Below are positions 1-64,000 of a DNA stretch of 64,000 nucleotides, in pieces. How positions within the stretch are numbered: position 1 is the first letter of the stretch; the number at the start of each line of letters is the position of its first letter. Source of the stretch: Candidatus Peribacteria bacterium (GTDB lineage: Bacteria; Patescibacteriota; Gracilibacteria; Peribacterales; Peribacteraceae); the NCBI GenBank assembly GCA_943355155.1, contig CALREJ010000001.1, positions 2,785 to 66,784 of the forward strand. Direction: 5' to 3'. A model generated the notes under the pieces. That model was not told the origin of the DNA. It searched no databases and saw only the letters and a list, made by a program, of their open reading frames with translations. Both the position numbers and the translations under genes were made by a program.

Positions 1-1137
1 TCCGCTATTTCAGAAAGCAACATCACGGATTCCTCTGTGACGATCTCGTGGTCGACGAATGAAAAAGGCGATACGCAAATCGATTACGGAGCAAACACAT
101 CGTATCTTCTTGGACCCACTACCCTCATCGATACGCCTGCCGTGAACATGACAAAAACGCACTCACAAGTAATCACGGGCTTAACTCCCGCAACGACGTA
201 CCAGTACAAAGTGAAGTCCAAAGATGCGGCCGGTAATGCCAGTGCCTGTAGCAATGATTCATTTGCCACTGCAGCCGATTCCACCGCACCGATTATCAAT
301 GACGCAAGCATCAGCGCATCACTCAATCACGCAGCGCACACAGCCACCATCACATGGACGACGAATGAAAATTCCTATTCGACCGTCGCCTATGATACGG
401 GCTATGGCACTACGGCAGATGCATCTCCGAACACTCTCACCAAAAATCACAGTGTGACACTCACAGGTCTTACGCCGAACTATCAGTACCATTATCAAGT
501 GATTTCTGCCGATGCCGCAGGGAATTCGGCGCCTTCCTCCGATAAAACATTTACGATCATCGATAATACCGCGCCACAACTTACCGCCGGACCAACCATC
601 GTATCCGTGACCGCTACCACAGCGAATATCACATGGTCTACGAATGAAAGTGCCACCACACAGGTCGATTATCGTCAAAATGGAACATTGTCATGGTCTC
701 AGTTGATTGATGGCACCCTTGTACAGGATCATCTTGCCGCTATCACCGGTATCGGTCAGGTCGGTCAGAATATGACGTACGATTATCGCATCAAGAGTAT
801 CGACGGAGGTGGAAATCCCTTCACCGATTCCATTCGCACCTTCTCGACAGATGGTGTTGCGCCGACGATCACCGTCCCACCCGCAGCATCTGTCATCACC
901 CAAACCACCGCGACGATCACATGGGATACCAATGAAAATGCGACATCTCTGGTCGAATATGGTCTCACAACCGGCTATGGATTATTCAGTACTCAAAATA
1001 TTGTGGTAACCACAAGCCACAACCGCGGCCTCACCGGCCTCACCGCAGGACAAACCTACAACTACCGCGTCATCAGTATCGATGCCGCAGGAAATCAGAC
1101 GGTCTCGGGGAATGGCACGTTTGCTACGTTGCCGTAG
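1..1137 (+). CDS. Surface/secreted protein fragment built of tandem fibronectin-III / purple-acid-phosphatase-N-like repeats (5' end lies outside the window)
   Basis: Frame 1 is open from nt 1; the listed M at 37 is an internal GTG. Stop TAG at 1135-1137. About four ~95-aa repeats share the pattern TI(T/S)W(T/S)TNE..(S/T)..V.Y, then H...(I/L)TGL.P.T.Y.Y(K/Q/R)V.S.DAAGN. Confidence 0.8.
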   Translation, partial: SAISESNITDSSVTISWSTNEKGDTQIDYGANTSYLLGPTTLIDTPAVNMTKTHSQVITGLTPATTYQYKVKSKDAAGNASACSNDSFATAADSTAPIINDASISASLNHAAHTATITWTTNENSYSTVAYDTGYGTTADASPNTLTKNHSVTLTGLTPNYQYHYQVISADAAGNSAPSSDKTFTIIDNTAPQLTAGPTIVSVTATTANITWSTNESATTQVDYRQNGTLSWSQLIDGTLVQDHLAAITGIGQVGQNMTYDYRIKSIDGGGNPFTDSIRTFSTDGVAPTITVPPAASVITQTTATITWDTNENATSLVEYGLTTGYGLFSTQNIVVTTSHNRGLTGLTAGQTYNYRVISIDAAGNQTVSGNGTFATLP

Positions 1138-1202
1138 AAATATAAAACGCCGCACCCACCACTTCGGCAAGCTCGCTTCTGATGCGACGTTTTAACAAAA
1201 CT

Positions 1203-1228
1203 CCAGTAGCACCCGTTCCCGGGTGCGG
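1203..1228. repeat. Short hairpin-forming intergenic repeat, copy 1 (ccagtagcacccgttcccgggtgcgg)
   Basis: 26 nt, identical except one base to 7792-7817. Contains stem gcaccc/gggtgc. Lies between the convergent ends of the Fn3-repeat gene and the 1247-1672 ORF. Confidence 0.7.
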
Positions 1229-1246
1229 CGTGATTGTTCTTTTCAA

Positions 1247-1672
1247 TTAACTCAGCGCCATCCTCACAAAGTACAAACTCTTTCCATCATTCGTATCGAG
1301 GATGAATTTTGCGTCGAGGGTGGTGAGCTGGATGATTGTTTGGCACATGCGAAGCAGCATCCGTGGGGGGATTCCGATGCCGGATTCGAGACATGCAGCG
1401 CAGAGCCCTGCAGCATCTTTCGAACGCAAATACGCATCGCCGACATTATCAATTATTTTGCAGAGCGATTCCTGCACCTCCAGCACGAAATGCTCGACGT
1501 AATTTTCGAGTTGCTCGACAGGCAAGTCCTGTACTTCGGGAAGTGCCTCGATGATGTCGAGGTCTTTATGAATCGCATGAGCGATACAGGTTTCAATGGA
1601 CATAAAATTTTTGGGGTGTGTGTTTGTGTCGAGAAATCCACTCAGTATAGCAAAAATCCGCATTTTTTTCAA
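1247..1672 (-). CDS. Hypothetical protein (141 aa)
   Basis: ATG start (MKKMRIF...). The convergent intergenic space holds the hairpin repeat, and 64 nt of divergent spacer precede the next gene. A + strand ORF (1223-1729) lies in exact antisense codon register, so strand choice is uncertain. Confidence 0.45.
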   Translation of the reverse strand: MKKMRIFAILSGFLDTNTHPKNFMSIETCIAHAIHKDLDIIEALPEVQDLPVEQLENYVEHFVLEVQESLCKIIDNVGDAYLRSKDAAGLCAACLESGIGIPPRMLLRMCQTIIQLTTLDAKFILDTNDGKSLYFVRMALS

Positions 1673-1736
1673 GGGCTTCAGACTGGCACAGTGACGTGCG
1701 ACTCGCTCGTCTCTACGGAAGCTGTATAGTCCACAT

Positions 1737-2252
1737 ATGCGTTACTCGATTGTTTCCATTTTGGTCGCCTTTCTCTTCATTCCTCTCGCTTTCGCCCACA
1801 GTGACCTACCGTCTTTTGAAAAAACGGTTGATGGATATTTGATCGATGTTGGCTACAGCATTGAGCATCCCGAACCAAAGCAGGACGTTCGCTTCACGTT
1901 CGATCTGTACAGCGGTACCGGCGATGCAATCGCTTTTGCACCATTCAAGGCTGTCACTTTTACCGTGTCACATGAAGGAGAAACGGTCTTTACGAAAACT
2001 CTGCAAAATGTTGCTCCGAATGTTCCCGCACTTACGTATGCCTTTCCGGAGAGTGACACATACGATATCGGCATTTCCTACGAACGTGCAGATGGAAAAA
2101 GTGAGGCGACCTTTCAGTTGCCGGTTGGCGCGACTTCCGCACACGGACATGTCGATAGCGTCTGGGATGAGCGTATGCATTATATTCTCGGCACAGGGCT
2201 CTTCCTTTTCGCCGCCTTTTGTATTGTCGTGATGATTCGTCAGCGAGTCTGA
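1737..2252 (+). CDS. Hypothetical exported protein with N-terminal signal peptide and C-terminal TM anchor
   Basis: N-terminus MRYSIVSILVAFLFIPLAFAHS is signal-like. C-terminus ILGTGLFLFAAFCIVVMIRQR is a hydrophobic helix plus basic tail. No family recognised. Confidence 0.7.
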   Translation: MRYSIVSILVAFLFIPLAFAHSDLPSFEKTVDGYLIDVGYSIEHPEPKQDVRFTFDLYSGTGDAIAFAPFKAVTFTVSHEGETVFTKTLQNVAPNVPALTYAFPESDTYDIGISYERADGKSEATFQLPVGATSAHGHVDSVWDERMHYILGTGLFLFAAFCIVVMIRQRV

Positions 2253-2257
2253 TCCTT

Positions 2258-2629
2258 TTAGCACGTCATGCATGCACACACTCGGTCGACAATTCCGTCG
2301 AGCTTCATTTCGTGTTTGATCAGACATTCCTTCACGCCGTATTTCTGGCATCGCGCGTAGTTTTCTTCTGTGAGTGAATTGGTGAGCACGACAACCGGAA
2401 TCGACAGATTATGTGACTGCATAAATTCGAGGACAGAAAATCCGTCACCTTGGGGCATCCGAAGATCGAGTACCACAACGTCAGGGCTTTTTTCCTCAAT
2501 CTGTGAAATCGCCGTCGTGCCATTGTTCGCACTAATGACGGTGAGGTTTCGTTCCGACTGTTCGCATCCCAAATGAAACAGCTGCGTGATGAGTGTGTCG
2601 TCGTCTGCGATCAGAATGGTTTTGGACAT
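2258..2629 (-). CDS. Stand-alone response-regulator receiver protein (CheY-like, 123 aa)
   Basis: MSKTILIADDD...VVVLDLRMPQGDGFSVLEF...PVVVLT gives the acidic pocket and phospho-acceptor Asp pattern. ATG at 2627-2629. The 288-aa form in the ORF track would overlap the opposite-strand membrane gene and is Lys/Arg-rich junk. Confidence 0.85.
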   Translation of the reverse strand: MSKTILIADDDTLITQLFHLGCEQSERNLTVISANNGTTAISQIEEKSPDVVVLDLRMPQGDGFSVLEFMQSHNLSIPVVVLTNSLTEENYARCQKYGVKECLIKHEMKLDGIVDRVCACMTC

Positions 2630-2704
2630 GGATGTGTGGGGAATGTTTCTGATCATTATAGCATGCATCACGTATTTTCGCCAGAGATACGCTAGTATGT
2701 TTCT

Positions 2705-4300
2705 GTGATTTTCCCGTTCAAGAAGCGCGCATTTCTTTTTCCTTTCACTGCGTCTGCTGTTTTTCTCAGCTTTCTTGTTTTGGGATTTTTTGTGCACGGA
2801 GATTTCGGAGTATCCGAAGACGAACCCGCGATGATGCGGTTTGGAAACGAAACGATTTTTCATTTTCTCGGTGTTGCGCCCGAGCCCGCAACAGTCGACT
2901 GGAAATTTCATAGTCCGCTGGTTTCTGTTGTAATGGTGATTGTGCAAATTCTTTCGCATGCAGTGAATGGATCGGACATTTGGCCTGTGCGTCACGGTGT
3001 CACATTTTTGTTTTTCTTTTTCACCGTTCTGACATTCTTCTTCATCGCACGACGAAGATATCACCGGTGGATGGCACTCATCGGCAGCATCTTCTTTATC
3101 CTCAGTCCCCGCGTCTTTGCTCACGGCATGTATAACCCGAAGGACATTCCTGCGCTGTTTTTTTTCACACTCGGCGTTCTGACATTCCTTCGTCTCCGCG
3201 AAAAATGGAGCATGTCCAGATTGGCCTTACATGCACTCGCTTGTGCGTTCTTACTCAGTTTGCGCACATTTGGACTTCTCCTCATTGTCTTCACGCTGTG
3301 GTCGATTCTGGCAGATTGTAGCAATGGGAAAATCTTGCAAAAGAAGATCTTATCACGCGCAGGATTATTTCTCACATGGCTGATCGTGCTCACGATTGCT
3401 GTGTGGCCGAGACTGTGGACGCACTCACTCGCGCATTTTCTTGAAGCTTTGCACAATAATACCTCTCGCGGTGGGGGAGGGCTGTATCTTGGGTCAATCT
3501 ATACAAGTACGCCGTGGCATTACGTTCCGGTCTGGATATTCATCACGACGCCGCTTCTTTATTCAGTGTCTGCGCTGATCGGAGCGATCGCAATTATTCG
3601 CTCCACAATTCTCAAACCTTTCGATACTCTCAGAAAATTTCCACATGAGTTCCTCTTTTTTCTGTGGTTCATGGCACCGATCATTGCCGTGCCGATTTTC
3701 CACATCGGACTTTTTAATGAATGGCGACACGTGCTCTTTATCTATCCTGCGTTACTTCTGCTCTCGCTCGAAGGAATCACTGTGCTCATGGAGGCATTAC
3801 AAGAAGTGAAGATTCCAAAGCGCATCGTGAACATTGTTCTCGTGTGGCTTATCGCAGCGTCCACACTCTCAACGGGATTCTGGATGCTCCGCAATCATCC
3901 GATGGAATATATGTATTTCAGCGTGCCGACGAGCTTGGTCAAGGGTCGATTTGAAATGGACTATTGGCATCTGTCGTATCGTCCTGCGCTCGAAGAATTG
4001 GTGAAGTTGCAACCAACCGGTTCTATCAAAGTCTACGTCAGCGCAAATGTCGCGCTTGGCTCTGCGATGTCACTTTCGCGCGCAGACAGAGAACGAATAG
4101 AGTTTGTAAATGCGGACATCGCGGACTATATCGTCGATGATTTTTATACGAATAATTATCAGCCTCGCATTCCTCTCGATAAAGCTTTGCGCGTCATCAG
4201 TGTCGATCATATTCCGGTTGCTGCGATTTACCGTGGTCCCGATACGGCGCATATTTTTCCGGAGTTTGGGGAGAGTGCGGTGCTGCCGAGGGATCGGTGA
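2705..4300 (+). CDS. Polytopic membrane protein, probably a GT-C (family 39/83, ArnT/PMT-like) glycosyltransferase
   Basis: 531 aa with about 10 or more hydrophobic segments. An acidic DE motif sits in the first loop (GVSEDEP), and a soluble C-terminal domain follows. Assignment rests on architecture only. Confidence 0.6.
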   Translation: MIFPFKKRAFLFPFTASAVFLSFLVLGFFVHGDFGVSEDEPAMMRFGNETIFHFLGVAPEPATVDWKFHSPLVSVVMVIVQILSHAVNGSDIWPVRHGVTFLFFFFTVLTFFFIARRRYHRWMALIGSIFFILSPRVFAHGMYNPKDIPALFFFTLGVLTFLRLREKWSMSRLALHALACAFLLSLRTFGLLLIVFTLWSILADCSNGKILQKKILSRAGLFLTWLIVLTIAVWPRLWTHSLAHFLEALHNNTSRGGGGLYLGSIYTSTPWHYVPVWIFITTPLLYSVSALIGAIAIIRSTILKPFDTLRKFPHEFLFFLWFMAPIIAVPIFHIGLFNEWRHVLFIYPALLLLSLEGITVLMEALQEVKIPKRIVNIVLVWLIAASTLSTGFWMLRNHPMEYMYFSVPTSLVKGRFEMDYWHLSYRPALEELVKLQPTGSIKVYVSANVALGSAMSLSRADRERIEFVNADIADYIVDDFYTNNYQPRIPLDKALRVISVDHIPVAAIYRGPDTAHIFPEFGESAVLPRDR

Positions 4301-4307
4301 TGCTTGC

Positions 4308-4637
4308 TTAGTCCGCAGTGGTGATGCCATTCTTTTCCGCATAGTCCACTTTGTCCGATGCCTGCAATACACCGATCACCTCATCAACGGATCGGGTCGG
4401 ATCAAAACGCATCAATAGTTCATATTGGCTGATGGTTGTTGCGATTGTTGCATTGATACTCGAAGCGACTGCATTCATGTCGTCAGAGGTTGTTCCTTCT
4501 TTGAATCCGACGATCACTTCACCCGACACAAATGAGTTTTCATTTTTTGTGTCTTCCAACGGTTTGGGTGTCAATGAACAGCCGACCAGAAGGACTGCGG
4601 TGACAAGTATTGATTGTTTCAGAGATACTCGATTCAT
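4308..4637 (-). CDS. Small lipoprotein with subtilase-propeptide (inhibitor I9)-like domain
   Basis: Lipobox LLVGC after the signal sequence. VIVGFKEGTTSDDMNAV...VDYAEKN resembles the peptidase S8 N-terminal propeptide. Confidence 0.65.
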   Translation of the reverse strand: MNRVSLKQSILVTAVLLVGCSLTPKPLEDTKNENSFVSGEVIVGFKEGTTSDDMNAVASSINATIATTISQYELLMRFDPTRSVDEVIGVLQASDKVDYAEKNGITTAD

Positions 4638-4702
4638 ATTCGGGATACTACCGAGGGATCGGATAAATACAAATTATTCCATTGATGCAACACGTTCTCG
4701 AT

Positions 4703-4778
4703 GGAGCCGCTGACCGGATTTGAACCGGTGACCCTAGGTTTACGATACCTATGCTCTACCAGCTGAGCTACAGCGGCC
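4703..4778 (-). tRNA. tRNA-Thr (anticodon CGU), CCA encoded
   Basis: The reverse complement folds as a cloverleaf: GCCGCTG TA GCTC AGCTGGTA GAGC A TAGGT ATCGTAA ACCTA GGGTC ACCGG TTCAAAT CCGGT CAGCGGC T CCA. 76 nt. Confidence 0.95.
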
Positions 4779-4990
4779 TATAACGAAGGTGTGTGAAAGT
4801 ACAGGATCCCATTTTCTGGGGCTCGCCGCGGCGTAGTCTCGAAACGCTCGAGCGTTGCGGACGAAGCCGGGGCGTTCTGCACTAGGAAAGAACGGTCGGA
4901 AGGGCTCCATTGTGAGGAATTCTCGGCGTGTCGGCAAGGTAATTCTTGGAACAGTTTTGGATCATGCGTGACTCGGTCTAGAGTGACTCT

Positions 4991-6073
4991 ATGAAGTCTG
5001 AAACCATGCTTCTCTGGTGGTGGCTCAATGTCCTTACTTTCAAGCGGTACCAAGCGCTGAAACAGGTCTTTGGCGATCTCGATGCTGCCCTTACCGAGCT
5101 CTCTCCCGCGATGCTCAAAGAGCTGGGCTTAAAACAGGAAAGTATTGAAGCGGCGTTTGTGCGGCTCGATGAATTTGATGCTCCTTCGTACCTCGGTCAC
5201 ATGAAGCGACTCGGGGTCGAGTTACTCTCGATTGAGGATGAACAGTATCCTGTGAGACTTCGGGAGATTGGTGATGCGCCGGTTTTTCTGTCGTATCGCG
5301 GTGATCTCAGTCTTCTCGATCAGCCGATGATCGGAGTCGTCGGCACGCGCGCAATGAGTGCGTACGGCAAACGTATCGTCGAGCATTTTGTGCCGGCATT
5401 TGTCCGTGCGGGACTTGTGACTGTGAGTGGGCTTGCGCTTGGAGTGGACGCTGTTGTCGCAGAGGAGACGTTGCACGCAGGAGGAAAAACGATTGCGGTA
5501 CTCGGACATGGACTCGCGAATGTGTACCCCAGCAGCAATGCAAAACTCGCGCAAAAAATCCTCACGTCCGGAGGGTTGATCCTCAGTGAATTTCCTTTGG
5601 AACTTCCTCCCGATAAATATACGTTTCCTGCTCGCAATAGAATCATTGCAGGGCTCACTGAAGGAACACTCATCTGCGAGGCACCGGAAGCGAGTGGATC
5701 GATTATCACGGCGGAACTCGCACTTGAATATAGCCGCGATGTGTTTATCGTCCCGGGAATCATCTTCGATGAAAATTTTGCGGGTTGTCACAGGCTCATT
5801 TCTGAAGGAAGGGGAAAACTCGTTACACATCCCGATCAAGTATTACGCGAGATCGGCGTGATCGCCCCGACAACAGAAAAAAGAATCGAGTACACGCCAA
5901 CCTCTCCGACAGAAGCTGCGATTTTCACTGCTCTTACGACGATGCCGCAGGCGATGGATGAGTTGGTGGAAAAGACCGGATTATCTTCACCGGTCATCAG
6001 CAGCACACTCACGATGCTGGAACTCAGTAGCGTCGCGCGGAATGTCGGAGGTGGGCAGTGGGTTCGGTGTTAA
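4991..6073 (+). CDS. dprA: DNA-processing protein DprA/Smf
   Basis: GVVGTRAMSAYG, VSGLALGVDAVVAE, AVLGHGL..VYPSSN, FPARNRIIAGL and the C-terminal winged-helix region are typical DprA motifs. Confidence 0.9.
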   Translation: MKSETMLLWWWLNVLTFKRYQALKQVFGDLDAALTELSPAMLKELGLKQESIEAAFVRLDEFDAPSYLGHMKRLGVELLSIEDEQYPVRLREIGDAPVFLSYRGDLSLLDQPMIGVVGTRAMSAYGKRIVEHFVPAFVRAGLVTVSGLALGVDAVVAEETLHAGGKTIAVLGHGLANVYPSSNAKLAQKILTSGGLILSEFPLELPPDKYTFPARNRIIAGLTEGTLICEAPEASGSIITAELALEYSRDVFIVPGIIFDENFAGCHRLISEGRGKLVTHPDQVLREIGVIAPTTEKRIEYTPTSPTEAAIFTALTTMPQAMDELVEKTGLSSPVISSTLTMLELSSVARNVGGGQWVRC

Positions 6074-6122
6074 ACATCACATTGGTGTCTTTCGGTGCTC
6101 GCGATACAATGCGGCTACTTTC

Positions 6123-6932
6123 ATGTTCTCACAGATCGCAACAGTCGGCCAACTTTTCACACAGTCATTCAGGACTGTTCGGGTTCGGAAAAATGTTTTT
6201 TTGTACGGTGCGCTGATTTTTTCTCTGATGAATGTTCTCATGCAGTCACTCCTCAACGCTGCGGATTATTTGTTCAGTCATCAACCGTCTGTCACCTTAA
6301 TGCTCGCAACATTTCTGCTTTTGATCGTGATTGTCGCGATGATGTTTTTGAATGTTCTCTATTATCTCATTACGGTGCTCGAGAAAGAATCCACCGTTCG
6401 TCATTCCCTGCGCCACGCTTTCTCTGTGTTTCCTCGAATGTATGGCCTCGCTTTTTGTGTGTGCATGCGTTCCTTTGTGTGGATCTGCTTTCTCGGTTTT
6501 CTCATTTCCTTTGCAGGAAAAAATTATGAACTCCTCGCGTATATTGTCACCGCAGTAGGGCTTATTATGACCGCGCTTCGATTGCCGGTATTTTTACTCG
6601 CGCCGATTTTGCTGCTGAGCGGTGAGAGCGTGCGTACATCGATGGAGATGAGTATCGCGAGAACGCGTGGTCATTGGCAGGATATTATCAGTCATACGAC
6701 AATTATGATTGTGGCTTTGTTCAGCGCATTTTTCTTGATCGGTCTTGTGTTCTTTGCATTGCTTTCTTTGCCTTCGATACTTGGCATTCCTTTTAGTGAG
6801 ATGGTGACGCTCTTGGGAATTTTTCTCCTCCTCGCATTTCTTATCTACCTCAATCAATTACTCCTTGGCTACGCGACTGCGTTTATGGTTGCCTTGGCAG
6901 ACAGCGTGATTGCGCATCCCAAAAAAACGTAG
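6123..6932 (+). CDS. Hypothetical polytopic membrane protein
   Basis: ATG at 6123 (MFSQIATVGQ...) removes the overlap with dprA that the 5958 start would create. About six hydrophobic helices. Stop TAG 6930-6932. Confidence 0.7.
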   Translation: MFSQIATVGQLFTQSFRTVRVRKNVFLYGALIFSLMNVLMQSLLNAADYLFSHQPSVTLMLATFLLLIVIVAMMFLNVLYYLITVLEKESTVRHSLRHAFSVFPRMYGLAFCVCMRSFVWICFLGFLISFAGKNYELLAYIVTAVGLIMTALRLPVFLLAPILLLSGESVRTSMEMSIARTRGHWQDIISHTTIMIVALFSAFFLIGLVFFALLSLPSILGIPFSEMVTLLGIFLLLAFLIYLNQLLLGYATAFMVALADSVIAHPKKT

Positions 6933-6954
6933 AGACGTCCGGTGCGGACGTCTC
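6932..6954 (+). terminator. Hairpin directly after the stop of the 6123-6932 gene (gagacgtccg gtg cggacgtctc)
   Basis: Perfect 10-bp stem with a 3-nt loop, starting in the stop codon. No clear T-run. Confidence 0.5.
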
Positions 6955-6971
6955 CCGCTCGTCGTTACGAA

Positions 6972-6992
6972 AGACGTGCGCTCCGCACGTCT
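6972..6992 (-). terminator. Hairpin directly after the tpiA stop (agacgtgcg ctc cgcacgtct)
   Basis: Perfect 9-bp stem abutting the tpiA stop (6993-6995). Its sequence is related to the neighbouring hairpin. Confidence 0.5.
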
Positions 6993-7718
6993 CTACAAGG
7001 CGCTGTTCACAATCTTCCCAAATGCCACAGGATCCAGTGACGCCGCACCGACGAGTCCGCCATCAATATTTTTTTGCGAGAGTAAATCTTTCGCATTTTC
7101 CGGCTTCATCGAACCTCCATAGATAATTCTCATATCATTTTGCAATTCCTCCGACAGGAGTGATCGGATGTATGCATGCATCTCCTCGGCATCCGTGGGC
7201 GTAGCTGTTTTTCCCGTGCCGATCGCCCAGACGGGCTCATATGCAATCACGAGATTGCGAGCTTGTAGCTGGTGGCTGGTGGCTAGCAGCACCGTTTCCA
7301 ATTGTCTCTTCACCACTTCCTTCGCTTGACCCATTTCGCGCTCGTCGGCGGTTTCGCCGATGCAGAGGATGGGGATGAGTCCACAGTCGATTGCTGCGAT
7401 AACTTGCTCAGCGACAAATGCATCACTTTCACTGTGATGGATTCGTCGTTCCGAATGTCCGCAGAGAACATAGGTGCAGCCACTCGTTTTGATCTGCTTC
7501 ATGCTCTCGTCTCCGGTAAATGCACCCTTTTCCTCCGGCCTTCCATACTGTGCACCGACGATCAATTCTGCCTTGGTACATTTTTCGATATCGAGGAATG
7601 TCGGAAAAATGACGACATCCACATCACTTTTTGTTCTGTAGGAAGAATCCTTCGCGTCGAATCCCGTTGGAGCATTGTTCATTTTCCAGTTTGCTGCGAT
7701 GAGTTTTTTTCTGAGCAT
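6993..7718 (-). CDS. tpiA: Triosephosphate isomerase
   Basis: AANWKMN, CGHSERR and AYEPVWAIGTGKTAT motifs. Confidence 0.95.
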   Translation of the reverse strand: MLRKKLIAANWKMNNAPTGFDAKDSSYRTKSDVDVVIFPTFLDIEKCTKAELIVGAQYGRPEEKGAFTGDESMKQIKTSGCTYVLCGHSERRIHHSESDAFVAEQVIAAIDCGLIPILCIGETADEREMGQAKEVVKRQLETVLLATSHQLQARNLVIAYEPVWAIGTGKTATPTDAEEMHAYIRSLLSEELQNDMRIIYGGSMKPENAKDLLSQKNIDGGLVGAASLDPVAFGKIVNSAL

Positions 7719-7791
7719 GAGGGGAGTGTAGCATTCAAACGCCGCAGCCGCGAAGGGCTGCTTCTGAAGGTGTTTGCTGAATATATATAAC

Positions 7792-7817
7792 CCAGTAGCA
7801 CCCGTTCCTGGGTGCGG
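7792..7817. repeat. Short hairpin-forming intergenic repeat, copy 2 (ccagtagcacccgttcctgggtgcgg)
   Basis: Matches 1203-1228 with one C/T difference in the loop. Lies 28 nt upstream of the rpiB ATG, in the tpiA/rpiB divergent region. Confidence 0.7.
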
Positions 7818-7845
7818 AATAAAAAATAGTGTACAATTCCCTTCG

Positions 7846-8292
7846 ATGACCCACCCCTCACGCGTTGTACTGGCTACCGATCATGCGGGCTTTTCCCTCA
7901 AAGAAGCTGTGAAAAAGCATCTCGCAGAAAAGGGGATCGATGTCATCGACGTTGGTACTTTTTCAGACGAACAGGTCGATTATCCCGAGATCATGCGGAA
8001 AGGTGCGGCTGTAGTACTGGAATATGAATGCCCCGGAATTTTCTTTGGCAAGAGCGGAAATGGCGAGGCGATGGCTGCGAATAAGGTGCGGGGGATTCGG
8101 GCTGCGGTGTGTTATAACGAAGAGATCACAAAGCTCGCGCGCGAACATAACGATGCGAATGTGATGAGTATTGGTGCGGGATTTTTGAAAGAGGCCGATG
8201 CATTCAGACTCATCGATATTTTCCTAACGACAGAATTTGTAGGAGGGCGACACGTTGCTCGGATTGCGGATTTGGAAATTCCTTTATTATGA
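7846..8292 (+). CDS. rpiB: Ribose-5-phosphate isomerase B (RpiB/LacAB family)
   Basis: VLATDHAGF...VDYP...GIFFGKSGNGEAMAANK..GIRAA...AREHNDANV. I chose the ATG at 7846 (MTHPSR...) because the longer ORF would read through the intergenic hairpin repeat. Confidence 0.9.
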   Translation: MTHPSRVVLATDHAGFSLKEAVKKHLAEKGIDVIDVGTFSDEQVDYPEIMRKGAAVVLEYECPGIFFGKSGNGEAMAANKVRGIRAAVCYNEEITKLAREHNDANVMSIGAGFLKEADAFRLIDIFLTTEFVGGRHVARIADLEIPLL

Positions 8293-8326
8293 CACTTCGA
8301 GCGTCCTCAGTGTGACACAGTACATT

Positions 8327-8959
8327 ATGATTCTTGTTACCCCCTCCATCCTCTCGGCAGATCTCGCGCATCTTCAAAAAGAAGTGGATACTATTTCTTC
8401 TGCAGATTGGATACAGGTGGATGTCATGGATGGGCATTTTGTGCCAAATCTCAGTTTCGGTGCGCCGGTGATTAAAAATCTGAAAACTAAATTGCCCCTC
8501 GATATTCATTTGATGGTGAGTAATCCTGCAGATCGCATCGCAGAATTTCTCGCATTGAAGGTTGCGAACATCACTTTCCACGCCGAAGCAGTGATGGATA
8601 CCAATTCACGTCGAGCCCTGATGGAAGCCATTCGCAGGGGCAAGACTACCGCGGGCATAGCACTCAATCCGGAAACCCCGATTGATGCGATATGGGATAT
8701 TGTCGATGACATTGATCTCGTACTTCTGATGTCTGTGAATCCGGGATTTGGCGGTCAGCAGTTCATCACGTCAGTGTTAGAAAAAGCTCGAGCTCTCCGA
8801 CTCGCACATCCGGACCTCATGATTCAGATCGACGGTGGTATCAATGAAGAGACAGCAGCACTCGCCCGCGAGGCAGGGTGTAATAATCTCGTTGCAGGAA
8901 GTTTCATTTTTTCCGCAGCAGATAGGGCTGAAGCGATTTTAAAAATTCGAGGAGTATGA
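8327..8959 (+). CDS. rpe: Ribulose-phosphate 3-epimerase
   Basis: PSILSADLAHL, VDVMDGHFVPNLSFG, MSVNPGFGGQ.F and IQIDGGIN motifs. ATG at 8327. Confidence 0.9.
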   Translation: MILVTPSILSADLAHLQKEVDTISSADWIQVDVMDGHFVPNLSFGAPVIKNLKTKLPLDIHLMVSNPADRIAEFLALKVANITFHAEAVMDTNSRRALMEAIRRGKTTAGIALNPETPIDAIWDIVDDIDLVLLMSVNPGFGGQQFITSVLEKARALRLAHPDLMIQIDGGINEETAALAREAGCNNLVAGSFIFSAADRAEAILKIRGV

Positions 8960-9432
8960 TGCGCTCTTTTGCACTGCTTCGGGTGATGGTTCTTGGAATG
9001 ATTGGTATCGCTGTGTTTTTTGTGTTTGTTGTTGGTGTTTCTCATATCTTTCCAAAAAATGACGGGCTTCATGCACTGACGCTCATGAGCATCGATGGCT
9101 CGAATATTCCTCTGCGTGTGGAATTTGCGACGACAGAAGCTGAGCGCGAGAAAGGTCTCATGGATCGAACAAGTATTGATCACGGAATGCTTTTTATTTT
9201 TGAGACCACTCAGCCGCTGAATTTTTGGATGAAAAATACATTGATTCCGTTGGACATAGCTTTTTTTGATGCGTCCGGTGGGTTTGTGTCTGCTGAAACT
9301 ATGCTTCCCTGCGTCAGTGATCCCTGCGCGATCTATTCGTCCGCTCTGCCTGCGAAATATGCACTGGAAATGCAAAAAGGATTTCTGAATGAGAATCGTG
9401 TGGGAATGGGATGGACGATGCAAATGCATTAG
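8956..9432 (+). CDS. DUF192 (UPF0127) family protein with N-terminal TM helix
   Basis: ATGA overlap with the rpe stop. RVEFATTEAEREKGLMDR...GMLFIF......FWMKNTLIPLDIAFFD is the DUF192 signature. Confidence 0.8.
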   Translation: MMRSFALLRVMVLGMIGIAVFFVFVVGVSHIFPKNDGLHALTLMSIDGSNIPLRVEFATTEAEREKGLMDRTSIDHGMLFIFETTQPLNFWMKNTLIPLDIAFFDASGGFVSAETMLPCVSDPCAIYSSALPAKYALEMQKGFLNENRVGMGWTMQMH

Positions 9433-9458
9433 GGGAATGTAAAACGTTATACTGAGCT

Positions 9459-9549
9459 GTGTCATCCTGAGTGAAAACGTGTCAATCCTTCGATACATTT
9501 TTTGCTCGAGCAAAAAACACTCAGGATGACACGTTTTTGTATCGAAGGA
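9459..9549. repeat. Composite palindromic intergenic element upstream of ftsH (gtcatcctgag-type repeat units plus a perfect 20-nt palindrome)
   Basis: gtgtcatcctgagtg (9459-9473) is inverted at 9518-9532. tccttcgataca (9486-9497) is inverted at 9538-9549. ttttttgctcgagcaaaaaa (9498-9517) is a perfect palindrome. Confidence 0.6.
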
Positions 9550-9618
9550 CGAACGGGCGTGCTTCGAGACGTTCTCCTGAGTCAATCAAAGGATCACCAT
9601 GACGTACTTAGGTTTTTT

Positions 9619-11598
9619 ATGAAAGCTTTACGTGACCTGTCACGAAATCTTCGCTATTCTTCCTCTATCGCAACTGCTCCGCGCCGCCCACAGGGAAACA
9701 GACAGCAATGGGTGCTGAGTGTCATTTTGTTTGTTAGTTTGCTCACCCTTTCTTTCTATTACATCAGTGCTCCGCAGCGAGAGGATGAGAAGAAATATGC
9801 GGATGCGAAGGTGGTGCCGATCAGTACCATCACCGAAGGATATAAATCACTCAAATTTCAAAAGATCGTGATCCGCGACAATACCGTGTTTGCCGAAACT
9901 GCGACCGGAGCGGTGCAGTCTTATAAAGAGGGACTCGATACGGTCAGTCAACTCGGCTGGAATGATCCGACCAATGCCACCATTGTCGTTGTCGAAAATC
10001 GCGAGGCAACGAATATGTTTTTGTCGGTACTGCCGGACCTCATCCTCTTCATGATCATCATCGGCGGTATCATCTGGGTGTTCCGTGGTATTGCCCGTTC
10101 GCAAAGCTCTGCGATGTCCTTCGGCAAATCGCGCGCTCGTGTTGCGGACGCAAAACAAGTGAAGACGCGGTTCAAAGATGTTGCGGGGAGTGACGAAGCA
10201 AAGGAAGAACTGGTCGAAGTCGTGGATTTCCTGAAATTTCCGAAGAAATATTTAAACATTGGCGCAAAAATTCCAAAAGGTGTGCTGCTCGTGGGTCCCC
10301 CGGGAACAGGAAAAACATTGATGGCGCGTGCGGTCGCGGGGGAGGCAGGTGTGCCATTCTTCTCGATCGCAGGTTCCGAATTTGTCGAGATGTTCGTGGG
10401 AGTTGGTGCGTCTCGGGTGCGTGATCTTTTCATCAAAGCCAAGCGAAACGCTCCATGCATCATCTTCATCGACGAAATCGATGCAGTTGGTCGTCAGCGT
10501 GGAGGAGCTGGGTTTGGTGGCGGGCACGACGAACGCGAGCAAACCCTCAACCAAATCCTCACGGAAATGGATGGATTTGAACAGGGCACAAATGTGATCG
10601 TGATGGCGGCGACCAATCGTCCGGACGTTCTGGATGCAGCACTCCTTCGTCCCGGTCGTTTCGATCGTCACGTGTTCCTCGATAACCCAGATCTCGAAGC
10701 GCGTGAGCAAATCCTGAAGGTTCATGCGAGGAATAAAAAGATCGTGAAAGGAATTAATCTTTCAGTGATCGCGAAACAGAGCGTCGGCCTCACCGGTGCA
10801 GACCTCGAAAACGTGATGAACGAAGCCGCCATTTTTGCCGCAAAGCGCGGACACGCTGGCATCAATCAAAAAGACATCGTCGATGCGCTCGAAAAAGTGA
10901 CGATCGGACCCGAAAGGAAATCACGTAAACTCCAGCAGCACGAAAAAGAAATCACTGCCTACCATGAACTCGGGCATGCGATTGTCGGACATCTCTGCAA
11001 AGAATCCGATAAATTGCACAAAATCAGCATCGTCTCACGCGGCTCCGCCCTCGGCATCACGTGGTTCCTGCCGGATGAAGATACGTACACCACGAGCAAA
11101 CAGAAATTCCTCGATCAGATCTGTGGTCTCCTCGGTGGTCGCGCGGCAGAACAATTGATCTTCAAAGACAGCACGACAGGAGCCAGCAACGATATCGAAC
11201 GCGCCTCGCAGATCGCCCGCAACATGGCAACGCGTTATGGCATGGACGATGAACTAGGACTCGTCACCTACGGCGAAAAGCAGAGCTCAGCTTCCCTCGG
11301 TGCAGACCTCGGACACGCAAGGAACTACTCCGAAGAAAGTGCGCGCAAGATCGATCAGTTCGTGCGCGAAACGATCACAGCACAATACAAGCGCGCCGAG
11401 GCATTCCTCAGGCATCATGAAAAGAAACTCCACGAACTCGCAATCATCCTCCTCAAAGACGAAACCATGTCCGTAGAAGAATTCCTCGCGATCTTTGAAG
11501 GCAAGCCTGTGCCTCCGAAGAAAGTGAAGAAGGTTGTGGAGGACGAGGAGTTGAATGTTGTGGAGGATGAGACGACGGCCAATGACCAAAAAGATTGA
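9619..11598 (+). CDS. ftsH: ATP-dependent zinc metalloprotease FtsH
   Basis: Walker A GPPGTGKT, Walker [12 protein letters not shown] region, and zinc site HELGHAI. I preferred the ATG at 9619 (MKALRDL...) because the 9502 TTG and 9526 ATG lie inside the palindromic element. The start is uncertain. Confidence 0.9.
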
Positions 11599-11712
11599 TA
11601 CCTACACTAAGGTTGGAAGTATATTTGTCATCAGAGCCATTCCCCGATATCCATGATTGAAATTATATGAATATTTTGCTATAATACCCTAGTAATATTA
11701 ACAAACATACAT

Positions 11713-12558
11713 ATGGCACAAGGAAGTGAACACTCTGCGGGATCAATTGGAGATGAGGATTCTGATTATTCTATAGAGCTTCCAGACAGGATTTTGTATC
11801 GTGATGCATACCCCAATGTAGATTTTGTGAATGCAGATAAGCCAGAGCAAGCAAAAGAAAGAGGAGATCAACGGGTAATCCCACAGCAAACTGCTCAAGA
11901 AAGAGAAGTCCATGCGCTTTGTGATAACCTAGGGTACGGCATCATTACGAGTCCGCCACCCTCTCATTGGACGGTGTTATTAAACCCCGCAGAGATTCAA
12001 TACTTGCAAGGCAGACGAAAATCAGATCTCACCGCTGCAGAAAAAATACAGATGGTATTGGCACTAGATCGCTCTGTCAGTATGGGGTCAGATACACGAG
12101 TCGTCTTTGAAGGTTCACCTAGCGCAGTCATGCAATGGCTCCAGAAAGCACCTCAAGCAACGGAATGGTCAGGTGATACGCAAAATGAAGATGGTTCAAG
12201 AACTTTCTTGCTCAATCAAAATGATCCAGGATGTCGCTGGGAGCGCCATGAGTTTCAGGCTGACGAGCCAATGATTGACGTAAAATTCCAAAAAGAAAGT
12301 GATACAGAAGTTGCAGTAATTCTTGGTGGACTTTTGATGACGTCTGCTCACGAAAATGACACTTCTGTTGAGATAAGAAGTGCTGATGGTAGATTGAAAG
12401 GTGAGGGAAGAGCGACGAATCGATATGTGTCTCACATAGATATTCAATGTAATGAAGCGGTCATTGCCGGAGATCACATTGTTATCCATTCTACTAAAAC
12501 TAAAACCGTTGGAAGAGAACCAAAAACTAATGATTTTGTACTTGAGCTAATACTTTGA
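11713..12558 (+). CDS. Hypothetical protein (281 aa), AT-rich gene
   Basis: Clean ORF with an ATG start after an AT-rich spacer. No motif recognised. Composition is visibly lower in GC than ftsH. Confidence 0.6.
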   Translation: MAQGSEHSAGSIGDEDSDYSIELPDRILYRDAYPNVDFVNADKPEQAKERGDQRVIPQQTAQEREVHALCDNLGYGIITSPPPSHWTVLLNPAEIQYLQGRRKSDLTAAEKIQMVLALDRSVSMGSDTRVVFEGSPSAVMQWLQKAPQATEWSGDTQNEDGSRTFLLNQNDPGCRWERHEFQADEPMIDVKFQKESDTEVAVILGGLLMTSAHENDTSVEIRSADGRLKGEGRATNRYVSHIDIQCNEAVIAGDHIVIHSTKTKTVGREPKTNDFVLELIL

Positions 12559-12577
12559 GACAAAAATCTGGAAAAAA

Positions 12578-12838
12578 TTAGACAATATGAGGTTTCTTGA
12601 TTTCGAGACGACGTTTACGAAATTCTCGCCCCGATCCTGATTTGAGAAATTTCTCATAGGAAGCAGCCTGTTCTCTAGTTGGAAATGCAGAAAAATGACA
12701 AATTTTCCAGGGAATATATTTTGCTGTTGAAGGTACTTCGCCACGATTATGCTTTTCCAGCCGTTCATCGATATTATCAGTCAGGCCAACATAATGCTGA
12801 TCGTTCTTATTTTCGAGAATATAAACGTAATGCCACAT
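12578..12838 (-). CDS. GIY-YIG nuclease-domain protein (86 aa)
   Basis: WHYVYILENKNDQHYVGLTDNIDERLEKHN gives the GIY...YVG...R..EH pattern. Confidence 0.85.
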   Translation of the reverse strand: MWHYVYILENKNDQHYVGLTDNIDERLEKHNRGEVPSTAKYIPWKICHFSAFPTREQAASYEKFLKSGSGREFRKRRLEIKKPHIV

Positions 12839-12960
12839 AGATTTTCATAACGAGAGAATGGCTTGCCCACCTACGCTCTTGCTCCGGCGGGCAGCCTACG
12901 CATGCAAATTTAGAATGAACTGGCTTGCCAGCCGGAGCACTTCCGCAGAAGTGCGTAGGC

Positions 12961-13047
12961 TGGTGCCGTGGAGAGGACTCGAACCTCCACATCCTTACGA
13001 ATACACGCCCCTCAAGCGTGCGCGTCTACCAATTCCGCCACCACGGC
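12961..13047 (-). tRNA. tRNA-Leu (anticodon GAG), long variable arm, CCA encoded
   Basis: Reverse complement: GCCGTGG TG GCG GAATTGGTAGA CGC G CACGC TTGAGGG GCGTG TATTCGTAAGGATGT GGAGG TTCGAGT CCTCT CCACGGC A CCA. Confidence 0.95.
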
Positions 13048-13209
13048 ACGTATCGTTTGCCAATCAGGCAAACAAAGCGTGCTGCAGTCACTCATCGCAA
13101 TCGCAAACATTATGAAAAGAACGAGGGCTCAGAGTGTAGCAGGGGTCATAATGGCGCGCTATATCTCTTTTGTTCGTTTTAAGTATTCTTTCAATATACC
13201 TAACCCCAT

Positions 13210-13235
13210 AAAAAAACCGCCCGTCGGCGGTTTTT
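13210..13235 (-). terminator. Intrinsic terminator downstream of the GlsB-family gene (bidirectional shape)
   Basis: aaaaaaa ccgcc cgtc ggcgg ttttt. A GC stem is flanked by an A-run and a T-run. On the minus strand the hairpin is followed by T7. Confidence 0.7.
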
Positions 13236-13279
13236 GGTAGCAATACAGATGACTTTCCATTGTTTGATGCAAAAGTCCC

Positions 13280-13522
13280 TCACGCATGTTTCAACGTCCG
13301 CAGCAATGCGATCAAAATCATCGCGCCGATCACCGCCATCACGATAGACCCGAGTGTCCCGTAGGCAGTGATGCCAAGTAAACGGAAGATAAATCCGCCG
13401 ATCATGGCGCCGACGATGCCGACGACGATATCACCGACGATTCCATAACCGCCGCCTTTCATGATCTGTCCGGCAATCCAACCTGCGATAAGCCCGATAA
13501 GAAGAAACCAAAGAATATCCAT
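13280..13522 (-). CDS. GlsB/YeaQ/YmgE (transglycosylase-associated) family small membrane protein
   Basis: WFLLIGLIAGWIAGQIMKGGGYGIVGDIVVGIVGAMIGGFIF is the family signature. Confidence 0.85.
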   Translation of the reverse strand: MDILWFLLIGLIAGWIAGQIMKGGGYGIVGDIVVGIVGAMIGGFIFRLLGITAYGTLGSIVMAVIGAMILIALLRTLKHA

Positions 13523-13754
13523 ATATGTGGGGGAAGGGATAAGTTCACTCTCTAGGACGCAGTGAGGGCGGATGTCTTACAGTGATTTTCTTCTATCGTA
13601 TGTGGGTGGCATGTGGGGCGATACGGTTTTGATGCTGAAAAATTTGCATTCTCGGTCTGTTATGCTAACATATAAGTGGAATTGTTCTCGATCCGAACGG
13701 TGACGTTTATCGCCGCCTTCTCCACAAAGGGATAGGATCGGGAATTTCTGTTTG

Positions 13755-14378
13755 TCAGTGTGGCCATACTTTCACTGAGATTTCCCTGTGACTGATAAGT
13801 TTCTTATAATCATCAACATACTTTTTCTCTCCTTGCATCGAGCGATTCATAATACCTGCGATGTAATCGGCTAGCTGAAGGAGGTTATTTGACTCTGAGC
13901 GCTGCATCTTCACTTTACGAATGATACGCCTTTGCCGGTTCATCTGTTGTCGTAAATACATCCTGAGCTGACGTTTGAAATCAAGATTGCCGCTTTCATC
14001 AATGATCACAGTCGCATCGTGAAGTTTCTCTTTTGCATTTTCGAATACCAAACCACATGTGTATTTGTAGAATGAGTGTTTGTCACAAAAGCTTTCCTTC
14101 CAGAAATGACTCGCATGTTTGTCTATGACGATGCCATAGTAAAAAAAATTGTAGGGTGCGACTGCCCGTAAAAACTCGCGCCTGACCCGATCTGAATTGC
14201 GATAAAAGTGAAACTCGCCTCTCCATCCTTGTTCGCGTTTCAGAAGTTCAATACGTTGATCGCACGCCATAGCCTCATCTTCCATTTCAAATACAATGAG
14301 TGCCACAGAGAAGAAGCGACTTGACCCCTTACTAAGTGCAAATCCCGGATCTCCCGATTCATCAATAAAGACAAGCAT
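13755..14378 (-). CDS. DUF3800 family protein
   Basis: The N-terminus MLVFIDESGDPGF...FFSVALIVF is the DUF3800 hallmark. QLADYIAG lies near the C-terminus. Confidence 0.75.
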   Translation of the reverse strand: MLVFIDESGDPGFALSKGSSRFFSVALIVFEMEDEAMACDQRIELLKREQGWRGEFHFYRNSDRVRREFLRAVAPYNFFYYGIVIDKHASHFWKESFCDKHSFYKYTCGLVFENAKEKLHDATVIIDESGNLDFKRQLRMYLRQQMNRQRRIIRKVKMQRSESNNLLQLADYIAGIMNRSMQGEKKYVDDYKKLISHREISVKVWPH

Positions 14379-14502
14379 AGGTAAAATAATGATATTCTGT
14401 GCCCAATTTCGTGGAGAGTTTCGACAATATTTAAAATTGCTGACGCTGACTTTTTGTTTATGGCAAAGCCTTTTTGGCGTTCCACAGGTATGCAGAACGC
14501 CC

Positions 14503-16674
<2,172 letters not shown>

Positions 16675-16711
16675 TCAGTTTTGATCGTATTCGGTAGTTG
16701 TGAATTTTGAT

Positions 16712-17014
16712 CTAAGCAGCGTCTTTTAGTTTTTCAACATCTGCAGCAATCTTTTTATTTTCTGGCCTAAGAATTATTCCTTTTTCTCCCCACATCATTC
16801 TTGCAATGTAAAATTGAAAAGTAGCTTGATCTTCTATTAAAGCTTCTCTTAAACGTTGAGCTGGTATAGCAAAATGACTATTCAATCCATTAGGATCAAC
16901 GGCAACAATGGCAACATCATCGAGCATATTCAACACTCTGCCAGTCCATAATTCTTCAATATTTAATCCACGCTCATCCCCTCTAAAGTATTTTATTTCA
17001 TTATTTGCAACCAT
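16712..17014 (-). CDS. Hypothetical protein (100 aa), AT-rich gene
   Basis: ATG-started ORF in a short AT-rich segment between ligA and the HTTM pair. No motif recognised. Confidence 0.55.
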   Translation of the reverse strand: MVANNEIKYFRGDERGLNIEELWTGRVLNMLDDVAIVAVDPNGLNSHFAIPAQRLREALIEDQATFQFYIARMMWGEKGIILRPENKKIAADVEKLKDAA

Positions 17015-17116
17015 GGAGTATGGGGAAGGAAAAGACTTTTCTAACTCGAAAACATATCAAATCATCCCCATACGTGTCAATTCTTCATGCCAATGGAGTA
17101 ACGACTGTGCGTAGAG

Positions 17117-17620
17117 ATGGGTATACTCACGACCATGAAGCTCCGCCGTTTTCTGCAGCACGCCGTCATCCTTTTTTTTATTGCGTTTCAGGTGTCAGGA
17201 TTCATGCTCACGATGTTTCGCGTCTGGATGCCCTTTCCGCGCTCTCTTACGTTATTTTCATATGGCATGATGGCTCCGTATCAGGCGTACGATCGGTACA
17301 ATTATGATTTCGTCGCGGAGGGCTTAACAGTCGATGGCACATGGGAACCGATTTCTCTTCAGCCCTATTTTCGCGTGATTCTCGGCGAAGCGGTGGTACG
17401 CAAATTTAAATTGATTTTCACGCACCCCGACAGAGAACATGCGCGTGCGAATGCGTTGCTCATTTCTTCAAAACTTCTTCAACTGGAGCGCGGTCGTGGG
17501 CATTCCATCAAAGCCATTCGCCTGAGCTGGCAGCAGTGGCCGCAGTCACCACAGGGCATGGATACGTTACGTCAAAGTCCCCATCTCGAATCCACTCTTC
17601 TCGCAACTGTCTATGACTAA
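17117..17620 (+). CDS. Hypothetical N-terminally membrane-anchored protein (167 aa)
   Basis: TM helix AVILFFIAFQVSGFMLTMF. Its stop overlaps the next gene's start by 8 nt, suggesting an operon. Confidence 0.65.
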   Translation: MGILTTMKLRRFLQHAVILFFIAFQVSGFMLTMFRVWMPFPRSLTLFSYGMMAPYQAYDRYNYDFVAEGLTVDGTWEPISLQPYFRVILGEAVVRKFKLIFTHPDREHARANALLISSKLLQLERGRGHSIKAIRLSWQQWPQSPQGMDTLRQSPHLESTLLATVYD

Positions 17621-18509
17621 ATCATTTTTTTATCGTTGGGACAGATGGTGGACCCGGAAAGACCTGCCACACATCCTTGCGATTTTTCGCATCGCATTCG
17701 GATCATTTCTTCTCCTCGAAGCACTGACCTACGTTCAGGCTGTTCCCACTCTTTTTTCGAGTCAGGGACTCGTATTTTCTATTTGGGCGGATGCGTTCCC
17801 GATGACGATTCGATCGCTTTTTGAGCCTCCTTCTGTCGCAGTCGCGTGGCTGATTTTTTCGTTCTACTGTCTCTGCTCTGTCACTCTCGCCCTCGGCATC
17901 GCCATGCGGACATCCCTTTTCTCTCTCCTACTTCTTTTCCTCTATTACTGGCAACTCTCGTTTCACGATTTTCCGTCGTCGTATCATCGTCTATTTTTTA
18001 CGGTTTTGTTGATCCTTCTTTTCAGCGGTGCAGACAAAACTTTTTCCCTGCATATGCGACTGCGACGTGGATCATTTTTTGCATTCGAAGAAATCAGTAT
18101 TCTCCCGCAGCGACTTTTGGCACTTCAGATCACTGCGACATACATCGGTGTCGCGAGTCAAAAAATATGGTTGCCTGATTGGCAGACTGGGGAAGTGCTG
18201 ATCGCTTCTTTTTCCGGAAAATGGGCGACTCCGTGGGGCTTCGTCCTCACTCGTACATTTTCGCCTGCTGTGTTTGAGTTTCTTAACTGGATCGTCCGTC
18301 TCGGTGAATTTTTCCTTCCATTTTGTTTGTGGAACAGAGAATGGAGGTGGAAGGCGATCATTGCCGGCACACTTTTTCACGTTTCCGTCGCGGTCTTCAT
18401 GAGTATCTGGTGGTTCCTCGTTCTGCCGCCTGCGTACGTCCTTTTCTTCGATCCACGCGAAGTTCATTCGTGGCTTTCTCATCATCTTCCAATCATAAAG
18501 AAGCGCTGA
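17613..18509 (+). CDS. HTTM-domain (vitamin-K-dependent-carboxylase-like / SdpB-like) polytopic membrane protein
   Basis: WDRWWTRKDLPHILAIFRIAFGSFLLLEAL is the typical HTTM start. About 7-8 hydrophobic helices follow. Confidence 0.65.
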   Translation: MTKSFFYRWDRWWTRKDLPHILAIFRIAFGSFLLLEALTYVQAVPTLFSSQGLVFSIWADAFPMTIRSLFEPPSVAVAWLIFSFYCLCSVTLALGIAMRTSLFSLLLLFLYYWQLSFHDFPSSYHRLFFTVLLILLFSGADKTFSLHMRLRRGSFFAFEEISILPQRLLALQITATYIGVASQKIWLPDWQTGEVLIASFSGKWATPWGFVLTRTFSPAVFEFLNWIVRLGEFFLPFCLWNREWRWKAIIAGTLFHVSVAVFMSIWWFLVLPPAYVLFFDPREVHSWLSHHLPIIKKR

Positions 18510-18573
18510 ACAATTTTTTCTACTTTCGTCAATTGCACATTCTGTGTAATAAGGAAAGATACAGCACATTCTT

Positions 18574-18828
18574 ATGCCAAAGCCCACACATTCACAGGCA
18601 GAAGCCATCTACAAGCAAATTTTGGAGCAACTCGAAGAGCTCTGGATGATTGGCACCGATACGAGCGATTCTGACGCAGAGGAAGATGAAAGCGCGGAGC
18701 CGGGCACAGAACTCGATGTTGTCGACGCTATGGTTGAAGAAGGCACGGAACGCGGAATGGACGAAGAGGCGCTGGAAAAGGTGCTCAAAGCTGTCTACGC
18801 GTTCAGCCAGAAGTCACAGGAGGATTGA
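18574..18828 (+). CDS. Small highly acidic hypothetical protein (84 aa)
   Basis: ATG-started ORF rich in D/E (TDTSDSDAEEDESAEPGTELD), 55 nt upstream of pilT. Confidence 0.5.
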   Translation: MPKPTHSQAEAIYKQILEQLEELWMIGTDTSDSDAEEDESAEPGTELDVVDAMVEEGTERGMDEEALEKVLKAVYAFSQKSQED

Positions 18829-18883
18829 GTCGTGAATATGTCTCTTCCTTGCGAAAAAGTGTGTTTTTTGCTACAATGGGGGG

Positions 18884-19915
18884 ATGGCCAATTCTCTCTC
18901 CGATACTATTTTCCAAAAAGGCGTGGAGGCCGGTGCGTCCGATGTCCATATCACGGTCGGCTCGCCACTTCTTTTTCGTATCGACGGAGAACTGCTTCCT
19001 CAGACAGAAAACGATATCACGCCTGCCGATGCGGAAAAATTTGTGAAGGCGACGTTGCAGGATTTTAGTTTTAAACGTCTGCAGGAAAACAGAGAAGTCG
19101 ACGTGTCCTATCAACTGCCGAACGGCGTGCGTCTTCGCGTGAACTGTCACTTTGAGCGCGGCTTCCACGGACTGGTAGCCCGTGTGATCCCGACCGATAT
19201 CCCGACTCTCGAAGAAATCGGTCTCGAAAATATTATTCCGCGATTTACTCAGCACCGAGAAGGGTTGATCCTTTTCACAGGCCCGACAGGAATGGGAAAA
19301 TCAACGTCCCTTGCGTCGATGATTCAGTACATCAACGATACCAAGGCAGAAAGCATCGTCACCCTCGAAGATCCGATTGAATTCCTCTTCCCGCGGGGCA
19401 AAGGACTCATTCGTCAGCGTCAGCTTGGACAAGATTTCCTTTCCTTTGCAGAAGCCCTCAAGCGCGTTCTCCGTCAAGACCCAAACATCGTGATGGTCGG
19501 AGAAATGCGCGACCCCGAAACTTTCTCCGCAGCCCTGACTCTTGCGGAAACCGGACACTTGATCCTCGGAACCCTCCACACGCCAAACACGATTCAGGCA
19601 ATCGACCGTATGATCGACGTGTTCCCGCCTTACCAGCAGCCACAGATCCGTTCGCAGCTGAGTATGTCGCTGAAGGCCATCGTTGCTCAGCGCCTGCTCC
19701 CACGCATTGGTGGAGGCCGCACAGCACACCGCGAGATCCTCATCAACACACAAGCAGCGTCGAACACTATTCGCGACAATCGCCTCGCAGAGCTGAAATC
19801 CGTTCTCCAGACAGGCACAGAACTCGGGATGGTGTCCTTCGAAAAAGACGCAAAACGTCTTTATAAAGAAAATATCATCAGCAAAGAGGTGTACGAGGCG
19901 GCTTTAGTGCAATAA
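18884..19915 (+). CDS. pilT: Type IV pilus retraction ATPase PilT
   Basis: ASDVHI, Walker A GPTGMGKST, IVTLEDPIEF, RQDPNIVMVGEMRD and GHLILGTLHT motifs. Confidence 0.9.
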   Translation: MANSLSDTIFQKGVEAGASDVHITVGSPLLFRIDGELLPQTENDITPADAEKFVKATLQDFSFKRLQENREVDVSYQLPNGVRLRVNCHFERGFHGLVARVIPTDIPTLEEIGLENIIPRFTQHREGLILFTGPTGMGKSTSLASMIQYINDTKAESIVTLEDPIEFLFPRGKGLIRQRQLGQDFLSFAEALKRVLRQDPNIVMVGEMRDPETFSAALTLAETGHLILGTLHTPNTIQAIDRMIDVFPPYQQPQIRSQLSMSLKAIVAQRLLPRIGGGRTAHREILINTQAASNTIRDNRLAELKSVLQTGTELGMVSFEKDAKRLYKENIISKEVYEAALVQ

Positions 19916-20108
19916 ACCACGGTTCTTTACTTAGAAAACCATCGAGATTTTTCCGAGTGGTACTTTTTGGCTACAGGAAAAGATCTCCGGGCGTTCTTAC
20001 CTAGGGCAGAACGGTCAGGGGTATTTGCAAAATTCTGCAGCAGATAGGCAAAAGAGACCTGTCCGTAACTTGCCACCTTGCCAAACGTGACGTAAAGTCG
20101 ACGTTTGC

Positions 20109-23100
20109 ATGAACTCTCTTCCTTCCAGTATCGAGTCCTGTCTTCTTGATGCAGGCTTTTCCGGCACAGAAATCGTCATTTTGCAAAAGCTGCTCGAGAA
20201 CGATTCGCTCACCCTCCGTGAACTTGCGGCAAAAACGGGGAAGAGTACGGGCGTGCTCGATCAGGCCATGTCGAAACTTCTGAAGAAAAAAATCATCCAT
20301 CGCCAGATGGTCAATGATGCACCAAGATATATCCTTCAGTCGCTGCAGACCGTGCTCGATTGGATCCGTGATGACACGGAACTGCGTCAGCAGATGATGA
20401 TACGAAAATACCAAAATTTCGAAGCATTCCTTGCGTCTCTTCAGAAAAGAAAAACGCGACCCGAAATGGAATATTTTGAAGGAGAAGAAGGGATCCGTCG
20501 TGCGTACTCTCAGCTCCTCGATCGCGGGAAAGTATTTCTTTCCTACGGCCCTGTTCAATCCCCGGATATCGAAGAAGAATTGATCGACGTACGCAAACAC
20601 AATATCCGCGACCGAAAGAAGCGTGAAATTTTCTCCCGCGTCATCACCCAAAACACCCCGCTCGGTCGTCGTCTGCAATCCCGCGACCCCTTCGAATTCC
20701 GCCACACTGTCCTCGTCGATCCAGAAGAATACCCCTTCGCCTTCGAAACCATCATCGTGGGCGACACCGTCGCGTGTTTCCAGCTGAAAGACAAACGCGC
20801 CTGCTTCATCCATTACCCCGAACTCGCAGAGGAAGAGCGCGCCTTCTTCGAGAGTGTGTGGCAAAAAAACACAGTGCATACGCAAAAAGAGCCGGAGAGG
20901 AAAGAGGGGAGGGAGGTGATTGAAATGTCATCCCCCAGAAAAAAAGTACCGATGAGGGAAATCGTCAAAATACTCTTGCGAAAAAGAAACATTGGAATCT
21001 TGAGTGGTCTTTTTGTTCTCCTTTGTGCTCTTATTCCTGCAGCGTATTTTTATACTTTTTCAGTGACAAAGGCGGAGGTTGGCCAGCGATTGATGGCAAT
21101 TGTTTCGACTGCTGCAAAGGACATACGTGCAGATGATCTATCTGTACTTCACATCGCGAGCGACATGCAGCGTCCGGAGTATCAGAGAGTGTTTAACACA
21201 TTGAACGATGTGCGCAATCGGAACCACAATATTTTGTACATTTTTATCTACAGACCTACGGACATTCCGAATATGTGGGAATTTGTTGTCGATGCTGATT
21301 CCAATGTTAACTTACCTTTTGAAAGCGACGTGAATCATGATGGGAAGATTGATCCAAGTGAGCAGAATGTGTATCCGGGACGAAGCTATGACATGAGTAC
21401 CCAATCGCCTAAAATTTTGAATGAAGGAATGATCCGTCCGGTCTATGACACGACGACCTATACCGATCAATGGACGACAGATATCGCAGCGACAGCACCG
21501 ATTATGGATTCAAATGGTAATGGTGTGGCCGTCCTCTCCGCAGATATTTCCATGAAGGAACTTACGACTCTCGCATCCGCACACTTCAAACCTATTTTGT
21601 ATGGGTTGCTTGGAATGATTCTTTTGATTCTGATTGCGATGGGGGTGCAGGGGTGGGGGGTGCTGAGGGAGTGCTCTCTTTCAAACTTTAATTCACGATC
21701 ACGCTACACCCCCTTTTCCCGATGGGGCGAATTTTTCTTTAGTAAAGGAAGTGTAGCTATCTTCGGAGCATGTGCAGGATTATCCCTACTAGCGACATAT
21801 GCTTTCTACGCGCAAAATTTATATTTCAATACACAGCGCATTCGCGAGCAAGTAAAAAGCATCGCAGCGACAGGTGCGATTCAATTTTCTGCATCTGATA
21901 TCAATCAAGTGAGAAGCAAATATGATATTCAGAAGCCTGAGTACACAAAAATCATTCGTCAGCTCAATGATATACGCGATCAAAATCCCGATGTGAAATT
22001 TATCTACATCATGCGACCGACTGGAGATCCATTAAAATATGAATTCGTTGCAGATGCTGATTCCATTGATCCGGATAAAGTCTTTGATTTGAATCGTGAT
22101 GGAATACTGGATAAAGCAGATGAAAATATTGCGCCGGGAAGGCCATATGATGGCTCTCTTATTGATGTGTTACGTGATCATTCCTATACAGTGCCGATTG
22201 CGAGCAGTAAGGTATTTACGGATCAATGGGGAACGTTCATTTCTGGCTTCGCGCCAATCAAAGGTAGCGATGGCACTATCGTAGGTATTCTAGGAGTCGA
22301 TAAATGGGCAACCGATGCACACAACGCTACAAAAAATAGTTTTTCTTTGTGGGTTTGGGGCATAGTGTTTTTCCTTATTTTTTCTAGCTTAGGTCAGATT
22401 ATTTTTAACAGAGATATTCTTAGGGATTTGTACAAATCTATCAATGTGCGAAAAGTAATGATCAGCCTAGGAATCTCTTTCCTTTTAGCGACTTCCGTAA
22501 CCTATGGGCTCTATCTCTACACGCAAAAACTCACTCTTCAGCGCATGCAGCAGGTGGTGAAGTCTGTTGCAGAGGCTGCGGCATTGCAATTTAGTGCAGA
22601 TGATTTGAATGCCCTGCAAGTTGAAGAAGATTGGAAGAAGCCGGAGTGGGCGAAGGTGGTGAATCAGTTGAAACAAATTCGTGATAATAATAAGAATCTT
22701 GTCTACACATATATTCTAAGAAAAGATATTAAGGATGGCACAAAAATAAATTTTGTATCGGAAGCCGAATCAATTAATCCATATGTAAACATAGATAACG
22801 ATCCGAATAATAATATCGATGAAAATCAAGACGGCCTTATCGATGGAACACCAACAGGTGGCGATTATCTTGTTTGGCCTGGTCAACAATATGTAAATGC
22901 CCCGCCTGAAACCTTTCAAGCATATGCAGGTTCAACAACTAATCGGGAATTTTATGAAGATCAATTTGGCAAAGTGATTTCGGGTTATGCACCGATCAAA
23001 GATATTGCGGGAAAAACCGTAGCTGTTTTTGCAGCAGATATGCATGCCAATAAGTTGAATGAAATTGCAAAGAATAGCTTCATGCCATTCTACTTTTTTT

Positions 23101-23159
23101 TAGTAGTATTTATGCTTTCATTAATTATTCAATTCACTGCTTCCTATCGAAAATTTTGA
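20109..23159 (+). CDS. Fusion protein: TrmB-family transcriptional regulator, six TM helices and three tandem extracytoplasmic Cache/PDC-like sensor modules (1016 aa)
   Basis: N-terminal wHTH (GTEIVILQKLLENDSLTLRELAAKTGKSTGVLDQAMSKLLKKKII) and a TrmB-like C-domain run to about aa 255. Three modules then follow, each ending ...(Y/F)(T/E)DQ(W/F)G..ISG(F/Y)APIK...G..V(G/A)(I/V)... and each bracketed by hydrophobic helices. Confidence 0.8.
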   Translation: MNSLPSSIESCLLDAGFSGTEIVILQKLLENDSLTLRELAAKTGKSTGVLDQAMSKLLKKKIIHRQMVNDAPRYILQSLQTVLDWIRDDTELRQQMMIRKYQNFEAFLASLQKRKTRPEMEYFEGEEGIRRAYSQLLDRGKVFLSYGPVQSPDIEEELIDVRKHNIRDRKKREIFSRVITQNTPLGRRLQSRDPFEFRHTVLVDPEEYPFAFETIIVGDTVACFQLKDKRACFIHYPELAEEERAFFESVWQKNTVHTQKEPERKEGREVIEMSSPRKKVPMREIVKILLRKRNIGILSGLFVLLCALIPAAYFYTFSVTKAEVGQRLMAIVSTAAKDIRADDLSVLHIASDMQRPEYQRVFNTLNDVRNRNHNILYIFIYRPTDIPNMWEFVVDADSNVNLPFESDVNHDGKIDPSEQNVYPGRSYDMSTQSPKILNEGMIRPVYDTTTYTDQWTTDIAATAPIMDSNGNGVAVLSADISMKELTTLASAHFKPILYGLLGMILLILIAMGVQGWGVLRECSLSNFNSRSRYTPFSRWGEFFFSKGSVAIFGACAGLSLLATYAFYAQNLYFNTQRIREQVKSIAATGAIQFSASDINQVRSKYDIQKPEYTKIIRQLNDIRDQNPDVKFIYIMRPTGDPLKYEFVADADSIDPDKVFDLNRDGILDKADENIAPGRPYDGSLIDVLRDHSYTVPIASSKVFTDQWGTFISGFAPIKGSDGTIVGILGVDKWATDAHNATKNSFSLWVWGIVFFLIFSSLGQIIFNRDILRDLYKSINVRKVMISLGISFLLATSVTYGLYLYTQKLTLQRMQQVVKSVAEAAALQFSADDLNALQVEEDWKKPEWAKVVNQLKQIRDNNKNLVYTYILRKDIKDGTKINFVSEAESINPYVNIDNDPNNNIDENQDGLIDGTPTGGDYLVWPGQQYVNAPPETFQAYAGSTTNREFYEDQFGKVISGYAPIKDIAGKTVAVFAADMHANKLNEIAKNSFMPFYFFLVVFMLSLIIQFTASYRKF

Positions 23160-23196
23160 AAGAAATTATTTTAGCAAAGAGTCATAAGATCTAAGA

Positions 23197-25038
23197 TTAT
23201 ATATCTAGTAAGAGCAAAATATGATCGTGATTTGCTTCAAAAAGAAACTGTGCGAGTCTCGGGCCAGAATCTTTCCCAAATAGCAAATAATAAATTTGTC
23301 GATAAAGAGCAAGTTGCTCAATTCTATTTTCCCTTTCTGTTGCGCCAAATCTTTTAGGTATTGAATAGAGAATCGACTCTAATTCTTCGACTTTCGAAAA
23401 TCTATTTTTTTTCAAAAAATTATGCAACTCTCTTATTTGATCAATATGTTTCAGCTCCATGTCAGACATGTATTCTATATTTGGCTCAGTAAGCAAACTA
23501 TGAATCATTCGAGAAGATATTTCCGAATATCTTTTCCCTTTATCTGTAAGTTCCAGCAGGTCAATATACATTTTTGCAAGCAAAATAGGTGCATCTTTTT
23601 TTACTGAATTCTTTTGGCCAAGCAATTTTTCAATATTTTTTGTCATTATTTTTTGCATTCCATTTCTTGATTTTCTTAGATTTTCCAAGTTTCCTAATTC
23701 CAAAATAGGTCTTACGATATAATCGTATATTTCTCGTTGTGGCAGTGTAGGTTTGCAAGTTATTTTTCGATTAATACTAACACTAGACGCTCCATGCCCG
23801 TAACCTCCATAGGGCTGAGTCCCTCTTTCTATGCCATGCGCATGTAAATGTGTATTTCTAATTATAGTACTCTCATCGTGCAGTAGTTTATCGTTAACAT
23901 ATTTCCCAGCCAAACTATCTATGTATTTGCTATCACCATAAACCGTGACATACATTGCGTTACGTGCATACTGATCATTTTCAAAATAATTAGAAAGCAT
24001 TACATCGTTTTCATATTCTTGTATAAAAAAAATTGGAGCAAAAACTTCATTATAATTACCCCCATCACGCAAAGGCTTATTTATTATTGTTGGCTCAACG
24101 ATTGACTGATTAGTGCGAATAACACCAGGTGTGTTTGAATTAATCCATTTTTTATTTTCAACTAAAAGCCCCTGTATTCTAATCAAATCTTCAATATCAT
24201 TAATTGGGCCAACGATACAGGATCTATCGTTGTAGTTACCAATTTTGATCCTTCTTAATTTTTCAAGCAATAGATTGTTAAATACAAGGAAAGATCTATT
24301 ATGAACAAGAATTGAATTTGGCGAGGCACAATCTTGGCCTTGGTTATATAGTTGCAATGTAAGAGCAGCTTCAACACTGTTAGAAATATCAGCGTGTTCA
24401 GTAATTATTAGGGGATTGTGACCGGCTCCATTTGTTATAAATAGGGTACGCTGATCAAAAACGGTACGCAAACGATCTGCGTGAAATGGAGTGCCAGTAA
24501 AAATAACTACGTCAGTAACTGGCTGATTTTCCTGTGTTTTGGTATTGATACATAAGGCCGTACGTTCAATTAAAAATTGTGCTCTCTCTTTTTTTGATAC
24601 ATGAATGTTTGGGAAAAAATCATGTATTTTTAGTATTTGTATAAGTTCTGGGAAAAAATATCGCATTCCTTGTGGTATTCTAAAATGTACCTCACTAGCC
24701 ATTAAAGAAGGAATAATAACAAAACAAGTTAGTGCGTAAAGTGGCTGATTCCGTGGAAGAAACGAAGTTACAGCACCAATGCGTAGCTTAAAATATTCAT
24801 TATTTTCATTGAGACTTCTTAAAAGATCTAAAGTGCGAGCAGTCTCATCCCTCACAACCTCAAAGCTTTCATACGTTGTTAATATTTTAGCAAGTGATTC
24901 AAAAGAGGCCTCAATATGTTCTGCAAATAGTAGGGCAATTTGATAACTTCTCTCAAAATCAATGAAGCTGTATTGCGATAAATCCTGAGTTGAATTTCTC
25001 ATGCCTGATAAATTATTAATTTCGTTAGCTATTAACAT
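23197..25038 (-). CDS. Aldehyde-dehydrogenase-superfamily (LuxC/acyl-reductase-like) enzyme fused to a class-I-LysRS-C-terminal-like helical domain (613 aa)
   Basis: ALDH-type Cys motif NQGQDCASPNSILV. NGAGHNP sits where ELGGKSP would be, so the Glu is absent. EVFAPIFF and PYGGYGHGAS are also present. The C-terminal ~150 aa ends ...LYRQIYYLLFGKDSGPRLAQFL, which resembles the FFKALY.VLLGKERGPRLGSF end of class I Lys-tRNA synthetases. Confidence 0.7.
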   Translation of the reverse strand: MLIANEINNLSGMRNSTQDLSQYSFIDFERSYQIALLFAEHIEASFESLAKILTTYESFEVVRDETARTLDLLRSLNENNEYFKLRIGAVTSFLPRNQPLYALTCFVIIPSLMASEVHFRIPQGMRYFFPELIQILKIHDFFPNIHVSKKERAQFLIERTALCINTKTQENQPVTDVVIFTGTPFHADRLRTVFDQRTLFITNGAGHNPLIITEHADISNSVEAALTLQLYNQGQDCASPNSILVHNRSFLVFNNLLLEKLRRIKIGNYNDRSCIVGPINDIEDLIRIQGLLVENKKWINSNTPGVIRTNQSIVEPTIINKPLRDGGNYNEVFAPIFFIQEYENDVMLSNYFENDQYARNAMYVTVYGDSKYIDSLAGKYVNDKLLHDESTIIRNTHLHAHGIERGTQPYGGYGHGASSVSINRKITCKPTLPQREIYDYIVRPILELGNLENLRKSRNGMQKIMTKNIEKLLGQKNSVKKDAPILLAKMYIDLLELTDKGKRYSEISSRMIHSLLTEPNIEYMSDMELKHIDQIRELHNFLKKNRFSKVEELESILYSIPKRFGATERENRIEQLALYRQIYYLLFGKDSGPRLAQFLFEANHDHILLLLDI

Positions 25039-25054
25039 GTATTTTTTGTGAGAA

Positions 25055-25405
25055 TTAATTTGTGACCTTCGGGAAATATAACATCAGAAAAGTGCCTGTG
25101 ATTGCAAAGGCTAATCCTAAATATTGCATCGCAGAAATTCGATTCCATTCTTGAAAAATTATCAATCCAACCATCACAGAAGTTATTGTTAATAAGGAGT
25201 CAATTGTTCCAGATGCTAGTGATAGACCAATCTTTGAGGTTGCAATTCCAAAACTAATATAAACAAACGGTGAAATTAAAACTAGTAGAAACAGCCAAAT
25301 AGATATTTTGTCAGTTCCTTTTGCCCAAATTGTGCTTATTGAATTTGCTAATACTGCAATTCCTACTGCCCCCAAAATGTATAACAAAAAAATCGGACTT
25401 TTCAT
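25055..25405 (-). CDS. Small 4-TM transporter of the SMR / ArnE-ArnF / EamA-half type (116 aa)
   Basis: Four hydrophobic helices in 116 aa. Lies 16 nt upstream of the reductase-like gene on the same strand. Confidence 0.65.
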   Translation of the reverse strand: MKSPIFLLYILGAVGIAVLANSISTIWAKGTDKISIWLFLLVLISPFVYISFGIATSKIGLSLASGTIDSLLTITSVMVGLIIFQEWNRISAMQYLGLAFAITGTFLMLYFPKVTN

Positions 25406-25630
25406 GAACTAAAGAGTAATGCTAACAACACTGTAAAAACAATTTTCATAATTATCATATACACGTACACTGTTAATACAATTCGAGATGCGTGCGCTAA
25501 TTCTCTGTTTATTAAGAAAGCATGTATTTTTTCTCAAAAAGCAATGTTTTTTGCATTTTTATTCGCCTTAGATGGCATATGTAAGGTCAAAACTTGATAA
25601 TCAAAGCGATTTTTGCTATAATTACTTGAT

Positions 25631-27091
25631 ATGGAAAAAACAAAAAACAAAAGATTAAGCTTGATTTGGGTGGGCACGGTAATTGTTCTTGGTGCAATAA
25701 TTGTCATTGCAATAATGTCTTGGTTTTTATATAAGCACACAGTAATTCTTTTGTCAGATAATTTAAGACAAAGATTGTTGTCGATAGCAATTACTCAGGT
25801 TGCCAATATTGATCCAGATGATATTCAATCTTTACAAGTGGAGGGTGATTGGAAAAAACCAGCTTGGTCACGTGTCGTAGGACAATTAAAGCGTGCGAAA
25901 AATAGCAATCCAAATATTGTTTATATGTACATTTTCAAAAAGTCAGATATTGATTCTACTAAAATGGTTTTTGTGGCAGATGCAGAATCTTTGAATCCAT
26001 ATGCAAATATAGATAATGATTTAGCAAATGATGTCGATGCGAATGGAGATGGGAAAATAGAGCCTGATGGAGCAGATAACTTGCAATGGCCAAGTCAAGA
26101 GTATCCAGAGCCACCCGCTGAGACATTTGAATCTTACAATGGACCACTAACTAGCAAAGATTTATATTCCGATGAATATGGGAAAGTATTAACTGGTTAT
26201 GCGCCGATTCTTGATTCGAATCAAAATGTTATTGCTGTTCTTGCAACCGATATAAGGGCGAATGATTTTTCAACAATTACTACACAAACACTTATTCCGT
26301 TTATTGGATTTATTATTTTCTTGGTTTTTGCGATTATTGTCTTGGCGCTATCTCTGATAATGGTTTGGAATAAGAGAGTTGAAGTTTTTGCCGAACTCGA
26401 CCGCCAAAAAGACGAACTGTTGGGTATGGTGAGCCACCAACTTGCAACGCCAGTTTCATCTTTGCGTTGGTATATGGAAATGTTTTTGGATGGAGATTTG
26501 GGTAAGGTCACGGATGAACAAAGGGTTCATCTTGTCTCTGCACAATCTGTTGCAACCAATTTATCCGATCTCGTGAGCCTTATTTTAGACGTGTCCCGTA
26601 TTCAACTTGGTCGTGTGAAGGTGGAGAAAGGCAAGTTGAAGTTGGACGATTTATTCAAGGAAATTTTAGATATTATAAAACCAAAGGCAGAACAGAAAGG
26701 CGTTCATTTTAAAGTATCTATTGATAAAAAATTACCCGTTGCGATGCTCGATAAGCGCTATACACACATGACTATTGAAAACCTTCTGAGCAATGCCGTG
26801 AAGTATACTCAGCCGAAGGGCACTGTGAATTTTACGGTCGCTGTGAAGGGTGAAACGCTCTACTGCGAAGTGTCGGATACCGGTGTGGGTATCCCCAAGG
26901 CAGACCAATCACAAATTTTCGGCAAGCTTTTCCGTGCGAGTAACGTAAGAAATGAAGTGGATGGAAATGGATTCGGTCTTTATGTGGCAAAGGGCGCTAT
27001 CGAGGCACAGGGAGGAAAGATCTGGTTCAAGAGTGAAGAGGGGAAGGGGACAACATTCTATGTTGAGTTGCCACTAAATGATGGAAAATAA
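25631..27091 (+). CDS. Sensor histidine kinase with extracytoplasmic Cache/PDC-like domain
   Basis: TM1, a sensor (aa ~45-215) paralogous to the modules of the 20109 gene, then TM2. H-box LLGMVSHQLATPVSSL, N-box LLSNAVKYT and G-boxes DTGVGI and GNGFGLYVAK. Confidence 0.9.
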   Translation: MEKTKNKRLSLIWVGTVIVLGAIIVIAIMSWFLYKHTVILLSDNLRQRLLSIAITQVANIDPDDIQSLQVEGDWKKPAWSRVVGQLKRAKNSNPNIVYMYIFKKSDIDSTKMVFVADAESLNPYANIDNDLANDVDANGDGKIEPDGADNLQWPSQEYPEPPAETFESYNGPLTSKDLYSDEYGKVLTGYAPILDSNQNVIAVLATDIRANDFSTITTQTLIPFIGFIIFLVFAIIVLALSLIMVWNKRVEVFAELDRQKDELLGMVSHQLATPVSSLRWYMEMFLDGDLGKVTDEQRVHLVSAQSVATNLSDLVSLILDVSRIQLGRVKVEKGKLKLDDLFKEILDIIKPKAEQKGVHFKVSIDKKLPVAMLDKRYTHMTIENLLSNAVKYTQPKGTVNFTVAVKGETLYCEVSDTGVGIPKADQSQIFGKLFRASNVRNEVDGNGFGLYVAKGAIEAQGGKIWFKSEEGKGTTFYVELPLNDGK

Positions 27092-27356
27092 TAAATTAGA
27101 ATATATGAATAGGTTATACATATAAGAAAATATATGAGTATAAATTTGATTCAATTGATTACAATTTTGTAGATGATTTTCATCTTGAGCCTTTCCAGAT
27201 GAGAGCCTCTCATTTTGCGTTCTTATCACCCACAGAACGCCCAAAGATCCTTATTGCGAGCCATAAACTCTGCTTTCACAAAACTAACCCCTCTCCCCGC
27301 ATCTCCCCAACCCTCATAAAATCTCCGACGATGGTGGCATCTTCCCCAATACCTTC

Positions 27357-30300
27357 ATGCCTCCATCCAGCACTCCAGAACACAGAAACAAAGACAGTAA
27401 CGAAAAGTTTGTCTTTTTGGATTATATTCCTCCCTTTGGTTCATATGAGCATATTCCTGAGCAAACACATTCTGTGTGGAGCAAACTGAGTGGCCTTTTT
27501 TCATCTGCCCGGAAGGCACGGAGGCCTTTCCAAAACTTTCCGGCGACTGCGCATGTGGAAACACTTGAGAAGCGCGCACTTCTTTCAAGCACGACTTCGC
27601 CAAGTCTCGAAATTCATACAGGTGAAGGGGAACTGGAAACTCATATTCATGATCTTGAAAAACAGATGGAAACGCTTGTGCGCGAGTTAGCAGCGAATGA
27701 CACAGCTCTCACGGCTGCTCATAAAGCAGTGGATAGTGGGAGAAATGCTCTCAGTGCTCGTCAGGCAACGCTTGATCATGCAGATGGCTTGGTTGCTGCT
27801 GATCTTTTGAAAGTCGCACCCGTTCTTGAGGCAGCAAGTAAAACTGTGCAGGCAAAGAAAGTATCGGATGCCGCTGATCTGCAGGTAAAACTTGGCACTG
27901 ACCGACTCGCTTTGGACACAGATGTCATGAAGCTTGCACGTACCGCCTACACGACTGCAGTTGCAGAACGCACGCACAAAAATCCACTATTCACTGCTGC
28001 GGTGGTAGCTCAGTGCAAAGCGGATTACACAGCAGCTTCAGCCGTGGTGACTGCTGATACGAAAGCAGTGTCCACGTTTCGTGCAACTGCGACCGCAGCC
28101 CGCGCAGCCCTAACTTCAGCACAAAAAGTAGAGGCGAAGGCACGCACAAAATATGCGCGCGATCTTACGACTCTAGCGACTGATCAAAAAAATCAAGAGA
28201 CTGCAATGCTATTGCGTGACGGCGCAGACACTTTTCTGAAAACTTCACTCACACAGGAATCAGAGTTACAAGATGCAGCAGCAAAAATTGAAAGTGATAT
28301 CACACGCTCGACTCGTGATCTGGCAGATGCCAAGGCCGAATACAGCGCACTGGCCGAAAGAAATGCCCTTGCAACGTCACTCAGTATCGTCGTACAGGCG
28401 GAACTTCAGGCCGAGGCAGAAAAAATCGCCTATCCGAAAATGTTTGTCACGTCGGTGCAGCGCAGTGATTTCGTTGAGTTTACCGTTCGCTACAGAACTC
28501 CATTGCCCTCGACAACATTTAGCGTCAAACGCGCTGCGAATGCACAAAATGAATATTTCGATGGGCCAAGTCTGGACACTCCTGTTCGCGATGGTGAGTG
28601 GAAGTTTACGATGGGTCGCGGTATTCCGAGATCAGAAGAGCTGACGATTCGTATGGTCAACGGCGAAACAGGAAAGGTAGTTGAAGAAGTGTATGGGTGG
28701 TTCAATAAGGATAGTCTTTCAGGTGGTATCAATACTGCTCAGACGTCCTTTGATATTGATGAAGAGGGAATGCTTAGTGAAAATCCCATTGCCCCTTCTC
28801 TGTCGGTCATTCGCGTTCAGGGCAATGCAGTGCTCCTCGCTATCGCAAGTCCGTTCGATCAAACCAATATTTATTCCGACACAGGCGGCCTGCTTTCCTC
28901 TGTAGAATTGTCACACAAGGGTGGCACCACCTTTACTCCCGTGACTATTTACCTCGATGCAGGTAATTGGAACGGTGATTACAAAATACATATGCAGGAA
29001 CGCCCGGGTGGTAAGGAGATCGACACGGTGAATCTTCACTGGGACAGAGACTCAAAAAGAGCGTCATTGATCGATAGCGCCGATACCTACACCGGCCCCG
29101 AAAACACAGATGGTACATTTGATGCAAAGCTAGCCCTCAATAGTATTCCGCTCACAATCGAAGATCCGGATATCGCTCGTATCCAAAGTAGCAATCTCTA
29201 CCAAGCGACGGATTCATTCGCAGGACCATTACGACTTTATATCAGTGCCGAACGTTTTCTGACAGACTTTTTCTACGCGGACTCTTCACCTTATGTGAAG
29301 TATCGAGCCGATCACATCGAAGCAACCATCGATGCCTACTGGGATCGTATTGGTCATACCTACAGTCGAGATGCGGCAAGGGATACTATTCACAAGGAAA
29401 AGGCTGCAGTGGAAAAACAGCACATGGATATGCTGCATGATCGAGAAAATGGGGCAAGAGAGCTGATCCAAAGTGCAGTCAATATTTTCCTGAAAATCCT
29501 TCGCGGCGAGTCTGATAATTTTCCTCTTCAGGATCTGGATAAGCGTGTGACATGGTGGAATGAACGCGGCCAGATCTGGTGGCTGAATCAAGTCGGTGTT
29601 TCCAGTTTCAACAGAACCCACCTCCTCAATGCAGCCAAAATCATTTTCAATAACCAGTGGCAGTATTTGTTGCAGGTGAATAATGATGTGTTGCAGTTGC
29701 GTACGTATGAGGATAGGCAGAGGGAAGCAGGACTCGCAAAAAATGCCGAAGGACAGTGGAATGCGGTATCTCCACAAGAGCCGGAACTTATTGCACCTGG
29801 TATTGATCGCAACGCACTTGTGCGTGCTGCCCGCATTGATTGGGTGATGAGAAATTCGCCGGATTCACGCATCGTTGCAATGCATGGCGATCAGAGAGAT
29901 GTATTCGTGCTTACTTTATCGAATTTTTTGTCGCAAAACCCAACCGCTGATACCCAATCCTCCATTATCGTTGCAATGAATTTAGTAGATGAACGAACGA
30001 CGGATCTTCTGAAAAACGGCGGCGTCCGTATTTCGGGTCCCACACATTCAGATCAAAAAGAAGCAGCCGATGCAATCGCAAATGTTCCTCAGCGCACACT
30101 CTACAACGAAGCCTTGTCATGGTATGACAACACTCCAGACAGTTTGCACGGCACCCTGAGTCTTCGTACAGATACTATTGTCGGGAAGATGATGATGGGT
30201 GCTGCGAGAAAATTATGGATGGAGCCGACCGCAGAAAAAAGATGGGAAATTGCTTTCACTCTGCAGCGACTCACAGATATTCCTGCGAAAAAATTCATGG

Positions 30301-31364
30301 ATATCTATGCTGCAGCAGTAGACACTTCAATTTTCAGTTCGAATATCACAAAACTTCTCGCAGACGCGCAATATGAAGTGCGCTTGTCACCGGATACGTC
30401 TTCTAGTCCACGTTTCACTGCTGCTCATCCCGATATCCCGAAATCGTCAAATCATGTGTACGATGGCAGCAGAGATATTCGTGTTCGATTCGATCTCCTC
30501 CCCTTCGGACAGGATTTCCTCTATGTCCAAGCTATCTTCAACGGTAACGTAGTAGCATCCTCGCGCTCAGCATTATTCATCGACATTCCCTTCTCTACCT
30601 TCAACCAATCTATGCCCAGTGCCACCATCACGCTCCGCGCAGGACTGTCGAATGGTACGACGATAGAAATAGAGAGTGATGCGTTTGTGATTGCTCCAGA
30701 TGCACTTTTTGATAAAGATTTCAGTAAAGTTTTAGATAGTGCTCCTGCAGATAAAAGATCTGCAGTTTCCGGAGCTTTAAAAATGGATCTTAGCAATCTG
30801 CCCGCAAAAAATAATTTGCTGCTTACATTTTTAGAGAAAAAATATTTCAGTACAGGTGAATTGCAGTTTGATGTATATAACAATACTAAAGGTTTTGAAT
30901 TACAGAGTACGCAAGAACATGGTGGTGATCAGTGCAAAACCTGGTTGTATAATATCGTGAACGAAGAGACAAATGGAGATACTCTCTTACCTCCAAATGC
31001 TACCAAGAGCACATGGGATTTAGAGAACAATAATGAAATTTCAACAATTTCCTCTGGTATAAAAGGAGAATTTGAGACCAAGACAATCGATTGTGTGAGC
31101 GGAGATATTGTGCAGGTCGATTATAGTGGTAGACAACATACAATGGTTATTGGAAAAGTCGAGAACACGGGTATTTGGTTCTTTGATTCAAATTTTGGTG
31201 AATTGCAAGAATATGAGATGGATCCAAATGATTCGACTAAATTTTTACTTGATGTAAATGGTAATAAAAATCTACTACAAGATGATGAAACAGTGAGGTA
31301 TCACTTTATTTCCTACGATACGCTTAATAAAAATGCGCTGGAATTTTCAATTTACAGGCTATAA
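27357..31364 (+). CDS. Large exported protein (1335 aa) with a basic N-terminal LE.R.LLS motif, an Ala/Thr-rich coiled-coil region and a C-terminal papain-like (NlpC/P60 or CHAP type) Cys-His module
   Basis: N-terminus ...SSARKARRPFQNFPATAHVETLEKRALLSS. aa ~120-380 are A/T/K/E-rich and heptad-like. C-terminus: GGDQC(1193)KTWLYN ... GDIVQVDYSGRQH(1261)TMVIGKV..GIWFFDSN. Confidence 0.8.
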   Translation: MPPSSTPEHRNKDSNEKFVFLDYIPPFGSYEHIPEQTHSVWSKLSGLFSSARKARRPFQNFPATAHVETLEKRALLSSTTSPSLEIHTGEGELETHIHDLEKQMETLVRELAANDTALTAAHKAVDSGRNALSARQATLDHADGLVAADLLKVAPVLEAASKTVQAKKVSDAADLQVKLGTDRLALDTDVMKLARTAYTTAVAERTHKNPLFTAAVVAQCKADYTAASAVVTADTKAVSTFRATATAARAALTSAQKVEAKARTKYARDLTTLATDQKNQETAMLLRDGADTFLKTSLTQESELQDAAAKIESDITRSTRDLADAKAEYSALAERNALATSLSIVVQAELQAEAEKIAYPKMFVTSVQRSDFVEFTVRYRTPLPSTTFSVKRAANAQNEYFDGPSLDTPVRDGEWKFTMGRGIPRSEELTIRMVNGETGKVVEEVYGWFNKDSLSGGINTAQTSFDIDEEGMLSENPIAPSLSVIRVQGNAVLLAIASPFDQTNIYSDTGGLLSSVELSHKGGTTFTPVTIYLDAGNWNGDYKIHMQERPGGKEIDTVNLHWDRDSKRASLIDSADTYTGPENTDGTFDAKLALNSIPLTIEDPDIARIQSSNLYQATDSFAGPLRLYISAERFLTDFFYADSSPYVKYRADHIEATIDAYWDRIGHTYSRDAARDTIHKEKAAVEKQHMDMLHDRENGARELIQSAVNIFLKILRGESDNFPLQDLDKRVTWWNERGQIWWLNQVGVSSFNRTHLLNAAKIIFNNQWQYLLQVNNDVLQLRTYEDRQREAGLAKNAEGQWNAVSPQEPELIAPGIDRNALVRAARIDWVMRNSPDSRIVAMHGDQRDVFVLTLSNFLSQNPTADTQSSIIVAMNLVDERTTDLLKNGGVRISGPTHSDQKEAADAIANVPQRTLYNEALSWYDNTPDSLHGTLSLRTDTIVGKMMMGAARKLWMEPTAEKRWEIAFTLQRLTDIPAKKFMDIYAAAVDTSIFSSNITKLLADAQYEVRLSPDTSSSPRFTAAHPDIPKSSNHVYDGSRDIRVRFDLLPFGQDFLYVQAIFNGNVVASSRSALFIDIPFSTFNQSMPSATITLRAGLSNGTTIEIESDAFVIAPDALFDKDFSKVLDSAPADKRSAVSGALKMDLSNLPAKNNLLLTFLEKKYFSTGELQFDVYNNTKGFELQSTQEHGGDQCKTWLYNIVNEETNGDTLLPPNATKSTWDLENNNEISTISSGIKGEFETKTIDCVSGDIVQVDYSGRQHTMVIGKVENTGIWFFDSNFGELQEYEMDPNDSTKFLLDVNGNKNLLQDDETVRYHFISYDTLNKNALEFSIYRL

Positions 31365-32067
31365 CTATCTTTTTTTACTATTGTTAGTGGTAAGTATTTC
31401 GGCGTGTAATAGAGCTGTTTCTACTAACTCCCACAATAATTATAGCAATAAAAATTCTCAGGTGTGTGCTATTGTAGATAAAGCGAAATGTGATAAAAAC
31501 TTTTGTAAACCGGGATATAAAACCTTTGAAAATTGGGAGATTGCGAGTGCAAGTGGAGGTTATGATTTTCTTACCGGAGATTGTGATACTGCTTTGTTAC
31601 TGCCAACGGTTCCCTCTGATTGGGTATTTCGTATTTTGCCTGATTCAAATATCGAATTATCGCTTCCTCCTAATGCAAAAATAAATGCAAAATATCTTAA
31701 CTCAAATAAAAAAGGATTTTTTGAACAAGGCCCATTTTTTTCTTGGATGATCGAAAAAAGCGAATGGAATAAATCAACAGATGATTTTCTTGATGCTCAG
31801 TGTGCAGGTGCTACAACATTCGCTTTTTCAGAAGAAAAAGGAGATTATCAGGGGTCATATTCCGCAGTGGGTAAATTTGTTTCTGGCATTAAACAAATGA
31901 ACAATGGATTCGAGGTTGCGAAATTTCAACCAAAATGCGCAAATATGATGGAATTTTTGATCCGTTACAACAATGTGATTTATGTTTTTTCTTCTCTTGG
32001 GGAAAATAGCCATGAGAGTGAAGAGAGGTTTGAAAGAAGTATTTTGAATGCAAGAGTATTCAAATAG
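31333..32067 (+). CDS. Lipoprotein (244 aa), candidate immunity protein
   Basis: Its ATG lies 32 nt inside the 3' end of the preceding gene. The signal plus lipobox is LLLLVVSISAC. AT-rich like the upstream C-terminal module. Confidence 0.65.
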   Translation: MRWNFQFTGYNYLFLLLLVVSISACNRAVSTNSHNNYSNKNSQVCAIVDKAKCDKNFCKPGYKTFENWEIASASGGYDFLTGDCDTALLLPTVPSDWVFRILPDSNIELSLPPNAKINAKYLNSNKKGFFEQGPFFSWMIEKSEWNKSTDDFLDAQCAGATTFAFSEEKGDYQGSYSAVGKFVSGIKQMNNGFEVAKFQPKCANMMEFLIRYNNVIYVFSSLGENSHESEERFERSILNARVFK

Positions 32068-32159
32068 CCTTAGTTTTTGTATTCTTCTGCCAAAGAATCC
32101 AGAATCGTTGCTGCGCAAGAGATTGACATATTTAATTATTATATTAAAATATTTATAAT

Positions 32160-32975
32160 ATGTTGCTTGACGATATATTGGCTCAGGCTAATTTTGATCT
32201 AACCAGAGTAGAAACAAATGATTTAATGCAGGATCCGCGATATTGGATGTTAGGTGAAAATCAACATTGGTTTCGCATGCAACTACTCGAAGCCATTCCT
32301 GTCTGCGTTGCTGATGTATCAACACTTCGCATTCATTCTTCAGAACATCGTATACGAACAAGAATGGAACGTTTATTTTCTCGAGAAAATACTGATGATT
32401 CCTACATGCCAGGTAAGAATCATCAAGATGAAAAAGTGAGGAAAATTACTAGTGGGAATAATGGACTGCTTGTGTGGCCTGCACAAAGTGGTATTGAAAC
32501 GATGCCAGCAAAACTTCTTGAGCACTTGGAACACCAAAATGTTATTTTCCATAAGCTACGCAATGGTTTATGGCTAGTTATGAATGGTCAAAGGAAGGAT
32601 GTGCCAGATATAAAAAATGCGAAGGTCAACATCCGCGAGTTGAGCAATCAAATTCTGACCACACTTGAAAAACATGGAAAAGTTGTAGGTGATTTCCAAG
32701 CTGAAAATGCAACAAGGCTTTGTGTGTGCGTAAAACAAACGCATGGCTTACCCGATATGAGAGTAATTGCAAATTTAAATTATCAAAAATGGATAGAGCA
32801 TCAAGTTGCTCTTTATAGAATACAGCGAGATATTGCAAAAATCGTTTCTCCTGAAAAACTTCATTTTTTAATGGAGGGCGTAGATCAATCTCAATGGCAA
32901 GAAGCAGTTGATGCAATAAAAAAAACCCCCCCGAGCGATGTTGGATATGCTTCAGCCATTGACTTCAATTTCTGA
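32160..32975 (+). CDS. Hypothetical protein (271 aa), possibly the 5' fragment of a frameshifted gene
   Basis: ATG-started AT-rich ORF. An A8C7 homopolymer pair at 32918-32932 lies just before its stop, and the next frame opens there. Confidence 0.55.
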   Translation: MLLDDILAQANFDLTRVETNDLMQDPRYWMLGENQHWFRMQLLEAIPVCVADVSTLRIHSSEHRIRTRMERLFSRENTDDSYMPGKNHQDEKVRKITSGNNGLLVWPAQSGIETMPAKLLEHLEHQNVIFHKLRNGLWLVMNGQRKDVPDIKNAKVNIRELSNQILTTLEKHGKVVGDFQAENATRLCVCVKQTHGLPDMRVIANLNYQKWIEHQVALYRIQRDIAKIVSPEKLHFLMEGVDQSQWQEAVDAIKKTPPSDVGYASAIDFNF

Positions 32976-33195
32976 AGATACCTATAGGCCAAAGAAGACA
33001 GATGAAATTGAGCGGTTGTTTATAGAAAAGGATTATCATAAAGCCTTGCACGAACTTAGTCTTTTAGAAGGGGGGAATGTATTCATCCATGAACAATTAG
33101 CAAAGGGTCATACGTTTGAAGGAAGAATACATGGTTTAGCATCTAAAAAAGAAGATGCTGTATTGGATGAATGGATGATTCTAAGATATTTCTGA
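32938..33195 (+). CDS. Hypothetical ORF (85 aa), probable middle fragment of the same disrupted gene
   Basis: Frame +1 relative to the 32160 ORF and open from 32920 onward, inside the A-run. Confidence 0.35.
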   Translation: MLDMLQPLTSISEDTYRPKKTDEIERLFIEKDYHKALHELSLLEGGNVFIHEQLAKGHTFEGRIHGLASKKEDAVLDEWMILRYF

Positions 33196-33247
33196 AAGTG
33201 CTTTTACGACATTAATAGATACAGAGATTTCAAAACGGTTTGATCGC

Positions 33248-33481
33248 TTGCACCCTCAAATAATCAAGTTAATGAAAAAAAATTTGGGAATGAAGGATGT
33301 GGGTATTTTAATTCTTGGCGGTGCACATTTCAGTTCTGGATGGAATAAAAAAATACCAATTGAATGTAATGACAAGTTGATGGAAGATTATTTCAATAAA
33401 TCTAAAGAATTAAAAGACATGCGCCTCATTGTCGTAGACCCACACTGCTATGGTGGGATCGATAATAACATTGGTTCATGA
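33248..33481 (+). CDS. Hypothetical ORF (77 aa), probable 3' fragment of the same disrupted gene
   Basis: Frame is open from 33185 and overlaps the end of the previous fragment (stop at 33193-33195). It is again shifted +1. The listed start is TTG. Confidence 0.35.
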   Translation: MHPQIIKLMKKNLGMKDVGILILGGAHFSSGWNKKIPIECNDKLMEDYFNKSKELKDMRLIVVDPHCYGGIDNNIGS

Positions 33482-33618
33482 CTCGGTGTGAGAATGTTTT
33501 AACTATTTTAGGAACGTCATATTAAGCGAAAACATGTTCATCCTTCTATACATTTTTGTGCTGTAAAAAAATTCAGGATTAACACGTTGTTGCTATATCT
33601 ATCTGCTATCATCCCCCC

Positions 33619-35352
33619 ATGCTCACAAACCCCGAGATTGCGGCGGTGTTCGAGAGGATTGGGAAGATACTCGATTTGCGTGGGGAAAATGTGTTTCGGG
33701 TGCGGGCGTATCAACGCGCGGCGCAGGTGATCGAATCGCTTTCGGAAGAGTTGAAGTCGATTCATGAGCGGGGCGGGCGTGATGCGCTTTTGGAAATTCC
33801 GGGGATCGGGCAGGACTTGGCAGATAAGATCATTGAGATGCTTGCGACGGGTAAATTGAAATATATTGCAGAACTCCAGAAGACGATGCCGAAGGGGCTT
33901 TTTGACATCATGGAAATTTCGGGGATGGGACCGAAGAAAACGAAGATGTTGTGGGAAAAATACGATATCAAAAATATTGCGGAGCTCGAGAAATTGATGA
34001 AGTCGGGAAAACTTTTGAAGGTGAAGGGGTGGGGAGAGAAGTCTGTCGAGAATGTACTCACGGGAATCGCAGCAAAGCGTGCGCACAGTGGTCGGACATC
34101 ACTGCCTACTGGGCTCGCAGTTGCAGAAATGCTGAAGGAAGAATTACTCAAAACTGGGCTCTGTGACAAAATTGAAATCGCGGGAAGTGTGCGGCGGCGC
34201 AAAGATACGATCGGCGATCTCGATATTTTGGTTGCAAGTAAGAAACCAGAAAAGGTCATGAAAGCATTTTGCACGCAAAAAGACGTAGCGCAGATTTTGG
34301 CTCAGGGAGAGACGAAATCGAGTGTTCGACTCAAGAACGGATTGCAGGCCGATTTGCGTGTGCTCGACATCAATGTGTTTGGCGCAGCACTCCACTACTT
34401 CACCGGAAGCAAGGAGCACAATGTTCATATTCGCCAGCTCGGGATCAAACACGGACTCACCATTTCCGAGTATGGCGTCTACAAAGGAACTGCGGAGAAA
34501 AAGGGGAAATTGATGGCATCGAAAACAGAGGAAGATATTTACCGTGCAGTCGGACTCCCGTTCATCGAACCAGAACTTCGTGAAGACAAATGGGAAGTAG
34601 AAGCAGCTCAGAAAAAAATGCTCCCCGATCTCATCACGCTTTCAGATCTGCGAGGAGACCTCCATCTCCATAGTAATTTCAGTGATGGTGCCGCAACGAT
34701 GATCGAGATGGCTCAGGCTGCGAAAAATGCCGGTCTTGAATATATCGCAATCACCGATCACGGCTCTCCGATGGGCATGGTGTACGGCATCAAAGAAAAA
34801 AATATCAAAGAGTATTTGAAAAAAATTGACGAAGCACGGAAGGCAGTTCCGGGCATTCACATCCTCGCCGGAACGGAAGTTGATATTCTCGAAGATGGCA
34901 GCTTGTATCTATCAGACAAAATCCTCAAACAACTTGATTGGGTCGTGGCTTCCATTCATGGACATTTCAAGATGACCCATGCTGCGATGACGAAGAGAAT
35001 TATCCGCGCAATCGAACATCCGCTCGTGAATGTCATCGCACATCCAACAGCACGACTCCTCCTCAAACGCGATCCGATCGAATACGACATGGAAGCGGTA
35101 CTGAAGGCAGCATCAAAAAATAACGTCGCGATGGAGATCAACGCATCTATCGAACGTTTGGATCTAAATGATCTTCATGCGAAGCGGGCCAAAGAACTGG
35201 GCATCATGCTCACGATCGACAGCGACGCCCACCACCCCCGCGACCTGAGTTACCGCTTTGGGATTACTCAGGCACGGAGGGGATGGATCGAGAAGGGAGA
35301 TGTGCTCAATACGAAGTCGTGGAAGGAGTTTGAAAAGTGGAGGAACGCATAG
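33619..35352 (+). CDS. Family X DNA polymerase with C-terminal PHP phosphoesterase domain (PolX)
   Basis: HhH-rich N-terminus (NPEIAAVFERIGKILDLRGENVFRVRAYQRAA), a pol-beta-like nucleotidyltransferase (GSVRRRKDTIGDLDILV) and a PHP domain (GDLHLHSNFSDG...ITDH). Confidence 0.9.
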   Translation: MLTNPEIAAVFERIGKILDLRGENVFRVRAYQRAAQVIESLSEELKSIHERGGRDALLEIPGIGQDLADKIIEMLATGKLKYIAELQKTMPKGLFDIMEISGMGPKKTKMLWEKYDIKNIAELEKLMKSGKLLKVKGWGEKSVENVLTGIAAKRAHSGRTSLPTGLAVAEMLKEELLKTGLCDKIEIAGSVRRRKDTIGDLDILVASKKPEKVMKAFCTQKDVAQILAQGETKSSVRLKNGLQADLRVLDINVFGAALHYFTGSKEHNVHIRQLGIKHGLTISEYGVYKGTAEKKGKLMASKTEEDIYRAVGLPFIEPELREDKWEVEAAQKKMLPDLITLSDLRGDLHLHSNFSDGAATMIEMAQAAKNAGLEYIAITDHGSPMGMVYGIKEKNIKEYLKKIDEARKAVPGIHILAGTEVDILEDGSLYLSDKILKQLDWVVASIHGHFKMTHAAMTKRIIRAIEHPLVNVIAHPTARLLLKRDPIEYDMEAVLKAASKNNVAMEINASIERLDLNDLHAKRAKELGIMLTIDSDAHHPRDLSYRFGITQARRGWIEKGDVLNTKSWKEFEKWRNA

Positions 35353-35358
35353 GGAAAA

Positions 35359-36150
35359 TCATGGACGCAGCCACTCTTCTTTTGTTCCGGCGTGTTCAGC
35401 AAAGAGGTAGATGTGCAACAGGATTTGCCAAAAATCTTGACCGATCTTTTTCAGAAACGGTCTTACACGTGGCACATACTCGAATATTTGTTGCTTGCAT
35501 TCCTCTCCGCCGGATCGGTCCGGTATGCCGGTTCCAAAACGTCCGTGGTCGAAGCCGAGTGTACAAACGTCGATGAGTGCTGACTCGAGAGAAGATCCGA
35601 ATTCCTGAATCAATTCTTTGATGAATGCGCATTGATCAACATCGAATGGCTCGATGACGCCCGCATATTTTTTCTTTCTCTTTGTGCAGATTTCTTTGAT
35701 TTGTTTGCCAGAGCCTCCATCCGCTGTGTCGTATGTTTGTACCCACGCCGCGTCGATGGCCACCTCCTCCGCTTCATTTTGTATCCCAACAAGAAACACA
35801 TACGCCTCGTGCTCCGGCTTCCCCGTCCACTCTTTTGGTTTGGGCCAGTAGGAGCATGGAAAATCTGCCGGCTTCCCGGCGGCAGCTTCCAGCTTGGCAT
35901 GGAGATCGGAAAAAATATAAAAGACCGTTGATTTTTCAATATCCTCCGGATGCTCGCCCTCAAAGAGCGCTCGAATATCTTTATAATGATCAAACTGCAA
36001 TTCCACAATTTTTTGGCGCAACTGTGTTCGAGTGAATTGCTGAAGAATGTGTGCATTTCGTCTGATCAGATGATCGATAACTTCGCGTTCCGGTTTTTCT
36101 ACATCTGTCAGATCTATTGTTTCGCCGTCGATGGTTTGGTAGAAATTCAT
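35359..36150 (-). CDS. Hypothetical protein (263 aa)
   Basis: ATG-started ORF convergent with polX (6-nt gap). No motif recognised. Confidence 0.6.
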   Translation of the reverse strand: MNFYQTIDGETIDLTDVEKPEREVIDHLIRRNAHILQQFTRTQLRQKIVELQFDHYKDIRALFEGEHPEDIEKSTVFYIFSDLHAKLEAAAGKPADFPCSYWPKPKEWTGKPEHEAYVFLVGIQNEAEEVAIDAAWVQTYDTADGGSGKQIKEICTKRKKKYAGVIEPFDVDQCAFIKELIQEFGSSLESALIDVCTLGFDHGRFGTGIPDRSGGEECKQQIFEYVPRVRPFLKKIGQDFWQILLHIYLFAEHAGTKEEWLRP

Positions 36151-36660
36151 GGTGATAGGGGGAAGGAATCCCTCCTATCGGGCAGCTATTTTCGTATCTG
36201 TCCCGATTGGGGCATGGATGGGGCACTGGATCCCCGCATCGAGCTTGCTCTGGTGCGTGGGGAGTTGCCGGATGAGTCTTTGAGCCATGGCTCTCGTCAT
36301 CACTCGTGATACGGCCGGTGAGAGATAGGGGGATTATGGGAACATAGGAATGGGGGGGGGGAAAGAAATGAAGAGACGTCACAGAACCGCCCTTCCCATC
36401 AGAAGAGCGTAAGGTACGTACTATCTCTCCCCGAATGGGGCTGGAGTTCCCACCCATTCAATTCGCTTCGCTCGCTCATGGCGAGCCGATGCCAATCAGG
36501 GTTGGGGGACGTTTCATCGGGCCAGTACCCTCGACGTCTCTCTTGATAGGCGGTGATGTGAAACTATTAAAGCAGAATAACGGCGAAATGCAATTTTAAA
36601 CCTCTGAATTGCATGGCCGTTAATTGGGTGGAAGAAGATAGGAATTAGGAATAGCATTCA
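36151..36660. ncRNA. Candidate structured non-coding RNA or leader region (family and strand unassigned)
   Basis: 510-nt divergent intergenic region, GC-rich relative to its flanks. Many nested complementary segments: 36154-36179, 36179-36205, 36320-28/36421-29, 36336-42/36393-99, 36433-39/36453-59, 36470-75/36481-86, 36486-91/36515-20, 36373-80/36533-40 and 36579-36621. G10 run at 36352-36361. The only long ORF here (35990-36457, minus) is not protein-like. Confidence 0.35.
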
Positions 36661-36667
36661 TCCCTTT

Positions 36668-38326
36668 ATGTCTGAACAGATTGAGCATAACTGTGGCGTG
36701 GTATTGGTTGCACGCTATCGTGATGATGAAGGAGATGAAAAAGATTGGAGTCAGAATTTTCACTGTGTTGAAATTGCGGCAAAAATTGCCAGACACTTGC
36801 AACATCGAGGTGAATTGGGCGCGGGAGTATCATGGCTTTCAAAGTCGAAAGTATCTGGGGAACGTTTTCATTCGGTCAAAAAAAATGGGCGTGTGAGTCA
36901 TGTGATTAGAAATTATGCAGCGCAGTTTGCACAAGTACTGTCAGAGCTTGTCTTGGCTCATACGCGTTATGCGACCAGTGGCCCGGCAGATGAAGCTATG
37001 CTGCAACCCAGACATCATAAAGATAAAAGACATCGCAAAGAATTCATCTTTGGTTTTAATGGAAATGAACCGGATTACAGTAAACAACGCGCTGCTCTGA
37101 AAAATAGAGGGCTCCGTCCGACACTCCCCGGTGATACGGAAATTATCGGTCTCACCCTAGTAGATGCTTTTCGGCAAAAGGGAAGGAGAGGGCTCATGGA
37201 AATATGTAAAGAATTGGGAGTATTTGAAGGTTCTTTCAATCTTGTTCTTGCAACCGGTGATGGCAGAGCGGCAGCGCTTCGTGATCCGTATGGGCGACAC
37301 CCTTTGGTGTATGCCAAGCACGGTCCTTTTGTGATTGTTGCTTCTGAAGATAGTGCGATTCGCAGGGCGATACCTTCTATTGAAAACATTCAGGATATTC
37401 CACCCGGCTATATAATTGATATTGAGAGAGAAAAGAATCGATGTGAACTTGCGCGATGCTTGGATGAAGAAGGAATGGTAGACCCAAGAAGTTGTTTTTT
37501 TGAAAGAGTCTATTTTGCCAATGTTGACTCTACATTTGATGGGTTTTCAGTTGCGGACACTCGCTATAAAACAGGCGAGTATCTTGCACTGAATGATGCA
37601 GATATGGAGGAGCCATCAGATATGGTTGTTGCGGTGCCGGCTTCTGCTGAACTAGCCGCAATCGGGTACGCGGATTTTTCAGGGATCCCTTTTGTGCCCG
37701 CTATTCAAAAAAATCATGGAGTGGGCAGAACATTCACTTCTCCAAAAAACAGGGAACAAAAAGCACTCGCAAAATACAGAATTGATGGCGACAAAATTGC
37801 AGGAAAATCGATTACACTCGTAGACGATAGTCTGGTTCGAGGGACAACGATGCGCGTCCTTATCAAAATGCTTCGTCAAAAAGGAGCAAGAAAAATACAT
37901 CTGCGTTTGGCATCGCCGCCAATTCTTGCGCCATGTTTTTACGGCATTGATTTCCCAACAGTTAGTGAATTACTGGTCCGAAAATATTCCGATGGTTCTT
38001 TACAAGAAGGCGGGGTGCTGCCACCGGAAGTTCTGGCGGCTATCGCAAAAGACTTGGGAGTCGACTCCATAAAATATCTTCCATTTTCTCAGCTTGCTGA
38101 CGTGATGGGCAAACCTCTTAAACAGCTTTGTACGTCTTGCGTTGATGGAGAGTATGCAACAGAAGGTGTTCAACAGTTATACGAAATTGAAAATTTAAAC
38201 ACTTCTCAAAAGAAAGATCACAAACAAATGCACGCATGTCCATCATCAGTTTCTTCCCGAAAACCATGTACTGAGCAGCGACACCCCCATCACAATAAAA
38301 AACGTCGCAACAAGATACGCCAGTAA
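36668..38326 (+). CDS. purF: Amidophosphoribosyltransferase (glutamine PRPP amidotransferase)
   Basis: N-terminal propeptide then the catalytic Cys (NCGVVLV). PRPP loop ITLVDDSLVRGTTM. Cys-rich C-terminus with CFYGIDFP. The last ~35 aa are an unusual basic tail antisense to the next gene. Confidence 0.9.
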   Translation: MSEQIEHNCGVVLVARYRDDEGDEKDWSQNFHCVEIAAKIARHLQHRGELGAGVSWLSKSKVSGERFHSVKKNGRVSHVIRNYAAQFAQVLSELVLAHTRYATSGPADEAMLQPRHHKDKRHRKEFIFGFNGNEPDYSKQRAALKNRGLRPTLPGDTEIIGLTLVDAFRQKGRRGLMEICKELGVFEGSFNLVLATGDGRAAALRDPYGRHPLVYAKHGPFVIVASEDSAIRRAIPSIENIQDIPPGYIIDIEREKNRCELARCLDEEGMVDPRSCFFERVYFANVDSTFDGFSVADTRYKTGEYLALNDADMEEPSDMVVAVPASAELAAIGYADFSGIPFVPAIQKNHGVGRTFTSPKNREQKALAKYRIDGDKIAGKSITLVDDSLVRGTTMRVLIKMLRQKGARKIHLRLASPPILAPCFYGIDFPTVSELLVRKYSDGSLQEGGVLPPEVLAAIAKDLGVDSIKYLPFSQLADVMGKPLKQLCTSCVDGEYATEGVQQLYEIENLNTSQKKDHKQMHACPSSVSSRKPCTEQRHPHHNKKRRNKIRQ

Positions 38327-38443
38327 ATCCGGAGCGATCAGAATCGCGAGGCCGAAGGCTAAACTGAGAACCCCTGCGGACAGGAACATAGAACCAAAAG
38401 GGGATTTATTTCCGTAGGGCGATGGTGAGCGGAAGAGGAACAT
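38246..38443 (-). CDS. Small two-TM membrane protein (65 aa)
   Basis: Two hydrophobic helices (FLSAGVLSLAFGLAILIAPDLLAYLVATFFIVMGVSLL). Overlaps the purF 3' end by 81 nt in convergent orientation. Confidence 0.5.
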   Translation of the reverse strand: MFLFRSPSPYGNKSPFGSMFLSAGVLSLAFGLAILIAPDLLAYLVATFFIVMGVSLLSTWFSGRN

Positions 38444-38557
38444 GCACCAAGTATAGCATCAGTTTATTAGTAGCTCTCAATCACAATGTTTTAATACGTT
38501 GGAACTGAGAGGGCTTTACTCTTCGATGTGTACAGAACTGTGATAGGCTTGGGATAT

Positions 38558-39013
38558 ATGGAATATTCGTTAGTAATTTACGACTCACCACTTGGCAAAC
38601 TTCTTATAAAGATGACGAAGAAGGGAATTACAGAGATAACGTTGATGAATAAAAAAAGTAATCAAATATTTCATTTCTATAAAGGGTCAAATACATATAT
38701 GAAACAATTAAAAAATTACTTTTCTGGTGTATCTAAAACCATCAATCTGCCACTTGATATTTCCGGAACGGATTTTCAGAAGGCTGTGTGGACGGCGACA
38801 TTGAAAATTCCGTATGGAAAAACGGCAACGTACTCGGATATTGCGAAGATGATTGGAAAACCAAAAGCTGTGCGAGCGGTTGGAACTGCACTCGCCAAGA
38901 ATCCTGTATGCATTGTCATTCCATGCCATCGAGTTCTTCCGAAGACTGGAGGAATTGGGAAGTATGCCTTGGGGGAGAAGGTGAAGAAGTGGTTGCTTCA
39001 GCATGAGAAGTAA
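38558..39013 (+). CDS. ogt: Methylated-DNA--protein-cysteine methyltransferase
   Basis: Active site IPCHRV. FQKAVWTATLKIPYGKTATYSDIA. I preferred the ATG at 38558 over the upstream GTG. Confidence 0.85.
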   Translation: MEYSLVIYDSPLGKLLIKMTKKGITEITLMNKKSNQIFHFYKGSNTYMKQLKNYFSGVSKTINLPLDISGTDFQKAVWTATLKIPYGKTATYSDIAKMIGKPKAVRAVGTALAKNPVCIVIPCHRVLPKTGGIGKYALGEKVKKWLLQHEK

Positions 39014-39108
39014 GGGTTTTCTGTTGCTTTTGGTCAAAGGATCTATACCATATGCCCACTTCAGGCTTTTGCGAGCCATTTTCTCTTATTTTCGTTCAAT
39101 ACTATCGT

Positions 39109-40902
39109 ATGCAGATCCGCAATATCGCTATTATCGCTCACGTTGACCATGGGAAGACCACTCTTGTTGACGCTTTGCTAAAGCAGGGAGGTGCTTTTGA
39201 GGCTCATGAGCAGGTGGGGGAACTGATTATGGATAGCAACGATCAGGAGCGAGAGCGAGGGATTACGATTTATGCCAAGAACACGTCGATTCAATACAAG
39301 GATTGTAAGGTGAATATCGTGGATACGCCGGGGCACGCGGATTTCGGTTCCGAAGTCGAACGCATTCTTCGAACAGTCGACTGCGTTCTACTTGTCGTCG
39401 ATGCTCAGGAAGGACCAATGCCGCAGACAAAATTTGTTCTTAAAAAGTCTCTACAGCTTGGGCTAAAACCAATTGTTGTCATCAATAAAATTGATAAACC
39501 TGCCGCTCGTGCTCTAAAAGTTGTCGATATGGTGTTTGATCTCTTCGTGACGCTCGGTGCAAACGATGAACAGCTCGATTTCCCCTATATTTTCGCGATT
39601 GCCCGTGAAGGTGTTGCGAAGATGAAGCTCGAAGACGAATCGACAAACTTAAACCCGCTTTTTGAATTGATCATGAAGCACGTGCCTCCTGCTTTACAGA
39701 ACACTGCTGCGCCTTTTCGTATGCAACCTTCCAGCCTTGGATACGACAACTACGTTGGTCGTTTGGCGATCGGACGTGTGTATGAAGGAACGGCTAAGGT
39801 TGGCGATAAAGTCTATATCCGTAATGACGAAGGCAAAGTGCGCACGGGTAAAATCAGCAAGATTTTCGTCTATCTTGGACTCAAAAGAGTGGAAGTTACC
39901 GAGGCGAATGCCGGTGATATTGTCATCATTGCGGGAATTCCGGATATTTACGTAGGGGAAACGATTGCTACAGCGGAGGACACGCCGGCACTCCCAGCAC
40001 TTCGCATCGATCCTCCAACCGTGACGATGACATTCATGGTCAATGATTCTCCGTTTGCCGGAAAAGAAGGGAAGCTCGTTACCACACGTCACATCAAGGC
40101 TCGTCTTGAGAAAGAAAAAGAGACAAACGTCGGACTGCAAGTCGCTGAAGTGCCGAACAGCGATAGCTACAAAGTTTCCGGACGCGGGGAACTCCACCTC
40201 TCCGTTCTATTGGAAGATATGCGCAGAGAAGGATTTGAAGTGCAGGTATCACGTCCTCAGGTGATTATGCGTGAGGGGGCTACCGGTAAAAAGGAAGAGC
40301 CGATTGAGCAGGCAATTATTGATGTACCGGAGACATTTGCAGGGACGATCATCGATCTGCTGAATCGCAGAAAAGGCGAATTGGTCGATATGCGAACGGA
40401 GGCGGGACATTGTCGTATGGAATTTAAAATCCCGACGCGCGGACTTCTTGGCTTCCGCGGAGATTTCATCATCGAGACAAAAGGCGAGGGAATCCTGAAT
40501 CACTCGTTTGCGGAATATTCTGAGTACAAAGGAGACTTGCCGGGACGCACGAGAGGCTCGATGATTTCGATGCTCGGGGGCGAAGCGACAGCCTATGATA
40601 TCTGGAAACTGCAGGAGCGCGGTCATATGTTTATCACTCCCACAACCAAAATGTACGAAGGAATGATCATTGGTGAAAGTTCCAAAGATCAGGATTTGGT
40701 GGTGAACGTCACAAAAGGAAAAAAACTTTCGAACATGCGCGCCTCGGGAAGTGATGATGCGATTACTCTTGTCCCTGTGAAGCCGATGACGCTTGAGCAG
40801 GCACTTGAATATATCGACGATGATGAGCTGGTGGAGATCACACCGACGAATATTCGTCTTCGGAAGAAACTGCTTACGGAGAATGAGAGGAAGAGGGGGT
40901 GA
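39109..40902 (+). CDS. typA: Translational GTPase TypA/BipA
   Basis: [25 protein letters not shown] and NKID, with EF-G-like domains and a BipA-type C-terminus. ATG at 39109 (MQIRNI...). Confidence 0.92.
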
Positions 40903-40906
40903 TGGG

Positions 40907-41043
40907 GTTTAGGAGTTAGGAGATAGCTTTCTAGCTTCTATTTAAGATTTTCTTGCAGCAAATTTAAAACAGAAATTCCTTATAGAAGCTAGCAGCTGAT
41001 TCCTAGTTCCCAAATTTTCGTACCTAGTTTCTAGCTCCTAAAC
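40907..41043. repeat. Nested inverted repeats in the typA / lipoprotein-gene spacer
   Basis: gtttaggag (40907-15) pairs with ctcctaaac (41035-43). ctagcttctat (40931-41) pairs with atagaagctag (40982-92). The element begins 5 nt after the typA stop. Confidence 0.5.
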
Positions 41044-41060
41044 CGTGTTACAATTTTTAT

Positions 41061-41561
41061 ATGAGACGACTATGTATTTTTCTTTCTGCGGTATCACTTC
41101 TCTGTCTCACCGCGTGCGACCGGACACCGGTCGAGCCGCCGTCGATTGATTTTATTGGGATTGCGACGGGCAGTTTGACGACGGATTTGAACGCACTCAA
41201 GTTTCGAAACAGTTTTAAGAAAGAGGAGACGCAGCTCGTTGGTATTGTTGGATTTAGTCACATTGATGCAGGAAGCACCGCGCAGGCGACGTGGTATTCG
41301 CCGGATGAGCGTACACCGCCAATCGGTCGTTCGTCTGCGATCACCCAACCCGGTGCGCGCACGGCGCGGTTTAGCTTTGCGTCGGGGGATGGGCCATGGA
41401 CATCGAACAGTTATAAATTGCGCGTGGATATCACGACAGGGCATGGGATTCGTAAGCAGACCGCAACGGGAAGTTTGTTTTTCTATATCGACAAAAGCGA
41501 TAGCGAAATTCGCGCGTACCAAGAAGAATATCGTGCGTGGCTGAAAGATATGAAGAAGTGA
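41061..41561 (+). CDS. Lipoprotein (166 aa), function unknown
   Basis: Signal plus lipobox LLCLTAC. Its stop codon directly abuts the stop of the giant convergent gene (tga|tca). Confidence 0.7.
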   Translation: MRRLCIFLSAVSLLCLTACDRTPVEPPSIDFIGIATGSLTTDLNALKFRNSFKKEETQLVGIVGFSHIDAGSTAQATWYSPDERTPPIGRSSAITQPGARTARFSFASGDGPWTSNSYKLRVDITTGHGIRKQTATGSLFFYIDKSDSEIRAYQEEYRAWLKDMKK

Positions 41562-44500
41562 TCAGACCTTTGTGTTCACAGTGTAGATGCGCTCAGTCGG
41601 ATTTTTTCTGCGGTTGCTCCAGATCATCATTGCCCAGCCGATGTTACTGAGAGCAAGCAGTCCGATGATGATCCAGCCGTAGACAGGGATGACCATGCCA
41701 CTCGTTTGGCGTGAAGAGTCTGCGACGACGAGTTGAATGAGAGGAAGTGCAACATCGAGTTGCTTCTGTTCATCGAGGGACATTGTTGCCGGAGGCTCGA
41801 TGATGAAGTCGCGCTTTTGGATTGTTCCGTCTTTGACGTGGATTTCGATCTGGTGCTTGCCGGTTTCGACATCGTGGAAGGTCGCGATACCGTCGGTGTT
41901 TGTCACTGCGACTTTCGGGGTGGAGAAAAGCACAACGGGAGTGTTTGCGAATGGATTTCCGATAGAATCGAGCACGCTCATGCTGAGGCTTGCAATGAGA
42001 ACCTGACCATTAAGCTTTCGCATACTTGTCTTATATTTGAGCGGCGGAGGTATAGTCTGTGTTGCGATTTGCGGTGTCTGCGTCGAAGTGAACCTCGATG
42101 CAATCGTTGTGACAACGTTGCTCGTGTCGGAAGCAATGTTCCCCGCAATCGTTTGTGTCTCGATGATCGCGCGTGCGATCTGGAGGCCTGTCCATTCCAT
42201 GCCGTTTTGCGCGACTCCTCCCGCTACTCCTGCTGCGGATTTGACCTGCAGCGCAACGAGTGCCGGCGTATCAGACACATTGCGTCCGACGAGTGCGATT
42301 GCATTGGTTACAGTATCTTCCGCACGGTTTCCGGTGCGTGCGACGGTCGACTGCGTATCCAAGGCGCGCAGAGCAATTTGGCCTCCGCCGAGTGTAGTGC
42401 GGATGATCTGAGATTGCAGAGAGTCAGATGCATTCTTTAGACCTGTGCCGGTTGTTGCGACGATGCTCGAACCTGCGCGGATCGTTTGCAGTGCGGCGCT
42501 GCCGACATTTTTCACAGCACTGCTTGTTGTTGTAGCGACGAGTGTGACGGTGTCACGCGCTGTGCGGCCGATTCCTGTGCCAACGTTTGCCGTGAAGCTT
42601 GCGACCGCGCGCACCGAGTTTGATGCGACTTTTCCGACAGCACCCAGTTCCTGCATGCGGAGGAGGGCGATGTCACCCGTGCGAATAACTGCATCCGATG
42701 TATTTCCTATGATCTGCAGTGTGCCATTTCCGAGTCGGCTGATTTGGAGGAACGCGAGTGAACCTGCATCACGCACTCCGCCTGTGACGCCGGCAATAAC
42801 GGAGCGTGTGTTATCTACAGTAGTATTGAATATCTGCTGTGTTCCGTTTCCGACGTATGCGACTGCGGTACCAATTGATGTTGCAGTGCGGCCTGCGAAT
42901 CCGGAGACGGACTCCACAGTTCTGAGTGCAATCGCGCGCGTTTCGCCGGACGCAGTATCGATGAAGGTGTTGACTCCTCTGCCGACACTCACAAACGTAT
43001 CAGCCACAATCTTCGCGCCACGACCCGCTGCACTCATCGCGTTTCCGAGATACTTCGCAGCATTCGATGCGGGAATGGCTGCGTAATCGACAGCGGTTCC
43101 GAACCGAATAGAAATCTTCTTCGCGAGATCCTGAGTCTTGGCTTCTTTTTCTATGACTGCTTCGACTTGTTTCACAGCAGGTGCTTTTGGAAGAGTCAGG
43201 CGTTCGATCGTGGGGATCACAGATTTTTGGCCAGTCGAACTATTCGATCCGTCCGTTCTTTCGACAATCGGTTCGGCAGTGGCGACAATTGGCCGTCCGC
43301 GACGTGCGCCGGGGGTTTGTTCGATGTCATTGCTTGTTGATTCGGTGCTTGTAGCAGTGGATGAGCTCGATGAACTTTCTGTGGAAGTGAGTGTGTAGCC
43401 GAAGTATTCGTGTTTGATCTGTCCTCCCGTGCCAAAGCTCACAGAGCGGCTGTTACTGGTGGTTGTCGTGTAGCCGCTCGGAGGTTCCGCAGCGACAATG
43501 AAGTTGCCGTTTGCGGTCGGGAGATTGCTGAAGAGATATGTACCGCTTGCGTTGCTTCTGGTTGTCTGGCTCACGGTTCCGCCTGTCCCCGATGTGCCTG
43601 TGAGAGTCACGGTTGAACCCGAGAATGCCGTTTCGCCTTCGTCTTTGATACCGTTGCTGTTTGCTTCTAGGAAGACAGAACCGCTGAGGGTATTCACACG
43701 TACGTATCCGAAGTTGATATTAATGAGTCCACCAGTTCCAAGCACGTTGCTGCCGGAACTATTGAAGCGCGTGCGCAGGTATCCCGTTGGTGCAGTGTTG
43801 CTGTTCACCGTCACCGTGTAGCCTGCAGAGCTACTGACAAGTGTTCCGGAGAAGAAGAATTGTCCTGTGCTCGCAGTCGTTGTACTGCGGTTAAGGGTCA
43901 TGCCTGTTCCCGTGTTTCCCGTGAGAGCAACGCTGACACCACTGAGGCCTGTGATTTCGTCACCGTCTTTGGTGCCGTCGCCGTCGCTGTCACTCCAAAG
44001 GAGACCCTTCATCGTTCCTGTGTTCGGGAATCCCCAGCGGACGTTATTGCTGCTGTTCACACAACCCGTCAGACAATCGATCGATGTACTGTTCAGGTTA
44101 TTGCTATCTTTGACATCAACGTATTCTACGGATCGCGTGCCGCTCGGGTCGATCTTCCATTGCGTTCCCATTTGGCTCGAACGCAAGCTGAGAAGATTGG
44201 CTGTCAGTCCATTCAATGTCAGCGTGTTTGTCACCGTTTGCGTCGTCGTCGCAGCGAAGGTCAGGGTTCTCGCAGCTGTCACGCTCTTTGTCAGGTTGTA
44301 GAAGGTGGTGCTTCCACTCATTGTTTGATCTTTTCCTGAGAGCACTACGGTTCCTGCGCCTGCGCTGAAGCCTGCATTCACGGCACTCGTCTTCAGCCAG
44401 CTGCCCGACAAGGTGATGCGTTGCGCACTATTCACCGTCAGTGTTCCACCGCTGATCGTGAGTGACCCAGACAGGTTCAGTTGTCCGGTCGGGAGATTGA

Positions 44501-47500
44501 AGACAGTTGATCCCGTCGATCCGATGACGACGTTTTGGTACGGAGCATTCGGCAGTGTCACAGTTCCGCCCGCTTTGTCGTACCATGTGACGGCATTTCT
44601 GTGCGCGAAGCGACTGCCTGTCACAGTGATTGTTTCATCGCCGTCCATGCGAAGTGTTGTGCCTGTGCCTTGTGTCAGGTTGCCCGTAACACTCAGGGCA
44701 TTGCCGTTCAAGTTCAGTATTCCGCCCGTCATATTCAGGCTTTGGTTTGCGGTGCCGAGTGTGAGTGCGCCGGAGAGAGTGACCATTCCCGCGGGTTTCG
44801 CGATCGTCCAGTTGCCGCTTGTGAAACTTCCATTGCCGGACCAGTATTGCTGCGTGCCCGTGCCACTGAGCTGCAGTGCACTCGTGCTGTAGTTATTGGC
44901 ATTATGCAATTTGATGTCTCCGCGTGCATCGATGGTGCCGCCGTAGAATCCACCGCTTGATCCGACATCAAACAAATGTTGTGTCGTCAGTTTTTGTCCG
45001 GTTGCGATGTTTATAAATCCACTGTCATTAAAGTACATGTCGTAGAACACGGGATTTGCGGAGAGGTTCATCGTACTTGTTGATGTATTGAATGGTTTCA
45101 AGAGGAATGATCCGTTGTTATGGTTGAATGTTCCACCGGTGATATTGATCTGAATCGGCACAGCACCACGGGTGTCGAGAGTCGTTGTGCCGGAAGGTGC
45201 CGTGAATGTGCCGCCTTCCATAGAGAATTTTGGCCCCCATGTCACTCCGCTTTCATTATCAAAGGTCAGATCACCCGTACTTCCCGTGATCGTACCGCTC
45301 ATCAAATCTACGCCGCTTCCAAAGGTGACTGTTCCGCTCGCAGGCAGTGTGACTGTGGTTGCGGCAGCATTGAGTACCATACCCGGCATGCCACTCGCAC
45401 CCAGACTGATCGATTGGTTATTGGAGGAAATGTAGAGCGTTCCATATCCCAGTGAGAATGTAGCTTTATGAGTCATGGTTCCCTGCACGTTCACTCTGCC
45501 ATAGAGGAGCGAGCCTTTGTTCAGTGCCAGTGCGTTCGCTACCGAGATCGTTCCGGCAACAGCGTTCACATTTCCGCCGCTCATCGTGTAGTTATACAGA
45601 GTGAGTCCATTAGGCGCGACGAAGGTTTGTGTGTAGGTCGTGGAGAGAAGTTTCGTGATCACCGTACCGTTGTTATGGCTGAAAGTATTCGCAATGGTGA
45701 CAGTGTTGTTTCCCGTCGTCGCGACGTTTCCGAGCACGAGACCCGACGACGTAGAGACGAAAGTGCCTCCTTTCAATGTAAGATCGGCAGCCTTACCCGT
45801 GACACCACTCAGATAAATCGTTTCGCTTCCACCGGTGAATGTTCCTCCACTTTGGCTGAGCCCAGCTGTCACGGTGATCTTATTCGCACCTTGTGTCATT
45901 GTTCCGTTAATCAGCAGAGAAGCAGGGGAGAATGTGTCGGTGAGGTTCAGGGTCGTACCGCTCCAGAGCCAGACTTTTGCAGAAGACGTGCTCATGGCAT
46001 CTGCAGTACCGGCCGCAAGAATTTGATTGGGGTCACTCATGGAGCCGACTGCGATGCGCAGCACTCTGTTTGTCAGTGGCGACGAGACGTTGAACCCTGA
46101 TCCATATTTCAGAATCACGTTGTTTTTCACAAGGATGACACCGGTCATGTTCGCACCTGTGGTGCCGCCGGTTCCCATCGTGATGGTGTTTGCCGCACCG
46201 CTTGTCAGCGCGTCACCCACGAATGACATGATTGTCCCACCGGTGATGGACATATTGCTGAATGTAAATTGTCCACCTGCGTCCGTCGTTGTGGTATTCG
46301 CCGTATCTGATCCGTTTATTCTGAGTCTGATCGCAGCGCTGGGTCCTTCCGGAATGGTCATTGCTGCGTCGCGGTAAAACTTTCCGGTGATCGAGTAGAT
46401 GGCAGTGTTCGTCAATGTCCAGTTTGTGTTATTCAGACTGTCCGTACATCCGACTGTACAGTCGATTGCCGTTGCGTTCGTATTGTTACTGTCCTTCACA
46501 TCGACATATTGTATTGACCTGCTTCCACTCGGATTGATTTTCCATTGAGTTCCCGTCTGACTCGAGCGCAGACTGAGCTGATTGCTCGATGCGCCATTCA
46601 GTGTCAGCGCATTCGTCACGGTCTGTGTTGTCGTCGCTGCGAAGGTCAGTGTGCGTGCAGCAGTGACGGACTTTGTGAGGTTATAGAATGTCGTACTGCC
46701 GCTGAGTGTCTGGTCTCTGCCGGAGAGGAGCACCGTTCCCGTTCCTGCTGTAAATATTGCATTCGCAGCAGTGGTCTTGAGCCAACTTCCCGACAGGTTC
46801 ACGCGTTGTGCATTCGTCGTTGCGAGTGTTCCTCCGGAAATGGTGAGTGATCCGGAGAGGTTCAATTGTCCCGTCGGCAAGCGGAAGACGGTTGATCCTG
46901 TCGAACCGATGATGACGTTTTGGTACGGAAGGTTTGGCAATGCGACAGTTGATGCGCTCGGGCTGTCGTACCAGATGGTCGATTTGCTCTGACCGAGGAT
47001 CGTCGTGTAGGTCAGTGTTTCCGTGCCGCGCCAACGCATGGTTGTGCCCGTACCGACGATGAGAGTTTTACTAACCGTCAGATTTCTTCCGTTGATGTTC
47101 AATGTGCCACCCGTCAGGTTCAGGTTTCCTTTTGTGAAGTTTAACGATGCGCCTGATAGTGTAACGATGCCTGCGGACTTTCCGATCGTGGTGCCCGAGG
47201 CTGCGAATGTTCCACCCGATTGCGTCAGGGTCTGGTTCGCGCTGCCTGTAAACATCACTTTCACGTTGGGGTTACCAAATGTCACACCGCCGGTTGTACC
47301 TCCCACTTTGACGAGTGTCATGGCACCCTGAAGGTTGATGCTCGCGCGGTTGGCGGTTGTGGCGCTGTATGTTCTGGTGTTGGTGCCGCTCGTCTTATTG
47401 ACTGTCAAGGCATTTGCCACTGTCATACTGCCAGACAACGTCGTTGTCGTAGCGGTGCTATCGACAGAATTGAATGTGAGATTGTAGAAGATTGTGCTGG

Positions 47501-50500
47501 GAGTGATGATTGTCTGTGCAATCGCAGTTGCGGGAGTAAAGCTCACCGTTCCGCTGTTATGCGTGAACGTTCCCGCAGTGAGGAAGGTGCTGGTGGCCGT
47601 ACCACTCATCAGGAATCCGCTGCTCGTGCTGGTGAATGTACCGGCTCGTTGACTGAAGGTCGTACTGACGTTGATCGTCTGCGATCCGCCTGTGAACGTA
47701 CCACCCGATTGTGTGAGGTTTGTGAGAATCATTTTGTGTGCTCCCTGCGTCATATTTCCATTGATGTGCGCGTACGTTGCGGTCAGGGTTCCGCCTAGCT
47801 GCAACGTGGAACCCGTCCAGACGTACAGCTTCTTTCCTGTGGCAATGGTGATGTCGTCGGAACTGTTTGTGTAGATCGCCGTCATATCTCCGTATCCTCT
47901 GTTCTTTGCGATTCTAAGCATCGAGCTTGTGACAGGAGAACTGATATTGAATCCGCTGCCATACTTCACGATCAAATTATTTTTGATCAGCGTCATGCCG
48001 GTCATGTTTGCGCCGACTGACGATGTGCCGCTGCCATACGAAACCGTGACTGCCTTGTTCGTTGTGCTTCCTGCAATGTACAAGCCAATCACCGATCCGC
48101 CGGTGAGACTGAGGTTACTGATCGTATACTGTCCGCCGTTATCGACCGCGCCCGTTCCTGCCACCACTCCGCCGTTGATCGACACAGCGACGCTCACGCC
48201 CGTGAGAGGCACTGTGCCGCCTGTGTTACTGTAGACAGTTCCAACGATGGTTTTGCCGATCCCCCAGTTCGTGTTGTTTCCGCTACTCACCGTGAGTGCC
48301 ATCGGGCTGCTTGTGTTGTTGCTGTCCTTTACATCGAGGTAATTCATCGTGCGTACGCCGCTGGCATTGATGATCCACTGTGTTCCCGTTTGACTCGATC
48401 GCAGATTCAGATTGTTCGTGGACGTTCCCTGAAGCGTGAGGAGCGTTGTGATTGATTGCGTCGTCGTTGCGGCGAACGTGAGTGTCTGAGATTTACTTCC
48501 GGTGACGGTTTTTGTCAGTTTGTTAAACGTGTTGCTGCCGCTCATCGTTTGGTCACTGCCGCTGAGCAAGACGGTTCCAGTTCCGGCAGTAAATGTTGCC
48601 GCCGTTGTCTTCAACCAGCTACCCGAAAGGTTGAGGACTTGTCCGCCGTTCACATTCAACGTTCCTCCACTGATCGTGAGTGATCCGGAAAGGTTCAGTT
48701 GTCCCACCGGCAATTTATAGATCGCCGAACCCGATGATCCGATGACGACGTTTTGATACGGAACTGCCGGCAATGTCACAGTTGTTCCTGCTTTGTCATA
48801 CCATGTCGTGGAATTCCTATGCGCAAATCTGCGGCCACTCACGCTGATCGTTTGATTTCCATCTAGCCTCAATGTTGTTCCTGTTCCCACAACGAAGTTT
48901 CTGCCGGTCGTGAGTCTGTTTCCATCGAGGTTCAGGGTCCCTCCGCTCAGGATCAAATCCTGCGCAGTTCCACGGAGGAGCAGTCCTGTTCCTGCAGTCA
49001 CGACACCTGCAGTTTTATTGATCACGACGCTTCCCGAGAATGTTCCTTTCGAAGGAGAGAATGACTGACTATTTGTTCCTGTCATCAGCAATGTCACGTT
49101 ATCACCAAAACCGGATTTGGCCTGCAGTGCGGAATAGTCACCTTGCAGAGTGATAGTGATTGGACTTGTTGCCGACCATCCGCGCGTTGCAGTCGGTGAT
49201 AAATTCGCCGGCAGTGTCAGACTATGTGTGACCGTGAAACTGTCTGCAAGCGTAGTGGTGCTGACGGCAGTTGCGTTATGATTCAGCTGAACGTCGTAGA
49301 ATGTTGCTCCTGCCGTCGTGATAGTGAAGGCGGAATTTCCTGTTTGTACTACATCCACTAAACCGCTGTTATGTGTGAACGTAGCGTTATTTGTGCGTGT
49401 GAAATCACCGTAGATTTGCAGTGTGGTGGCAGGAGCCAAGAACGTACCACCTTTTTGACTGAAGGTGGTCGCAGTCATTGCTGGTGTATCCGTTGCATTC
49501 ATCGTGCCCCCGCTTTGCGTAAACGTCGTGACTACTATCCCATTCCCCGGATCCGTTACGATCAGATTTCCATTGACATGCAGGAAGTCGCTGTTCAGAT
49601 CGACAGCGGAATTGAGGTCTAGTGTTGATCCGCTCCAGATGAAGATTCTTTTACCGGTGTTCGCTACAATACCGGTACTGTCCGCGTAGAAAATGGCATT
49701 TATATCACTGATATCCGCATTATCTGCTGTGTTCAAGATTGTCGCAGTCACAGGCGAGCTGACATTGAATCCGCTTCCATATTTTATAATCAGGTTATTC
49801 TTGATCAGTGTCATGCCTGTCATGTTTGCGCCGACGGTCGACGTGCCGCTACCATTCGAGACGGTCACTGCATTGTGTGATGCTGAACCCGAAATATAGA
49901 GCGCAACGACTGTGCCGCCCGTGAAGTTTTGGGCGGTGATTGTGTATTCTCCTCCTGTGTCGGTGGCATCTGTACCGCTCACGGCTCCACCATTGAGTGA
50001 CACGCCCACCGTGACACCGCTGATTGGCACTGTTCCACCCGTATCACTGTAGACTTTTCCGGTGATAGATGTACTTGCTGTCGAGAATGTCCAGTTCGTG
50101 TTATTCAAGCTGTTTGTACATCCTGTCGTGCAGCTGATCGCTGTGCCATGGATATTATTGCTGTCTTTGACATCGACGTATTGGATCGATCGACTTCCAC
50201 TCGGATCAATTTTCCACTTCGTACCTGTTTGACTCGAACGCAGACTGAGGAGATTCCCGAGCGTGCCGTTGAGTGTCAGCGTGTTGGTGACTGTCTGTGT
50301 CGTCGTCGCGGCAAAAGTGAGTGTTCTCGCAGCCGTCACGGATTTCGTGAGGTTATAGAACGTCGTGCTGCCGCTCAGTGTCTGGTCTCTTCCGGACAGC
50401 AACACTGTTCCCGTTCCTGCGGTGAAGATTGCATTGGCTGCAGTCGTTTTGAGCCAGCTGCCGGACAAGTTGATACGCTGCGCATTCGTCGTAGCCAGCG

Positions 50501-57798: not shown

Positions 57799-60342
57799 AT
57801 GTGCAATGATTTTTCCGGTGACTCTTGTATAGTGCGAACGATGTATTTTTCTCTTCCCTACGGCGATGTTTTAGAAAGACTGCAAAGCAGTACCGAAGGC
57901 CTTGACGAAAATTCAGTTCAAGTTTCTCGTGATTCTTGTGGCTGGAATGAACTTCCGGAAAAGAAAACGCCGTGGTGGGTCTTACTGCTGCGACAATTTC
58001 AGGATGTCATGATCTATATCCTCATCGGTGCGCTTTTTCTGACGATTGCCGTACGTGCTGCCGAGGGAGACGGATCACTGGAACATTCCATTGATATTTT
58101 TGCGATCCTCGCGATCCTTCTTCTCAATGCTGCCCTTGGTTTTGCGCAAGAATTTCGTTCGGAGCAGGCACTCCTCAGTCTCAAATCACTCACTTCTCCG
58201 AGCGTGCGGGTTCGAAGAGGAAGACAGGAAATGATGATTCCTTCGCGCGAACTCGTGTGCGGAGACATTGTTCTTCTTGAAACCGGTGATCGCATTTCCG
58301 CAGACGGCAGACTGATTTTGCTCTCGCATCTCGAAGTGAATGAATCGAGTCTCACCGGCGAAAGTTCCACCGTCACAAAAACAACGGACATCGTGAAAGA
58401 GGGGAGTGCGATCGGTGATCAACGCAATATGGTTTTTGCAGGCACCATCGTCACGCGCGGCAGTGCAACCTATGTCGTGACGGCCGTGGGAACAGAAAGC
58501 GAGATCGGTCGCATCGCAACTCTTGTCGCTGCTGCAAAACCTCCGCCAACTCCACTTGAAGTGCGCATGAAAAAATTGAGCGGATTCATGGGCATGATCG
58601 TTTTGGTGCTCTGTAGCATTCTTGCTGGCATCGAATACATGCGTGGTTTGCCCTTTCTGGAGATTGTTCTTCTTGCCGTCAGTCTCGCGGTGTCTGCCGT
58701 GCCGGAGGGCTTGCCCGCCGTTGTGACTGCCTGTCTTGCGATGGGAGTGCGGAAAATGGTCGGGATCAACGCACTCGTGATGCGCCTTGATGCACTTGAA
58801 ACACTCGGCTCTATCAGTGTCATCTGCAGCGACAAAACAGGAACGATCACCGAAAATAAAATGGCGGTGCGTGAAACGTGGACTGTGAAAAAAGAAAAAG
58901 AGGAAGAGGAACTGCTCATCCAAATCGCGTCGTCCTGCAATCGCGCAGTGCTCCCCGACATCGGTGATCCGACGGAGGTGGGGCTTTTAAAATTTGCAAA
59001 AGATCGTGCGGTGGAACGTTTGTCCTTCGATGAAGAGGAAGTGCCCTTCGGATCCGAACATAAATACATGCAGACCAGACACGGATCACGTTCTTTTCTG
59101 AAAGGTGCACCGGAACAAATTCTTGCTCTCTGCACATCTCCCGACACCGAACAAATCGAAGAGCAGAGCAGACTGATGGCGGAGCGAGGACTGCGTGTTC
59201 TTGCGATGGCCATTTCTGAAGTGGGGATCGTTCGTTTCGTCGGACTCATCGGAATGGAAGATCCGCCACGTGCTGCGGTAGAACCCGCCATGGAAGAAGC
59301 GCGCAGAGCGGGGATTCGCACGGTGATGATCACCGGTGATCATGCCGTCACCGCACGCGCGATTGCAAAACAAATCGGGATGGACGGAGACGTTGTCGAA
59401 GGACGTATGCTCGATACATTGACGAATGATGTACTCCTCCAAACAGTTCGTACAGTTTCTATTTATGCCCGTGTGTCTCCCACACACAAAATTGCAATTC
59501 TCAAGGCACTGCAATCGCAAGGTGAGATTGTTGCGATGACAGGAGACGGCGTGAATGATGCGCCGGCACTGCGCGCTGCAAACGTCGGCATCGCGATGGG
59601 AAAAGACGGCACGCAGGTTGCGCGCGAAGCAGCGAGTCTCGTTCTGACGGACGATAATTACGCGACGATCGTCGTTGCCATCCGCGAAGGCAGGCGCATC
59701 TACGATAACATCCGTAAATTTATTTTGTACCTCGTCCGCGCGAACGTCGGACAAATGCTCCTCTTCACATTCACCGTTGCTCTTGGCTTACCGCTGCCAC
59801 TTCTACCGATCCATATTCTTTGGATCAACGTCATGACCGATGGCCTCCCCGCACTCGCACTCGGTATGGAAAAAGAAGAACCGAACATCATGCATCGACC
59901 GCCGAGGCCGCCGAGCGAACAGATTTTTTCCGGTGTGTGGATTCACCTCCTCGTTGCCTCACTCACATCATGTCTGCTCACATTCGGACTCTTTGCTTGG
60001 CATCTTTCGGAAGGTGATCCGATTGATCATGTGCGGACAATCGTGTTCACGTTCTCCATATTTTTTGAAATTCTACTCGCCTTTCACAGTCGCTCTGTCA
60101 AGCGCGTGTGGGAGATCGGGATGTTTCGCAACCGCTGGCTCACCGCATCCGCGATCCTTCCTTTTGCTTTGCAAATGCTCATTCTTTTGACTCCATTGCG
60201 CAGCGTGTTTTCTCTCATGCCCCTGACCATGCGCGATCTCGTCATCCTCGTTGGCGTCGGTACGTGTGGATTTTTGTTTCTTGAAATTTCAAAGCCTTTT
60301 TTCGCGGTTTCTTTCCCGGTGTTACGCAGGGCGACTCGATGA
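57799..60342 (+). CDS. P-type cation-transporting ATPase (type II, Ca2+/Mg2+-like)
   Basis: CSDKTGTITEN, MITGDH, TGDGVNDAPAL and an N-terminal cation-ATPase-N region. An alternative ATG lies at 57841 (MYFSLPYGDVLERL...). Confidence 0.9.
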   Translation: MCNDFSGDSCIVRTMYFSLPYGDVLERLQSSTEGLDENSVQVSRDSCGWNELPEKKTPWWVLLLRQFQDVMIYILIGALFLTIAVRAAEGDGSLEHSIDIFAILAILLLNAALGFAQEFRSEQALLSLKSLTSPSVRVRRGRQEMMIPSRELVCGDIVLLETGDRISADGRLILLSHLEVNESSLTGESSTVTKTTDIVKEGSAIGDQRNMVFAGTIVTRGSATYVVTAVGTESEIGRIATLVAAAKPPPTPLEVRMKKLSGFMGMIVLVLCSILAGIEYMRGLPFLEIVLLAVSLAVSAVPEGLPAVVTACLAMGVRKMVGINALVMRLDALETLGSISVICSDKTGTITENKMAVRETWTVKKEKEEEELLIQIASSCNRAVLPDIGDPTEVGLLKFAKDRAVERLSFDEEEVPFGSEHKYMQTRHGSRSFLKGAPEQILALCTSPDTEQIEEQSRLMAERGLRVLAMAISEVGIVRFVGLIGMEDPPRAAVEPAMEEARRAGIRTVMITGDHAVTARAIAKQIGMDGDVVEGRMLDTLTNDVLLQTVRTVSIYARVSPTHKIAILKALQSQGEIVAMTGDGVNDAPALRAANVGIAMGKDGTQVAREAASLVLTDDNYATIVVAIREGRRIYDNIRKFILYLVRANVGQMLLFTFTVALGLPLPLLPIHILWINVMTDGLPALALGMEKEEPNIMHRPPRPPSEQIFSGVWIHLLVASLTSCLLTFGLFAWHLSEGDPIDHVRTIVFTFSIFFEILLAFHSRSVKRVWEIGMFRNRWLTASAILPFALQMLILLTPLRSVFSLMPLTMRDLVILVGVGTCGFLFLEISKPFFAVSFPVLRRATR

Positions 60343-60394
60343 AGGCATCGACTTTTCAGAGCTCTCTGCAGATACGAAAACCGTGGAGATAGAT

Positions 60395-62323
60395 TTATTG
60401 TCCAAACGTGAATGCAAAGCCCTCAGCACCTTTTCCATGAAGCGTGAGAATGATGTCATGAGTACCATAGTCACCCTTAAAAAGATTATATAAATCATGA
60501 TGGTCGATCGTGATTGATTTCGTCGCTTTGCCGTCGACCGTAATATCTGCAGTAACGGGAGATGCGCCTTCTGCCAGTCCCAGAACCAGATTCACTTCGC
60601 CCGCGAGTGCGCGGAAGCCGATTTTCCCTGTATCACTCCTCAGAACTTGTCGCTCATCATCGACTAATTGCCATTGCCCATCGAGATAAAAATTATTAAG
60701 CTTCATGTTTGTCGGTAATGTGTAGGTGTACTGCGCTCCATCAGGATTTCCGGCTTTATTTCCAAACGATTCCCAACTGCGTGAATGAAGATATATTTCA
60801 GGAGAGATTTGCTGCCTGTTTGATTTTTCTTCAACAGGCATTGGTTTTTGATTCGTCGCAGATGCACCAATTTCTCTCAGTAACGACGCAATTGCCTTAT
60901 CTGTTTCCTCATACTCTCCTTCACCAAAATGTGTGTAGCGGATGTTTCCCTCCGCATCGATCAAGTACTTCGCCGGCCAGAAGCGATTCTGAAATGCATT
61001 CCACGTTGCAAAATCATTGTCTTGGAAAACAGGATAGGTGAGTCCGTGATCTTTGATCGCCCTTTTCACATTGTTCACACTTTTTTCGAAGGTGAATTCG
61101 GGAGTGTGGACTCCGACCAAGACAAACGGCTGATCTCGATACTTCTCCCAGTAGCCCTGTATGTACGGAAGCGTGCGGATACAGTTAATGCAGCTGTAGG
61201 TCCAAAAATCGATGAGGACGACTTTGCCTTTTAGATCTTTCAAATGCAGTGCCGGAGAGCTGTGCCATGGACCGTTCCCCAAAAAATCATCCGGAGCTTT
61301 GCCGAGGATCGGGAGATCGGACTTGATGAATGCGATGGAAGACGAAGAGGATGGTGATGATGCAGAAGAAATCAACGACCCAGCAGCAGCCGTTCCCGGC
61401 TGCGGCATCGAAGAGGAAAGAGATGATCGTAATGAACTCGATTGTGTCGAAGAATCTGAAGTCGCAGATGAATTTTGTCCAAGATTCGTTCCAAACAAAT
61501 TTTCCTCAATCCTATTTCCCAGTGTTCCAAATCCCGTGTGTTCCACAAACCACGTCTGCATCTGCTGAAAAAGATTGAATTGAAATGCGAGCGCGGAAAG
61601 TATCAGAAGTGCTCCCGCAATTTCCTTTACGCGTCCGCTGTACTTGTTTAATTTCTTCACAGATTGCACGGCAATTTGTCCGCCGTAGCCGATGATGAGC
61701 AGGGGAATGCCTGCGCCGAGTGCGTACATGGTAAGGTAGAGTGCCGCCTGTACCCCCGGCTGATTTCGCACAAGAGCAAGAGCAAAACTGAGTGCAGGAC
61801 CCGCACACGGAACCCACACAAGTCCGAGCGTGATGCCGACGATAAATGCTGTGAGTAAAGATCGATCGCCGAGTCCTTGTCTTGCCTTCACCTGCACATC
61901 CATTCCCAGTTGCTGAATACGCGCAGCGATGCGTCCGCCGACTTCCATGAGGATCACTGCGACGATCATCGCGATCAAAACAGCAACCATTCCTCTGCTC
62001 CAAAAAAAGAATCCGCTGAGTACGGCACCGATTAGTTGTATTTTTTTCTCATGAAACAGAAAACCAATTCCAAAGAGGAAGAGAATTGCATACGTGGACG
62101 TTTGAATCACATTCGCAAGTTCGACAAATTGATTGAGAACGACATTCAGCAGAAAAGTGGATCCGACAAAACTCACAAGCATCCCAAGAACCGTCACAAG
62201 CGGCCGCCATCTGTTTTGTCCTGCGATGCTGACGCCGAGGACGATCGGGATCAACGGCAAAATGCACGGAAGCAAAATCGTGAGGAGTCCTGCGACGAAG
62301 AGCGTGAACGCAAGCGAAAACAT
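60395..62323 (-). CDS. DipZ-like fusion: CcdA/DsbD-type thiol-disulfide transporter, thioredoxin-fold (TlpA/ResA-like) domain and a C-terminal beta-rich domain
   Basis: N-terminus LTILLPCILPLIP and a later VWVPCAGP match CcdA. A Ser-rich linker follows. The redox motif is DFWTYSCINCIRTLP. The order of domains matches the mycobacterial DipZ architecture. Confidence 0.85.
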   Translation of the reverse strand: MFSLAFTLFVAGLLTILLPCILPLIPIVLGVSIAGQNRWRPLVTVLGMLVSFVGSTFLLNVVLNQFVELANVIQTSTYAILFLFGIGFLFHEKKIQLIGAVLSGFFFWSRGMVAVLIAMIVAVILMEVGGRIAARIQQLGMDVQVKARQGLGDRSLLTAFIVGITLGLVWVPCAGPALSFALALVRNQPGVQAALYLTMYALGAGIPLLIIGYGGQIAVQSVKKLNKYSGRVKEIAGALLILSALAFQFNLFQQMQTWFVEHTGFGTLGNRIEENLFGTNLGQNSSATSDSSTQSSSLRSSLSSSMPQPGTAAAGSLISSASSPSSSSSIAFIKSDLPILGKAPDDFLGNGPWHSSPALHLKDLKGKVVLIDFWTYSCINCIRTLPYIQGYWEKYRDQPFVLVGVHTPEFTFEKSVNNVKRAIKDHGLTYPVFQDNDFATWNAFQNRFWPAKYLIDAEGNIRYTHFGEGEYEETDKAIASLLREIGASATNQKPMPVEEKSNRQQISPEIYLHSRSWESFGNKAGNPDGAQYTYTLPTNMKLNNFYLDGQWQLVDDERQVLRSDTGKIGFRALAGEVNLVLGLAEGASPVTADITVDGKATKSITIDHHDLYNLFKGDYGTHDIILTLHGKGAEGFAFTFGQ

Positions 62324-62700
62324 AGAGAGGATGTGAATGTAAAGTGTTGTCAGTATACAGAAAGACTCCCGTCTATCGAGAGTCTCCTGCTGTCCTCTTT
62401 TCTATGTGAATTCTTTAGAGCGTCGAAGCGTAGAGGAACACGGCTAGTGTCGTGATAAAAAGAAAAACAGCTGCAAGCGCAAGTAATGGTCCCTGTGGAC
62501 CGATATCTTCCGCCCAATGTGAATGCCGTTGATGTACGGAAAATGTTGTCATGCTTACTATGACCCATTCGATTGTCATTGCTTACAAGGAATGATGGGA
62601 TTTTCCAGTGACAGAAGCATGGTACCCGTGAGGTACTGCTCCTTTTTCCAGAATCAGGTGTATGATGTAGCCGTTTTCCAATTCCTTCCCCCTTTCATCT

Positions 62701-63102
62701 ATGTGTGGATCTTGCTGTTCCGGTCAATCTTGTATGGGATGCAAAGTCGTTCGAGGCGTCGTCGCCTTGGTTCTTACTGTTACAACAATCGCGTCGCTCA
62801 TCGGTGTGTGGAACACGCACATGGTCGCCGGCAGTTTGTCCTTTGGTTCCGCTGAGGGATCCTTCGCGATTCTCGCGCTCGTGTTTTCTGTTGTGATGTG
62901 GCACAAAATTTCAAAGAAAATGTGTCCGTGTAACAAAGGTGGATGCGCAGGAGGTGCATGCGGATCCGGAGGTGGTTGCCCATGTGGCAAAGGTGCAGAT
63001 TGCAAGTGTGGAGAGGGATGCGGATGCGGCAAAGGCGCTGCATGTGATTGCCCACCTAAAGAGCATGCTGCAAAAGAAGAAAAGCATCACCACAGTCACT
63101 AA
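62701..63102 (+). CDS. Cys-rich, two-TM, metallothionein-like membrane protein with His-rich tail (133 aa)
   Basis: N-terminus MCGSCCSGQSCMGC, then two hydrophobic helices. C-terminus MCPCNKGGCAGGACGSGGGCPCGKGADCKCGEGCGCGKGAACDCPP...KHHHSH. A clean terminator follows. Confidence 0.7.
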   Translation: MCGSCCSGQSCMGCKVVRGVVALVLTVTTIASLIGVWNTHMVAGSLSFGSAEGSFAILALVFSVVMWHKISKKMCPCNKGGCAGGACGSGGGCPCGKGADCKCGEGCGCGKGAACDCPPKEHAAKEEKHHHSH

Positions 63103-63114
63103 GAGAAATTTTCA

Positions 63115-63143
63115 AAAGCCTCCTCGGGTGAGGGGGCTTTTTT
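63115..63143 (+). terminator. Intrinsic terminator after the Cys-rich gene
   Basis: aaagcctcctc gggtg agggggcttttttg. A GC-rich stem is followed by T6. Confidence 0.75.
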
Positions 63144-63318
63144 GTGATGCATGAAAAAACCTCGAGTCCCAAGTAGGGGATTCGAGGTCGATTGGTGAGT
63201 GCTGGCATTCACTCCAGAGACGGCGAGCCGTCTCCTTTTACTCTGCGATTACATTTCCTCGTAAGTGGTTTTACGCACAAAAAAGGAAATCATCGAAAAA
63301 ATTACGACGCTTTCTTGT

Positions 63319-63969
63319 TTACCTTTTCCTCCTGAAGAGGAGGGCGCCGGCACCGATTATCAGCAAGGCAAATGTGCTGGGTTCGGGTACGGGGCTCAGC
63401 CCCGTAAATTGGATAAGCTGGGCGAAATCGTAGGTGTCGCCGTTACCCCCCCTGAGCACGACCTGAAAATCCTGATTGATCTCTGGGAACTGCTGGAAGT
63501 CCTGGTACATTTGTGCTGTGCTGAAGAGCAGCACGAATGAACCTGTGGGGTTCGACAGGGGATATGCGGAATCCCCTGTAAAATTTGAAACCTTGAAGAT
63601 GTCCCCGCTGTCTGGAAACATCAGTTCAACTTCGATGCTTTGGTCGTCGGTGGAGTAAACTCCAACCAGATGATACGCCGCGCTGGGCTGATAGGTGATG
63701 ATGGACGAAACGAGTTGCCCTCCACCATTCCCAAATGCAACCAGCTTGTTGTTTCCCGAATGAAAAGGGTCGTCGACGATAGTTGCGTTGACAGACGACC
63801 ATCCAGAGAGGTCGTCGAAGTCGTCGTCAATTAGATACGTACCGACGACTCCCGCCTCAACCTTCGAAGCGGAAAGAGAAAAGGTCGCCAGGCAGGCGAC
63901 CACGAACAGCAGACACTTCTGAAACATGTTTGAAAATCCTCTGAAACGAATTGTGTTTTCCTTAATCAT
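63319..63969 (-). CDS. PEP-CTERM sorting-signal protein
   Basis: The C-terminus VPEPSTFALLIIGAGALLFRRKR is the canonical PEP motif, hydrophobic helix and basic tail. The signal peptide MFQKCLLFVVACLATFSLSASKVEA suggests the true start may be the ATG at 63925-63927. Confidence 0.8.
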   Translation of the reverse strand: MIKENTIRFRGFSNMFQKCLLFVVACLATFSLSASKVEAGVVGTYLIDDDFDDLSGWSSVNATIVDDPFHSGNNKLVAFGNGGGQLVSSIITYQPSAAYHLVGVYSTDDQSIEVELMFPDSGDIFKVSNFTGDSAYPLSNPTGSFVLLFSTAQMYQDFQQFPEINQDFQVVLRGGNGDTYDFAQLIQFTGLSPVPEPSTFALLIIGAGALLFRRKR

Positions 63970-64000
63970 CTGCCAGTGATGAAAAAGGAACGAGTGGACT

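What the first reader, a model, noticed from the sequence alone, without database searches (positions are those of the whole stretch)
20109..23159. TrmB-family regulator fused in frame to a six-TM, triple Cache/PDC-like sensor array
One uninterrupted 1016-aa ORF joins two parts. The first is what looks like a complete cytoplasmic TrmB regulator: a wHTH plus an effector-type domain, to about aa 255. The second is six hydrophobic helices, starting at about aa 300, 500, 560, 755, 785 and 990. These bracket three ~170-aa modules that are paralogous to each other and to the sensor of the kinase at 25631. An even TM count between modules places all three sensors outside and the HTH inside. That would make it a membrane-tethered one-component regulator with three sensors in series. 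Base composition drops sharply at about 20,900, at the junction between the two parts, which suggests a fusion of DNA from different origins. I do not recall TrmB regulators described with this architecture.
Basis: partly seen in the sequence, partly recalled or inferred. Interest (0 to 1): 0.65.

Follow-up and report, generated by a model that had tools for sequence, protein, structure and literature searches.

The report
Membrane-tethered regulator with stacked sensor cassettes
This gene encodes a DNA-binding regulator anchored in the membrane by three repeated "helix-sensor-helix" cassettes, one member of an undescribed family in Peregrinibacteria (tiny uncultured bacteria) in which such cassettes are added, lost and swapped between close relatives.

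Summary
ORF 20109-23159 is one uninterrupted 1016-aa gene with six hydrophobic helices and three paralogous ~240-aa modules that also resemble the sensor of the kinase at 25631.

AlphaFold2 and Foldseek show that aa 1-259 is a TrmBL2-like regulator: wHTH, long helix and PLD-like domain, without the sugar-binding subdomain. The modules are single Cache/PDC domains, each between two TM helices.

The fusion is neither an artefact nor recent. More than 180 homologues, almost all from Peregrinibacteria, keep the same N-terminal domain followed by 0-5 cassettes.

New findings:
- Relatives with 95-97% identical N-termini carry different cassettes, with breakpoints in the cytoplasmic loops.
- A Cache-type histidine kinase lies within 5 kb in 54 of 58 loci, and no response regulator is linked.
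- A palindrome, CGTTCY-N10-RGAACG, sits about 100 bp upstream of the gene. It is about 40-fold enriched there across loci.
- The GC3 drop at the domain junction is family-wide (0.68 to 0.43), so it is not a local fusion scar.

Best reading: a transmembrane transcription regulator of the ToxR/CadC kind, with a TrmB-type DNA-binding part and a serial, exchangeable Cache array. It is a new variant of a known kind. Ligands, targets and signalling mechanism are inferred only.

The parts
19992..20013 (.). Palindrome CGTTCT-N10-AGAACG, 96 bp upstream of the ATG; candidate operator
   Evidence: Perfect copy here. In the related loci, 32 of 73 copies (<=1 mismatch to CGTTCY-N10-RGAACG) lie within 250 bp upstream of the regulator gene, about 40-fold enriched. 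Which protein binds it is inferred.
20070..20098 (+). Sigma-70-like promoter match TTGCCA-17-TAAAGT
   Evidence: Consensus scan only: 1 found against 0.2 expected. It is overlapped by a window-specific palindrome at 20082-20107.
20109..23159 (+). Whole gene, 1016 aa: TrmB-like regulator plus three TM-Cache-TM cassettes
   Evidence: Uninterrupted ORF. Full-length homologues cover 96-100% of the query.
20124..20336 (+). Winged helix-turn-helix (aa 6-76); recognition-helix motif KSTGVLDQA is nearly invariant
   Evidence: AF2 secondary structure. Sub-threshold Pfam hits to TrmB and HTH_24. K45 is invariant, and G44, S46, T47, G48, L50, D51 and A53 are at least 90% conserved.
20343..20450 (+). Long helix (aa 79-114), at the position of the TrmB/TrmBL2 dimerisation helix
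   Evidence: AF2 helix 79-114. Full-length Foldseek alignment to TrmBL2. The dimerisation role is inferred.
20463..20885 (+). Alpha/beta PLD-like domain (aa 119-259) with conserved motif GRRxQSRDPFExRxT
   Evidence: AF2 model. Foldseek hits to TrmBL2, vaccinia F13, PLD3 and SauUSI. R177 and D193 are invariant.
20886..20990 (+). Flexible linker and basic juxtamembrane stretch (aa 260-294)
   Evidence: pLDDT 52-71 over aa 260-292. Five K/R in the 15 residues before TM1.
20991..21647 (+). Cassette 1: TM1 (aa 295-313), Cache module with loop DVNHDGKIDPSE, TM2 (aa 495-513)
   Evidence: Hydropathy. Homology to M3 and to the HK sensor. Motif position.
21648..21749 (+). Cytoplasmic loop 1 (aa 514-547, 5 K/R)
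   Evidence: In relatives, the recombination breakpoints fall in this kind of loop.
21750..22403 (+). Cassette 2: TM3 (aa 548-566), Cache module with loop DLNRDGILDKAD, TM4 (aa 747-765)
22404..22454 (+). Cytoplasmic loop 2 (aa 766-782, 5 K/R)
22455..23135 (+). Cassette 3: TM5 (aa 783-801), Cache module with loop DENQDGLID, TM6 (aa 991-1009)
   Evidence: AF2 pLDDT 93.9, pTM 0.86, two long flanking helices. Foldseek top hits are Tlp3, mmHK1S-Z2, WalK, CitA and DcuS.
23197..25405 (-). Variable low-GC insert between regulator and kinase: ALDH-like 613-aa gene and SMR/DMT-like 116-aa gene
   Evidence: Pfam Aldedh E 1.7e-19 and a weak EbrB hit. GC3 is 0.25-0.27. Other loci carry different genes or none in this slot.
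25631..27091 (+). Linked histidine kinase: same TM-Cache-TM cassette (aa 1-255) plus HisKA and HATPase_c
   Evidence: Pfam. Its sensor is 42% identical to M3. An HK lies within 5 kb in 54 of 58 related loci, and 42 of them carry this module.

Best explanation
The gene encodes a transmembrane transcription regulator, that is, a membrane-anchored one-component system of the kind exemplified by ToxR and CadC. It is specific to Peregrinibacteria.

Shown:
- A cytoplasmic TrmBL2-like unit (wHTH, long helix, PLD-like domain) is joined by a ~30-residue flexible linker to a six-helix membrane part.
- The membrane part is made of three self-contained cassettes. Each cassette is TM, single Cache/PDC domain, TM.
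- The family is conserved, carries 0-5 cassettes, and swaps cassettes at the cytoplasmic loops.
- The gene is linked to a histidine kinase carrying the same kind of cassette.
- A conserved palindrome lies about 100 bp upstream of the gene.

Inferred:
- The three Cache domains face outside, and each binds a small ligand. Most also carry a DxNxDG loop that may bind Ca2+.
- Ligand occupancy changes the packing or oligomerisation of the TM bundle. That changes how the TrmB-like units pair on DNA, as proposed for ToxR and CadC, whose linkers are also flexible.
- The protein binds the CGTTCY-N10-RGAACG palindrome while still in the membrane. It thereby regulates its own gene and a small regulon. In this window the candidate targets are dprA, a DUF3800 gene and a 1335-aa ORF.
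- Because every cassette starts and ends in the cytoplasm, adding or removing one leaves the topology of the rest intact. This would explain the variable copy number and lets lineages re-tune which signals are integrated.
For: Architecture.

TrmBL2-like fold: AF2 pLDDT 90.3; Foldseek 5bqt E 5e-11 over 266 columns, plus PLD-fold hits. Stand-alone ~260-aa homologues exist.

Cache fold: AF2 pLDDT 93.9, pTM 0.86. All top Foldseek hits are Cache/PDC sensors, with TM-score up to 0.74 normalised to CitA.

Family: 184 hits, mostly named Peregrinibacteria or Peribacteraceae. 131 relatives in species-representative genomes. Module counts run from 0 to 5.

Cassette exchange: P0035 and P0006 are ~95% identical up to aa ~510 and then diverge, with 2 versus 4 modules. 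P0110 and P0039 are ~97% identical up to aa ~545, with 2 versus 3 modules. Module order is mosaic across the family.

Topology: 5 K/R in each short loop and before TM1. The same module in the HK precedes cytoplasmic HisKA/HATPase_c domains.

Operator candidate: a perfect palindrome at 19992-20013. Of 73 copies in about 1 Mb of related loci, 32 lie within 250 bp upstream of the regulator. The recognition helix is nearly invariant.

Kinase linkage: an HK within 5 kb in 54 of 58 loci.

Known class: the TTR census lists TrmB as the DNA-binding domain of 65 TTRs, 0.13% of the total. The Cache survey lists transcription factors as an output class.
Against: - No experiment or dedicated topology predictor was available.
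- No full-length or multimer model was made, so how cassettes 2 and 3 would signal to a DNA-binding unit attached only to TM1 is unknown.
- The best structural match, TrmBL2, is a non-specific chromatin protein, not a specific regulator.
- The palindrome is found upstream in only about 40% of loci at the stringency used. It also occurs at other intergenic sites, so another factor could bind it.
- Its half-site centres are 16 bp apart, which is unusual for a wHTH dimer.
- Pfam TrmB and Cache models score below their thresholds on this protein.
- The flexible linker argues against rigid helix-to-helix signal transmission.
Confidence: 0.6

Rival explanations
1. Proteolytic release. The sensor array holds the TrmB-like unit inactive at the membrane. 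A signal triggers cleavage in the flexible linker or in TM1. The freed ~260-aa regulator then acts like its soluble homologues.
For: The linker at aa 260-292 is disordered, with pLDDT 52-71. Soluble ~260-aa homologues exist at 35-47% identity. A paper on cleavage-dependent activation of CadC turned up in the search; I saw its title and abstract only (PMC11484849).
Against: No protease gene is conserved next to the regulator in the loci examined. No cleavage motif was identified. Several characterised TTRs act while membrane-bound, per the abstracts.
Confidence: 0.15
2. Kinase co-receptor. The main role of the array is to form a mixed sensor complex with the neighbouring orphan histidine kinase through the shared Cache/TM cassettes. 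The two outputs are coupled, or the TrmB-like part is itself a target of the kinase.
For: An HK lies within 5 kb in 54 of 58 loci, and 42 of them carry the same module. In L004/L005 the HK starts 33 bp downstream on the same strand. Receiver domains are present in only 3 of 83 loci. M3 is 42% identical to the HK sensor.
Against: The HK sensors form their own orthologous group: for 45 of 45, the best hit is an HK from another locus. So there is no sign of co-evolution with the regulator in the same genome. The regulator has no receiver domain. A receiver-domain ORF exists elsewhere in the window, at 2258-3226.
Confidence: 0.12
3. Nucleoid-membrane tether. Like TrmBL2, the N-terminal unit binds DNA without sequence preference, and the protein anchors or organises DNA at the membrane rather than regulating specific promoters.
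For: The best structural match is the chromatin protein TrmBL2. dprA and a PilT-like ATPase, both DNA-uptake genes, lie in the neighbourhood.
Against: The recognition helix is nearly invariant, and a conserved palindrome is enriched upstream of the gene. Three ligand-type sensor domains are hard to reconcile with a purely structural role.
Confidence: 0.06
4. Artefact. Two separate genes were joined by misassembly or a sequencing error at the compositional junction.
For: GC drops at about 20,900, at the domain junction.
Against: Dozens of independent assemblies encode the same fusion with 96-100% query coverage. 71 of 73 complete genes in related loci carry at least one cassette after the N-terminal domain. 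The same GC3 step is seen in 71 of 77 genes.
Confidence: 0.01

Closest known systems
Transmembrane transcription regulators (TTRs): ToxR, TcpP, CadC; also TfoS and ChiS of Vibrio cholerae
   Same: The DNA-binding domain and the membrane anchor are in one polypeptide. The DNA-binding part is N-terminal and cytoplasmic, on a flexible linker, and the sensor is extracytoplasmic. This is one-component logic. The TTR census records TrmB-type DNA-binding domains in 65 TTRs.
   Different: ToxR and CadC use an OmpR-type wHTH and a single TM. Here the DNA-binding unit is TrmBL2-like with a PLD-like domain. The membrane part has six TMs, and the sensor is three serial Cache domains, each bracketed by its own TM pair. 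[quoted passage not shown]
TrmB family, especially TrmBL2 (PDB 5bqt, 5bpd) of Thermococcales
   Same: The wHTH, long helix and PLD-like alpha/beta domain align over ~266 columns at E 5e-11. The length is similar, at ~260 aa.
   Different: TrmBL2 is soluble, archaeal and binds DNA non-specifically. True TrmB has an extra sugar-binding subdomain that is absent here. Sequence identity is only 14-16%, and Pfam TrmB scores below threshold on this protein.
Cache/PDC sensor kinases and chemoreceptors (CitA, DcuS, WalK, Tlp3, DctB)
   Same: The layout is TM1, PDC fold, TM2 with a long N-terminal stalk helix. The TM-score normalised to CitA reaches 0.72-0.74.
   Different: The output is a DNA-binding unit on the N-terminal side, not a kinase or MCP module on the C-terminal side. 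Cassettes are iterated 1-5 times. A ~60-residue loop carries a DxNxDG motif. No Pfam Cache model reaches threshold, and no PDB sequence relative was found.

Membership tests
TrmB family of transcription regulators | N-terminal wHTH matching Pfam PF01978 above the gathering score | tested here: inconclusive
   The window protein scores 19.2 bits against a cut-off of 25.6. Some homologues pass, for example P0141 at 27.3 bits, and precomputed PF01978 hits are on record for many.
TrmB family of transcription regulators | wHTH followed by a long helix and a PLD-like alpha/beta domain, as in TrmBL2/TrmB structures | tested here: met
   AF2 pLDDT 90.3. Foldseek alignment to TrmBL2 5bqt, E 5e-11, 266 columns, TM-score 0.49-0.59.
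TrmB family of transcription regulators | C-terminal sugar-binding domain (Regulator_TrmB, PF11495) of the two-domain TrmB proteins | tested here: not met
   No PF11495 hit even at E 0.1. The soluble unit ends at aa ~259, the length of TrmBL2.
TrmB family of transcription regulators | Sequence-specific DNA binding as a dimer | not testable with these tools
   Indirect evidence only: a conserved recognition helix and an enriched upstream palindrome.
Cache/PDC sensor superfamily | PAS-like alpha/beta fold with a long N-terminal helix | tested here: met
   AF2 model of M3, pLDDT 93.9. The top 50 Foldseek hits are essentially all Cache/PDC/CHASE-type sensors. M1 and M2 are homologous to M3 at E 1e-26 to 1e-36.
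Cache/PDC sensor superfamily | Match to a Pfam Cache model above the gathering score | tested here: not met
   dCache_1 scores 15.7, sCache_3_3 16.1 and MCP-like_PDC_1 16.2 bits, against cut-offs of 27-45. Faint precomputed hits exist in homologues.
Cache/PDC sensor superfamily | Extracytoplasmic location between two TM helices | tested here: inconclusive
   Each module has two flanking hydrophobic helices, the short loops are rich in K/R, and the same module precedes the cytoplasmic kinase core in the HK. No dedicated topology predictor or experiment was available.
Transmembrane transcription regulators (TTR, one-component) | A DNA-binding domain and at least one TM region in one protein, with no receiver or kinase domain | tested here: met
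   The definition is as used in PMC10269533.
Transmembrane transcription regulators (TTR, one-component) | Regulates transcription while anchored in the membrane | not testable with these tools
   Needs in vivo localisation and reporter assays.
ToxR/CadC-type receptors (narrow sense) | OmpR-type wHTH (Trans_reg_C) and a single TM helix | tested here: not met
   No Trans_reg_C hit. Six TM segments.
Two-component response regulator | Receiver (REC) domain with a phospho-acceptor Asp | tested here: not met
   No Response_reg hit in the protein. A REC profile finds receiver ORFs in only 3 of 83 related loci.

The most novel reading that the evidence does not exclude
The regulator and the always-adjacent orphan kinase form a Peregrinibacteria-specific signalling unit. 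It is built from one hot-swappable part, the TM-Cache-TM cassette. Cassettes are exchanged between lineages by recombination in the cytoplasmic loops, which leaves the low-GC3 footprint. A cell with few regulators can thereby re-program which external or host-derived cues it integrates. The output acts directly from the membrane on a small regulon that includes DNA-uptake genes such as dprA. This would be a combinatorial, evolvable multi-input receptor of a kind not described for one-component systems.
Probability: 0.2. Interest if true: 0.8.

Novelty: new variant of a known kind. Interest (0 to 1): 0.6.

Why it matters
Peregrinibacteria, like other CPR bacteria, have small genomes and few regulators, and they probably depend on other cells. 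A near-universal, fast-evolving surface sensor wired directly to DNA is therefore a good candidate for how they read their surroundings or hosts.

For signal-transduction research, the family is a natural experiment. The same DNA-binding unit works with 0, 1, 2, 3, 4 or 5 identical-topology sensor cassettes, so signal integration across several TM pairs could be tested directly.

The cassette is also a ready-made modular part for building multi-input membrane sensors.

The family-wide intragenic GC3 step is a clean case for studying how domain-level recombination shapes composition.

Tried and rejected
- **PDB sequence search, N-terminal region:** only a marginal MarR-type hit, E 0.26. The fold search was needed.
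- **PDB profile search, module alignment:** nothing below E 0.2.
- **Word-indexed homologue search with the M3 ectodomain alone:** only 3 fragments returned. It says nothing about other output domains that might carry this Cache subtype.
- **First literature search:** wasted, because 'cache' matched 'cachexia'.
- **Recent gene conversion between M3 and the neighbouring HK sensor:** rejected. Every HK sensor is closest to an HK from another locus.
- **Low GC3 as a general feature of membrane or secreted proteins:** rejected. The P-type ATPase, FtsH, DsbD-like, HTTM and giant ORFs of this window have GC3 of 0.49-0.58.
- **The palindrome as an intrinsic terminator:** rejected. No terminator-like site was found. 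The arm sequence itself, not just its complementarity, is conserved between genomes.
- **Misassembly:** rejected.
Full report
**1. The observation**

The window has one uninterrupted ORF at 20109-23159 (+), 1016 aa, starting with ATG. A 19-residue Kyte-Doolittle scan finds six hydrophobic segments, at aa 295-313, 495-513, 548-566, 747-765, 783-801 and 991-1009.

The three stretches bounded by TM pairs are clear paralogues: 28-33% identity, BLASTP E 1e-26 to 1e-36. The third is 42% identical (E 1e-65) to the N-terminal 240 residues of the histidine kinase at 25631-27091.

GC falls from 0.55 to 0.44 across 20,750-21,050. This is a synonymous-site effect. GC3 is 0.59 for aa 1-285, 0.47 in M1 and 0.34 in M2 and M3.

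One addition: composition keeps falling beyond the gene. GC3 is 0.25-0.27 in the two downstream genes and in the sensor half of the kinase. It recovers only in the kinase half, at 0.46.

**2. What the parts are**

Pfam and NCBIfam give only sub-threshold hits on this protein. TrmB scores 19.2 bits and HTH_24 19.0 bits. The Cache models score 16 bits. I therefore used structure prediction.

*N-terminal region.* I modelled aa 1-292 with an alignment of 111 homologues. The AlphaFold2 model has mean pLDDT 90.3 and shows:
- a winged HTH at aa 6-76;
- a 36-residue helix at aa 79-114;
- an alpha/beta domain at aa 119-259;
- a poorly ordered linker to TM1.

Foldseek against the PDB puts archaeal TrmBL2 first, at E 5e-11 over 262-275 aligned columns. 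Next come small wHTH regulators matching the first domain, and PLD-fold proteins (vaccinia F13, PLD3, SauUSI) matching the second. The unit is therefore a complete TrmBL2-type protein. It lacks the extra sugar-binding subdomain of true TrmB, and no Regulator_TrmB hit is found.

*Module M3.* I modelled aa 774-1016 with 45 other module sequences. The model has pLDDT 93.9 and pTM 0.86. It shows a 50-residue N-terminal helix (TM5 plus stalk), a five-stranded PAS-like core and a 35-residue C-terminal helix (TM6). The top Foldseek hits are all Cache/PDC sensors: Tlp3, mmHK1S-Z2, WalK, a formate sCache, CitA, DcuS and DctB. The TM-score reaches 0.72-0.74 when normalised to CitA.

No PDB sequence relative exists for the module.

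Each module carries a well-predicted loop of about 60 residues with a DxNxDG motif:
- M1: DVNHDGKIDPSE
- M2: DLNRDGILDKAD
- M3: DENQDGLID
- HK: DANGDGKIE

The motif is present in 98 of 148 regulator modules and 39 of 43 kinase sensors. From general knowledge, this resembles EF-hand or DxDxDG calcium loops. Ca2+ binding here is an inference.

**3. Topology (inferred)**

- The HTH must be cytoplasmic to reach DNA.
- Each module has exactly two flanking TM helices.
- The segment before TM1 and both short inter-cassette loops (34 and 17 residues) each hold five K/R.
- The homologous module in the kinase is followed by cytoplasmic HisKA/HATPase_c.

This places all three Cache domains outside. No dedicated predictor was available.

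**4. The family**

The fusion is not local. A search of 5.8 billion proteins returns 184 hits. Many align over 96-100% of the query. Where they are named, the names are Peregrinibacteria, Peribacteraceae or Patescibacteria.

Counting modules with an HMM gives 2 modules in 57 proteins, 3 in 48, 4 in 14 and 5 in one, among the 120 listed.

A full HMMER scan with the N-terminal 262 aa finds 738 relatives, 106 of them at E <= 1e-30. These include:
- one-module forms of ~520-575 aa;
- stand-alone soluble proteins of ~255-300 aa at 35-47% identity;
- two fusions to EamA transporters.

In species-representative genomes there are 131 relatives. In the 73 complete genes read from the fetched loci (the scan's 78 plus the five fetched earlier), the counts are 0 modules in 2, 1 in 22, 2 in 35, 3 in 10 and 4 in 4.

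The N-terminal unit is far better conserved than the modules: 40-63% identity to the window protein for all but one aligned homologue (28%), against about 30-45%.

**5. Cassettes are exchanged**

Module types are not in a fixed order. The window's M1 type is usually the last module elsewhere, and its M2 type is usually the first.

Among 436 protein pairs whose N-terminal domains are 70-99.5% identical, 187 differ in module number.

Two pairs show the breakpoints:
- P0035 (2 modules) and P0006 (4 modules) are about 95% identical up to about aa 510, the end of TM2, and then diverge sharply.
- P0110 (2 modules) and P0039 (3 modules) are about 97% identical up to about aa 545.

The breakpoints lie in the cytoplasmic loops between cassettes. 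Each cassette begins and ends in the cytoplasm, so gain, loss or replacement of one keeps the topology of the rest intact.

**6. The compositional step is a family trait**

Across 77 related genes, mean GC3 is 0.68 in the N-terminal domain and 0.43 in the sensor part. In 71 of them the difference exceeds 0.1.

The positional profile falls from 0.68-0.72 at codons 0-250 to 0.41 at codons 400-450. It rises to 0.51 over TM2-loop-TM3 and falls again to 0.37.

The linked kinases show the same pattern: sensor 0.33 against kinase 0.49, in 41 of 45.

Other membrane proteins of this window have GC3 of 0.49-0.57. Sensor GC3 tracks host GC3 only weakly, with slope 0.40.

The step is therefore not the scar of a fusion in this genome. 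Repeated import of cassettes from lower-GC lineages fits section 5. A local mutational or recombinational regime is not excluded. I leave this unresolved.

**7. Neighbourhood**

The gene order is conserved in distant genomes: ligA, an 84-aa gene, a PilT-like ATPase, a variable stretch, the regulator, 0-3 variable genes, and a histidine kinase.

Among loci with enough flanking sequence:
- 54 of 58 have a kinase within 5 kb;
- 50 of these kinases are downstream, and 41 of those 50 are on the same strand;
- 42 carry the same module.

In L004/L005 the kinase starts 33 bp after the regulator. A receiver-domain profile finds response-regulator ORFs in only 3 of 83 loci. In the window, the only one is 17 kb away, at 2258-3226.

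In this window, an aldehyde-dehydrogenase-like gene and a small SMR/DMT-like gene fill the slot between regulator and kinase. Other loci have methyltransferases there, or nothing. EamA (DMT) transporters often follow the kinase.

**8. A candidate operator**

A perfect palindrome, CGTTCT-N10-AGAACG, lies at 19992-20013, 96 bp upstream of the ATG. The same palindrome lies about 100-200 bp upstream of the regulator in L001 and L004/L005, and a 2-mismatch version in L003.

Across all loci and the window, 73 copies match CGTTCY-N10-RGAACG with at most one mismatch. Of these, 32 fall in the 250 bp upstream of the regulator gene. That is about 1.6 per kb, against 0.04 per kb elsewhere. Several more lie 300-650 bp upstream, in front of a small ORF.

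Most of the remaining copies are intergenic. In the window they sit:
- 97 bp upstream of dprA;
- about 100 bp upstream of a DUF3800 gene;
- 118 bp upstream of the 1335-aa ORF.

No terminator-like feature is present. A weak sigma-70-like match lies at 20070-20098.

Together with the nearly invariant recognition helix, KSTGVLDQA, this suggests that the protein recognises this site and autoregulates. That is an inference. Another factor could bind the site.

**9. Mechanism**

*Best reading (confidence about 0.6 overall).* This is a transmembrane transcription regulator. External ligands, and possibly Ca2+, bind the Cache domains. They alter the packing or oligomerisation of the TM bundle. That in turn alters how the TrmB-like units pair on the palindrome, while the protein stays in the membrane.

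The flexible linker argues against rigid piston-type coupling. It favours control by proximity or oligomerisation, as discussed for ToxR and CadC (general knowledge).

*Rivals.*
- Signal-triggered proteolytic release of the ~260-aa unit: 0.15.
- A co-receptor role with the orphan kinase: 0.12.
- A TrmBL2-like non-specific DNA tether: 0.06.
- Artefact: 0.01.

**10. Comparison with what is known**

The class is known. Demey et al. 2023 (PMC10269533) catalogue TTRs. They report 56% as single-pass. Their supplementary table lists TrmB as the DNA-binding domain in 65 TTRs (0.13%) and Regulator_TrmB in 9. Their text does not mention Cache, Patescibacteria or this architecture.

The Cache survey (PMC4822843) lists transcription factors among Cache output classes.

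Searches combining TrmB with Cache, or Peregrinibacteria with signalling terms, found no description of this family.

I therefore file it as a new variant of a known kind. It is a TTR with a TrmBL2-type DNA-binding unit and an iterated, exchangeable TM-Cache-TM array, tightly linked to a kinase built from the same cassette.

**11. Verdict**

The feature is real, conserved and undescribed. Its 'fusion of foreign DNA' reading is replaced by a family-wide pattern of cassette exchange. Interest 0.6.

Noticed in passing
window 23197-25405 (-), and the matching slot in L001, L003, L004/L005: The slot between the regulator and its kinase is variable. Here it holds a 613-aa aldehyde-dehydrogenase-like gene with an unexplained ~250-aa C-terminal extension, and a 116-aa SMR/DMT-like gene, both with GC3 ~0.25. 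L001 has methyltransferases there, and L004/L005 have nothing.
   Followed up: partly
window 4873-4894, 14478-14499, 27218-27239: There are further copies of the CGTTCT-N10-AGAACG palindrome, two perfect and one with one mismatch. Each lies about 100-120 bp upstream of a start codon: dprA, a DUF3800 gene and the 1335-aa ORF. This may be a regulon. The binding protein is unknown.
   Followed up: partly
window 20082-20107: A second, window-specific palindrome, CAAACGT-N12-ACGTTTG, overlaps the predicted -10 hexamer and ends 2 bp before the ATG of the regulator.
   Followed up: no
77 related regulator genes and 45 linked kinases (loci L001-L083): There is a family-wide intragenic GC3 step: cytoplasmic domains 0.68 (regulator) and 0.49 (kinase), against Cache-coding DNA at 0.43 and 0.33. 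Other membrane proteins do not share it. The cause is unresolved.
   Followed up: partly
window 31000-33500 and 11713-12558: Other low-GC stretches hold ORFs without any Pfam match: 31333-32067, 32160-32975, and 11713-12558 with GC3 0.31. These may be further islands.
   Followed up: no
window 2258-3226 (-) versus 2705-4300 (+): A receiver-domain ORF on the minus strand overlaps a long plus-strand ORF that has only weak PMT hits. Only one of the two is likely to be real. If it is the receiver ORF, it is the only response regulator found in the window.
   Followed up: no
proteins P0164 (780 aa) and P0141 (1042 aa): The same TrmB-like N-terminal unit is fused directly to an EamA (DMT) transporter, in P0141 after two Cache cassettes. 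EamA genes also sit next to the kinase in L003-L005, which hints at a functional link to a transported metabolite.
   Followed up: partly
window 41562-54287 (-) and 54284-57706 (-): A giant 4241-aa ORF is followed by an overlapping 1140-aa ORF with a weak MG2-domain hit. Neither was examined.
   Followed up: no
window 20463-20885 (aa 119-259): The PLD-like domain carries a strongly conserved basic motif, GRRxQSRDPFExRxT, with R177 and D193 invariant across 112 sequences. Its role is unknown. It could be a second nucleic-acid, lipid or partner-binding surface.
   Followed up: no

What the first reader, a model, noticed from the sequence alone, without database searches (positions are those of the whole stretch)
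23197..25405. ALDH/LuxC-like reductase fused to a class-I-LysRS C-terminal-like domain, in an operon with a 4-TM transporter
The first ~450 aa carry ALDH-superfamily landmarks: the Cys motif NQGQDCASPNSILV, EVFAPIFF and PYGGYGHGAS. NGAGHNP replaces ELGGKSP, so the general-base Glu is absent, as in reductive acyl-thioester or acyl-phosphate reductases of the superfamily. The last ~150 aa (23197-23680) end with LALYRQIYYLLFGKDSGPRLAQFLFEAN (23221-23280 encodes FGKDSGPRLAQFLFEANHDH). From memory this closely resembles the conserved C-terminal FFKALY.VLLGKERGPRLGSF block of class I lysyl-tRNA synthetases, a tRNA-contacting helical region. My inference is a reductase recruited to a tRNA or aminoacyl-tRNA, acting by analogy to glutamyl-tRNA reductase, with the product exported or flipped by the adjacent SMR/ArnE-like protein 16 nt upstream. 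The two genes sit in the AT-rich block between the two paralogous sensor genes and look inserted.
Basis: partly seen in the sequence, partly recalled or inferred. Interest (0 to 1): 0.65.

Follow-up and report, generated by a model that had tools for sequence, protein, structure and literature searches.

The report
ALDH reductase with LysRS tRNA-binding tail
This candidate-phyla bacterium encodes an uncharacterised enzyme that joins an aldehyde-dehydrogenase-type reductase to the tRNA-recognition end of a class I lysyl-tRNA synthetase, and comparative evidence suggests, without proving, that it turns lysine carried on tRNA into an exported amino-aldehyde, which would be only the second kind of aminoacyl-tRNA reductase known.

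Summary
ORF 23197-25038(-) (613 aa) has a complete ALDH fold with invariant Asn97, Cys237 and Glu331, but Asn203 replaces the general-base Glu. Its last ~115 aa are homologous to the extreme C-terminus of class I LysRS (only PDB hit 1irx, profile E=3.5e-9; Foldseek prob 1.0).

New here: this ALDH module is tied to class I LysRS in every arrangement.
- LysRS-I→ALDH fusions or adjacent genes occur in Photorhabdus, Xenorhabdus, Pseudomonas, Brenneria and actinomycetes, usually followed by an MFS transporter.
- ALDH→full LysRS-I fusions occur in Patescibacteria.
- Two truncated classes keep only the LysRS-I anticodon-binding end; the window protein belongs to the shorter one.

The window type sits in a conserved cassette: 4-TM DMT/SMR-like protein, ALDH-tail, sensor histidine kinase (42 and 34 of 84 loci for kinase and 4-TM).

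Best reading (inferred, not shown): a Lys-tRNA-dependent, NAD(P)H-linked thioester reductase makes lysinal or a derivative that is exported. Kinase sensing of the product is speculative. The "inserted between two sensor genes" idea is only partly right, because the kinase belongs to the cassette. I found no description in databases or literature. Biochemistry is needed.

The parts
23197..25038 (-). Whole ORF, 613 aa: ALDH-like module + linker + class I LysRS C-terminal domain ('type B' architecture)
23704..24963 (-). ALDH-fold module (aa 26-445). It aligns at 52-57% identity with the ALDH part of Patescibacteria ALDH-LysRS-I fusions and at ~40% with that of the Photorhabdus/Pseudomonas LysRS-I-ALDH fusions.
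24748..24750 (-). Asn97 (PRNQP), equivalent to the ALDH oxyanion-hole Asn169; invariant
24430..24432 (-). Asn203 (NGAGHNP), at the position of the general-base Glu268 of hydrolytic ALDHs; invariant Asn in the family
24328..24330 (-). Cys237 (NQGQDC), equivalent to the catalytic nucleophile Cys302; invariant
24046..24048 (-). Glu331 (E-V-F-A-P), equivalent to the nicotinamide-ribose-binding Glu399; invariant
23542..23703 (-). Linker (aa 446-499), variable, with a low-confidence segment at aa 476-486. It stands where the synthetase catalytic core lies in the full fusions.
23200..23541 (-). Tail domain (aa 500-613), homologous to the last ~115 aa of class I LysRS, i.e. the terminal sub-domain of its alpha-helical anticodon-binding region
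23254..23265 (-). G592-P-R-L595, the most conserved motif of the tail. It is shared with free LysRS-I, P. horikoshii LysRS-I and the gammaproteobacterial fusions.
25055..25405 (-). 116-aa protein with four hydrophobic segments, 16 nt upstream on the same strand; conserved cassette partner (34 loci, median 5 nt upstream); weak DMT/SMR-like signals
25406..25630 (.). Divergent intergenic region between the 4-TM/ALDH pair and the kinase. It holds one strong promoter-like site facing the kinase (25594-25622, 11 of 12 matches) and a weaker one facing the 4-TM gene (25476-25448). These are consensus matches only.
25631..27091 (+). Sensor histidine kinase, 486 aa (TM, ~190-aa extracytoplasmic domain, TM, HisKA, HATPase_c). 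It is the ortholog (40-68% identity) of the kinase found directly downstream of the ALDH-tail gene in related loci; here it is inverted but still adjacent.

Best explanation
The 613-aa protein is a trimmed descendant of Patescibacteria ALDH-class I LysRS fusion proteins. It keeps a catalytically equipped ALDH-fold module and only the terminal tRNA anticodon-binding sub-domain of the synthetase.

Proposed mechanism (inferred):
1. The tail domain recruits Lys-tRNA(Lys) made by the cell's own LysRS.
2. Cys237 attacks the aminoacyl ester and forms a lysyl-thioester enzyme, with Asn97 as oxyanion hole.
3. Because the water-activating Glu is replaced by Asn203, the thioester is not hydrolysed. NAD(P)H reduces it instead, releasing the alpha-amino aldehyde L-lysinal and free tRNA.
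4. From general chemistry, lysinal would cyclise or dimerise spontaneously.
5. The co-transcribed 4-TM DMT/SMR-like protein exports the cationic product.
6. The adjacent sensor kinase either senses that product or couples its synthesis to an external cue. This is the most speculative step.

Shown: the fold, the catalytic residues, the homology of the tail, the architectures, and the gene linkage. Inferred: tRNA binding, the reductive direction, lysine as substrate, and the export and sensing roles.
For: (1) The ALDH fold is complete. Cys, oxyanion Asn and NAD-ribose Glu are invariant, and Asn invariably replaces the general base.

(2) Rosetta-stone evidence links this ALDH module to class I LysRS in several arrangements:
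- It is fused C-terminally to a full LysRS-I with HIGH and KMSKS in Photorhabdus, Xenorhabdus, Brenneria, Pseudomonas and Saccharothrix.
- It is encoded by an overlapping separate gene after LysRS-I in Streptosporangium, Kibdelosporangium and Crossiella.
- It is fused N-terminally to a full LysRS-I that passes NCBI's equivalog cut-off in at least 36 Patescibacteria clusters.

(3) Two truncated classes keep only the tRNA-recognition end: about 230 aa in P0191/P0192/P0195 and about 115 aa in the window type. An NJ tree puts them in different subclades of full fusions.

(4) The tail matches only LysRS-I in the PDB, followed structurally by the C-terminal anticodon-binding domains of bacterial GluRS. 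These are described as homologous, and residue 417 there affects anticodon discrimination.

(5) A source of Lys-tRNA lies next to truncated forms. A bona fide class II LysRS is 1.8 kb from the ALDH-anticodon-binding-domain gene in L085. Free LysRS-I genes lie within 2 kb of type-B cassettes in L036 and L048.

(6) A transporter gene accompanies the module in nearly every lineage: MFS in Proteobacteria and actinomycetes, the 4-TM protein in Patescibacteria.

(7) The kinase is linked in 42 loci (median gap 22 nt), and the linkage survives inversion in the window and in L010.

(8) Precedents from established knowledge: GluTR reduces Glu-tRNA through a Cys thioester; LuxE/LuxC and ProB/ProA pair an activating enzyme with an ALDH-superfamily reductase; CoA-acylating MSDH has, as far as I recall, Asn at the Glu268 position.
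Against: - No experiment or tool here shows tRNA binding, the direction of catalysis or the product.
- Only the last ~115 aa of a ~200-aa anticodon-binding region are kept. Whether that suffices to bind tRNA is unknown, and the tail's net charge is not distinctly basic.
- Position 503 is Arg in the window type but Trp in real LysRS-I, so the domain may have changed function.
- No tRNA-Lys gene recurs near the cassettes.
- The window (64 kb) contains no LysRS, so the source of Lys-tRNA in this organism is unverified.
- Pfam LuxC does not hit the window protein.
- Transporter status of the 4-TM protein rests on sub-threshold hits.
- The kinase sensor domain has no assignable ligand class, and there is no response regulator in the cassette.
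- The full fusions lie in other contexts, without the kinase or the 4-TM gene.
- The tree has no support values.
Confidence: 0.45

Rival explanations
1. Regulatory or sensor protein rather than a biosynthetic enzyme. The ALDH-tail protein binds tRNA(Lys), charged or uncharged, and/or NAD(P)(H), and modulates the adjacent histidine kinase. It would thereby report translational or redox status in organisms with minimal regulatory repertoires.
For: The linkage to the kinase is very tight (42 loci, median gap 22 nt, and it survives inversion). There is no response regulator or further biosynthetic gene in the cassette. The synthetase catalytic core has been discarded.
Against: Every catalytic ALDH residue except the general base is invariant across a family that has diverged to ~50% identity. 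The homologous modules in Proteobacteria, actinomycetes and the full Patescibacteria fusions have no kinase next to them but do have transporters or other enzymes. A conserved membrane protein is co-transcribed.
Confidence: 0.15
2. The tail is a structural or protein-docking remnant and the enzyme uses a non-tRNA acyl donor. One version takes Lys-AMP handed over while docked on a LysRS. Another is an ordinary acyl-CoA or acyl-phosphate reductase unrelated to lysine.
For: Only half of the anticodon-binding region is retained, and its charge is not basic. The R503/W class-specific difference suggests altered function. ALDH-superfamily reductases normally use acyl-CoA, acyl-phosphate or acyl-protein (established knowledge). 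JGI labels some members 'acyl-CoA reductase-like'.
Against: The tail is as conserved as the enzyme core (G592, P593 and F598 invariant). It shares its key motif with genuine LysRS-I. The tRNA-recognition end was kept in two apparently independent truncations, one of which retains the whole anticodon-binding region. Free Lys-AMP is not released by synthetases (established knowledge). The recurrent pairing is specifically with LysRS-I, not with CoA ligases.
Confidence: 0.15
3. The enzyme works in the oxidative, acyl-transferring direction, like CoA-acylating methylmalonate-semialdehyde dehydrogenase. It would oxidise an amino-aldehyde with NAD(P)+ to a thioester and pass the acyl group to a non-water acceptor (CoA, phosphate, or even the 3' end of tRNA). 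That would salvage or detoxify an aldehyde.
For: Replacing the general-base Glu with Asn is equally compatible with acyl transfer to a nucleophile other than water (family knowledge recalled from memory). The best sequence hits are aldehyde-oxidising ALDHs.
Against: The fused LysRS-I domains keep HIGH and KMSKS, so they make activated lysine with ATP. An enzyme that makes the same product without ATP would have no need of such a partner. No source of an alpha-amino aldehyde substrate is encoded nearby. The associated transporters are more easily read as exporters of a product.
Confidence: 0.1

Closest known systems
Glutamyl-tRNA reductase (GluTR, HemA)
   Same: The proposed chemistry is the same: an active-site Cys attacks an aminoacyl-tRNA ester, and the thioester is reduced by NADPH to an alpha-amino aldehyde. 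As far as I know and could find, it is the only described aminoacyl-tRNA reductase.
   Different: The fold is unrelated and it is not in the ALDH superfamily; no GluTR family appears among the Pfam or NCBIfam hits. GluTR recognises tRNA-Glu through its own domains, not through a borrowed synthetase domain. The amino acid is also different.
LuxC/LuxE fatty-acid reductase and ProA/ProB (gamma-glutamyl-phosphate reductase with its kinase)
   Same: These are ALDH-superfamily enzymes that run reductively on an acyl group activated by an ATP-using partner, with a Cys thioester intermediate. The partners are sometimes fused (eukaryotic P5CS). Pfam LuxC passes its cut-off on the Photorhabdus fusion (26 bits against 21) and is recorded for two Patescibacteria fusions.
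   Different: [quoted passage not shown] LuxC does not hit the window protein.
Class I lysyl-tRNA synthetase (P. horikoshii 1irx; TIGR00467)
   Same: The last ~115 aa are homologous in sequence and structure, including the Y..L.G...GPRL..FL motif. Relatives of the window protein contain a complete, equivalog-grade LysRS-I.
   Different: The window protein has no Rossmann catalytic domain, no HIGH and no KMSKS, so it cannot aminoacylate tRNA.
LysX of Mycobacterium tuberculosis (MprF-type lysyltransferase fused to class II LysRS; NCBIfam NF002821)
   Same: It is a precedent for a dedicated LysRS fused to an enzyme that consumes Lys-tRNA outside translation (established knowledge; the model is seen).
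   Different: The synthetase is class II, and the partner is a membrane transferase that makes lysyl-phosphatidylglycerol, not a reductase.
CoA-acylating ALDHs such as methylmalonate-semialdehyde dehydrogenase
   Same: They belong to the classical ALDH family, and the general-base Glu is replaced (by Asn, from memory), so the thioester is resolved by a nucleophile other than water.
   Different: They run oxidatively with CoA and have no tRNA-synthetase association.
NRPS / carboxylic-acid-reductase A-T-R modules (for example Lys2, PvfC)
   Same: The net reaction is the same: an amino acid is activated with ATP, bound to a carrier, and reduced to an amino-aldehyde. The products often become pyrazine or pyrazinone signals (established knowledge).
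   Different: All parts are unrelated: adenylation domain, phosphopantetheine carrier and SDR-type reductase, against an aminoacyl-tRNA synthetase, tRNA and an ALDH fold.
Autoinducer synthase plus sensor kinase pairs (cqsA-cqsS, lqsA-lqsS)
   Same: A small-molecule synthase gene is kept next to a membrane sensor kinase gene (established knowledge). This is an analogy for the cassette layout only.
   Different: There is no homology, and no evidence here that the kinase senses the product.

Membership tests
ALDH superfamily (Pfam PF00171) | Profile match above the curated threshold and the complete ALDH fold | tested here: met
   70.2 bits against a cut-off of 23, E=1.7e-19. Foldseek matches ALDHs over ~450 columns at E~1e-18.
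ALDH superfamily (Pfam PF00171) | Catalytic Cys302, oxyanion Asn169 and NAD-ribose Glu399 equivalents | tested here: met
   C237, N97 and E331 align with these residues in solved ALDHs and are invariant in 28 sequences.
Hydrolytic (aldehyde-oxidising, non-acylating) ALDHs | General-base Glu268 in the ELGGKSP motif | tested here: not met
   N203 aligns with that Glu. Asn is invariant in the family and in the Photorhabdus and Pseudomonas fusions.
LuxC acyl reductase family (Pfam PF05893) | Profile match above the curated threshold | tested here: not met
   No LuxC hit for the window protein at E<=1. Relatives do hit: L078 at 26 bits against a cut-off of 21, and P0157 and P0178.
Class I lysyl-tRNA synthetase (PF01921 / TIGR00467) | Rossmann catalytic domain with HIGH and KMSKS | tested here: not met
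   No PF01921 hit. Between the ALDH module and the tail there is only a ~55-aa linker. TIGR00467 scores 27.6 bits against a cut-off of 147.55.
Class I lysyl-tRNA synthetase (PF01921 / TIGR00467) | C-terminal helical anticodon-binding domain | tested here: met
   Only the terminal sub-domain is present. Evidence: 1irx E=3.5e-9; Foldseek prob 1.0, TM 0.6; 38-43% identity to Patescibacteria LysRS-I tails.
Aminoacyl-tRNA reductase (functional class; GluTR is the only known member) | Binds aminoacyl-tRNA and reduces the ester to an aldehyde with NAD(P)H | not testable with these tools
   This is inferred from domain content, fusions and gene context only. There is no homology to GluTR.
SMR / DMT small transporters (PF00893, PF00892), for the 116-aa neighbour | Profile match above threshold; four-TM topology | tested here: inconclusive
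   The window protein has no Pfam hit, and its NCBIfam EbrB hit is at E=0.012. Seven of 19 homologs each hit EamA, Multi_Drug_Res and TMEM234 below threshold. There is no PDB sequence hit. Four hydrophobic segments are visible in the sequences.
Known anti-phage defence systems (PADLOC) | Match to any defence-system protein model | tested here: not met
   No hit for the ALDH-tail or 4-TM proteins. The kinase hits only through its generic ATPase region.

The most novel reading that the evidence does not exclude
The cassette (4-TM exporter, ALDH-LysRS tail, sensor kinase) is a self-contained cell-cell or host-symbiont signalling module of Patescibacteria. A second, independently evolved aminoacyl-tRNA reductase diverts Lys-tRNA into a diffusible lysine-derived aldehyde, imine or pyrazine signal. 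That signal is exported and then read by the co-encoded kinase. The LysRS-I-ALDH-MFS cassettes of Photorhabdus, Xenorhabdus, Pseudomonas and actinomycetes would make a related, still unknown metabolite.
Probability: 0.15. Interest if true: 0.9.

Novelty: new variant of a known kind. Interest (0 to 1): 0.78.

Why it matters
If the inferred activity is right, this would be the second aminoacyl-tRNA reductase in biology. It would be built on a different fold from GluTR and assembled by fusing an ALDH to a tRNA synthetase, then trimming the synthetase down to its tRNA-recognition end. It would add a new route by which charged tRNA is diverted from translation into small-molecule synthesis.

The family is widespread. 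It has more than 400 protein clusters in Patescibacteria, organisms whose physiology and signalling are almost unknown. It also has cultivable, genetically tractable carriers (Photorhabdus, Xenorhabdus, Pseudomonas, actinomycetes), where the predicted amino-aldehyde product can be looked for directly.

All members are currently annotated only as 'aldehyde dehydrogenase family protein', 'lysyl-tRNA synthetase class 1' or 'hypothetical'. The strict linkage to a sensor kinase gives a concrete, testable handle on signalling in the candidate phyla radiation.

Tried and rejected
- Literature: eight full-text searches on LysRS + ALDH fusion, aminoacyl-tRNA or lysyl-tRNA reductase, lysinal, Photorhabdus, and Patescibacteria signalling found nothing on this family. 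The 'lysine aldehyde' hits concern collagen allysine. The paper on the LysRS-I alpha-helix cage (PMC2583228 / PMID 17760422) is not held, so the domain's role rests and on structural similarity to GluRS.
- Dedicated tRNA: no recurrent tRNA gene lies near any cassette.
- Nearby synthetase genes in Paceibacteria loci turned out to be non-discriminating AspRS and TrpRS, which is synteny only.
- Window search for a LysRS or tRNA-Lys: none in 64 kb.
- Pfam on the tail alone: no hit. Pfam has no model for this sub-domain.
- 4-TM protein against the PDB by profile: no hit.
- Kinase sensor domain against PDB and Pfam: only non-significant EF-hand-like and Cache/PDC-like hits.
- Defence-system reading (tRNA-Lys is a classic target): no PADLOC match.
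- Net charge of the tail as a proxy for RNA binding: uninformative.
- 'Recent insertion' reading: rejected as the sole explanation, because low GC relative to flanks holds for the ALDH gene in 31 of 32 loci and the kinase belongs to the cassette.
- Promoter and terminator scan: counts do not exceed shuffles.
Full report
1. WHAT IS THERE

The finding covers two co-oriented minus-strand genes. One is a 116-aa ORF (25055-25405). The other, 16 nt downstream, is a 613-aa ORF (23197-25038).

The 613-aa protein has three parts.

(i) Residues ~26-445 form a complete aldehyde-dehydrogenase fold. Pfam Aldedh gives E=1.7e-19. A confident AlphaFold model (mean pLDDT 88.8) superposes on classical ALDHs over ~450 columns at E~1e-18. 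HMM alignments to solved ALDHs place Cys237 on the catalytic Cys, Asn97 on the oxyanion Asn and Glu331/Phe333 on the NAD-ribose E-x-F. Asn203 falls on the general-base Glu of ELGG(K/H)xP. All four are invariant in 28 homologs that have diverged to ~50% identity.

(ii) Residues 446-499 are a variable linker that is partly disordered in the model.

[quoted passage not shown] NCBIfam TIGR00467 gives E=1e-6. The single sequence hits 1irx at E=1.2e-4. A family profile hits only 1irx in the whole PDB, at E=3.5e-9. A separate model of the tail (pLDDT 93.7) matches 1irx with probability 1.0 and TM 0.58-0.60. The next matches are the C-terminal helical domains of bacterial GluRS. The literature describes the LysRS-I anticodon-binding domain as an alpha-helix cage homologous to that of bacterial GluRS, and mutations in that GluRS domain (including residue 417) change anticodon discrimination.

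Two corrections apply: the homologous tail is ~115 aa rather than ~150, and Pfam LuxC does not hit this protein.

2. THE FAMILY AND ITS ARCHITECTURES

The full-length protein has more than 400 homologous clusters at 50-58% identity. Nearly all come from Patescibacteria (CPR) metagenomes. They are named only 'aldehyde dehydrogenase family protein', 'hypothetical' or, by JGI, 'lysyl-tRNA synthetase class 1'.

A scan of one genome per species returned 80 loci and revealed that the same ALDH module always travels with class I LysRS.

Type A. A complete LysRS-I (PF01921 E=5e-71 to 2e-80; HIGH = PHIGT, KMSKS = KISKSKG) is followed in the same polypeptide of ~940-970 aa by the ALDH module (40% identity to the window protein, same N/C/E residues). 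This occurs in Photorhabdus, Xenorhabdus, Brenneria, Pseudomonas and Saccharothrix. In Streptosporangium, Kibdelosporangium and Crossiella the two parts are separate, overlapping genes. Except in Photorhabdus, an MFS transporter gene follows directly. The LysRS part of the Photorhabdus protein falls below NCBI's equivalog cut-offs, so it is a divergent paralog. By established knowledge, these hosts use class II LysRS for translation.

Type C. In Patescibacteria the order is reversed: ALDH, then a full LysRS-I, in one ORF of 950-1130 aa (L042, L045, L049, L055; at least 36 clusters) or as adjacent genes (L046). These LysRS parts carry HFGN and KMSGSKG, and they pass the TIGR00467 equivalog cut-off over their whole length (372-378 bits against 147.55).

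Type B (the window). This is the ALDH module plus only the last ~115 aa of LysRS-I. Window residues 500-613 are 43% identical to the C-terminus of the L045 fusion (E=2e-20) and 38% identical to that of the free LysRS-I of L046 (E=1e-16). All of them end in ...GPRLxxFL.........LLD(I/V).

Type T. P0191, P0192 and P0195 (680-700 aa) consist of ALDH plus the last ~230 aa of LysRS-I, i.e. the whole helical anticodon-binding region.

A neighbour-joining tree of the ALDH modules has no support values and is indicative only. It places type B inside the radiation of type C, and type T inside a different type C subclade. This implies at least two independent losses of the synthetase catalytic core with retention of the tRNA-recognition end.

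A profile of the tail finds only 347 representatives among 1.84 billion proteins. Apart from fragments, they are free LysRS-I (tail at the extreme C-terminus), type B and type C proteins. The most conserved tail positions (N520, Y558, Q575, Y583, G592-P-R-L595, F598-L599) are shared by types A, B and C, free LysRS-I and the Pyrococcus enzyme. Position 503 is Arg in type B but Trp in genuine LysRS-I.

3. GENE CONTEXT

Among 84 loci, an ortholog of the window's histidine kinase (40-68% identity) follows the type B gene on the same strand in 42 loci, at a median gap of 22 nt. The small 4-TM protein precedes it in 34 loci, at a median of 5 nt. In seven loci a different multi-TM protein of ~210 aa takes that place. 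In the window and in L010 the kinase is inverted but still adjacent, so the association survives rearrangement.

No response regulator or further enzyme belongs to the cassette. The 4-TM family gives only sub-threshold hits to EamA, Multi_Drug_Res and TMEM234, all of the DMT clan as far as I recall, in 7 of 19 members each. There is no PDB hit.

The kinase's ~190-aa extracytoplasmic domain is repeated three times in the window's 1016-aa neighbour (30-46% identity). It carries a DxNxDG loop, and no ligand class can be assigned.

Types C and T lie in other contexts:
- a GTP-cyclohydrolase-II-like protein, SAM methyltransferases, an MFS transporter or CysRS;
- or an overlapping unknown 320-370-aa gene plus a Pol-beta-type nucleotidyltransferase.

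In L085 (type T) a bona fide class II LysRS (525 bits against a cut-off of 427.6) lies 1.8 kb away. In the syntenic L087 (full type C) the corresponding gene is a truncated, sub-threshold LysRS-II-like paralog. In L036 and L048 a free 521-aa LysRS-I with HIGH and KMSKS lies within 2 kb of the type B cassette.

No tRNA gene recurs near any cassette. The window itself has no LysRS and no tRNA-Lys.

The ALDH gene is more AT-rich than its flanks in 31 of 32 loci (median -0.06, down to -0.24). In the window its GC3 is 0.25, against 0.36 for the kinase and 0.41-0.58 for the neighbours.

4. HOW IT MOST LIKELY WORKS

The residues for thioester chemistry and nicotinamide binding are all kept, but the water-activating Glu is replaced. 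In this superfamily that pattern means the acyl-enzyme is not hydrolysed. Either it is formed from an activated acyl donor and reduced (LuxC, ProA, acyl-CoA reductases), or it is passed to a non-water nucleophile (CoA-acylating MSDH). This is established family knowledge, and the Asn in MSDH is from memory.

The partner that evolution has fused to this module, in both orders and in three phyla, is an ATP-dependent lysine-activating enzyme whose only released product is Lys-tRNA(Lys). When that partner is trimmed, what remains is its anticodon-binding end. At least some such genomes have another LysRS next door.

The most economical reading is therefore a Lys-tRNA(Lys)-dependent, NAD(P)H-linked reductase:
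- the tail docks the tRNA;
- Cys237 takes over the lysyl group;
- hydride transfer releases L-lysinal.

A transporter gene next to the module in almost every lineage suggests the product leaves the cell. By general chemistry, alpha-amino aldehydes cyclise or dimerise to dihydropyrazines. The strict kinase linkage in type B suggests a production-export-sensing unit, but nothing tests this.

I put 0.45 on the tRNA-dependent reductase reading and about 0.15 on the signalling extension. The rivals are a regulatory tRNA/NAD(P)H-sensing partner of the kinase (0.15), a relic or docking tail with a non-tRNA acyl donor (0.15), and an oxidative acyl-transfer direction (0.10). Each is listed with its refuting experiment.

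5. COMPARISON WITH WHAT IS KNOWN

By the membership tests, the protein is a member of the ALDH superfamily. It is not a hydrolytic ALDH, because the Glu is absent. It is not a LysRS, because it has no catalytic domain. It is not detectably a LuxC-family member, although relatives score on that model.

It would work like GluTR but is unrelated to it. In logic it resembles LuxE/LuxC, ProB/ProA and the LysX fusion of M. tuberculosis. Its net chemistry matches NRPS A-T-R modules.

No database name and no paper I could search describes the family. No known defence system matches.

6. VERDICT

Novelty: a new variant of a known kind, namely an ALDH-superfamily acyl reductase with a tRNA synthetase, or its tRNA-binding remnant, as partner.

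Interest is 0.78. A specialist would be surprised by the recurrent ALDH-LysRS-I coupling and its stepwise trimming. Cultivable carriers make the hypothesis directly testable.

Noticed in passing
window 20109-23159 (+): A 1016-aa protein has an N-terminal winged-helix (TrmB/MarR-like, sub-threshold) segment, followed by three membrane-separated copies of the same ~190-aa extracytoplasmic sensor domain found in the cassette kinase (30-46% identity). It has no kinase domain. Similar multi-sensor paralogs flank the cassette in L006 (1009 aa) and L010 (719 aa).
   Followed up: partly
L042, L045, L047, L055 (downstream of the ALDH-LysRS-I fusions); L045, L046: The full ALDH-LysRS-I fusions of Patescibacteria are repeatedly followed by a ~530-aa protein with a C-terminal GTP-cyclohydrolase-II-like domain and by SAM-dependent methyltransferases. 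This may be a small biosynthetic or RNA-modification cluster of unknown function.
   Followed up: partly
L085 5913-7004, L086 6036-7004, L087 5905-7014, and L085 9075-9641, L087 9895-10527: In another Patescibacteria sub-lineage, an unknown 320-370-aa gene (no Pfam or NCBIfam hit) overlaps the start of the ALDH-LysRS gene, and a Pol-beta-type nucleotidyltransferase (weak MntA-like hit) follows it. A PEP-utilizer/PPDK_N protein of ~350 aa and a class II LysRS or LysRS-II-like paralog lie nearby.
   Followed up: partly
L087 2877-4124 (-): A truncated 415-aa class II LysRS-like protein scores below the lysS cut-offs and matches from about position 58-102 of the lysS models onward, so the N-terminal anticodon-binding part appears to be missing. 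It sits next to a full ALDH-LysRS-I fusion. It is reminiscent of EpmA/GenX-type paralogs.
   Followed up: no
window 23530-23532 (Arg503) and the equivalent column in relatives: There is a class-specific substitution in the tail domain: Arg in 96% of window-type proteins, but Trp in 100% of full fusions and 85% of free LysRS-I. It may mark a functional shift of the domain.
   Followed up: no
window 23000-26000 and 31 of 32 related loci: The ALDH-tail gene is systematically more AT-rich than its genomic flanks (median -0.06, down to -0.24 in high-GC hosts), and the kinase is intermediate. This suggests either repeated lateral spread of the cassette among Patescibacteria or a family-specific compositional bias.
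   Followed up: partly
window 31000-34000: A second AT-rich block (GC 0.34-0.40) lies downstream of the 1335-aa ORF. It includes a 271-aa ORF (32160-32975) with no Pfam hit, just before a PolX-PHP DNA polymerase gene (33619-35352).
   Followed up: no
window 41562-54287 (-) and 54284-57706 (-): A giant 4241-aa ORF has only SdrD B-like repeats recognisable. An overlapping 1140-aa ORF has a weak MG2 (alpha-2-macroglobulin) hit. The 1335-aa ORF at 27357-31364 has no Pfam hit. These are likely large surface proteins typical of episymbiotic Patescibacteria. L004 carries the ALDH-tail cassette, a PolX-PHP gene and a 2006-aa alpha-2-macroglobulin-like gene together, which suggests a related gene neighbourhood.
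   Followed up: partly
L043 1-1524 and 2453-2833: One window-type homolog has a ~20-aa C-terminal extension beyond the usual LLD(I/V) end. It is followed not by the kinase but by a 275-aa ORF and then a response-regulator-like gene (judged from its sequence; I did not run a family search on it).
   Followed up: no

Follow-up and report, generated by a model that had tools for sequence, protein, structure and literature searches.

A long gene in the window, the whole 64,000-nucleotide stretch of Candidatus Peribacteria DNA, encodes a modular protein that is predicted to be exported, and is followed by a lipoprotein gene and three small open reading frames (Table 1). The position, strand and length of the long gene agree with the initial annotation, and an exhaustive phmmer search recovered 145 homologues of its product. 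The host is a tiny, Peribacteria-like member of the candidate phyla radiation (CPR) and is probably symbiotic; Planctomycetes were rejected as the host. Several Peribacteria keep the same gene neighbourhood, with a histidine kinase and a PilT-like ATPase.

Table 1. Features of the predicted effector locus, in window coordinates.
Feature	Position	Strand	Evidence
Effector gene, 1335-aa modular protein, exported (predicted)	27357..31364	+	ORF list; same gene called on source contig
Basic stretch ARKARR (aa 51-56) and LE.R.LL-type motif VETLEKRALLSS (aa 67-78)	27507..27590	+	Sequence inspection, homologue counts
Ala/Thr/Leu-rich amphipathic helical (coiled-coil-like) region, aa 90-350	27624..28406	+	Composition, periodicity
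Conserved body block A, aa ~360-880	28434..29996	+	Many homologues align at query aa ~350-880
Conserved body block B, aa 890-1114, always directly before the tip	30024..30698	+	42 proteins carry block B
Junction motif SDAFVIAP, aa 1107-1114	30675..30698	+	Junction alignment
GC change point, best estimate 30706	30639..30776		Maximum likelihood, 2-log-likelihood support interval
C-terminal tip, aa 1118-1335: helical pre-domain and CHAP/NlpC-P60-like papain-fold catalytic core (predicted)	30709..31364	+	Family alignments, AF2, Foldseek
Cys1193, predicted nucleophile, invariant, first residue of helix	30933..30935	+	Alignment, AF2 model
His1261, predicted general base, invariant, on β-strand	31137..31139	+	Alignment, AF2 model
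Asp1277-Ser-Asn1279 (FDSN), invariant Asp/Asn, candidates for third catalytic residue	31185..31193	+	Alignment, AF2 model
Lipoprotein gene, 244 aa, lipobox ISAC, Cys25, candidate cognate immunity/inhibitor	31333..32067	+	ORF list, lipobox
Three small ORFs (271, 85, 77 aa) in the same AT-rich island, system membership uncertain	32160..33481	+	ORF list
Right-hand end of AT-rich island, best estimate 33613	33571..33631		Change-point fit

The N-terminal region comprises a basic stretch and a LE.R.LL-type motif, LEKRALL, that begins at aa 70, both of which had been recognized before. Within the first 160 residues, 37 of 113 full-length homologues carry the LE.R.LL motif, where 1.4 would be expected by chance (at most 4 in 200 shuffles), and the motif is therefore not a chance occurrence. 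The lack of a classical hydrophobic signal peptide was borne out by a Kyte-Doolittle scan, in which the maximum 15-residue mean over the first 145 residues is 0.55, and no 19-residue window of the whole protein exceeds 1.46. A short L-E-x-R-x-L-L following a basic stretch at the N-terminus is shared with the LEPR-XLL proteins, which are very large and exported, and whose NCBIfam entry (NF012209) is a 24-position N-terminal model with membership at >= 17 bits. The N-terminus of the window protein gave no match to this model at E <= 10, and the homologue P0027 scored 11.6 bits, below the cut-off. The initial annotation had compared the motif with that of large exported proteins in Planctomycetes-like bacteria; the host, however, is a CPR bacterium, and the LEPR-XLL model is not reached. 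The helical stretch that had been predicted to follow the N-terminus is evident from both composition and periodicity: the region contains 21.5% Ala, 11.9% Thr and 11.5% Leu, and only two Pro and five Gly residues, and its hydrophobicity repeats with a period of 3.5 residues (z = 3.2), a pattern not seen elsewhere in the protein.

The body of the protein consists of two conserved blocks. Block A has no match in Pfam, NCBIfam or PDB. Block B ends in SDAFVIAP, the last part of a longer ...DGTxIExxSDAFxVxP motif that is conserved across both classes of C-terminal tip. Among the 42 proteins that carry block B, 16 have a CHAP-like tip as in the window protein, 25 have another tip, and one ends in a 44-aa remainder only. 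The non-CHAP C-termini belong to one family in 23 of 25 cases, with HxxxD and HxH motifs and Pfam M23 matches at E = 1e-20 to 2e-6. BLAST homology between the window protein and its M23-type relatives stops at aa 1112-1117. In the block-B tree, the CHAP-type and M23-type tips are interspersed, and the CHAP-type protein of the window clusters with two M23-type proteins (P0004 and P0014). Homologue alignment thus upheld the proposal of a conserved body with varying C-termini, since about 25 relatives bear an M23 peptidase at the same junction. A homologous body with non-homologous tips, the hallmark of polymorphic toxins, is therefore present here as CHAP-like and M23 tips behind one junction. 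The 145 homologues yielded only these two tip classes, both of them cell-wall hydrolases. The closest tip shares just ~40% identity with the window tip, too little to trace a recent donor or an exchange between bodies of nearly the same sequence. A tblastn search of the window with all tips, M23 C-termini and partner proteins found no orphan tip or immunity cassettes, giving only chance matches outside 30600-32070.

The tip belongs to a family of 41 members that spans the last ~215 residues and ends in a conserved ...Y-R-[ILV]. In a 33-sequence alignment with a mean column identity of 26%, Cys1193, His1261, Asp1277 and Asn1279 are all invariant; the initial annotation had located the Cys and His codons correctly and had made its claim depend on their conservation. 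This order, Cys, then His, then a polar residue, is the one expected of the Peptidase_CA clan, and all members of the alignment retain it. The AF2 model built from the family alignment has a pLDDT of 88.2 and a pTM of 0.85. In it, the Cys opens the helix at model residues 71-82, the His sits in the strand at model residues 137-146, and the strand after that of the His holds the Asp/Asn. Structural similarity search using Foldseek placed CHAP domains at the top of both libraries: viral CHAP proteins matched with a probability of 0.98, and the lysins Ly7917 and PlyGRCS with one of 0.91-0.97, whereas Tse1/Tae1, C39 peptidases and Cif ranked lower. These CHAP matches are individually weak (E = 6e-3 to 8e-3, TM ~0.35); together with the confident model, they favour the papain-like fold that had been suggested from the order of motifs. 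At the sequence level, Amidase_6 is matched by 17 of the 33 tips (best E 1.8e-4) and CHAP by eight (best E 2.5e-4), all below threshold: no tip reaches the Pfam gathering score, with listed scores of 14.3-17.4 bits against cut-offs of 23.2 (Amidase_6) and 26 (CHAP), the window tip itself scoring 14.6 bits with Amidase_6. We predict that the tip is a divergent CHAP/NlpC-P60-type cysteine hydrolase that cleaves peptidoglycan.

A sharp compositional break coincides with the junction. At the change point, GC content falls from 0.474 upstream to 0.357 downstream, with a log-likelihood ratio within the ORF of 21.8 (<= 8.8 in 500 block shuffles), and all three codon positions lose GC, GC3 decreasing from 0.44 to 0.28. 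The best estimate, 8 nt past the end of the junction motif, lies inside the interval of ~30,650 to ~30,850 in which the shift had been noticed. The AT-rich stretch described downstream of the break is also real, although its end had been put slightly short, at 33540, compared with the fitted 33613; it ends where the PolX gene begins (33619). Wherever a locus includes the body, the tip and partner exceed it in AT content, and they are always richer in AT than the genome; an example is L006, whose body has a GC3 of 0.72, compared with 0.42 for the tip and 0.37 for the partner. A uniform composition in homologues that bear this tip would have counted against the initial view, but the GC drop recurs in them. 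The cartridge is not alone in its low GC, since histidine-kinase sensor domains form further AT-rich patches in these genomes. The three small ORFs of the island have no family matches and no similarity to tips or partner proteins, and the 271-aa ORF, the one of the three that was looked up, forms a singleton cluster.

The lipoprotein gene overlaps the effector stop by 32 nt, and the C-terminal domain of its product is homologous to the proteins encoded downstream in L008 and L009, which hold the closest tips, and in L007 and L010. A gene for a signal-peptide or lipobox protein follows 17 of the 17 tip genes examined, from the window and 15 independent loci, with one copy interrupted, so that the downstream lipoprotein picked out earlier is conserved in position. 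Each partner gene overlaps the tip stop by 1-32 nt or begins a few nucleotides away. The 17 include one M23-type gene, in L006, a locus with tandem paralogues that each have their own partner. The partner proteins fall into several families and diverge fast, three of them bear SLH wall-anchoring domains, and their families are congruent with the tip tree in part only. The envelope-anchored partner probably protects the producer.

Among the known systems closest to the locus are the Rhs and CDI (CdiA) toxins. In E. coli Rhs, the core is GC-rich and the extension AT-rich; in the window family as well, the tip and partner are AT-rich and compositionally distinct from the core. Further likenesses are the conserved body, the short junction motif, the non-homologous tips and the immediate downstream partner, as laid out in the frameworks for polymorphic toxin systems (PMC3482391) and Rhs C-terminal displacement (PMC2935791). 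However, the protein has no RHS Pfam match, and its junction motif ends in ...SDAFVIAP rather than PxxxxDPxGL; YD/RHS repeats and T5SS or T6SS genes were likewise not found in the window ORFs scanned, and CdiA features (TPS domain, FHA repeats, VENN motif, CdiB) gave no Pfam matches in the protein and the window ORFs scanned. As the initial annotation had stated, T6SS, T7SS, Rhs and CDI domains are absent from the window ORFs scanned, and the wider set of trafficking markers (T5SS, T6SS, T7SS, PVC, TcdB/TcaC, Sec signal) was found neither in these nor in the protein. The family also differs from Rhs/CDI in having two tip classes only, no orphan cassettes and a CPR host. Classical polymorphic toxins are far more diverse than this, and two tip classes of wall hydrolases would also fit a protein dedicated to wall remodelling.

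The pairing of a predicted papain-like Cys-His enzyme with an adjacent gene for an extracytoplasmic partner, here a predicted immunity protein, recalls the T6SS amidases Tae1/Tse1 and their Tsi1/Tai partners. Nevertheless, Tae1/Tse1 are small stand-alone effectors fired by the T6SS, whereas the present enzyme is the tip of a much larger protein with no T6SS seen, and their structural match to the tip is weak (Foldseek E ~0.7-1). With the CHAP endolysins Ly7917 (PDB 5d74) and PlyGRCS (PDB 8h1i/8xyf), the modelled tip shares a Cys at the start of a helix followed by a His on a strand; it differs in an identity of only 11-13% with a TM of ~0.35, a Pfam CHAP score below threshold, the extra N-terminal helical pre-domain, the ...Y-R-[ILV] end and the non-phage context. 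Lysostaphin and zoocin A are M23 bacteriolysins, secreted peptidoglycan hydrolases that are directed against neighbours and linked to a self-protection gene; the alternative tips of this family are of the M23 class as well. Their known immunity, in lysostaphin and zoocin A, relies on cross-bridge modification by FemABX-like enzymes and not on a lipoprotein, and the enzymes are small and Sec-secreted, unlike the window protein.

Taken together, we consider it probable, at about 60%, that the locus encodes a polymorphic peptidoglycan-hydrolase effector with a cognate immunity protein on a novel delivery body, the toxicity, immunity and target being predictions. The initial view of a polymorphic-toxin-like protein with a papain-like tip is supported, as the predicted fold, the residue conservation and the comparison of body with tip all came out in its favour. 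In the model we propose, the protein is built from a basic stretch and LE.R.LL motif without a Sec-type hydrophobic core, a helical stalk, a ~760-aa conserved body ending at ...DGTxIExxSDAFxVxP, and an exchangeable enzymatic cartridge past this junction. The window cartridge would be a cysteine hydrolase with Cys1193, His1261 and Asp1277 or Asn1279 as predicted catalytic residues and peptidoglycan as predicted target, and in other family members the cartridge is an M23 metallo-endopeptidase. The cartridge is accompanied by a gene, coupled to it in translation, whose extracytoplasmic product has a lipid or SLH anchor and most likely acts as an inhibitor that binds the hydrolase at the producer's wall. 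The AT-rich cartridge and partner have probably been swapped at the junction through recombination, by C-terminal displacement as in Rhs/CDI toxins. The tip and partner look like a weapon-and-antidote system without earlier description, with predicted toxicity and immunity, which might be used against neighbouring cells, be they competitors or the symbiont's host.

The main competing explanation, to which we give a rather low probability, is a resident autolysin or wall-remodelling enzyme: a surface protein whose CHAP or M23 head would act on the cell's own peptidoglycan, for instance in division, in pilus or S-layer insertion or in remodelling of attachment sites, with the lipoprotein as its regulator or activator. 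Peribacteria produce both peptidoglycan and S-layers (PMC4736985), the two tip classes are typical autolysin/endolysin domains, and no other toxin class occurs among the 145 homologues. The conserved position beside the histidine kinase and the PilT-like ATPase in Peribacteria MAGs could also mean housekeeping. A resident enzyme fits less well with tip classes that are interspersed on the body tree, with an AT-rich tip and partner that recur at every locus, and with partners that diverge fast into several families. The tandem paralogues of L006, with one partner per copy, point the same way, as does the spacing of the two genes: they overlap by 1-32 nt or closely abut, as toxin-antitoxin and effector-immunity pairs typically do.

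Two further explanations concern the origin of the sequence. Derivation from a phage structure, such as a prophage tail-associated lysin or a tape-measure-like protein, is very improbable: an extended helical stretch that leads to a C-terminal head of CHAP or M23 type does recall some phage tail lysins, and phage endolysins are the best structural matches, but no relatives were found among 2.9 million viral contigs, no phage genes lie nearby, the LE.R motif is common to many large non-phage proteins, and the chromosomal neighbourhood is conserved. That the GC break reflects an assembly chimera or a pure effect of amino-acid composition, and no biological module boundary, is hardly credible. 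The contig does come from a MEGAHIT metagenome assembly, and Asn, Lys and Ile are abundant in the tip; however, the frame stays open across 219 codons of AT-rich DNA, the break falls within 8 nt of the homology and domain junction, the same drop recurs in independent assemblies from other samples, and GC3 drops as much as GC1 and GC2.

To our knowledge, it is largely unknown how ultra-small CPR/Patescibacteria attach to, feed on and kill their hosts or competitors, and almost none of them can be cultured. The effector-immunity reading makes the locus a concrete candidate, with ~145 large proteins, a defined junction, two interchangeable predicted peptidoglycan-hydrolase heads and a co-inherited envelope-anchored partner. 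As the tip and partner can be expressed in E. coli, toxicity and neutralisation are testable without culturing the organism. It would also extend the Rhs/CDI-style arrangement of conserved body, AT-rich exchangeable tip and immunity to a lineage and a body without known secretion markers, which points to the LE.R motif as an undescribed export or sorting signal. A bolder version, which we regard as tentative, is that these proteins form a new trafficking class of polymorphic wall-lytic effectors specific to CPR/Peribacteria-like bacteria. In such a class, the signal-peptide-less N-terminal LE.R motif would direct export and the helical stalk would display the protein on the surface, so that the episymbiont could breach the peptidoglycan of the cell that hosts it, with lipoprotein or SLH-anchored immunity proteins as a shield for the wall of the episymbiont itself; AT-rich cartridges of tip and immunity gene would move horizontally among lineages with genomes of 48 to 62% GC. 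The Peribacteria version of the N-terminal motif reads L-[ED]-D-R-I-x-P-S, and Laminin_G_3 domains are present in the N-terminal part of two relatives (P0018 and P0028).

The effector ORF proposed in the initial annotation is real, and the same gene is also called on the source contig (a 119.8-kb MEGAHIT metagenome contig, ENA ERZ27280294). An exhaustive phmmer search with residues 360-1335 against 1.84 billion cluster representatives revealed 145 homologous proteins, 64 of them at E <= 1e-10 and 23 at E <= 1e-30. Local re-alignment of these homologues resolved three modules, termed body block A (residues ~350-880), body block B (residues 890-1117) and the C-terminal tip (residues ~1118-1335). 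Word-indexed protein searches returned only the query itself for the full effector and nothing for the tip or for a 33-sequence profile of block B plus tip; as this profile did not recover even the query, the word index evidently misses the family and its negatives are unreliable here. PDB sequence searches with the tip, the body and a profile of each gave no meaningful match, and a hit to ARX1 (E = 0.007), which spans the GD..Q..HT strand region alone, was judged spurious. As no taxonomy is attached to the 145 homologues, they do not indicate lineages, and gene contexts were taken from 15 related loci rather than from these proteins. Pattern scans with a 5-sequence tip alignment, used because the 33-sequence alignment was too diverse, recovered six loci in species-representative genomes (five in Candidatus Peribacteria MAGs, and one on a contig of 3.5 kb that was binned as Gammaproteobacteria); nine further loci come from JGI metagenomes.

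The N-terminus of the effector contains SSARKARRPFQNFPATAHVETLEKRALLSS. The motif [LIVM]E.R.[LIVMF][LIVMFA] occurs within the first 160 residues in 37 of the 113 homologues that are 800 aa or longer, compared to 1.4 expected, and is therefore a family feature. It is similar to the LEPR-XLL domain of NCBIfam, yet below the reach of that model, which does not match the window N-terminus and gives 11.6 bits for one homologue (cut-off 17). The effector possesses no hydrophobic stretch able to serve as a Sec signal or transmembrane helix, in agreement with the absence of a classical signal peptide noted initially. Residues 90-350 are rich in Ala/Thr/Leu, nearly devoid of Pro and Gly, and display a 3.5-residue hydrophobic periodicity (z = 3.2) that is absent from the remainder of the protein; this is compatible with amphipathic helices or with the long coiled coil previously suggested.

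The tip is present in 41 proteins, always at the extreme C-terminus. A 33-sequence tip alignment (26% mean column identity) has twelve invariant columns: Cys1193, Lys1194, Trp1196, Trp1220, Gly1249, Gln1253, His1261, Thr1262, Gly1272, Trp1274, Asp1277 and Asn1279. They include the proposed catalytic Cys1193 and His1261, whose codon coordinates had been assigned correctly. Almost all tips close with a conserved Tyr, Arg/His/Lys and aliphatic residue (...Y-R-[ILV]) 0-6 residues before the stop, possibly as a structural cap or as a recognition signal at the C-terminus. AlphaFold2 prediction of the tip reached a pLDDT of 34 from the single sequence, and of 88.2 with the family alignment (pTM 0.85). 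In the latter, confident model, a helix begins at the Cys, the His sits on the next long strand, and the Asp/Asn at the end of the following strand, a predicted arrangement that is papain-like. Structural similarity search of the PDB using Foldseek placed the CHAP endolysins Ly7917 (5d74) and PlyGRCS (8xyf, 8h1i) on top, at modest scores (probability 0.91-0.97, E from 8e-3), followed by the papain-fold proteins Tse1/Tae1, C39 peptidases, Cif and glutathionylspermidine amidase at lower ranks. Phage CHAP and Peptidase C51 proteins ranked highest in BFVD (probability 0.98, E = 6e-3). Pfam matches, all sub-threshold, were to Amidase_6 in 17 of the 33 members (best E 1.8e-4) and to CHAP in eight (best E 2.5e-4). 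From these individually weak but agreeing lines, we conclude that the tip is probably a divergent, unmodelled CHAP/NlpC-P60 papain-like hydrolase, in keeping with the papain-like module initially recognized.

Block B is found in 42 proteins, 16 with the CHAP-like tip and 25 with another C-terminus. All but two of the latter 25 belong to one family, ~300 aa long, in which HxxxD and HxH motifs can be seen, and Pfam recognized Peptidase_M23 in four of five tested (E = 1e-20, 1e-16, 2e-6 and 8e-3). Both tip classes follow one junction, as anticipated from the proposal of a conserved body with varying C-termini: in an alignment spanning it, the end of block B (...DGTxIExxSDAFxVxP) is conserved, and the two classes diverge beyond it. 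BLAST homology of M23-type proteins to the effector stops at residues 1112-1117, and the junction motif of the window ends 8 nt upstream of the GC change point; therefore, the compositional, domain and homology boundaries coincide. In a rough neighbour-joining tree of block B, computed without support values, CHAP- and M23-type proteins are interspersed, and the effector groups with the M23-type homologues P0004 and P0014. P0004 shares the entire body with the effector (residues 334-1114) at 33% identity, compared to 32% for the CHAP-type P0002 and P0003. Such interspersed tips and equal body identities are the pattern expected of repeated tip replacement, as judged from a set that includes no closely related body pair with different tips. 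The related locus L006 encodes two members in tandem, a CHAP-type protein with an open frame of 1922 codons and an M23-type protein with one of 1737 codons; each of the two genes is overlapped by a separate lipoprotein gene and shows a separate GC drop.

The GC content falls from 0.474 to 0.357 across a maximum-likelihood change point inside the ORF, with a log-likelihood ratio of 21.8 against a maximum of 8.8 in 500 block shuffles. This places the break within the range of 30,650-30,850 first given, whereas the end of the AT-rich stretch moves from about 33,540 to 33613. GC drops at all three codon positions, so that amino-acid composition alone is not a sufficient explanation. At every locus that includes part of the body, the tip and partner are clearly more AT-rich than the body and flanks, and same-tip homologues do not show the uniform composition that was initially named as counting against the proposal. 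A contrast between GC-rich cores and AT-rich tips has long been known for Rhs proteins, and is mirrored by the effector body versus its tip and partner. C-terminal displacement has been described for Rhs (PMC2935791).

GC content of body, tip and partner at the loci compared
Locus	Measure	Body	Tip	Partner
Window	GC3	0.44	0.28	0.27
L002	GC3	0.58	0.36	0.24
L006 (CHAP-type)	GC3	0.72	0.42	0.37
L006 (M23-type)	GC3	0.75	0.43	0.40
L004	GC3	0.73	0.58	0.52
L008	GC	0.54	0.42	0.33
L013	GC	0.57	0.46	0.41
L014	GC	0.56	0.42	0.41

A gene for a signal-peptide/lipobox protein follows every tip gene examined (the window, six from genome loci, the M23-type one in L006 and nine metagenome loci, some loci being duplicates), overlapping it by 1-32 nt or starting within a few nt; the copy in L015 is interrupted. 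These partners diverge fast into at least two families plus singletons, and the tip tree is only partially congruent with the partner families. Homologues of the window lipoprotein's C-terminal domain occur in the partners at L008 and L009, the loci with the two closest tips, as well as at L007 and L010. Three of these partners (L007, L009 and L010) combine the domain with two SLH repeats (E about 1e-22), which implies anchoring to the cell wall; the envelope tether would thus be a lipid in some lineages and SLH domains in others. The NCBIfam model 'T6SS immunity periplasmic lipoprotein' matched the window partner (E = 0.056), but only over its signal peptide, and this match was discounted. 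The rest of the AT-rich island downstream of the effector contains no orphan tips or immunity genes, and its three small ORFs have no family matches and no similarity to tips or partners.

Coordinates of the features described (window positions unless a locus is named)
Feature	Position	Strand	Remarks
Segment syntenic with L002	14503-31364		L002 6023-19356
HTTM (gamma-carboxylase-like) domain protein	17613-18509		
TrmB-HTH/sensor ORF	20109-23159		1016 aa
Second AT-rich island	22662-26390		GC 0.34 vs 0.46-0.48
Histidine-kinase gene	25631-27091		
Effector	27357-31364	+	1335 aa
Junction motif SDAFVIAP	30675-30698		
GC change point	30706		support interval 30639-30776
Conserved tip end	31353-31361		
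Lipoprotein gene (partner)	31333-32067		244 aa, lipobox ISAC; overlaps effector stop by 32 nt
Three small ORFs	32160-33481		271, 85 and 77 aa
End of AT-rich stretch	33613		start of PolX gene
Giant ORF	41562-57706	-	4241 aa
PEP-CTERM protein	63319-63969	-	
L006 tandem members	L006 4628-17730		
SLH partner	L007 282-1313		signal peptide without lipobox
SLH partner	L009 472-1530		signal peptide without lipobox
SLH partner	L010 1700-2833		signal peptide without lipobox

The window is syntenic with L002, a locus in a Candidatus Peribacteria MAG, over the genes for LigA (62% identity), a PilT-like ATPase (62%), the TrmB-HTH/sensor protein (39%), the histidine kinase (47%) and the effector; the effector-lipoprotein pair adjoins the kinase in both, with inverted orientation. 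The window therefore derives from a Peribacteria-like CPR bacterium, and a Planctomycetes origin was rejected on this synteny, with its identities for LigA and the PilT-like ATPase. The genomes published for Peribacteria measure about 1.25 Mb at 58.5% GC; these bacteria produce peptidoglycan and S-layer proteins, encode a T2SS and type IV pili, and are noted for large, strain-variable extracellular proteins (PMC4736985).

The locus is most simply read as a polymorphic effector-immunity system, to which we assign a probability of about 0.6; its architecture and junction, the tip classes, the conservation of the catalytic residues, the pairing of the genes and the compositional pattern are observed directly. 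A conserved delivery body would present one of two interchangeable peptidoglycan hydrolases, and a co-inherited, envelope-anchored partner would protect the producer. The effector would be exported, with peptidoglycan as its presumed substrate and the partner as its putative inhibitor, and the target cell may be a competitor or, given CPR biology, a host. The polymorphic-toxin proposal thus stands with regard to the exchangeable tip, the junction and the partner pairing; only two tip classes and no orphan cassettes go against it. In the main rival reading, the effector is a resident enzyme of wall remodelling and the lipoprotein its regulator. This would account for the restriction to two tip classes, both wall hydrolases, and for the conserved locus position, but we consider it unlikely in view of the tip classes interspersed on the block B tree, the fast divergence of partners, the presence of tandem paralogues that have separate partners, and the compositional signature of tip and partner.

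Two further explanations fare much worse. A phage origin is highly improbable because viral contigs hold no relatives and no phage genes lie near the effector, although the tip resembles phage CHAP proteins. Least credible is an assembly chimera as the source of the GC break, ruled out by the recurrence of the same drop at related loci. The effector-immunity reading shares its logic with polymorphic toxins and amidase effector/immunity pairs. As initially stated, no T6SS, T7SS, Rhs or CDI markers occur in the effector or the window ORFs scanned, and no system described in the searched libraries and literature matches the body, junction motif, tip family, partner families, apparent export signal or host lineage.

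Several other features accompany the locus. The upstream TrmB-HTH/sensor ORF, considered as a second toxin for its own GC break, was rejected: its product is TrmB-like, combines an HTH with three sensor repeats and is unrelated to the effector. The second AT-rich island begins within its third sensor repeat and ends in the histidine-kinase gene, directly past the kinase sensor domain. This domain shares 40% identity with the third repeat, compared to only 26-30% with repeats 1 and 2, and there is no similarity at the DNA level. L002 and L006, both from Peribacteria, likewise have AT-rich kinase sensor halves, indicating that extracytoplasmic or variable segments of these genomes tend to be AT-rich in general. 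The 3.5-kb Gammaproteobacteria-binned contig (L003, CAYZVS010000027.1; also L016) carries a stand-alone 206-aa tip gene with a lipoprotein gene, and a possible transposase-like ORF upstream; it is either mis-binned or a mobile copy of the cartridge. An HTTM domain protein is also encoded in the window. Farther downstream, an overlapping, Ser-rich 1140-aa ORF with a weak MG2 match precedes a giant ORF, which has SdrD B-like domains and, close to its N-terminus, membrane-spanning segments; this region is a further large surface-protein locus typical of CPR genomes. Near the end of the window lies a gene for a small secreted protein with a terminal PEP-CTERM sorting motif (Pfam E = 4e-6), which is unexpected for a CPR-like genome.

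Follow-up and report, generated by a model that had tools for sequence, protein, structure and literature searches.

Results

A 4241-aa frame and its neighbours

The window, a stretch of DNA of 64,000 nucleotides, belongs to a Peribacteraceae bacterium (candidate phyla radiation) with a genome of 1.18 Mb, whose assembly comprises 66 contigs and is 88.6% complete. Its reverse strand holds an uninterrupted frame with an ATG start codon, of the 4241 aa stated in the earlier note (hereafter, the giant), which is flanked by a partner gene on one side and by a convergent lipoprotein gene on the other (Table 1). Nearly all structural details given in that note were confirmed. No strain variants of the giant were detected in a collection of 5.8 billion proteins, where it formed a singleton cluster with a closest relative only 38–45% identical, and an NCBIfam search with the giant found nothing.

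Table 1. Features of the giant gene and its neighbours, with positions in the window.
Feature	Residues (aa)	Position (nt)	Strand	Basis or remark
Giant surface-protein gene (predicted)	1–4241	41562..54287	(-)	Stop-free open frame; relatives in 25/61 related genomes
Partner gene, 1140 aa: N-terminal TM/signal, acidic Ser-rich spacer, two homologous beta-domain blocks		54284..57706	(-)	Upstream of the giant, ATGA overlap
Lipoprotein gene, 166 aa, lipobox LTAC		41061..41561	(+)	Convergent; conserved companion of the giant's C-terminal module
Cytoplasmic N-tail (predicted), 9 Lys/Arg	1–56	54120..54287	(-)	Start ATG overlaps the partner gene's stop (ATGA)
TM helix 1	57–80	54048..54119	(-)	Hydropathy; conserved in G003, P0016, P0019
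TM helix 2, first arm of conserved hairpin module	88–115	53943..54026	(-)	Hydropathy, module alignment/profile
Predicted cytoplasmic loop, motif W.(N)...E.L..VE..HP(Y)(M/L)P plus basic residues	116–144	53856..53942	(-)	Alignment A1, profile
TM helix 3/signal-peptide-like segment ending SAQASA	145–171	53775..53855	(-)	Predicted SPase I site after A167 or A169
Conserved Y.E.R.WQIAND element, start of mature body	172–196	53700..53774	(-)	In fused relatives, directly after the partner-like domain
Super-repeat 1, including nested 195-aa tandem repeats (aa 460–1140, nt 50868–52910)	184–1394	50106..53738	(-)	Self-comparison
Super-repeat 2	1395–2003	48279..50105	(-)	Self-comparison
Super-repeat 3: CnaB/transthyretin-like sandwich, then predicted beta-solenoid body with YVDVKDSNN and a CxxxC cap at its end	2004–2618	46434..48278	(-)	AF2, Foldseek
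Super-repeat 4, middle part divergent	2619–3420	44028..46433	(-)	Self-comparison
Two SdrD_B (CnaB-type) domains	3421–3636	43380..44027	(-)	Pfam PF17210, E 2.5e-18, two stretches
Ser/Thr-rich charged linker	3637–3703	43179..43379	(-)	Sequence; disordered in AF2
Ala-rich amphipathic alpha-helical stalk, apolipoprotein-like	3704–4066	42090..43178	(-)	3.6-residue periodicity, AF2
Membrane-proximal transthyretin/carboxypeptidase-regulatory-like beta-sandwich	4084–4190	41718..42038	(-)	AF2 pLDDT about 90, Foldseek; signature of the family's C-terminal module
C-terminal TM helix (aa 4199–4223) and basic cytoplasmic tail SNRRKN.. (aa 4224–4241)	4199–4241	41565..41693	(-)	Conserved in 27 loci

Super-repeats, stalk and C-terminal anchor module

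The body of the giant had been described as four super-repeats, and these were recovered by self-comparison (chunked BLAST of the giant), with a period of about 195 aa (585 nt) for the nested repeats of the first, of which there are three good copies and a degenerate fourth. The proposed organization of each super-repeat, a sandwich followed by a beta-helix-like body, was in agreement with the AF2 model of super-repeat 3 (pLDDT 87.9, pTM 0.77), which was all-beta, with 54% strand and one strand per 7–10 residues. Its first ~100 residues matched the CnaB/transthyretin fold (Foldseek probability 0.99), while the solenoid-like remainder gave weak matches to beta-helix tailspike and autotransporter-like proteins. 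The matches to known beta-helices were weak (best BFVD E 6.6e-5, TM 0.14–0.24; PDB E > 0.05), and PDB sequence searches with super-repeat 3, its profile, the partner and the lipoprotein yielded nothing useful.

Beyond the super-repeats, the two SdrD_B modules anticipated from the sequence scored 66.8 bits against a gathering cut-off of 29.7, and the Ser/Thr linker was found behind them. The following region had been read as degenerate short repeats rich in Ala, Gly, Thr and Val; this reading gave way to that of an amphipathic alpha-helix, with a hydrophobic period of 3.6 residues that exceeds the 95th percentile of shuffled sequences, and with six long helices in AF2, modeled at low confidence (pLDDT 35–55). 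The stalk region was found in all relatives, and the Apolipoprotein Pfam family matched in 2 of 27.

The final beta-sandwich was likewise recovered. It resembles the transthyretin-like domain of carboxypeptidase D/N (Foldseek probability 1.0, TM 0.71 to 5aq0_A) and carries the invariant motif TPV.LFS.PK..T...G..TFH.V..G.H; the CarboxypepD_reg Pfam profile was sub-threshold in the giant (E 0.062) and significant in 13 of 27 relatives. The predicted C-terminal TM helix and its RRKN tail complete the protein. No LPXTG-type motif lies ahead of this hydrophobic segment, where the sequence reads ..VVADSSRQTSGM.., and Gram_pos_anchor had no Pfam match in the giant. In relatives, a variable H(G/A)(A/S)AP-like stretch precedes the TM helix, which is not conserved in the giant. 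Two sortases are encoded in the genome; sortase anchoring of the giant was nevertheless rejected, given that the motif is missing.

The N-terminal leader

Hydrophobic segments were located at aa 57–80, 88–115 and 146–163, in addition to the C-terminal one, and SAQASA (aa 164–169) directly follows the third, just as had been noted. What had been missed is that this three-helix region is, as judged by alignment and profile, a rare, conserved and recurrent lineage-specific module. The leader is 53% identical between the giant and that of congener G003, and the same three helices head many large exported Peribacteraceae proteins, with 22 large carriers. Within the loop motif, E and HP were invariant in alignment A1. 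A profile of the leader hairpin matched in 50 of 151 relatives and just 86 times among 1.84 billion (1.84e9) representative proteins; P0004, its best match, was rejected as spurious repetitive sequence. The hairpin (TM helix, E..HP.LP loop, TM helix) is also N-terminal in PrsW-family proteases (PF13367) of 520–600 aa from many genera and in polytopic proteins of ~200 aa, one of which has its gene in this genome immediately ahead of that for a GLUG-motif exoprotein. Translation is unlikely to begin internally at Met140, since this residue is Leu in G003 and helices 1–2 are conserved at the protein level.

The partner gene and the lipoprotein companion

The ATGA overlap between the partner stop and the start of the giant is conserved in G003. 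A comparison of this gene pair in relatives, which the earlier note had suggested, revealed that the partner is fused to the giant in other genera: the giant ORF includes partner-like domains in G018, G023, G028, G029, G033, G075, L083, P0033 and P0060, and such domains have a gene of their own only in this genome (G000) and G003. In those other genera, the upstream 1,140-aa partner is the front portion of the giant polypeptide; here and in one congener the gene is split, a relationship missed in the earlier note. Such split and fused pairs represent a natural experiment on how giant proteins break into subunits.

On the opposite side, the lipoprotein adjoins the C-terminal module of the giant in 10 loci, and was found in 5 of the 8 genomes that have the C-module and in none of the 53 that lack it. 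It is a conserved companion, which had also gone unrecognized. The two stop codons do abut (AAGTGA immediately followed by TCAGAC), as had been pointed out; the missing space for a terminator, by contrast, proved to be incidental, with a gap ranging from -242 to +1078 nt in relatives, and terminator-like sites were at chance level. A functional meaning of the abutting stops was rejected on both of these grounds.

A lineage-specific family of giant surface proteins

Of the 61 related genomes, 25 contain super-repeat modules (best E 6.5e-75), in open frames of 4,321 to 17,510 aa. We defined family membership by the C-terminal module, i.e., an Ala-rich amphipathic helical stalk, a transthyretin-like sandwich and a TM helix with a basic tail. 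This module was found at 28 loci in genome contigs, nearly all from Peribacteria/Peregrinibacteria MAGs and each with the TM helix and basic tail, and is carried by 8 of the 61 relatives. In the giant, the sandwich motif is followed by EPP...LP..., the TM helix and the basic tail (alignments A2, A4), and super-repeat modules (a sandwich plus a solenoid ending in ..V.V.DSNN) are present as well. By these features, the giant is a member of an uncharacterized, lineage-specific family of giant modular proteins of the predicted cell surface. Among six congeners, G000 and G003 alone have the N-module and the C-module.

Membrane topology and the fate of helix 3

By the positive-inside rule, the N-tail and the 116–144 loop are predicted to be cytoplasmic, with about 4,030 aa outside. 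The topology reasoned out in the earlier note, with anchors at both ends, agrees with this rule and, at the C-terminus, with a TM helix and basic tail conserved in 27 relatives; as for the N-terminal anchor, whose cleavage the note had left open, the comparative data lean towards cleavage. Helix 3 has the n/h/c organization of a signal peptide (PKKRH / ILVALLLGLSLPFFIWSV / SAQASA) and matches the Sec pattern of a basic n-region, an h-region and small residues at -3 and -1. Furthermore, by a simple motif rule rather than a trained predictor, an [AVS]xA signal-peptidase-like site ends the third helix in 20 of 22 large leader carriers; the core family of small polytopic proteins has the hairpin but not the site. 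The genome also has one gene for a type I signal peptidase. Based on these features, cleavage of helix 3, with only the C-terminal anchor kept, appears somewhat likelier than double anchoring.

Several observations run counter to cleavage and suit an alternative that we regard as the less probable one, namely that helix 3 remains uncleaved and the 4,030-aa ectodomain is looped between the three-helix N-terminal module and the C-terminal helix. The topology is consistent with N-in/C-in, and the 18-residue hydrophobic core of helix 3 is enough for a stable anchor. Carriers with FG-GAP domains also conserve residues past the putative site (MSFTL), which is atypical of plain SPase sites, and in FG-GAP/SLH-like carriers the module provides all of the TM segments, so that it could be their anchor. 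In addition, the fused relatives P0033 and P0060 combine a C-terminal anchor with Ser-rich spacers after the leader, as would be expected were the N-terminus to stay anchored. In the giant itself, however, the stretch between helix 3 and the first folded element is only ~12 residues long, and an uncleaved body would therefore be pinned beneath the cell wall; this, together with the distribution of the [AVS]xA site and the encoded peptidase, argues against double anchoring.

The hairpin as a possible recognition element

The recurrence of the hairpin at the head of 22 large exported proteins, of PrsW-family proteases and of ~200-aa polytopic proteins raises a further possibility, to which we assign a low probability: that it is a lineage-specific recognition or assembly element which brings giants, the small polytopic protein and, in many genera, a PrsW-type protease into one complex in the membrane or one processing pathway. 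Some 9 of 14 large carriers have a hairpin-bearing PrsW gene no more than 25 kb away (G012, G017, G065, G075, G078, G086). Nevertheless, the PrsW genes of this genus (G000:C23, G003:C17) lack the hairpin and are unlinked to the giant, and the clustering could have arisen because the module was duplicated or recombined locally, and not for a functional reason. Such an element would be compatible with either topology of the giant.

Read most speculatively, the hairpin might mark an undescribed Peribacteraceae-specific N-terminal sorting or processing system, in which large surface proteins, recognized via the hairpin they have in common with a PrsW-type protease and a small polytopic protein, would then be released, positioned or quality-controlled. 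If so, it would parallel, at the N-terminus, the sortase/LPXTG or exosortase/PEP-CTERM pairs. The rare three-helix leader, shared with a PrsW-type protease, could reveal how monoderm-like CPR cells route or process proteins far beyond the usual length of Sec substrates.

Discussion

A proposed giant cell-surface fibre

Ultra-small candidate-phyla bacteria are thought to live on other cells and, to our knowledge, the molecules that mediate this contact are almost unknown except in Saccharibacteria. Taken as a whole, the data are best explained by a giant fibre on the cell surface, of which this gene encodes the main part, a reading to which, including coupling, export, anchoring, layout, partner and likely role, we give a probability of about 60%. 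The giant would be translated by coupling to the upstream partner gene through the ATGA overlap. Its N-terminal tail would remain cytoplasmic, helices 1 and 2 would go into the membrane as a hairpin, and helix 3, with PKKRH before and AQASA after it, would start the Sec-dependent export of about 4,030 residues. Helix 3 would then probably be cut by the single type I signal peptidase, leaving a three-helix fragment of roughly 170 aa in the membrane, and the mature protein would be retained by its C-terminal TM helix and basic tail, an anchor conserved in all relatives. Outwards from the membrane, the predicted layout comprises the transthyretin-like sandwich, the amphipathic helical stalk of roughly 360 aa and the Ser/Thr spacer, and beyond it the two SdrD_B domains and then the four super-repeats, each a beta-solenoid with a CnaB-like sandwich at its start; as a rough estimate, the fibre would have a length of the order of 60–100 nm. 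Because both are one polypeptide in other genera, the mature N-terminus of the giant probably associates with the 1,140-aa partner (Rosetta-stone logic). By analogy with beta-helical and CnaB-type adhesins, and from the presumed symbiotic lifestyle, attachment to a host cell or surface is the likely role.

The composition of the protein, with Thr, Ser and Asn making up 35% of its residues and 112 N-x-S/T sequons compared to 90 +/- 8 in shuffles, would also suit a structural coat or envelope scaffold, S-layer-like and possibly glycosylated, instead of an adhesin, in line with the heavy investment of Peribacteria in surface polymers stressed by Anantharaman et al. 2016 (PMC4736985). We consider a coat improbable, since a single-copy, membrane-anchored fibre of 4,241 aa is unlikely to form a lattice, and since the distribution, patchy even among the six congeners, is more in keeping with an accessory interaction protein that evolves fast than with an essential coat. 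An artefact, i.e., a misassembled repeat region or a decaying pseudogene, might be suspected from the fragmented, incomplete assembly and from a gene so repetitive at the protein level, yet is very hard to reconcile with 12.7 kb devoid of any stop, with the same architecture in independent assemblies, with a longest exact internal DNA repeat of 26 nt and copies at most 81% identical, which make repeat collapse unlikely, and with the most similar copies being 88% identical in protein and 78% in DNA, where 84 of 171 identical residues use different codons, a sign of purifying selection.

As a surface fibre, the locus would amount to 1.4% of a 1.18-Mb genome devoted to one such structure, and the 17,510-aa version in a relative to 3.8% of that relative's genome. 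The conserved ends of the family (leader, C-terminal anchor module and lipoprotein companion) are targets for antibodies, for cryo-ET labelling and for comparative genomics of host contact.

Comparison with known systems

The closest precedent comes from the same lineage: very large predicted extracellular proteins (1,219–3,861 aa) of Candidatus Peribacter riflensis, for which a part in attachment and differences from strain to strain were proposed (Anantharaman et al. 2016, PeerJ, PMC4736985). That study treats these proteins in general terms only, and describes neither a leader of three helices nor the C-terminal module, the split gene or the accompanying lipoprotein.

With the Sdr/Cna-type (MSCRAMM) adhesins of Gram-positive bacteria, the giant has in common two SdrD_B/CnaB-type domains, CnaB-like sandwiches and a C-terminal hydrophobic segment with a basic tail. 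It differs in that Pfam searches and sequence inspection found neither LPXTG, Gram_pos_anchor nor a YSIRK signal, despite the two sortases in the genome, and in that its bulk is a predicted beta-solenoid, not Ig-like. Its predicted long beta-solenoid rod recalls the beta-helical adhesins of diderms (autotransporter passengers such as Hbp, and TpsA proteins such as FHA and EtpA), with a weak Foldseek resemblance of super-repeat 3 to the Hbp passenger, the EtpA secretion domain and phage beta-helix proteins. In contrast to these, however, the giant comes from a CPR bacterium with sortases and would be anchored by a TM helix, and no beta-barrel translocator or TPS secretion domain was matched in it by Pfam or NCBIfam. 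The same searches found no RTX nonapeptide repeats or C-terminal T1SS signal of the RTX/LapA type, the C-terminus being a predicted TM anchor.

The N-terminal TM-loop-TM hairpin with its E..HP.LP motif is common to the giant and PrsW-family intramembrane metalloproteases; the likeness ends there, the PF13367 protease domain being absent from the giant in the Pfam search and the hairpin from the PrsW protein of this genome. Autotransporters with an ESPR and the aSec-dependent serine-rich adhesins with KxYKxGKxW carry a long conserved N-terminal extension before a signal-peptide-like helix. The leader of the giant is similar in being such an extension on a very large exported protein. It shows no sequence relationship to either type (no Pfam match) and differs in kind, consisting of two TM helices and a conserved, predicted cytoplasmic loop that occur also on a protease and on small membrane proteins.

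Gene Integrity, Repeats and Topology

The frame of the 4,241-aa surface-protein gene (the giant) was open throughout, in line with the earlier note; it is a real gene, and its start ATG overlaps the stop codon (ATGA) of the upstream 1,140-aa gene (the partner; window 54284–57706, −). Hydropathy recovered four hydrophobic segments, namely the three expected at the N-terminus (aa 57–80, 88–115 and 146–163, the last directly followed by SAQASA) and the C-terminal transmembrane helix (aa 4199–4223, directly followed by SNRRKN). The distribution of Lys/Arg residues (nine in the N-tail, one in the short 81–87 loop, five in the 116–144 loop and five in the C-tail) fits an N-in/C-in topology, which would place ~4,030 residues outside. 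Ectodomain N-x-S/T sequons numbered 112 versus 90 ± 8 in shuffles (maximum 115 in 500 shuffles), a slight surplus for which either glycosylation or simply the make-up of the repeats might account.

Chunked self-BLAST bore out the four super-repeats proposed earlier, with nested tandem repeats inside the first whose period was 195 aa rather than ~193 aa. Repeat copies were at most 81% identical in DNA, and the longest exact repeat measured 26 nt. In the closest pair (aa 2425–2618 and 1201–1394; window 46434–47015 and 50106–50687), protein identity was 88% and DNA identity 78%, with different codons at 84 of 171 identical residues, which shows the copies to be under purifying selection. Given this divergence, the short exact repeats and the codon differences, repeat collapse in the assembly is unlikely.

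Features of the giant, SR3-bearing frames and hairpin carriers in related genomes (G, genome; C, contig; L, fetched locus; SR3, super-repeat 3)
Feature	Position or source	Size	Strand	Remark
Giant ORF	window 41562–54287	4,241 open codons	−	from ATG
Super-repeat 1	aa 184–1394		−	chunked self-BLAST
Super-repeat 2	aa 1395–2003		−	chunked self-BLAST
Super-repeat 3	aa 2004–2618		−	chunked self-BLAST
Super-repeat 4	aa 2619–3420		−	chunked self-BLAST
SR3-bearing frame	G028	4,321 aa
SR3-bearing frame	G018	5,145 aa
SR3-bearing frame	G033	5,170 aa
SR3-bearing frame	G003	6,536 aa		same genus
SR3-bearing frame	G023	7,295 aa
SR3-bearing frame	G058	10,041 aa
SR3-bearing frame	G029	17,510 aa
Carrier kind (a)		520–600 aa		PrsW-family intramembrane metalloproteases (PF13367)
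Carrier kind (b)		~200 aa		polytopic proteins, one in own genome
Carrier kind (c)		750–4,700 aa		large proteins, n = 22
PrsW/large-carrier cluster	G065:C2, 72–96 kb			L054, L055
PrsW/large-carrier cluster	G075:C7, 112–160 kb			L056, L057
PrsW/large-carrier cluster	G017:C1, 118–128 kb			L058
PrsW/large-carrier cluster	G086:C3			L060, L061
PrsW/large-carrier cluster	G078:C9			L062
PrsW/large-carrier cluster	G012:C17			L063

Predicted Fold Classes

Fold classes could be assigned to the parts of the giant. Above threshold, Pfam recognised only two SdrD_B domains, the two modules already described as SdrD-B-like, and an NCBIfam search recognised no family. The AF2 model of SR3, built on a 49-row alignment of the giant's own copies and relatives, reached a pLDDT of 87.9 and a pTM of 0.77, with 54% strand and 2% helix. 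Its residues ~1–100 matched CnaB, UafA-B and transthyretin-type sandwiches (probability 0.96–0.99), and the rest bore a weak likeness to the Hbp passenger, EtpA, dextranase and phage parallel-beta-helix/tailspike proteins (best E 6.6e-5, low TM). With a confident match for the sandwich and weak ones for the remainder, the model supports the suggested opening beta-sandwich and beta-helix-like block as "sandwich plus beta-solenoid", a fold class and not homology.

Within the C-terminal 592 residues, AF2 reached confidence only for the transmembrane helix and for the anticipated final sandwich (aa 4084–4190, pLDDT ~90), which matches the carboxypeptidase D/N transthyretin-like domain (probability 1.0, TM 0.71); CarboxypepD_reg was significant in 13 of 27 relatives. 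The Ala/Gly/Thr/Val-rich region, previously taken for degenerate short repeats, proved different: six long helices were predicted (AF2, low confidence), hydrophobic periodicity at 3.6 residues exceeded the 95th percentile of shuffles (power 85 vs 74), and an Ala-rich equivalent occurs in all relatives, two of which match the Apolipoprotein family. Helix prediction, periodicity and these equivalents point to a predicted amphipathic helical stalk and not to a short-repeat beta region.

Family, C-Terminal Anchor and Lipoprotein Companion

The giant belongs to a lineage-specific family. Loci carrying its C-terminal unit (C-module) came almost all from Candidatus Peribacteria, Peribacteraceae and Peregrinibacteria MAGs, and SR3 matched sequences in 25 of the 61 genomes from relatives, usually many in one open frame, with varying combinations of super-repeat sub-domains. 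The giant itself was a singleton in a collection of 5.8 billion proteins; its best relatives, 38–45% identical, bear no more specific names than "LamG-like...", "SdrD B-like domain-containing" or "hypothetical". The genes around it in the 1.18-Mb genome (66 contigs) are of ordinary bacterial kinds (BipA, PurF-like, Ogt, PolX, a P-type ATPase and a DipZ-like protein). Elsewhere in the window, at 13684–13749 (+), an Rfam hit to the DUF3800-IX RNA, scoring 46 bits against a gathering cut-off of 36.8, lies beside a tRNA-Leu.

The C-module, composed of the sandwich, EPP, LP(V)IQV, transmembrane helix and basic tail, is a conserved anchor, found in 28 species-level loci. No LPXTG-like motif was present at the giant's C-terminal end, though its genome has two sortases. 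The convergent 166-aa lipoprotein (P0003; window 41061–41561, +) is a co-occurring companion: its homologues lie convergent just downstream in 10 fetched loci, and among the 61 relatives the domain occurred in 5 of 8 genomes with the C-module versus 0 of 53 without. P0003 had no Pfam or PDB relative, and in relatives it forms the C-terminal part of longer frames (334–410 aa). The abutting stops of both genes hold here, with a zero-base gap, but are not conserved, the gap ranging from -242 to +1078 nt in relatives.

The Leader and Its Probable Processing

Over aa 43–196, the N-terminal region shares 53% identity with that of the same-genus genome G003, where Met140 is Leu; this shows the three helices to be coding and makes an internal start at Met140 unlikely. 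Helix 2, loop and helix 3 (the hairpin) form a recurrent module, W.G..N....E.L..VE..HP(Y/R)LP, with E and HP invariant. A profile of it picked up the module in 50 genomes out of 151 relatives, every one from the same family, and gave only 86 matches (one spurious) among 1.84 billion representative proteins, always near the N-terminus. Large carriers include close homologues of the giant (P0016, P0019, P0022 and P0029) and another family with FG-GAP-like repeats, an SLH-like C-terminal half (both by eye) and no further transmembrane segment. They bear an additional helix 1 ahead of the hairpin, which is needed if the loop is to stay cytoplasmic when the N-terminus starts inside. The second hairpin of the giant's genome lies 4.5 kb past the window end in a 205-aa polytopic ORF; 10 nt after this ORF comes an N-anchored protein of 311 aa that carries GLUG motifs (PF07581, E 8e-13; whole region L059:5206-6768, G000:C1:71206-72768).

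A candidate cleavage site at the end of helix 3 was scored by the motif [AVS]xA(non-P), present in 20 of 22 large carriers and in 16 of 37 sequences of 150–400 aa, several of which are pieces of large carriers; it is missing from the core small polytopic family (ALQT..G..PF). The genome encodes one type I signal peptidase. Helix 3 would start Sec export of the giant and then probably be cut by signal peptidase (about 60%). Its retention as a second membrane anchor, with which the N-in/C-in fit agrees, is less probable. The earlier observation is confirmed and its interpretation partly supported: of the proposed tethering at both ends, the topology and the conserved C-terminal anchor stand, N-terminal retention being somewhat disfavoured.

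It is doubtful that the hairpin marks a dedicated sorting/processing pathway linked to PrsW. Large carriers that combine FG-GAP-like repeats with an SLH-like C-terminal half (both by eye) ending ..WWERV lie within 5–25 kb of a hairpin-bearing PrsW gene in six other genera. PrsW occurs throughout the family, one copy per genome, and that of the giant's own genus has no hairpin. Just upstream of the latter gene, L064:250-1425 (G000:C23) holds a 392-aa frame with an extreme His/Asp/Glu-rich tract (..HEEHEEDQHEHHSHEAHDDHEKHKDHDHDHEHPHEDHKH..), a C-terminal transmembrane helix and an RRRKRR tail.

A Split Gene and Its Likely Role

A tblastn search of the fetched loci with the partner put its domains within the giant ORF, close to the N-terminus, in G018, G023, G028, G029, G033, G075 and L083. 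The protein P0033 runs from leader through Ser-rich spacer, partner-like block (36% identical to aa 633–1122 of the partner), ..Y.E.R.WQIAND, super-repeats and SdrD_B to the C-module. In our genome and in G003, whose gene pair and ATGA overlap are the same, what separates the partner-like block from Y.E.R.WQIAND is precisely a stop codon, a start codon and the leader of three helices. Fused in relatives and split at the leader here, the two polypeptides thus represent portions of a single ancestral protein, and would most likely assemble at the surface. The 17,510-aa frame (G029:C1, ~90.7–143.1 kb; ends in L029, L030 and L021), ~3.8% of a ~1.4-Mb genome, combines N-terminal partner-like domains with the C-module. 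The partner itself shows an internal duplication (aa ~213–460 resembles ~874–1121) and a sub-threshold MG2 (alpha-2-macroglobulin-type) match at aa 918–958.

An adhesive or host-contact role is plausible for the giant. Large, strain-variable extracellular proteins, with attachment proposed, have been described in general terms for Peribacteria (Anantharaman et al. 2016, PMC4736985). The giant joins these and the giant bacterial surface adhesin-like proteins, and is unusual in its rare leader and split-gene arrangement.
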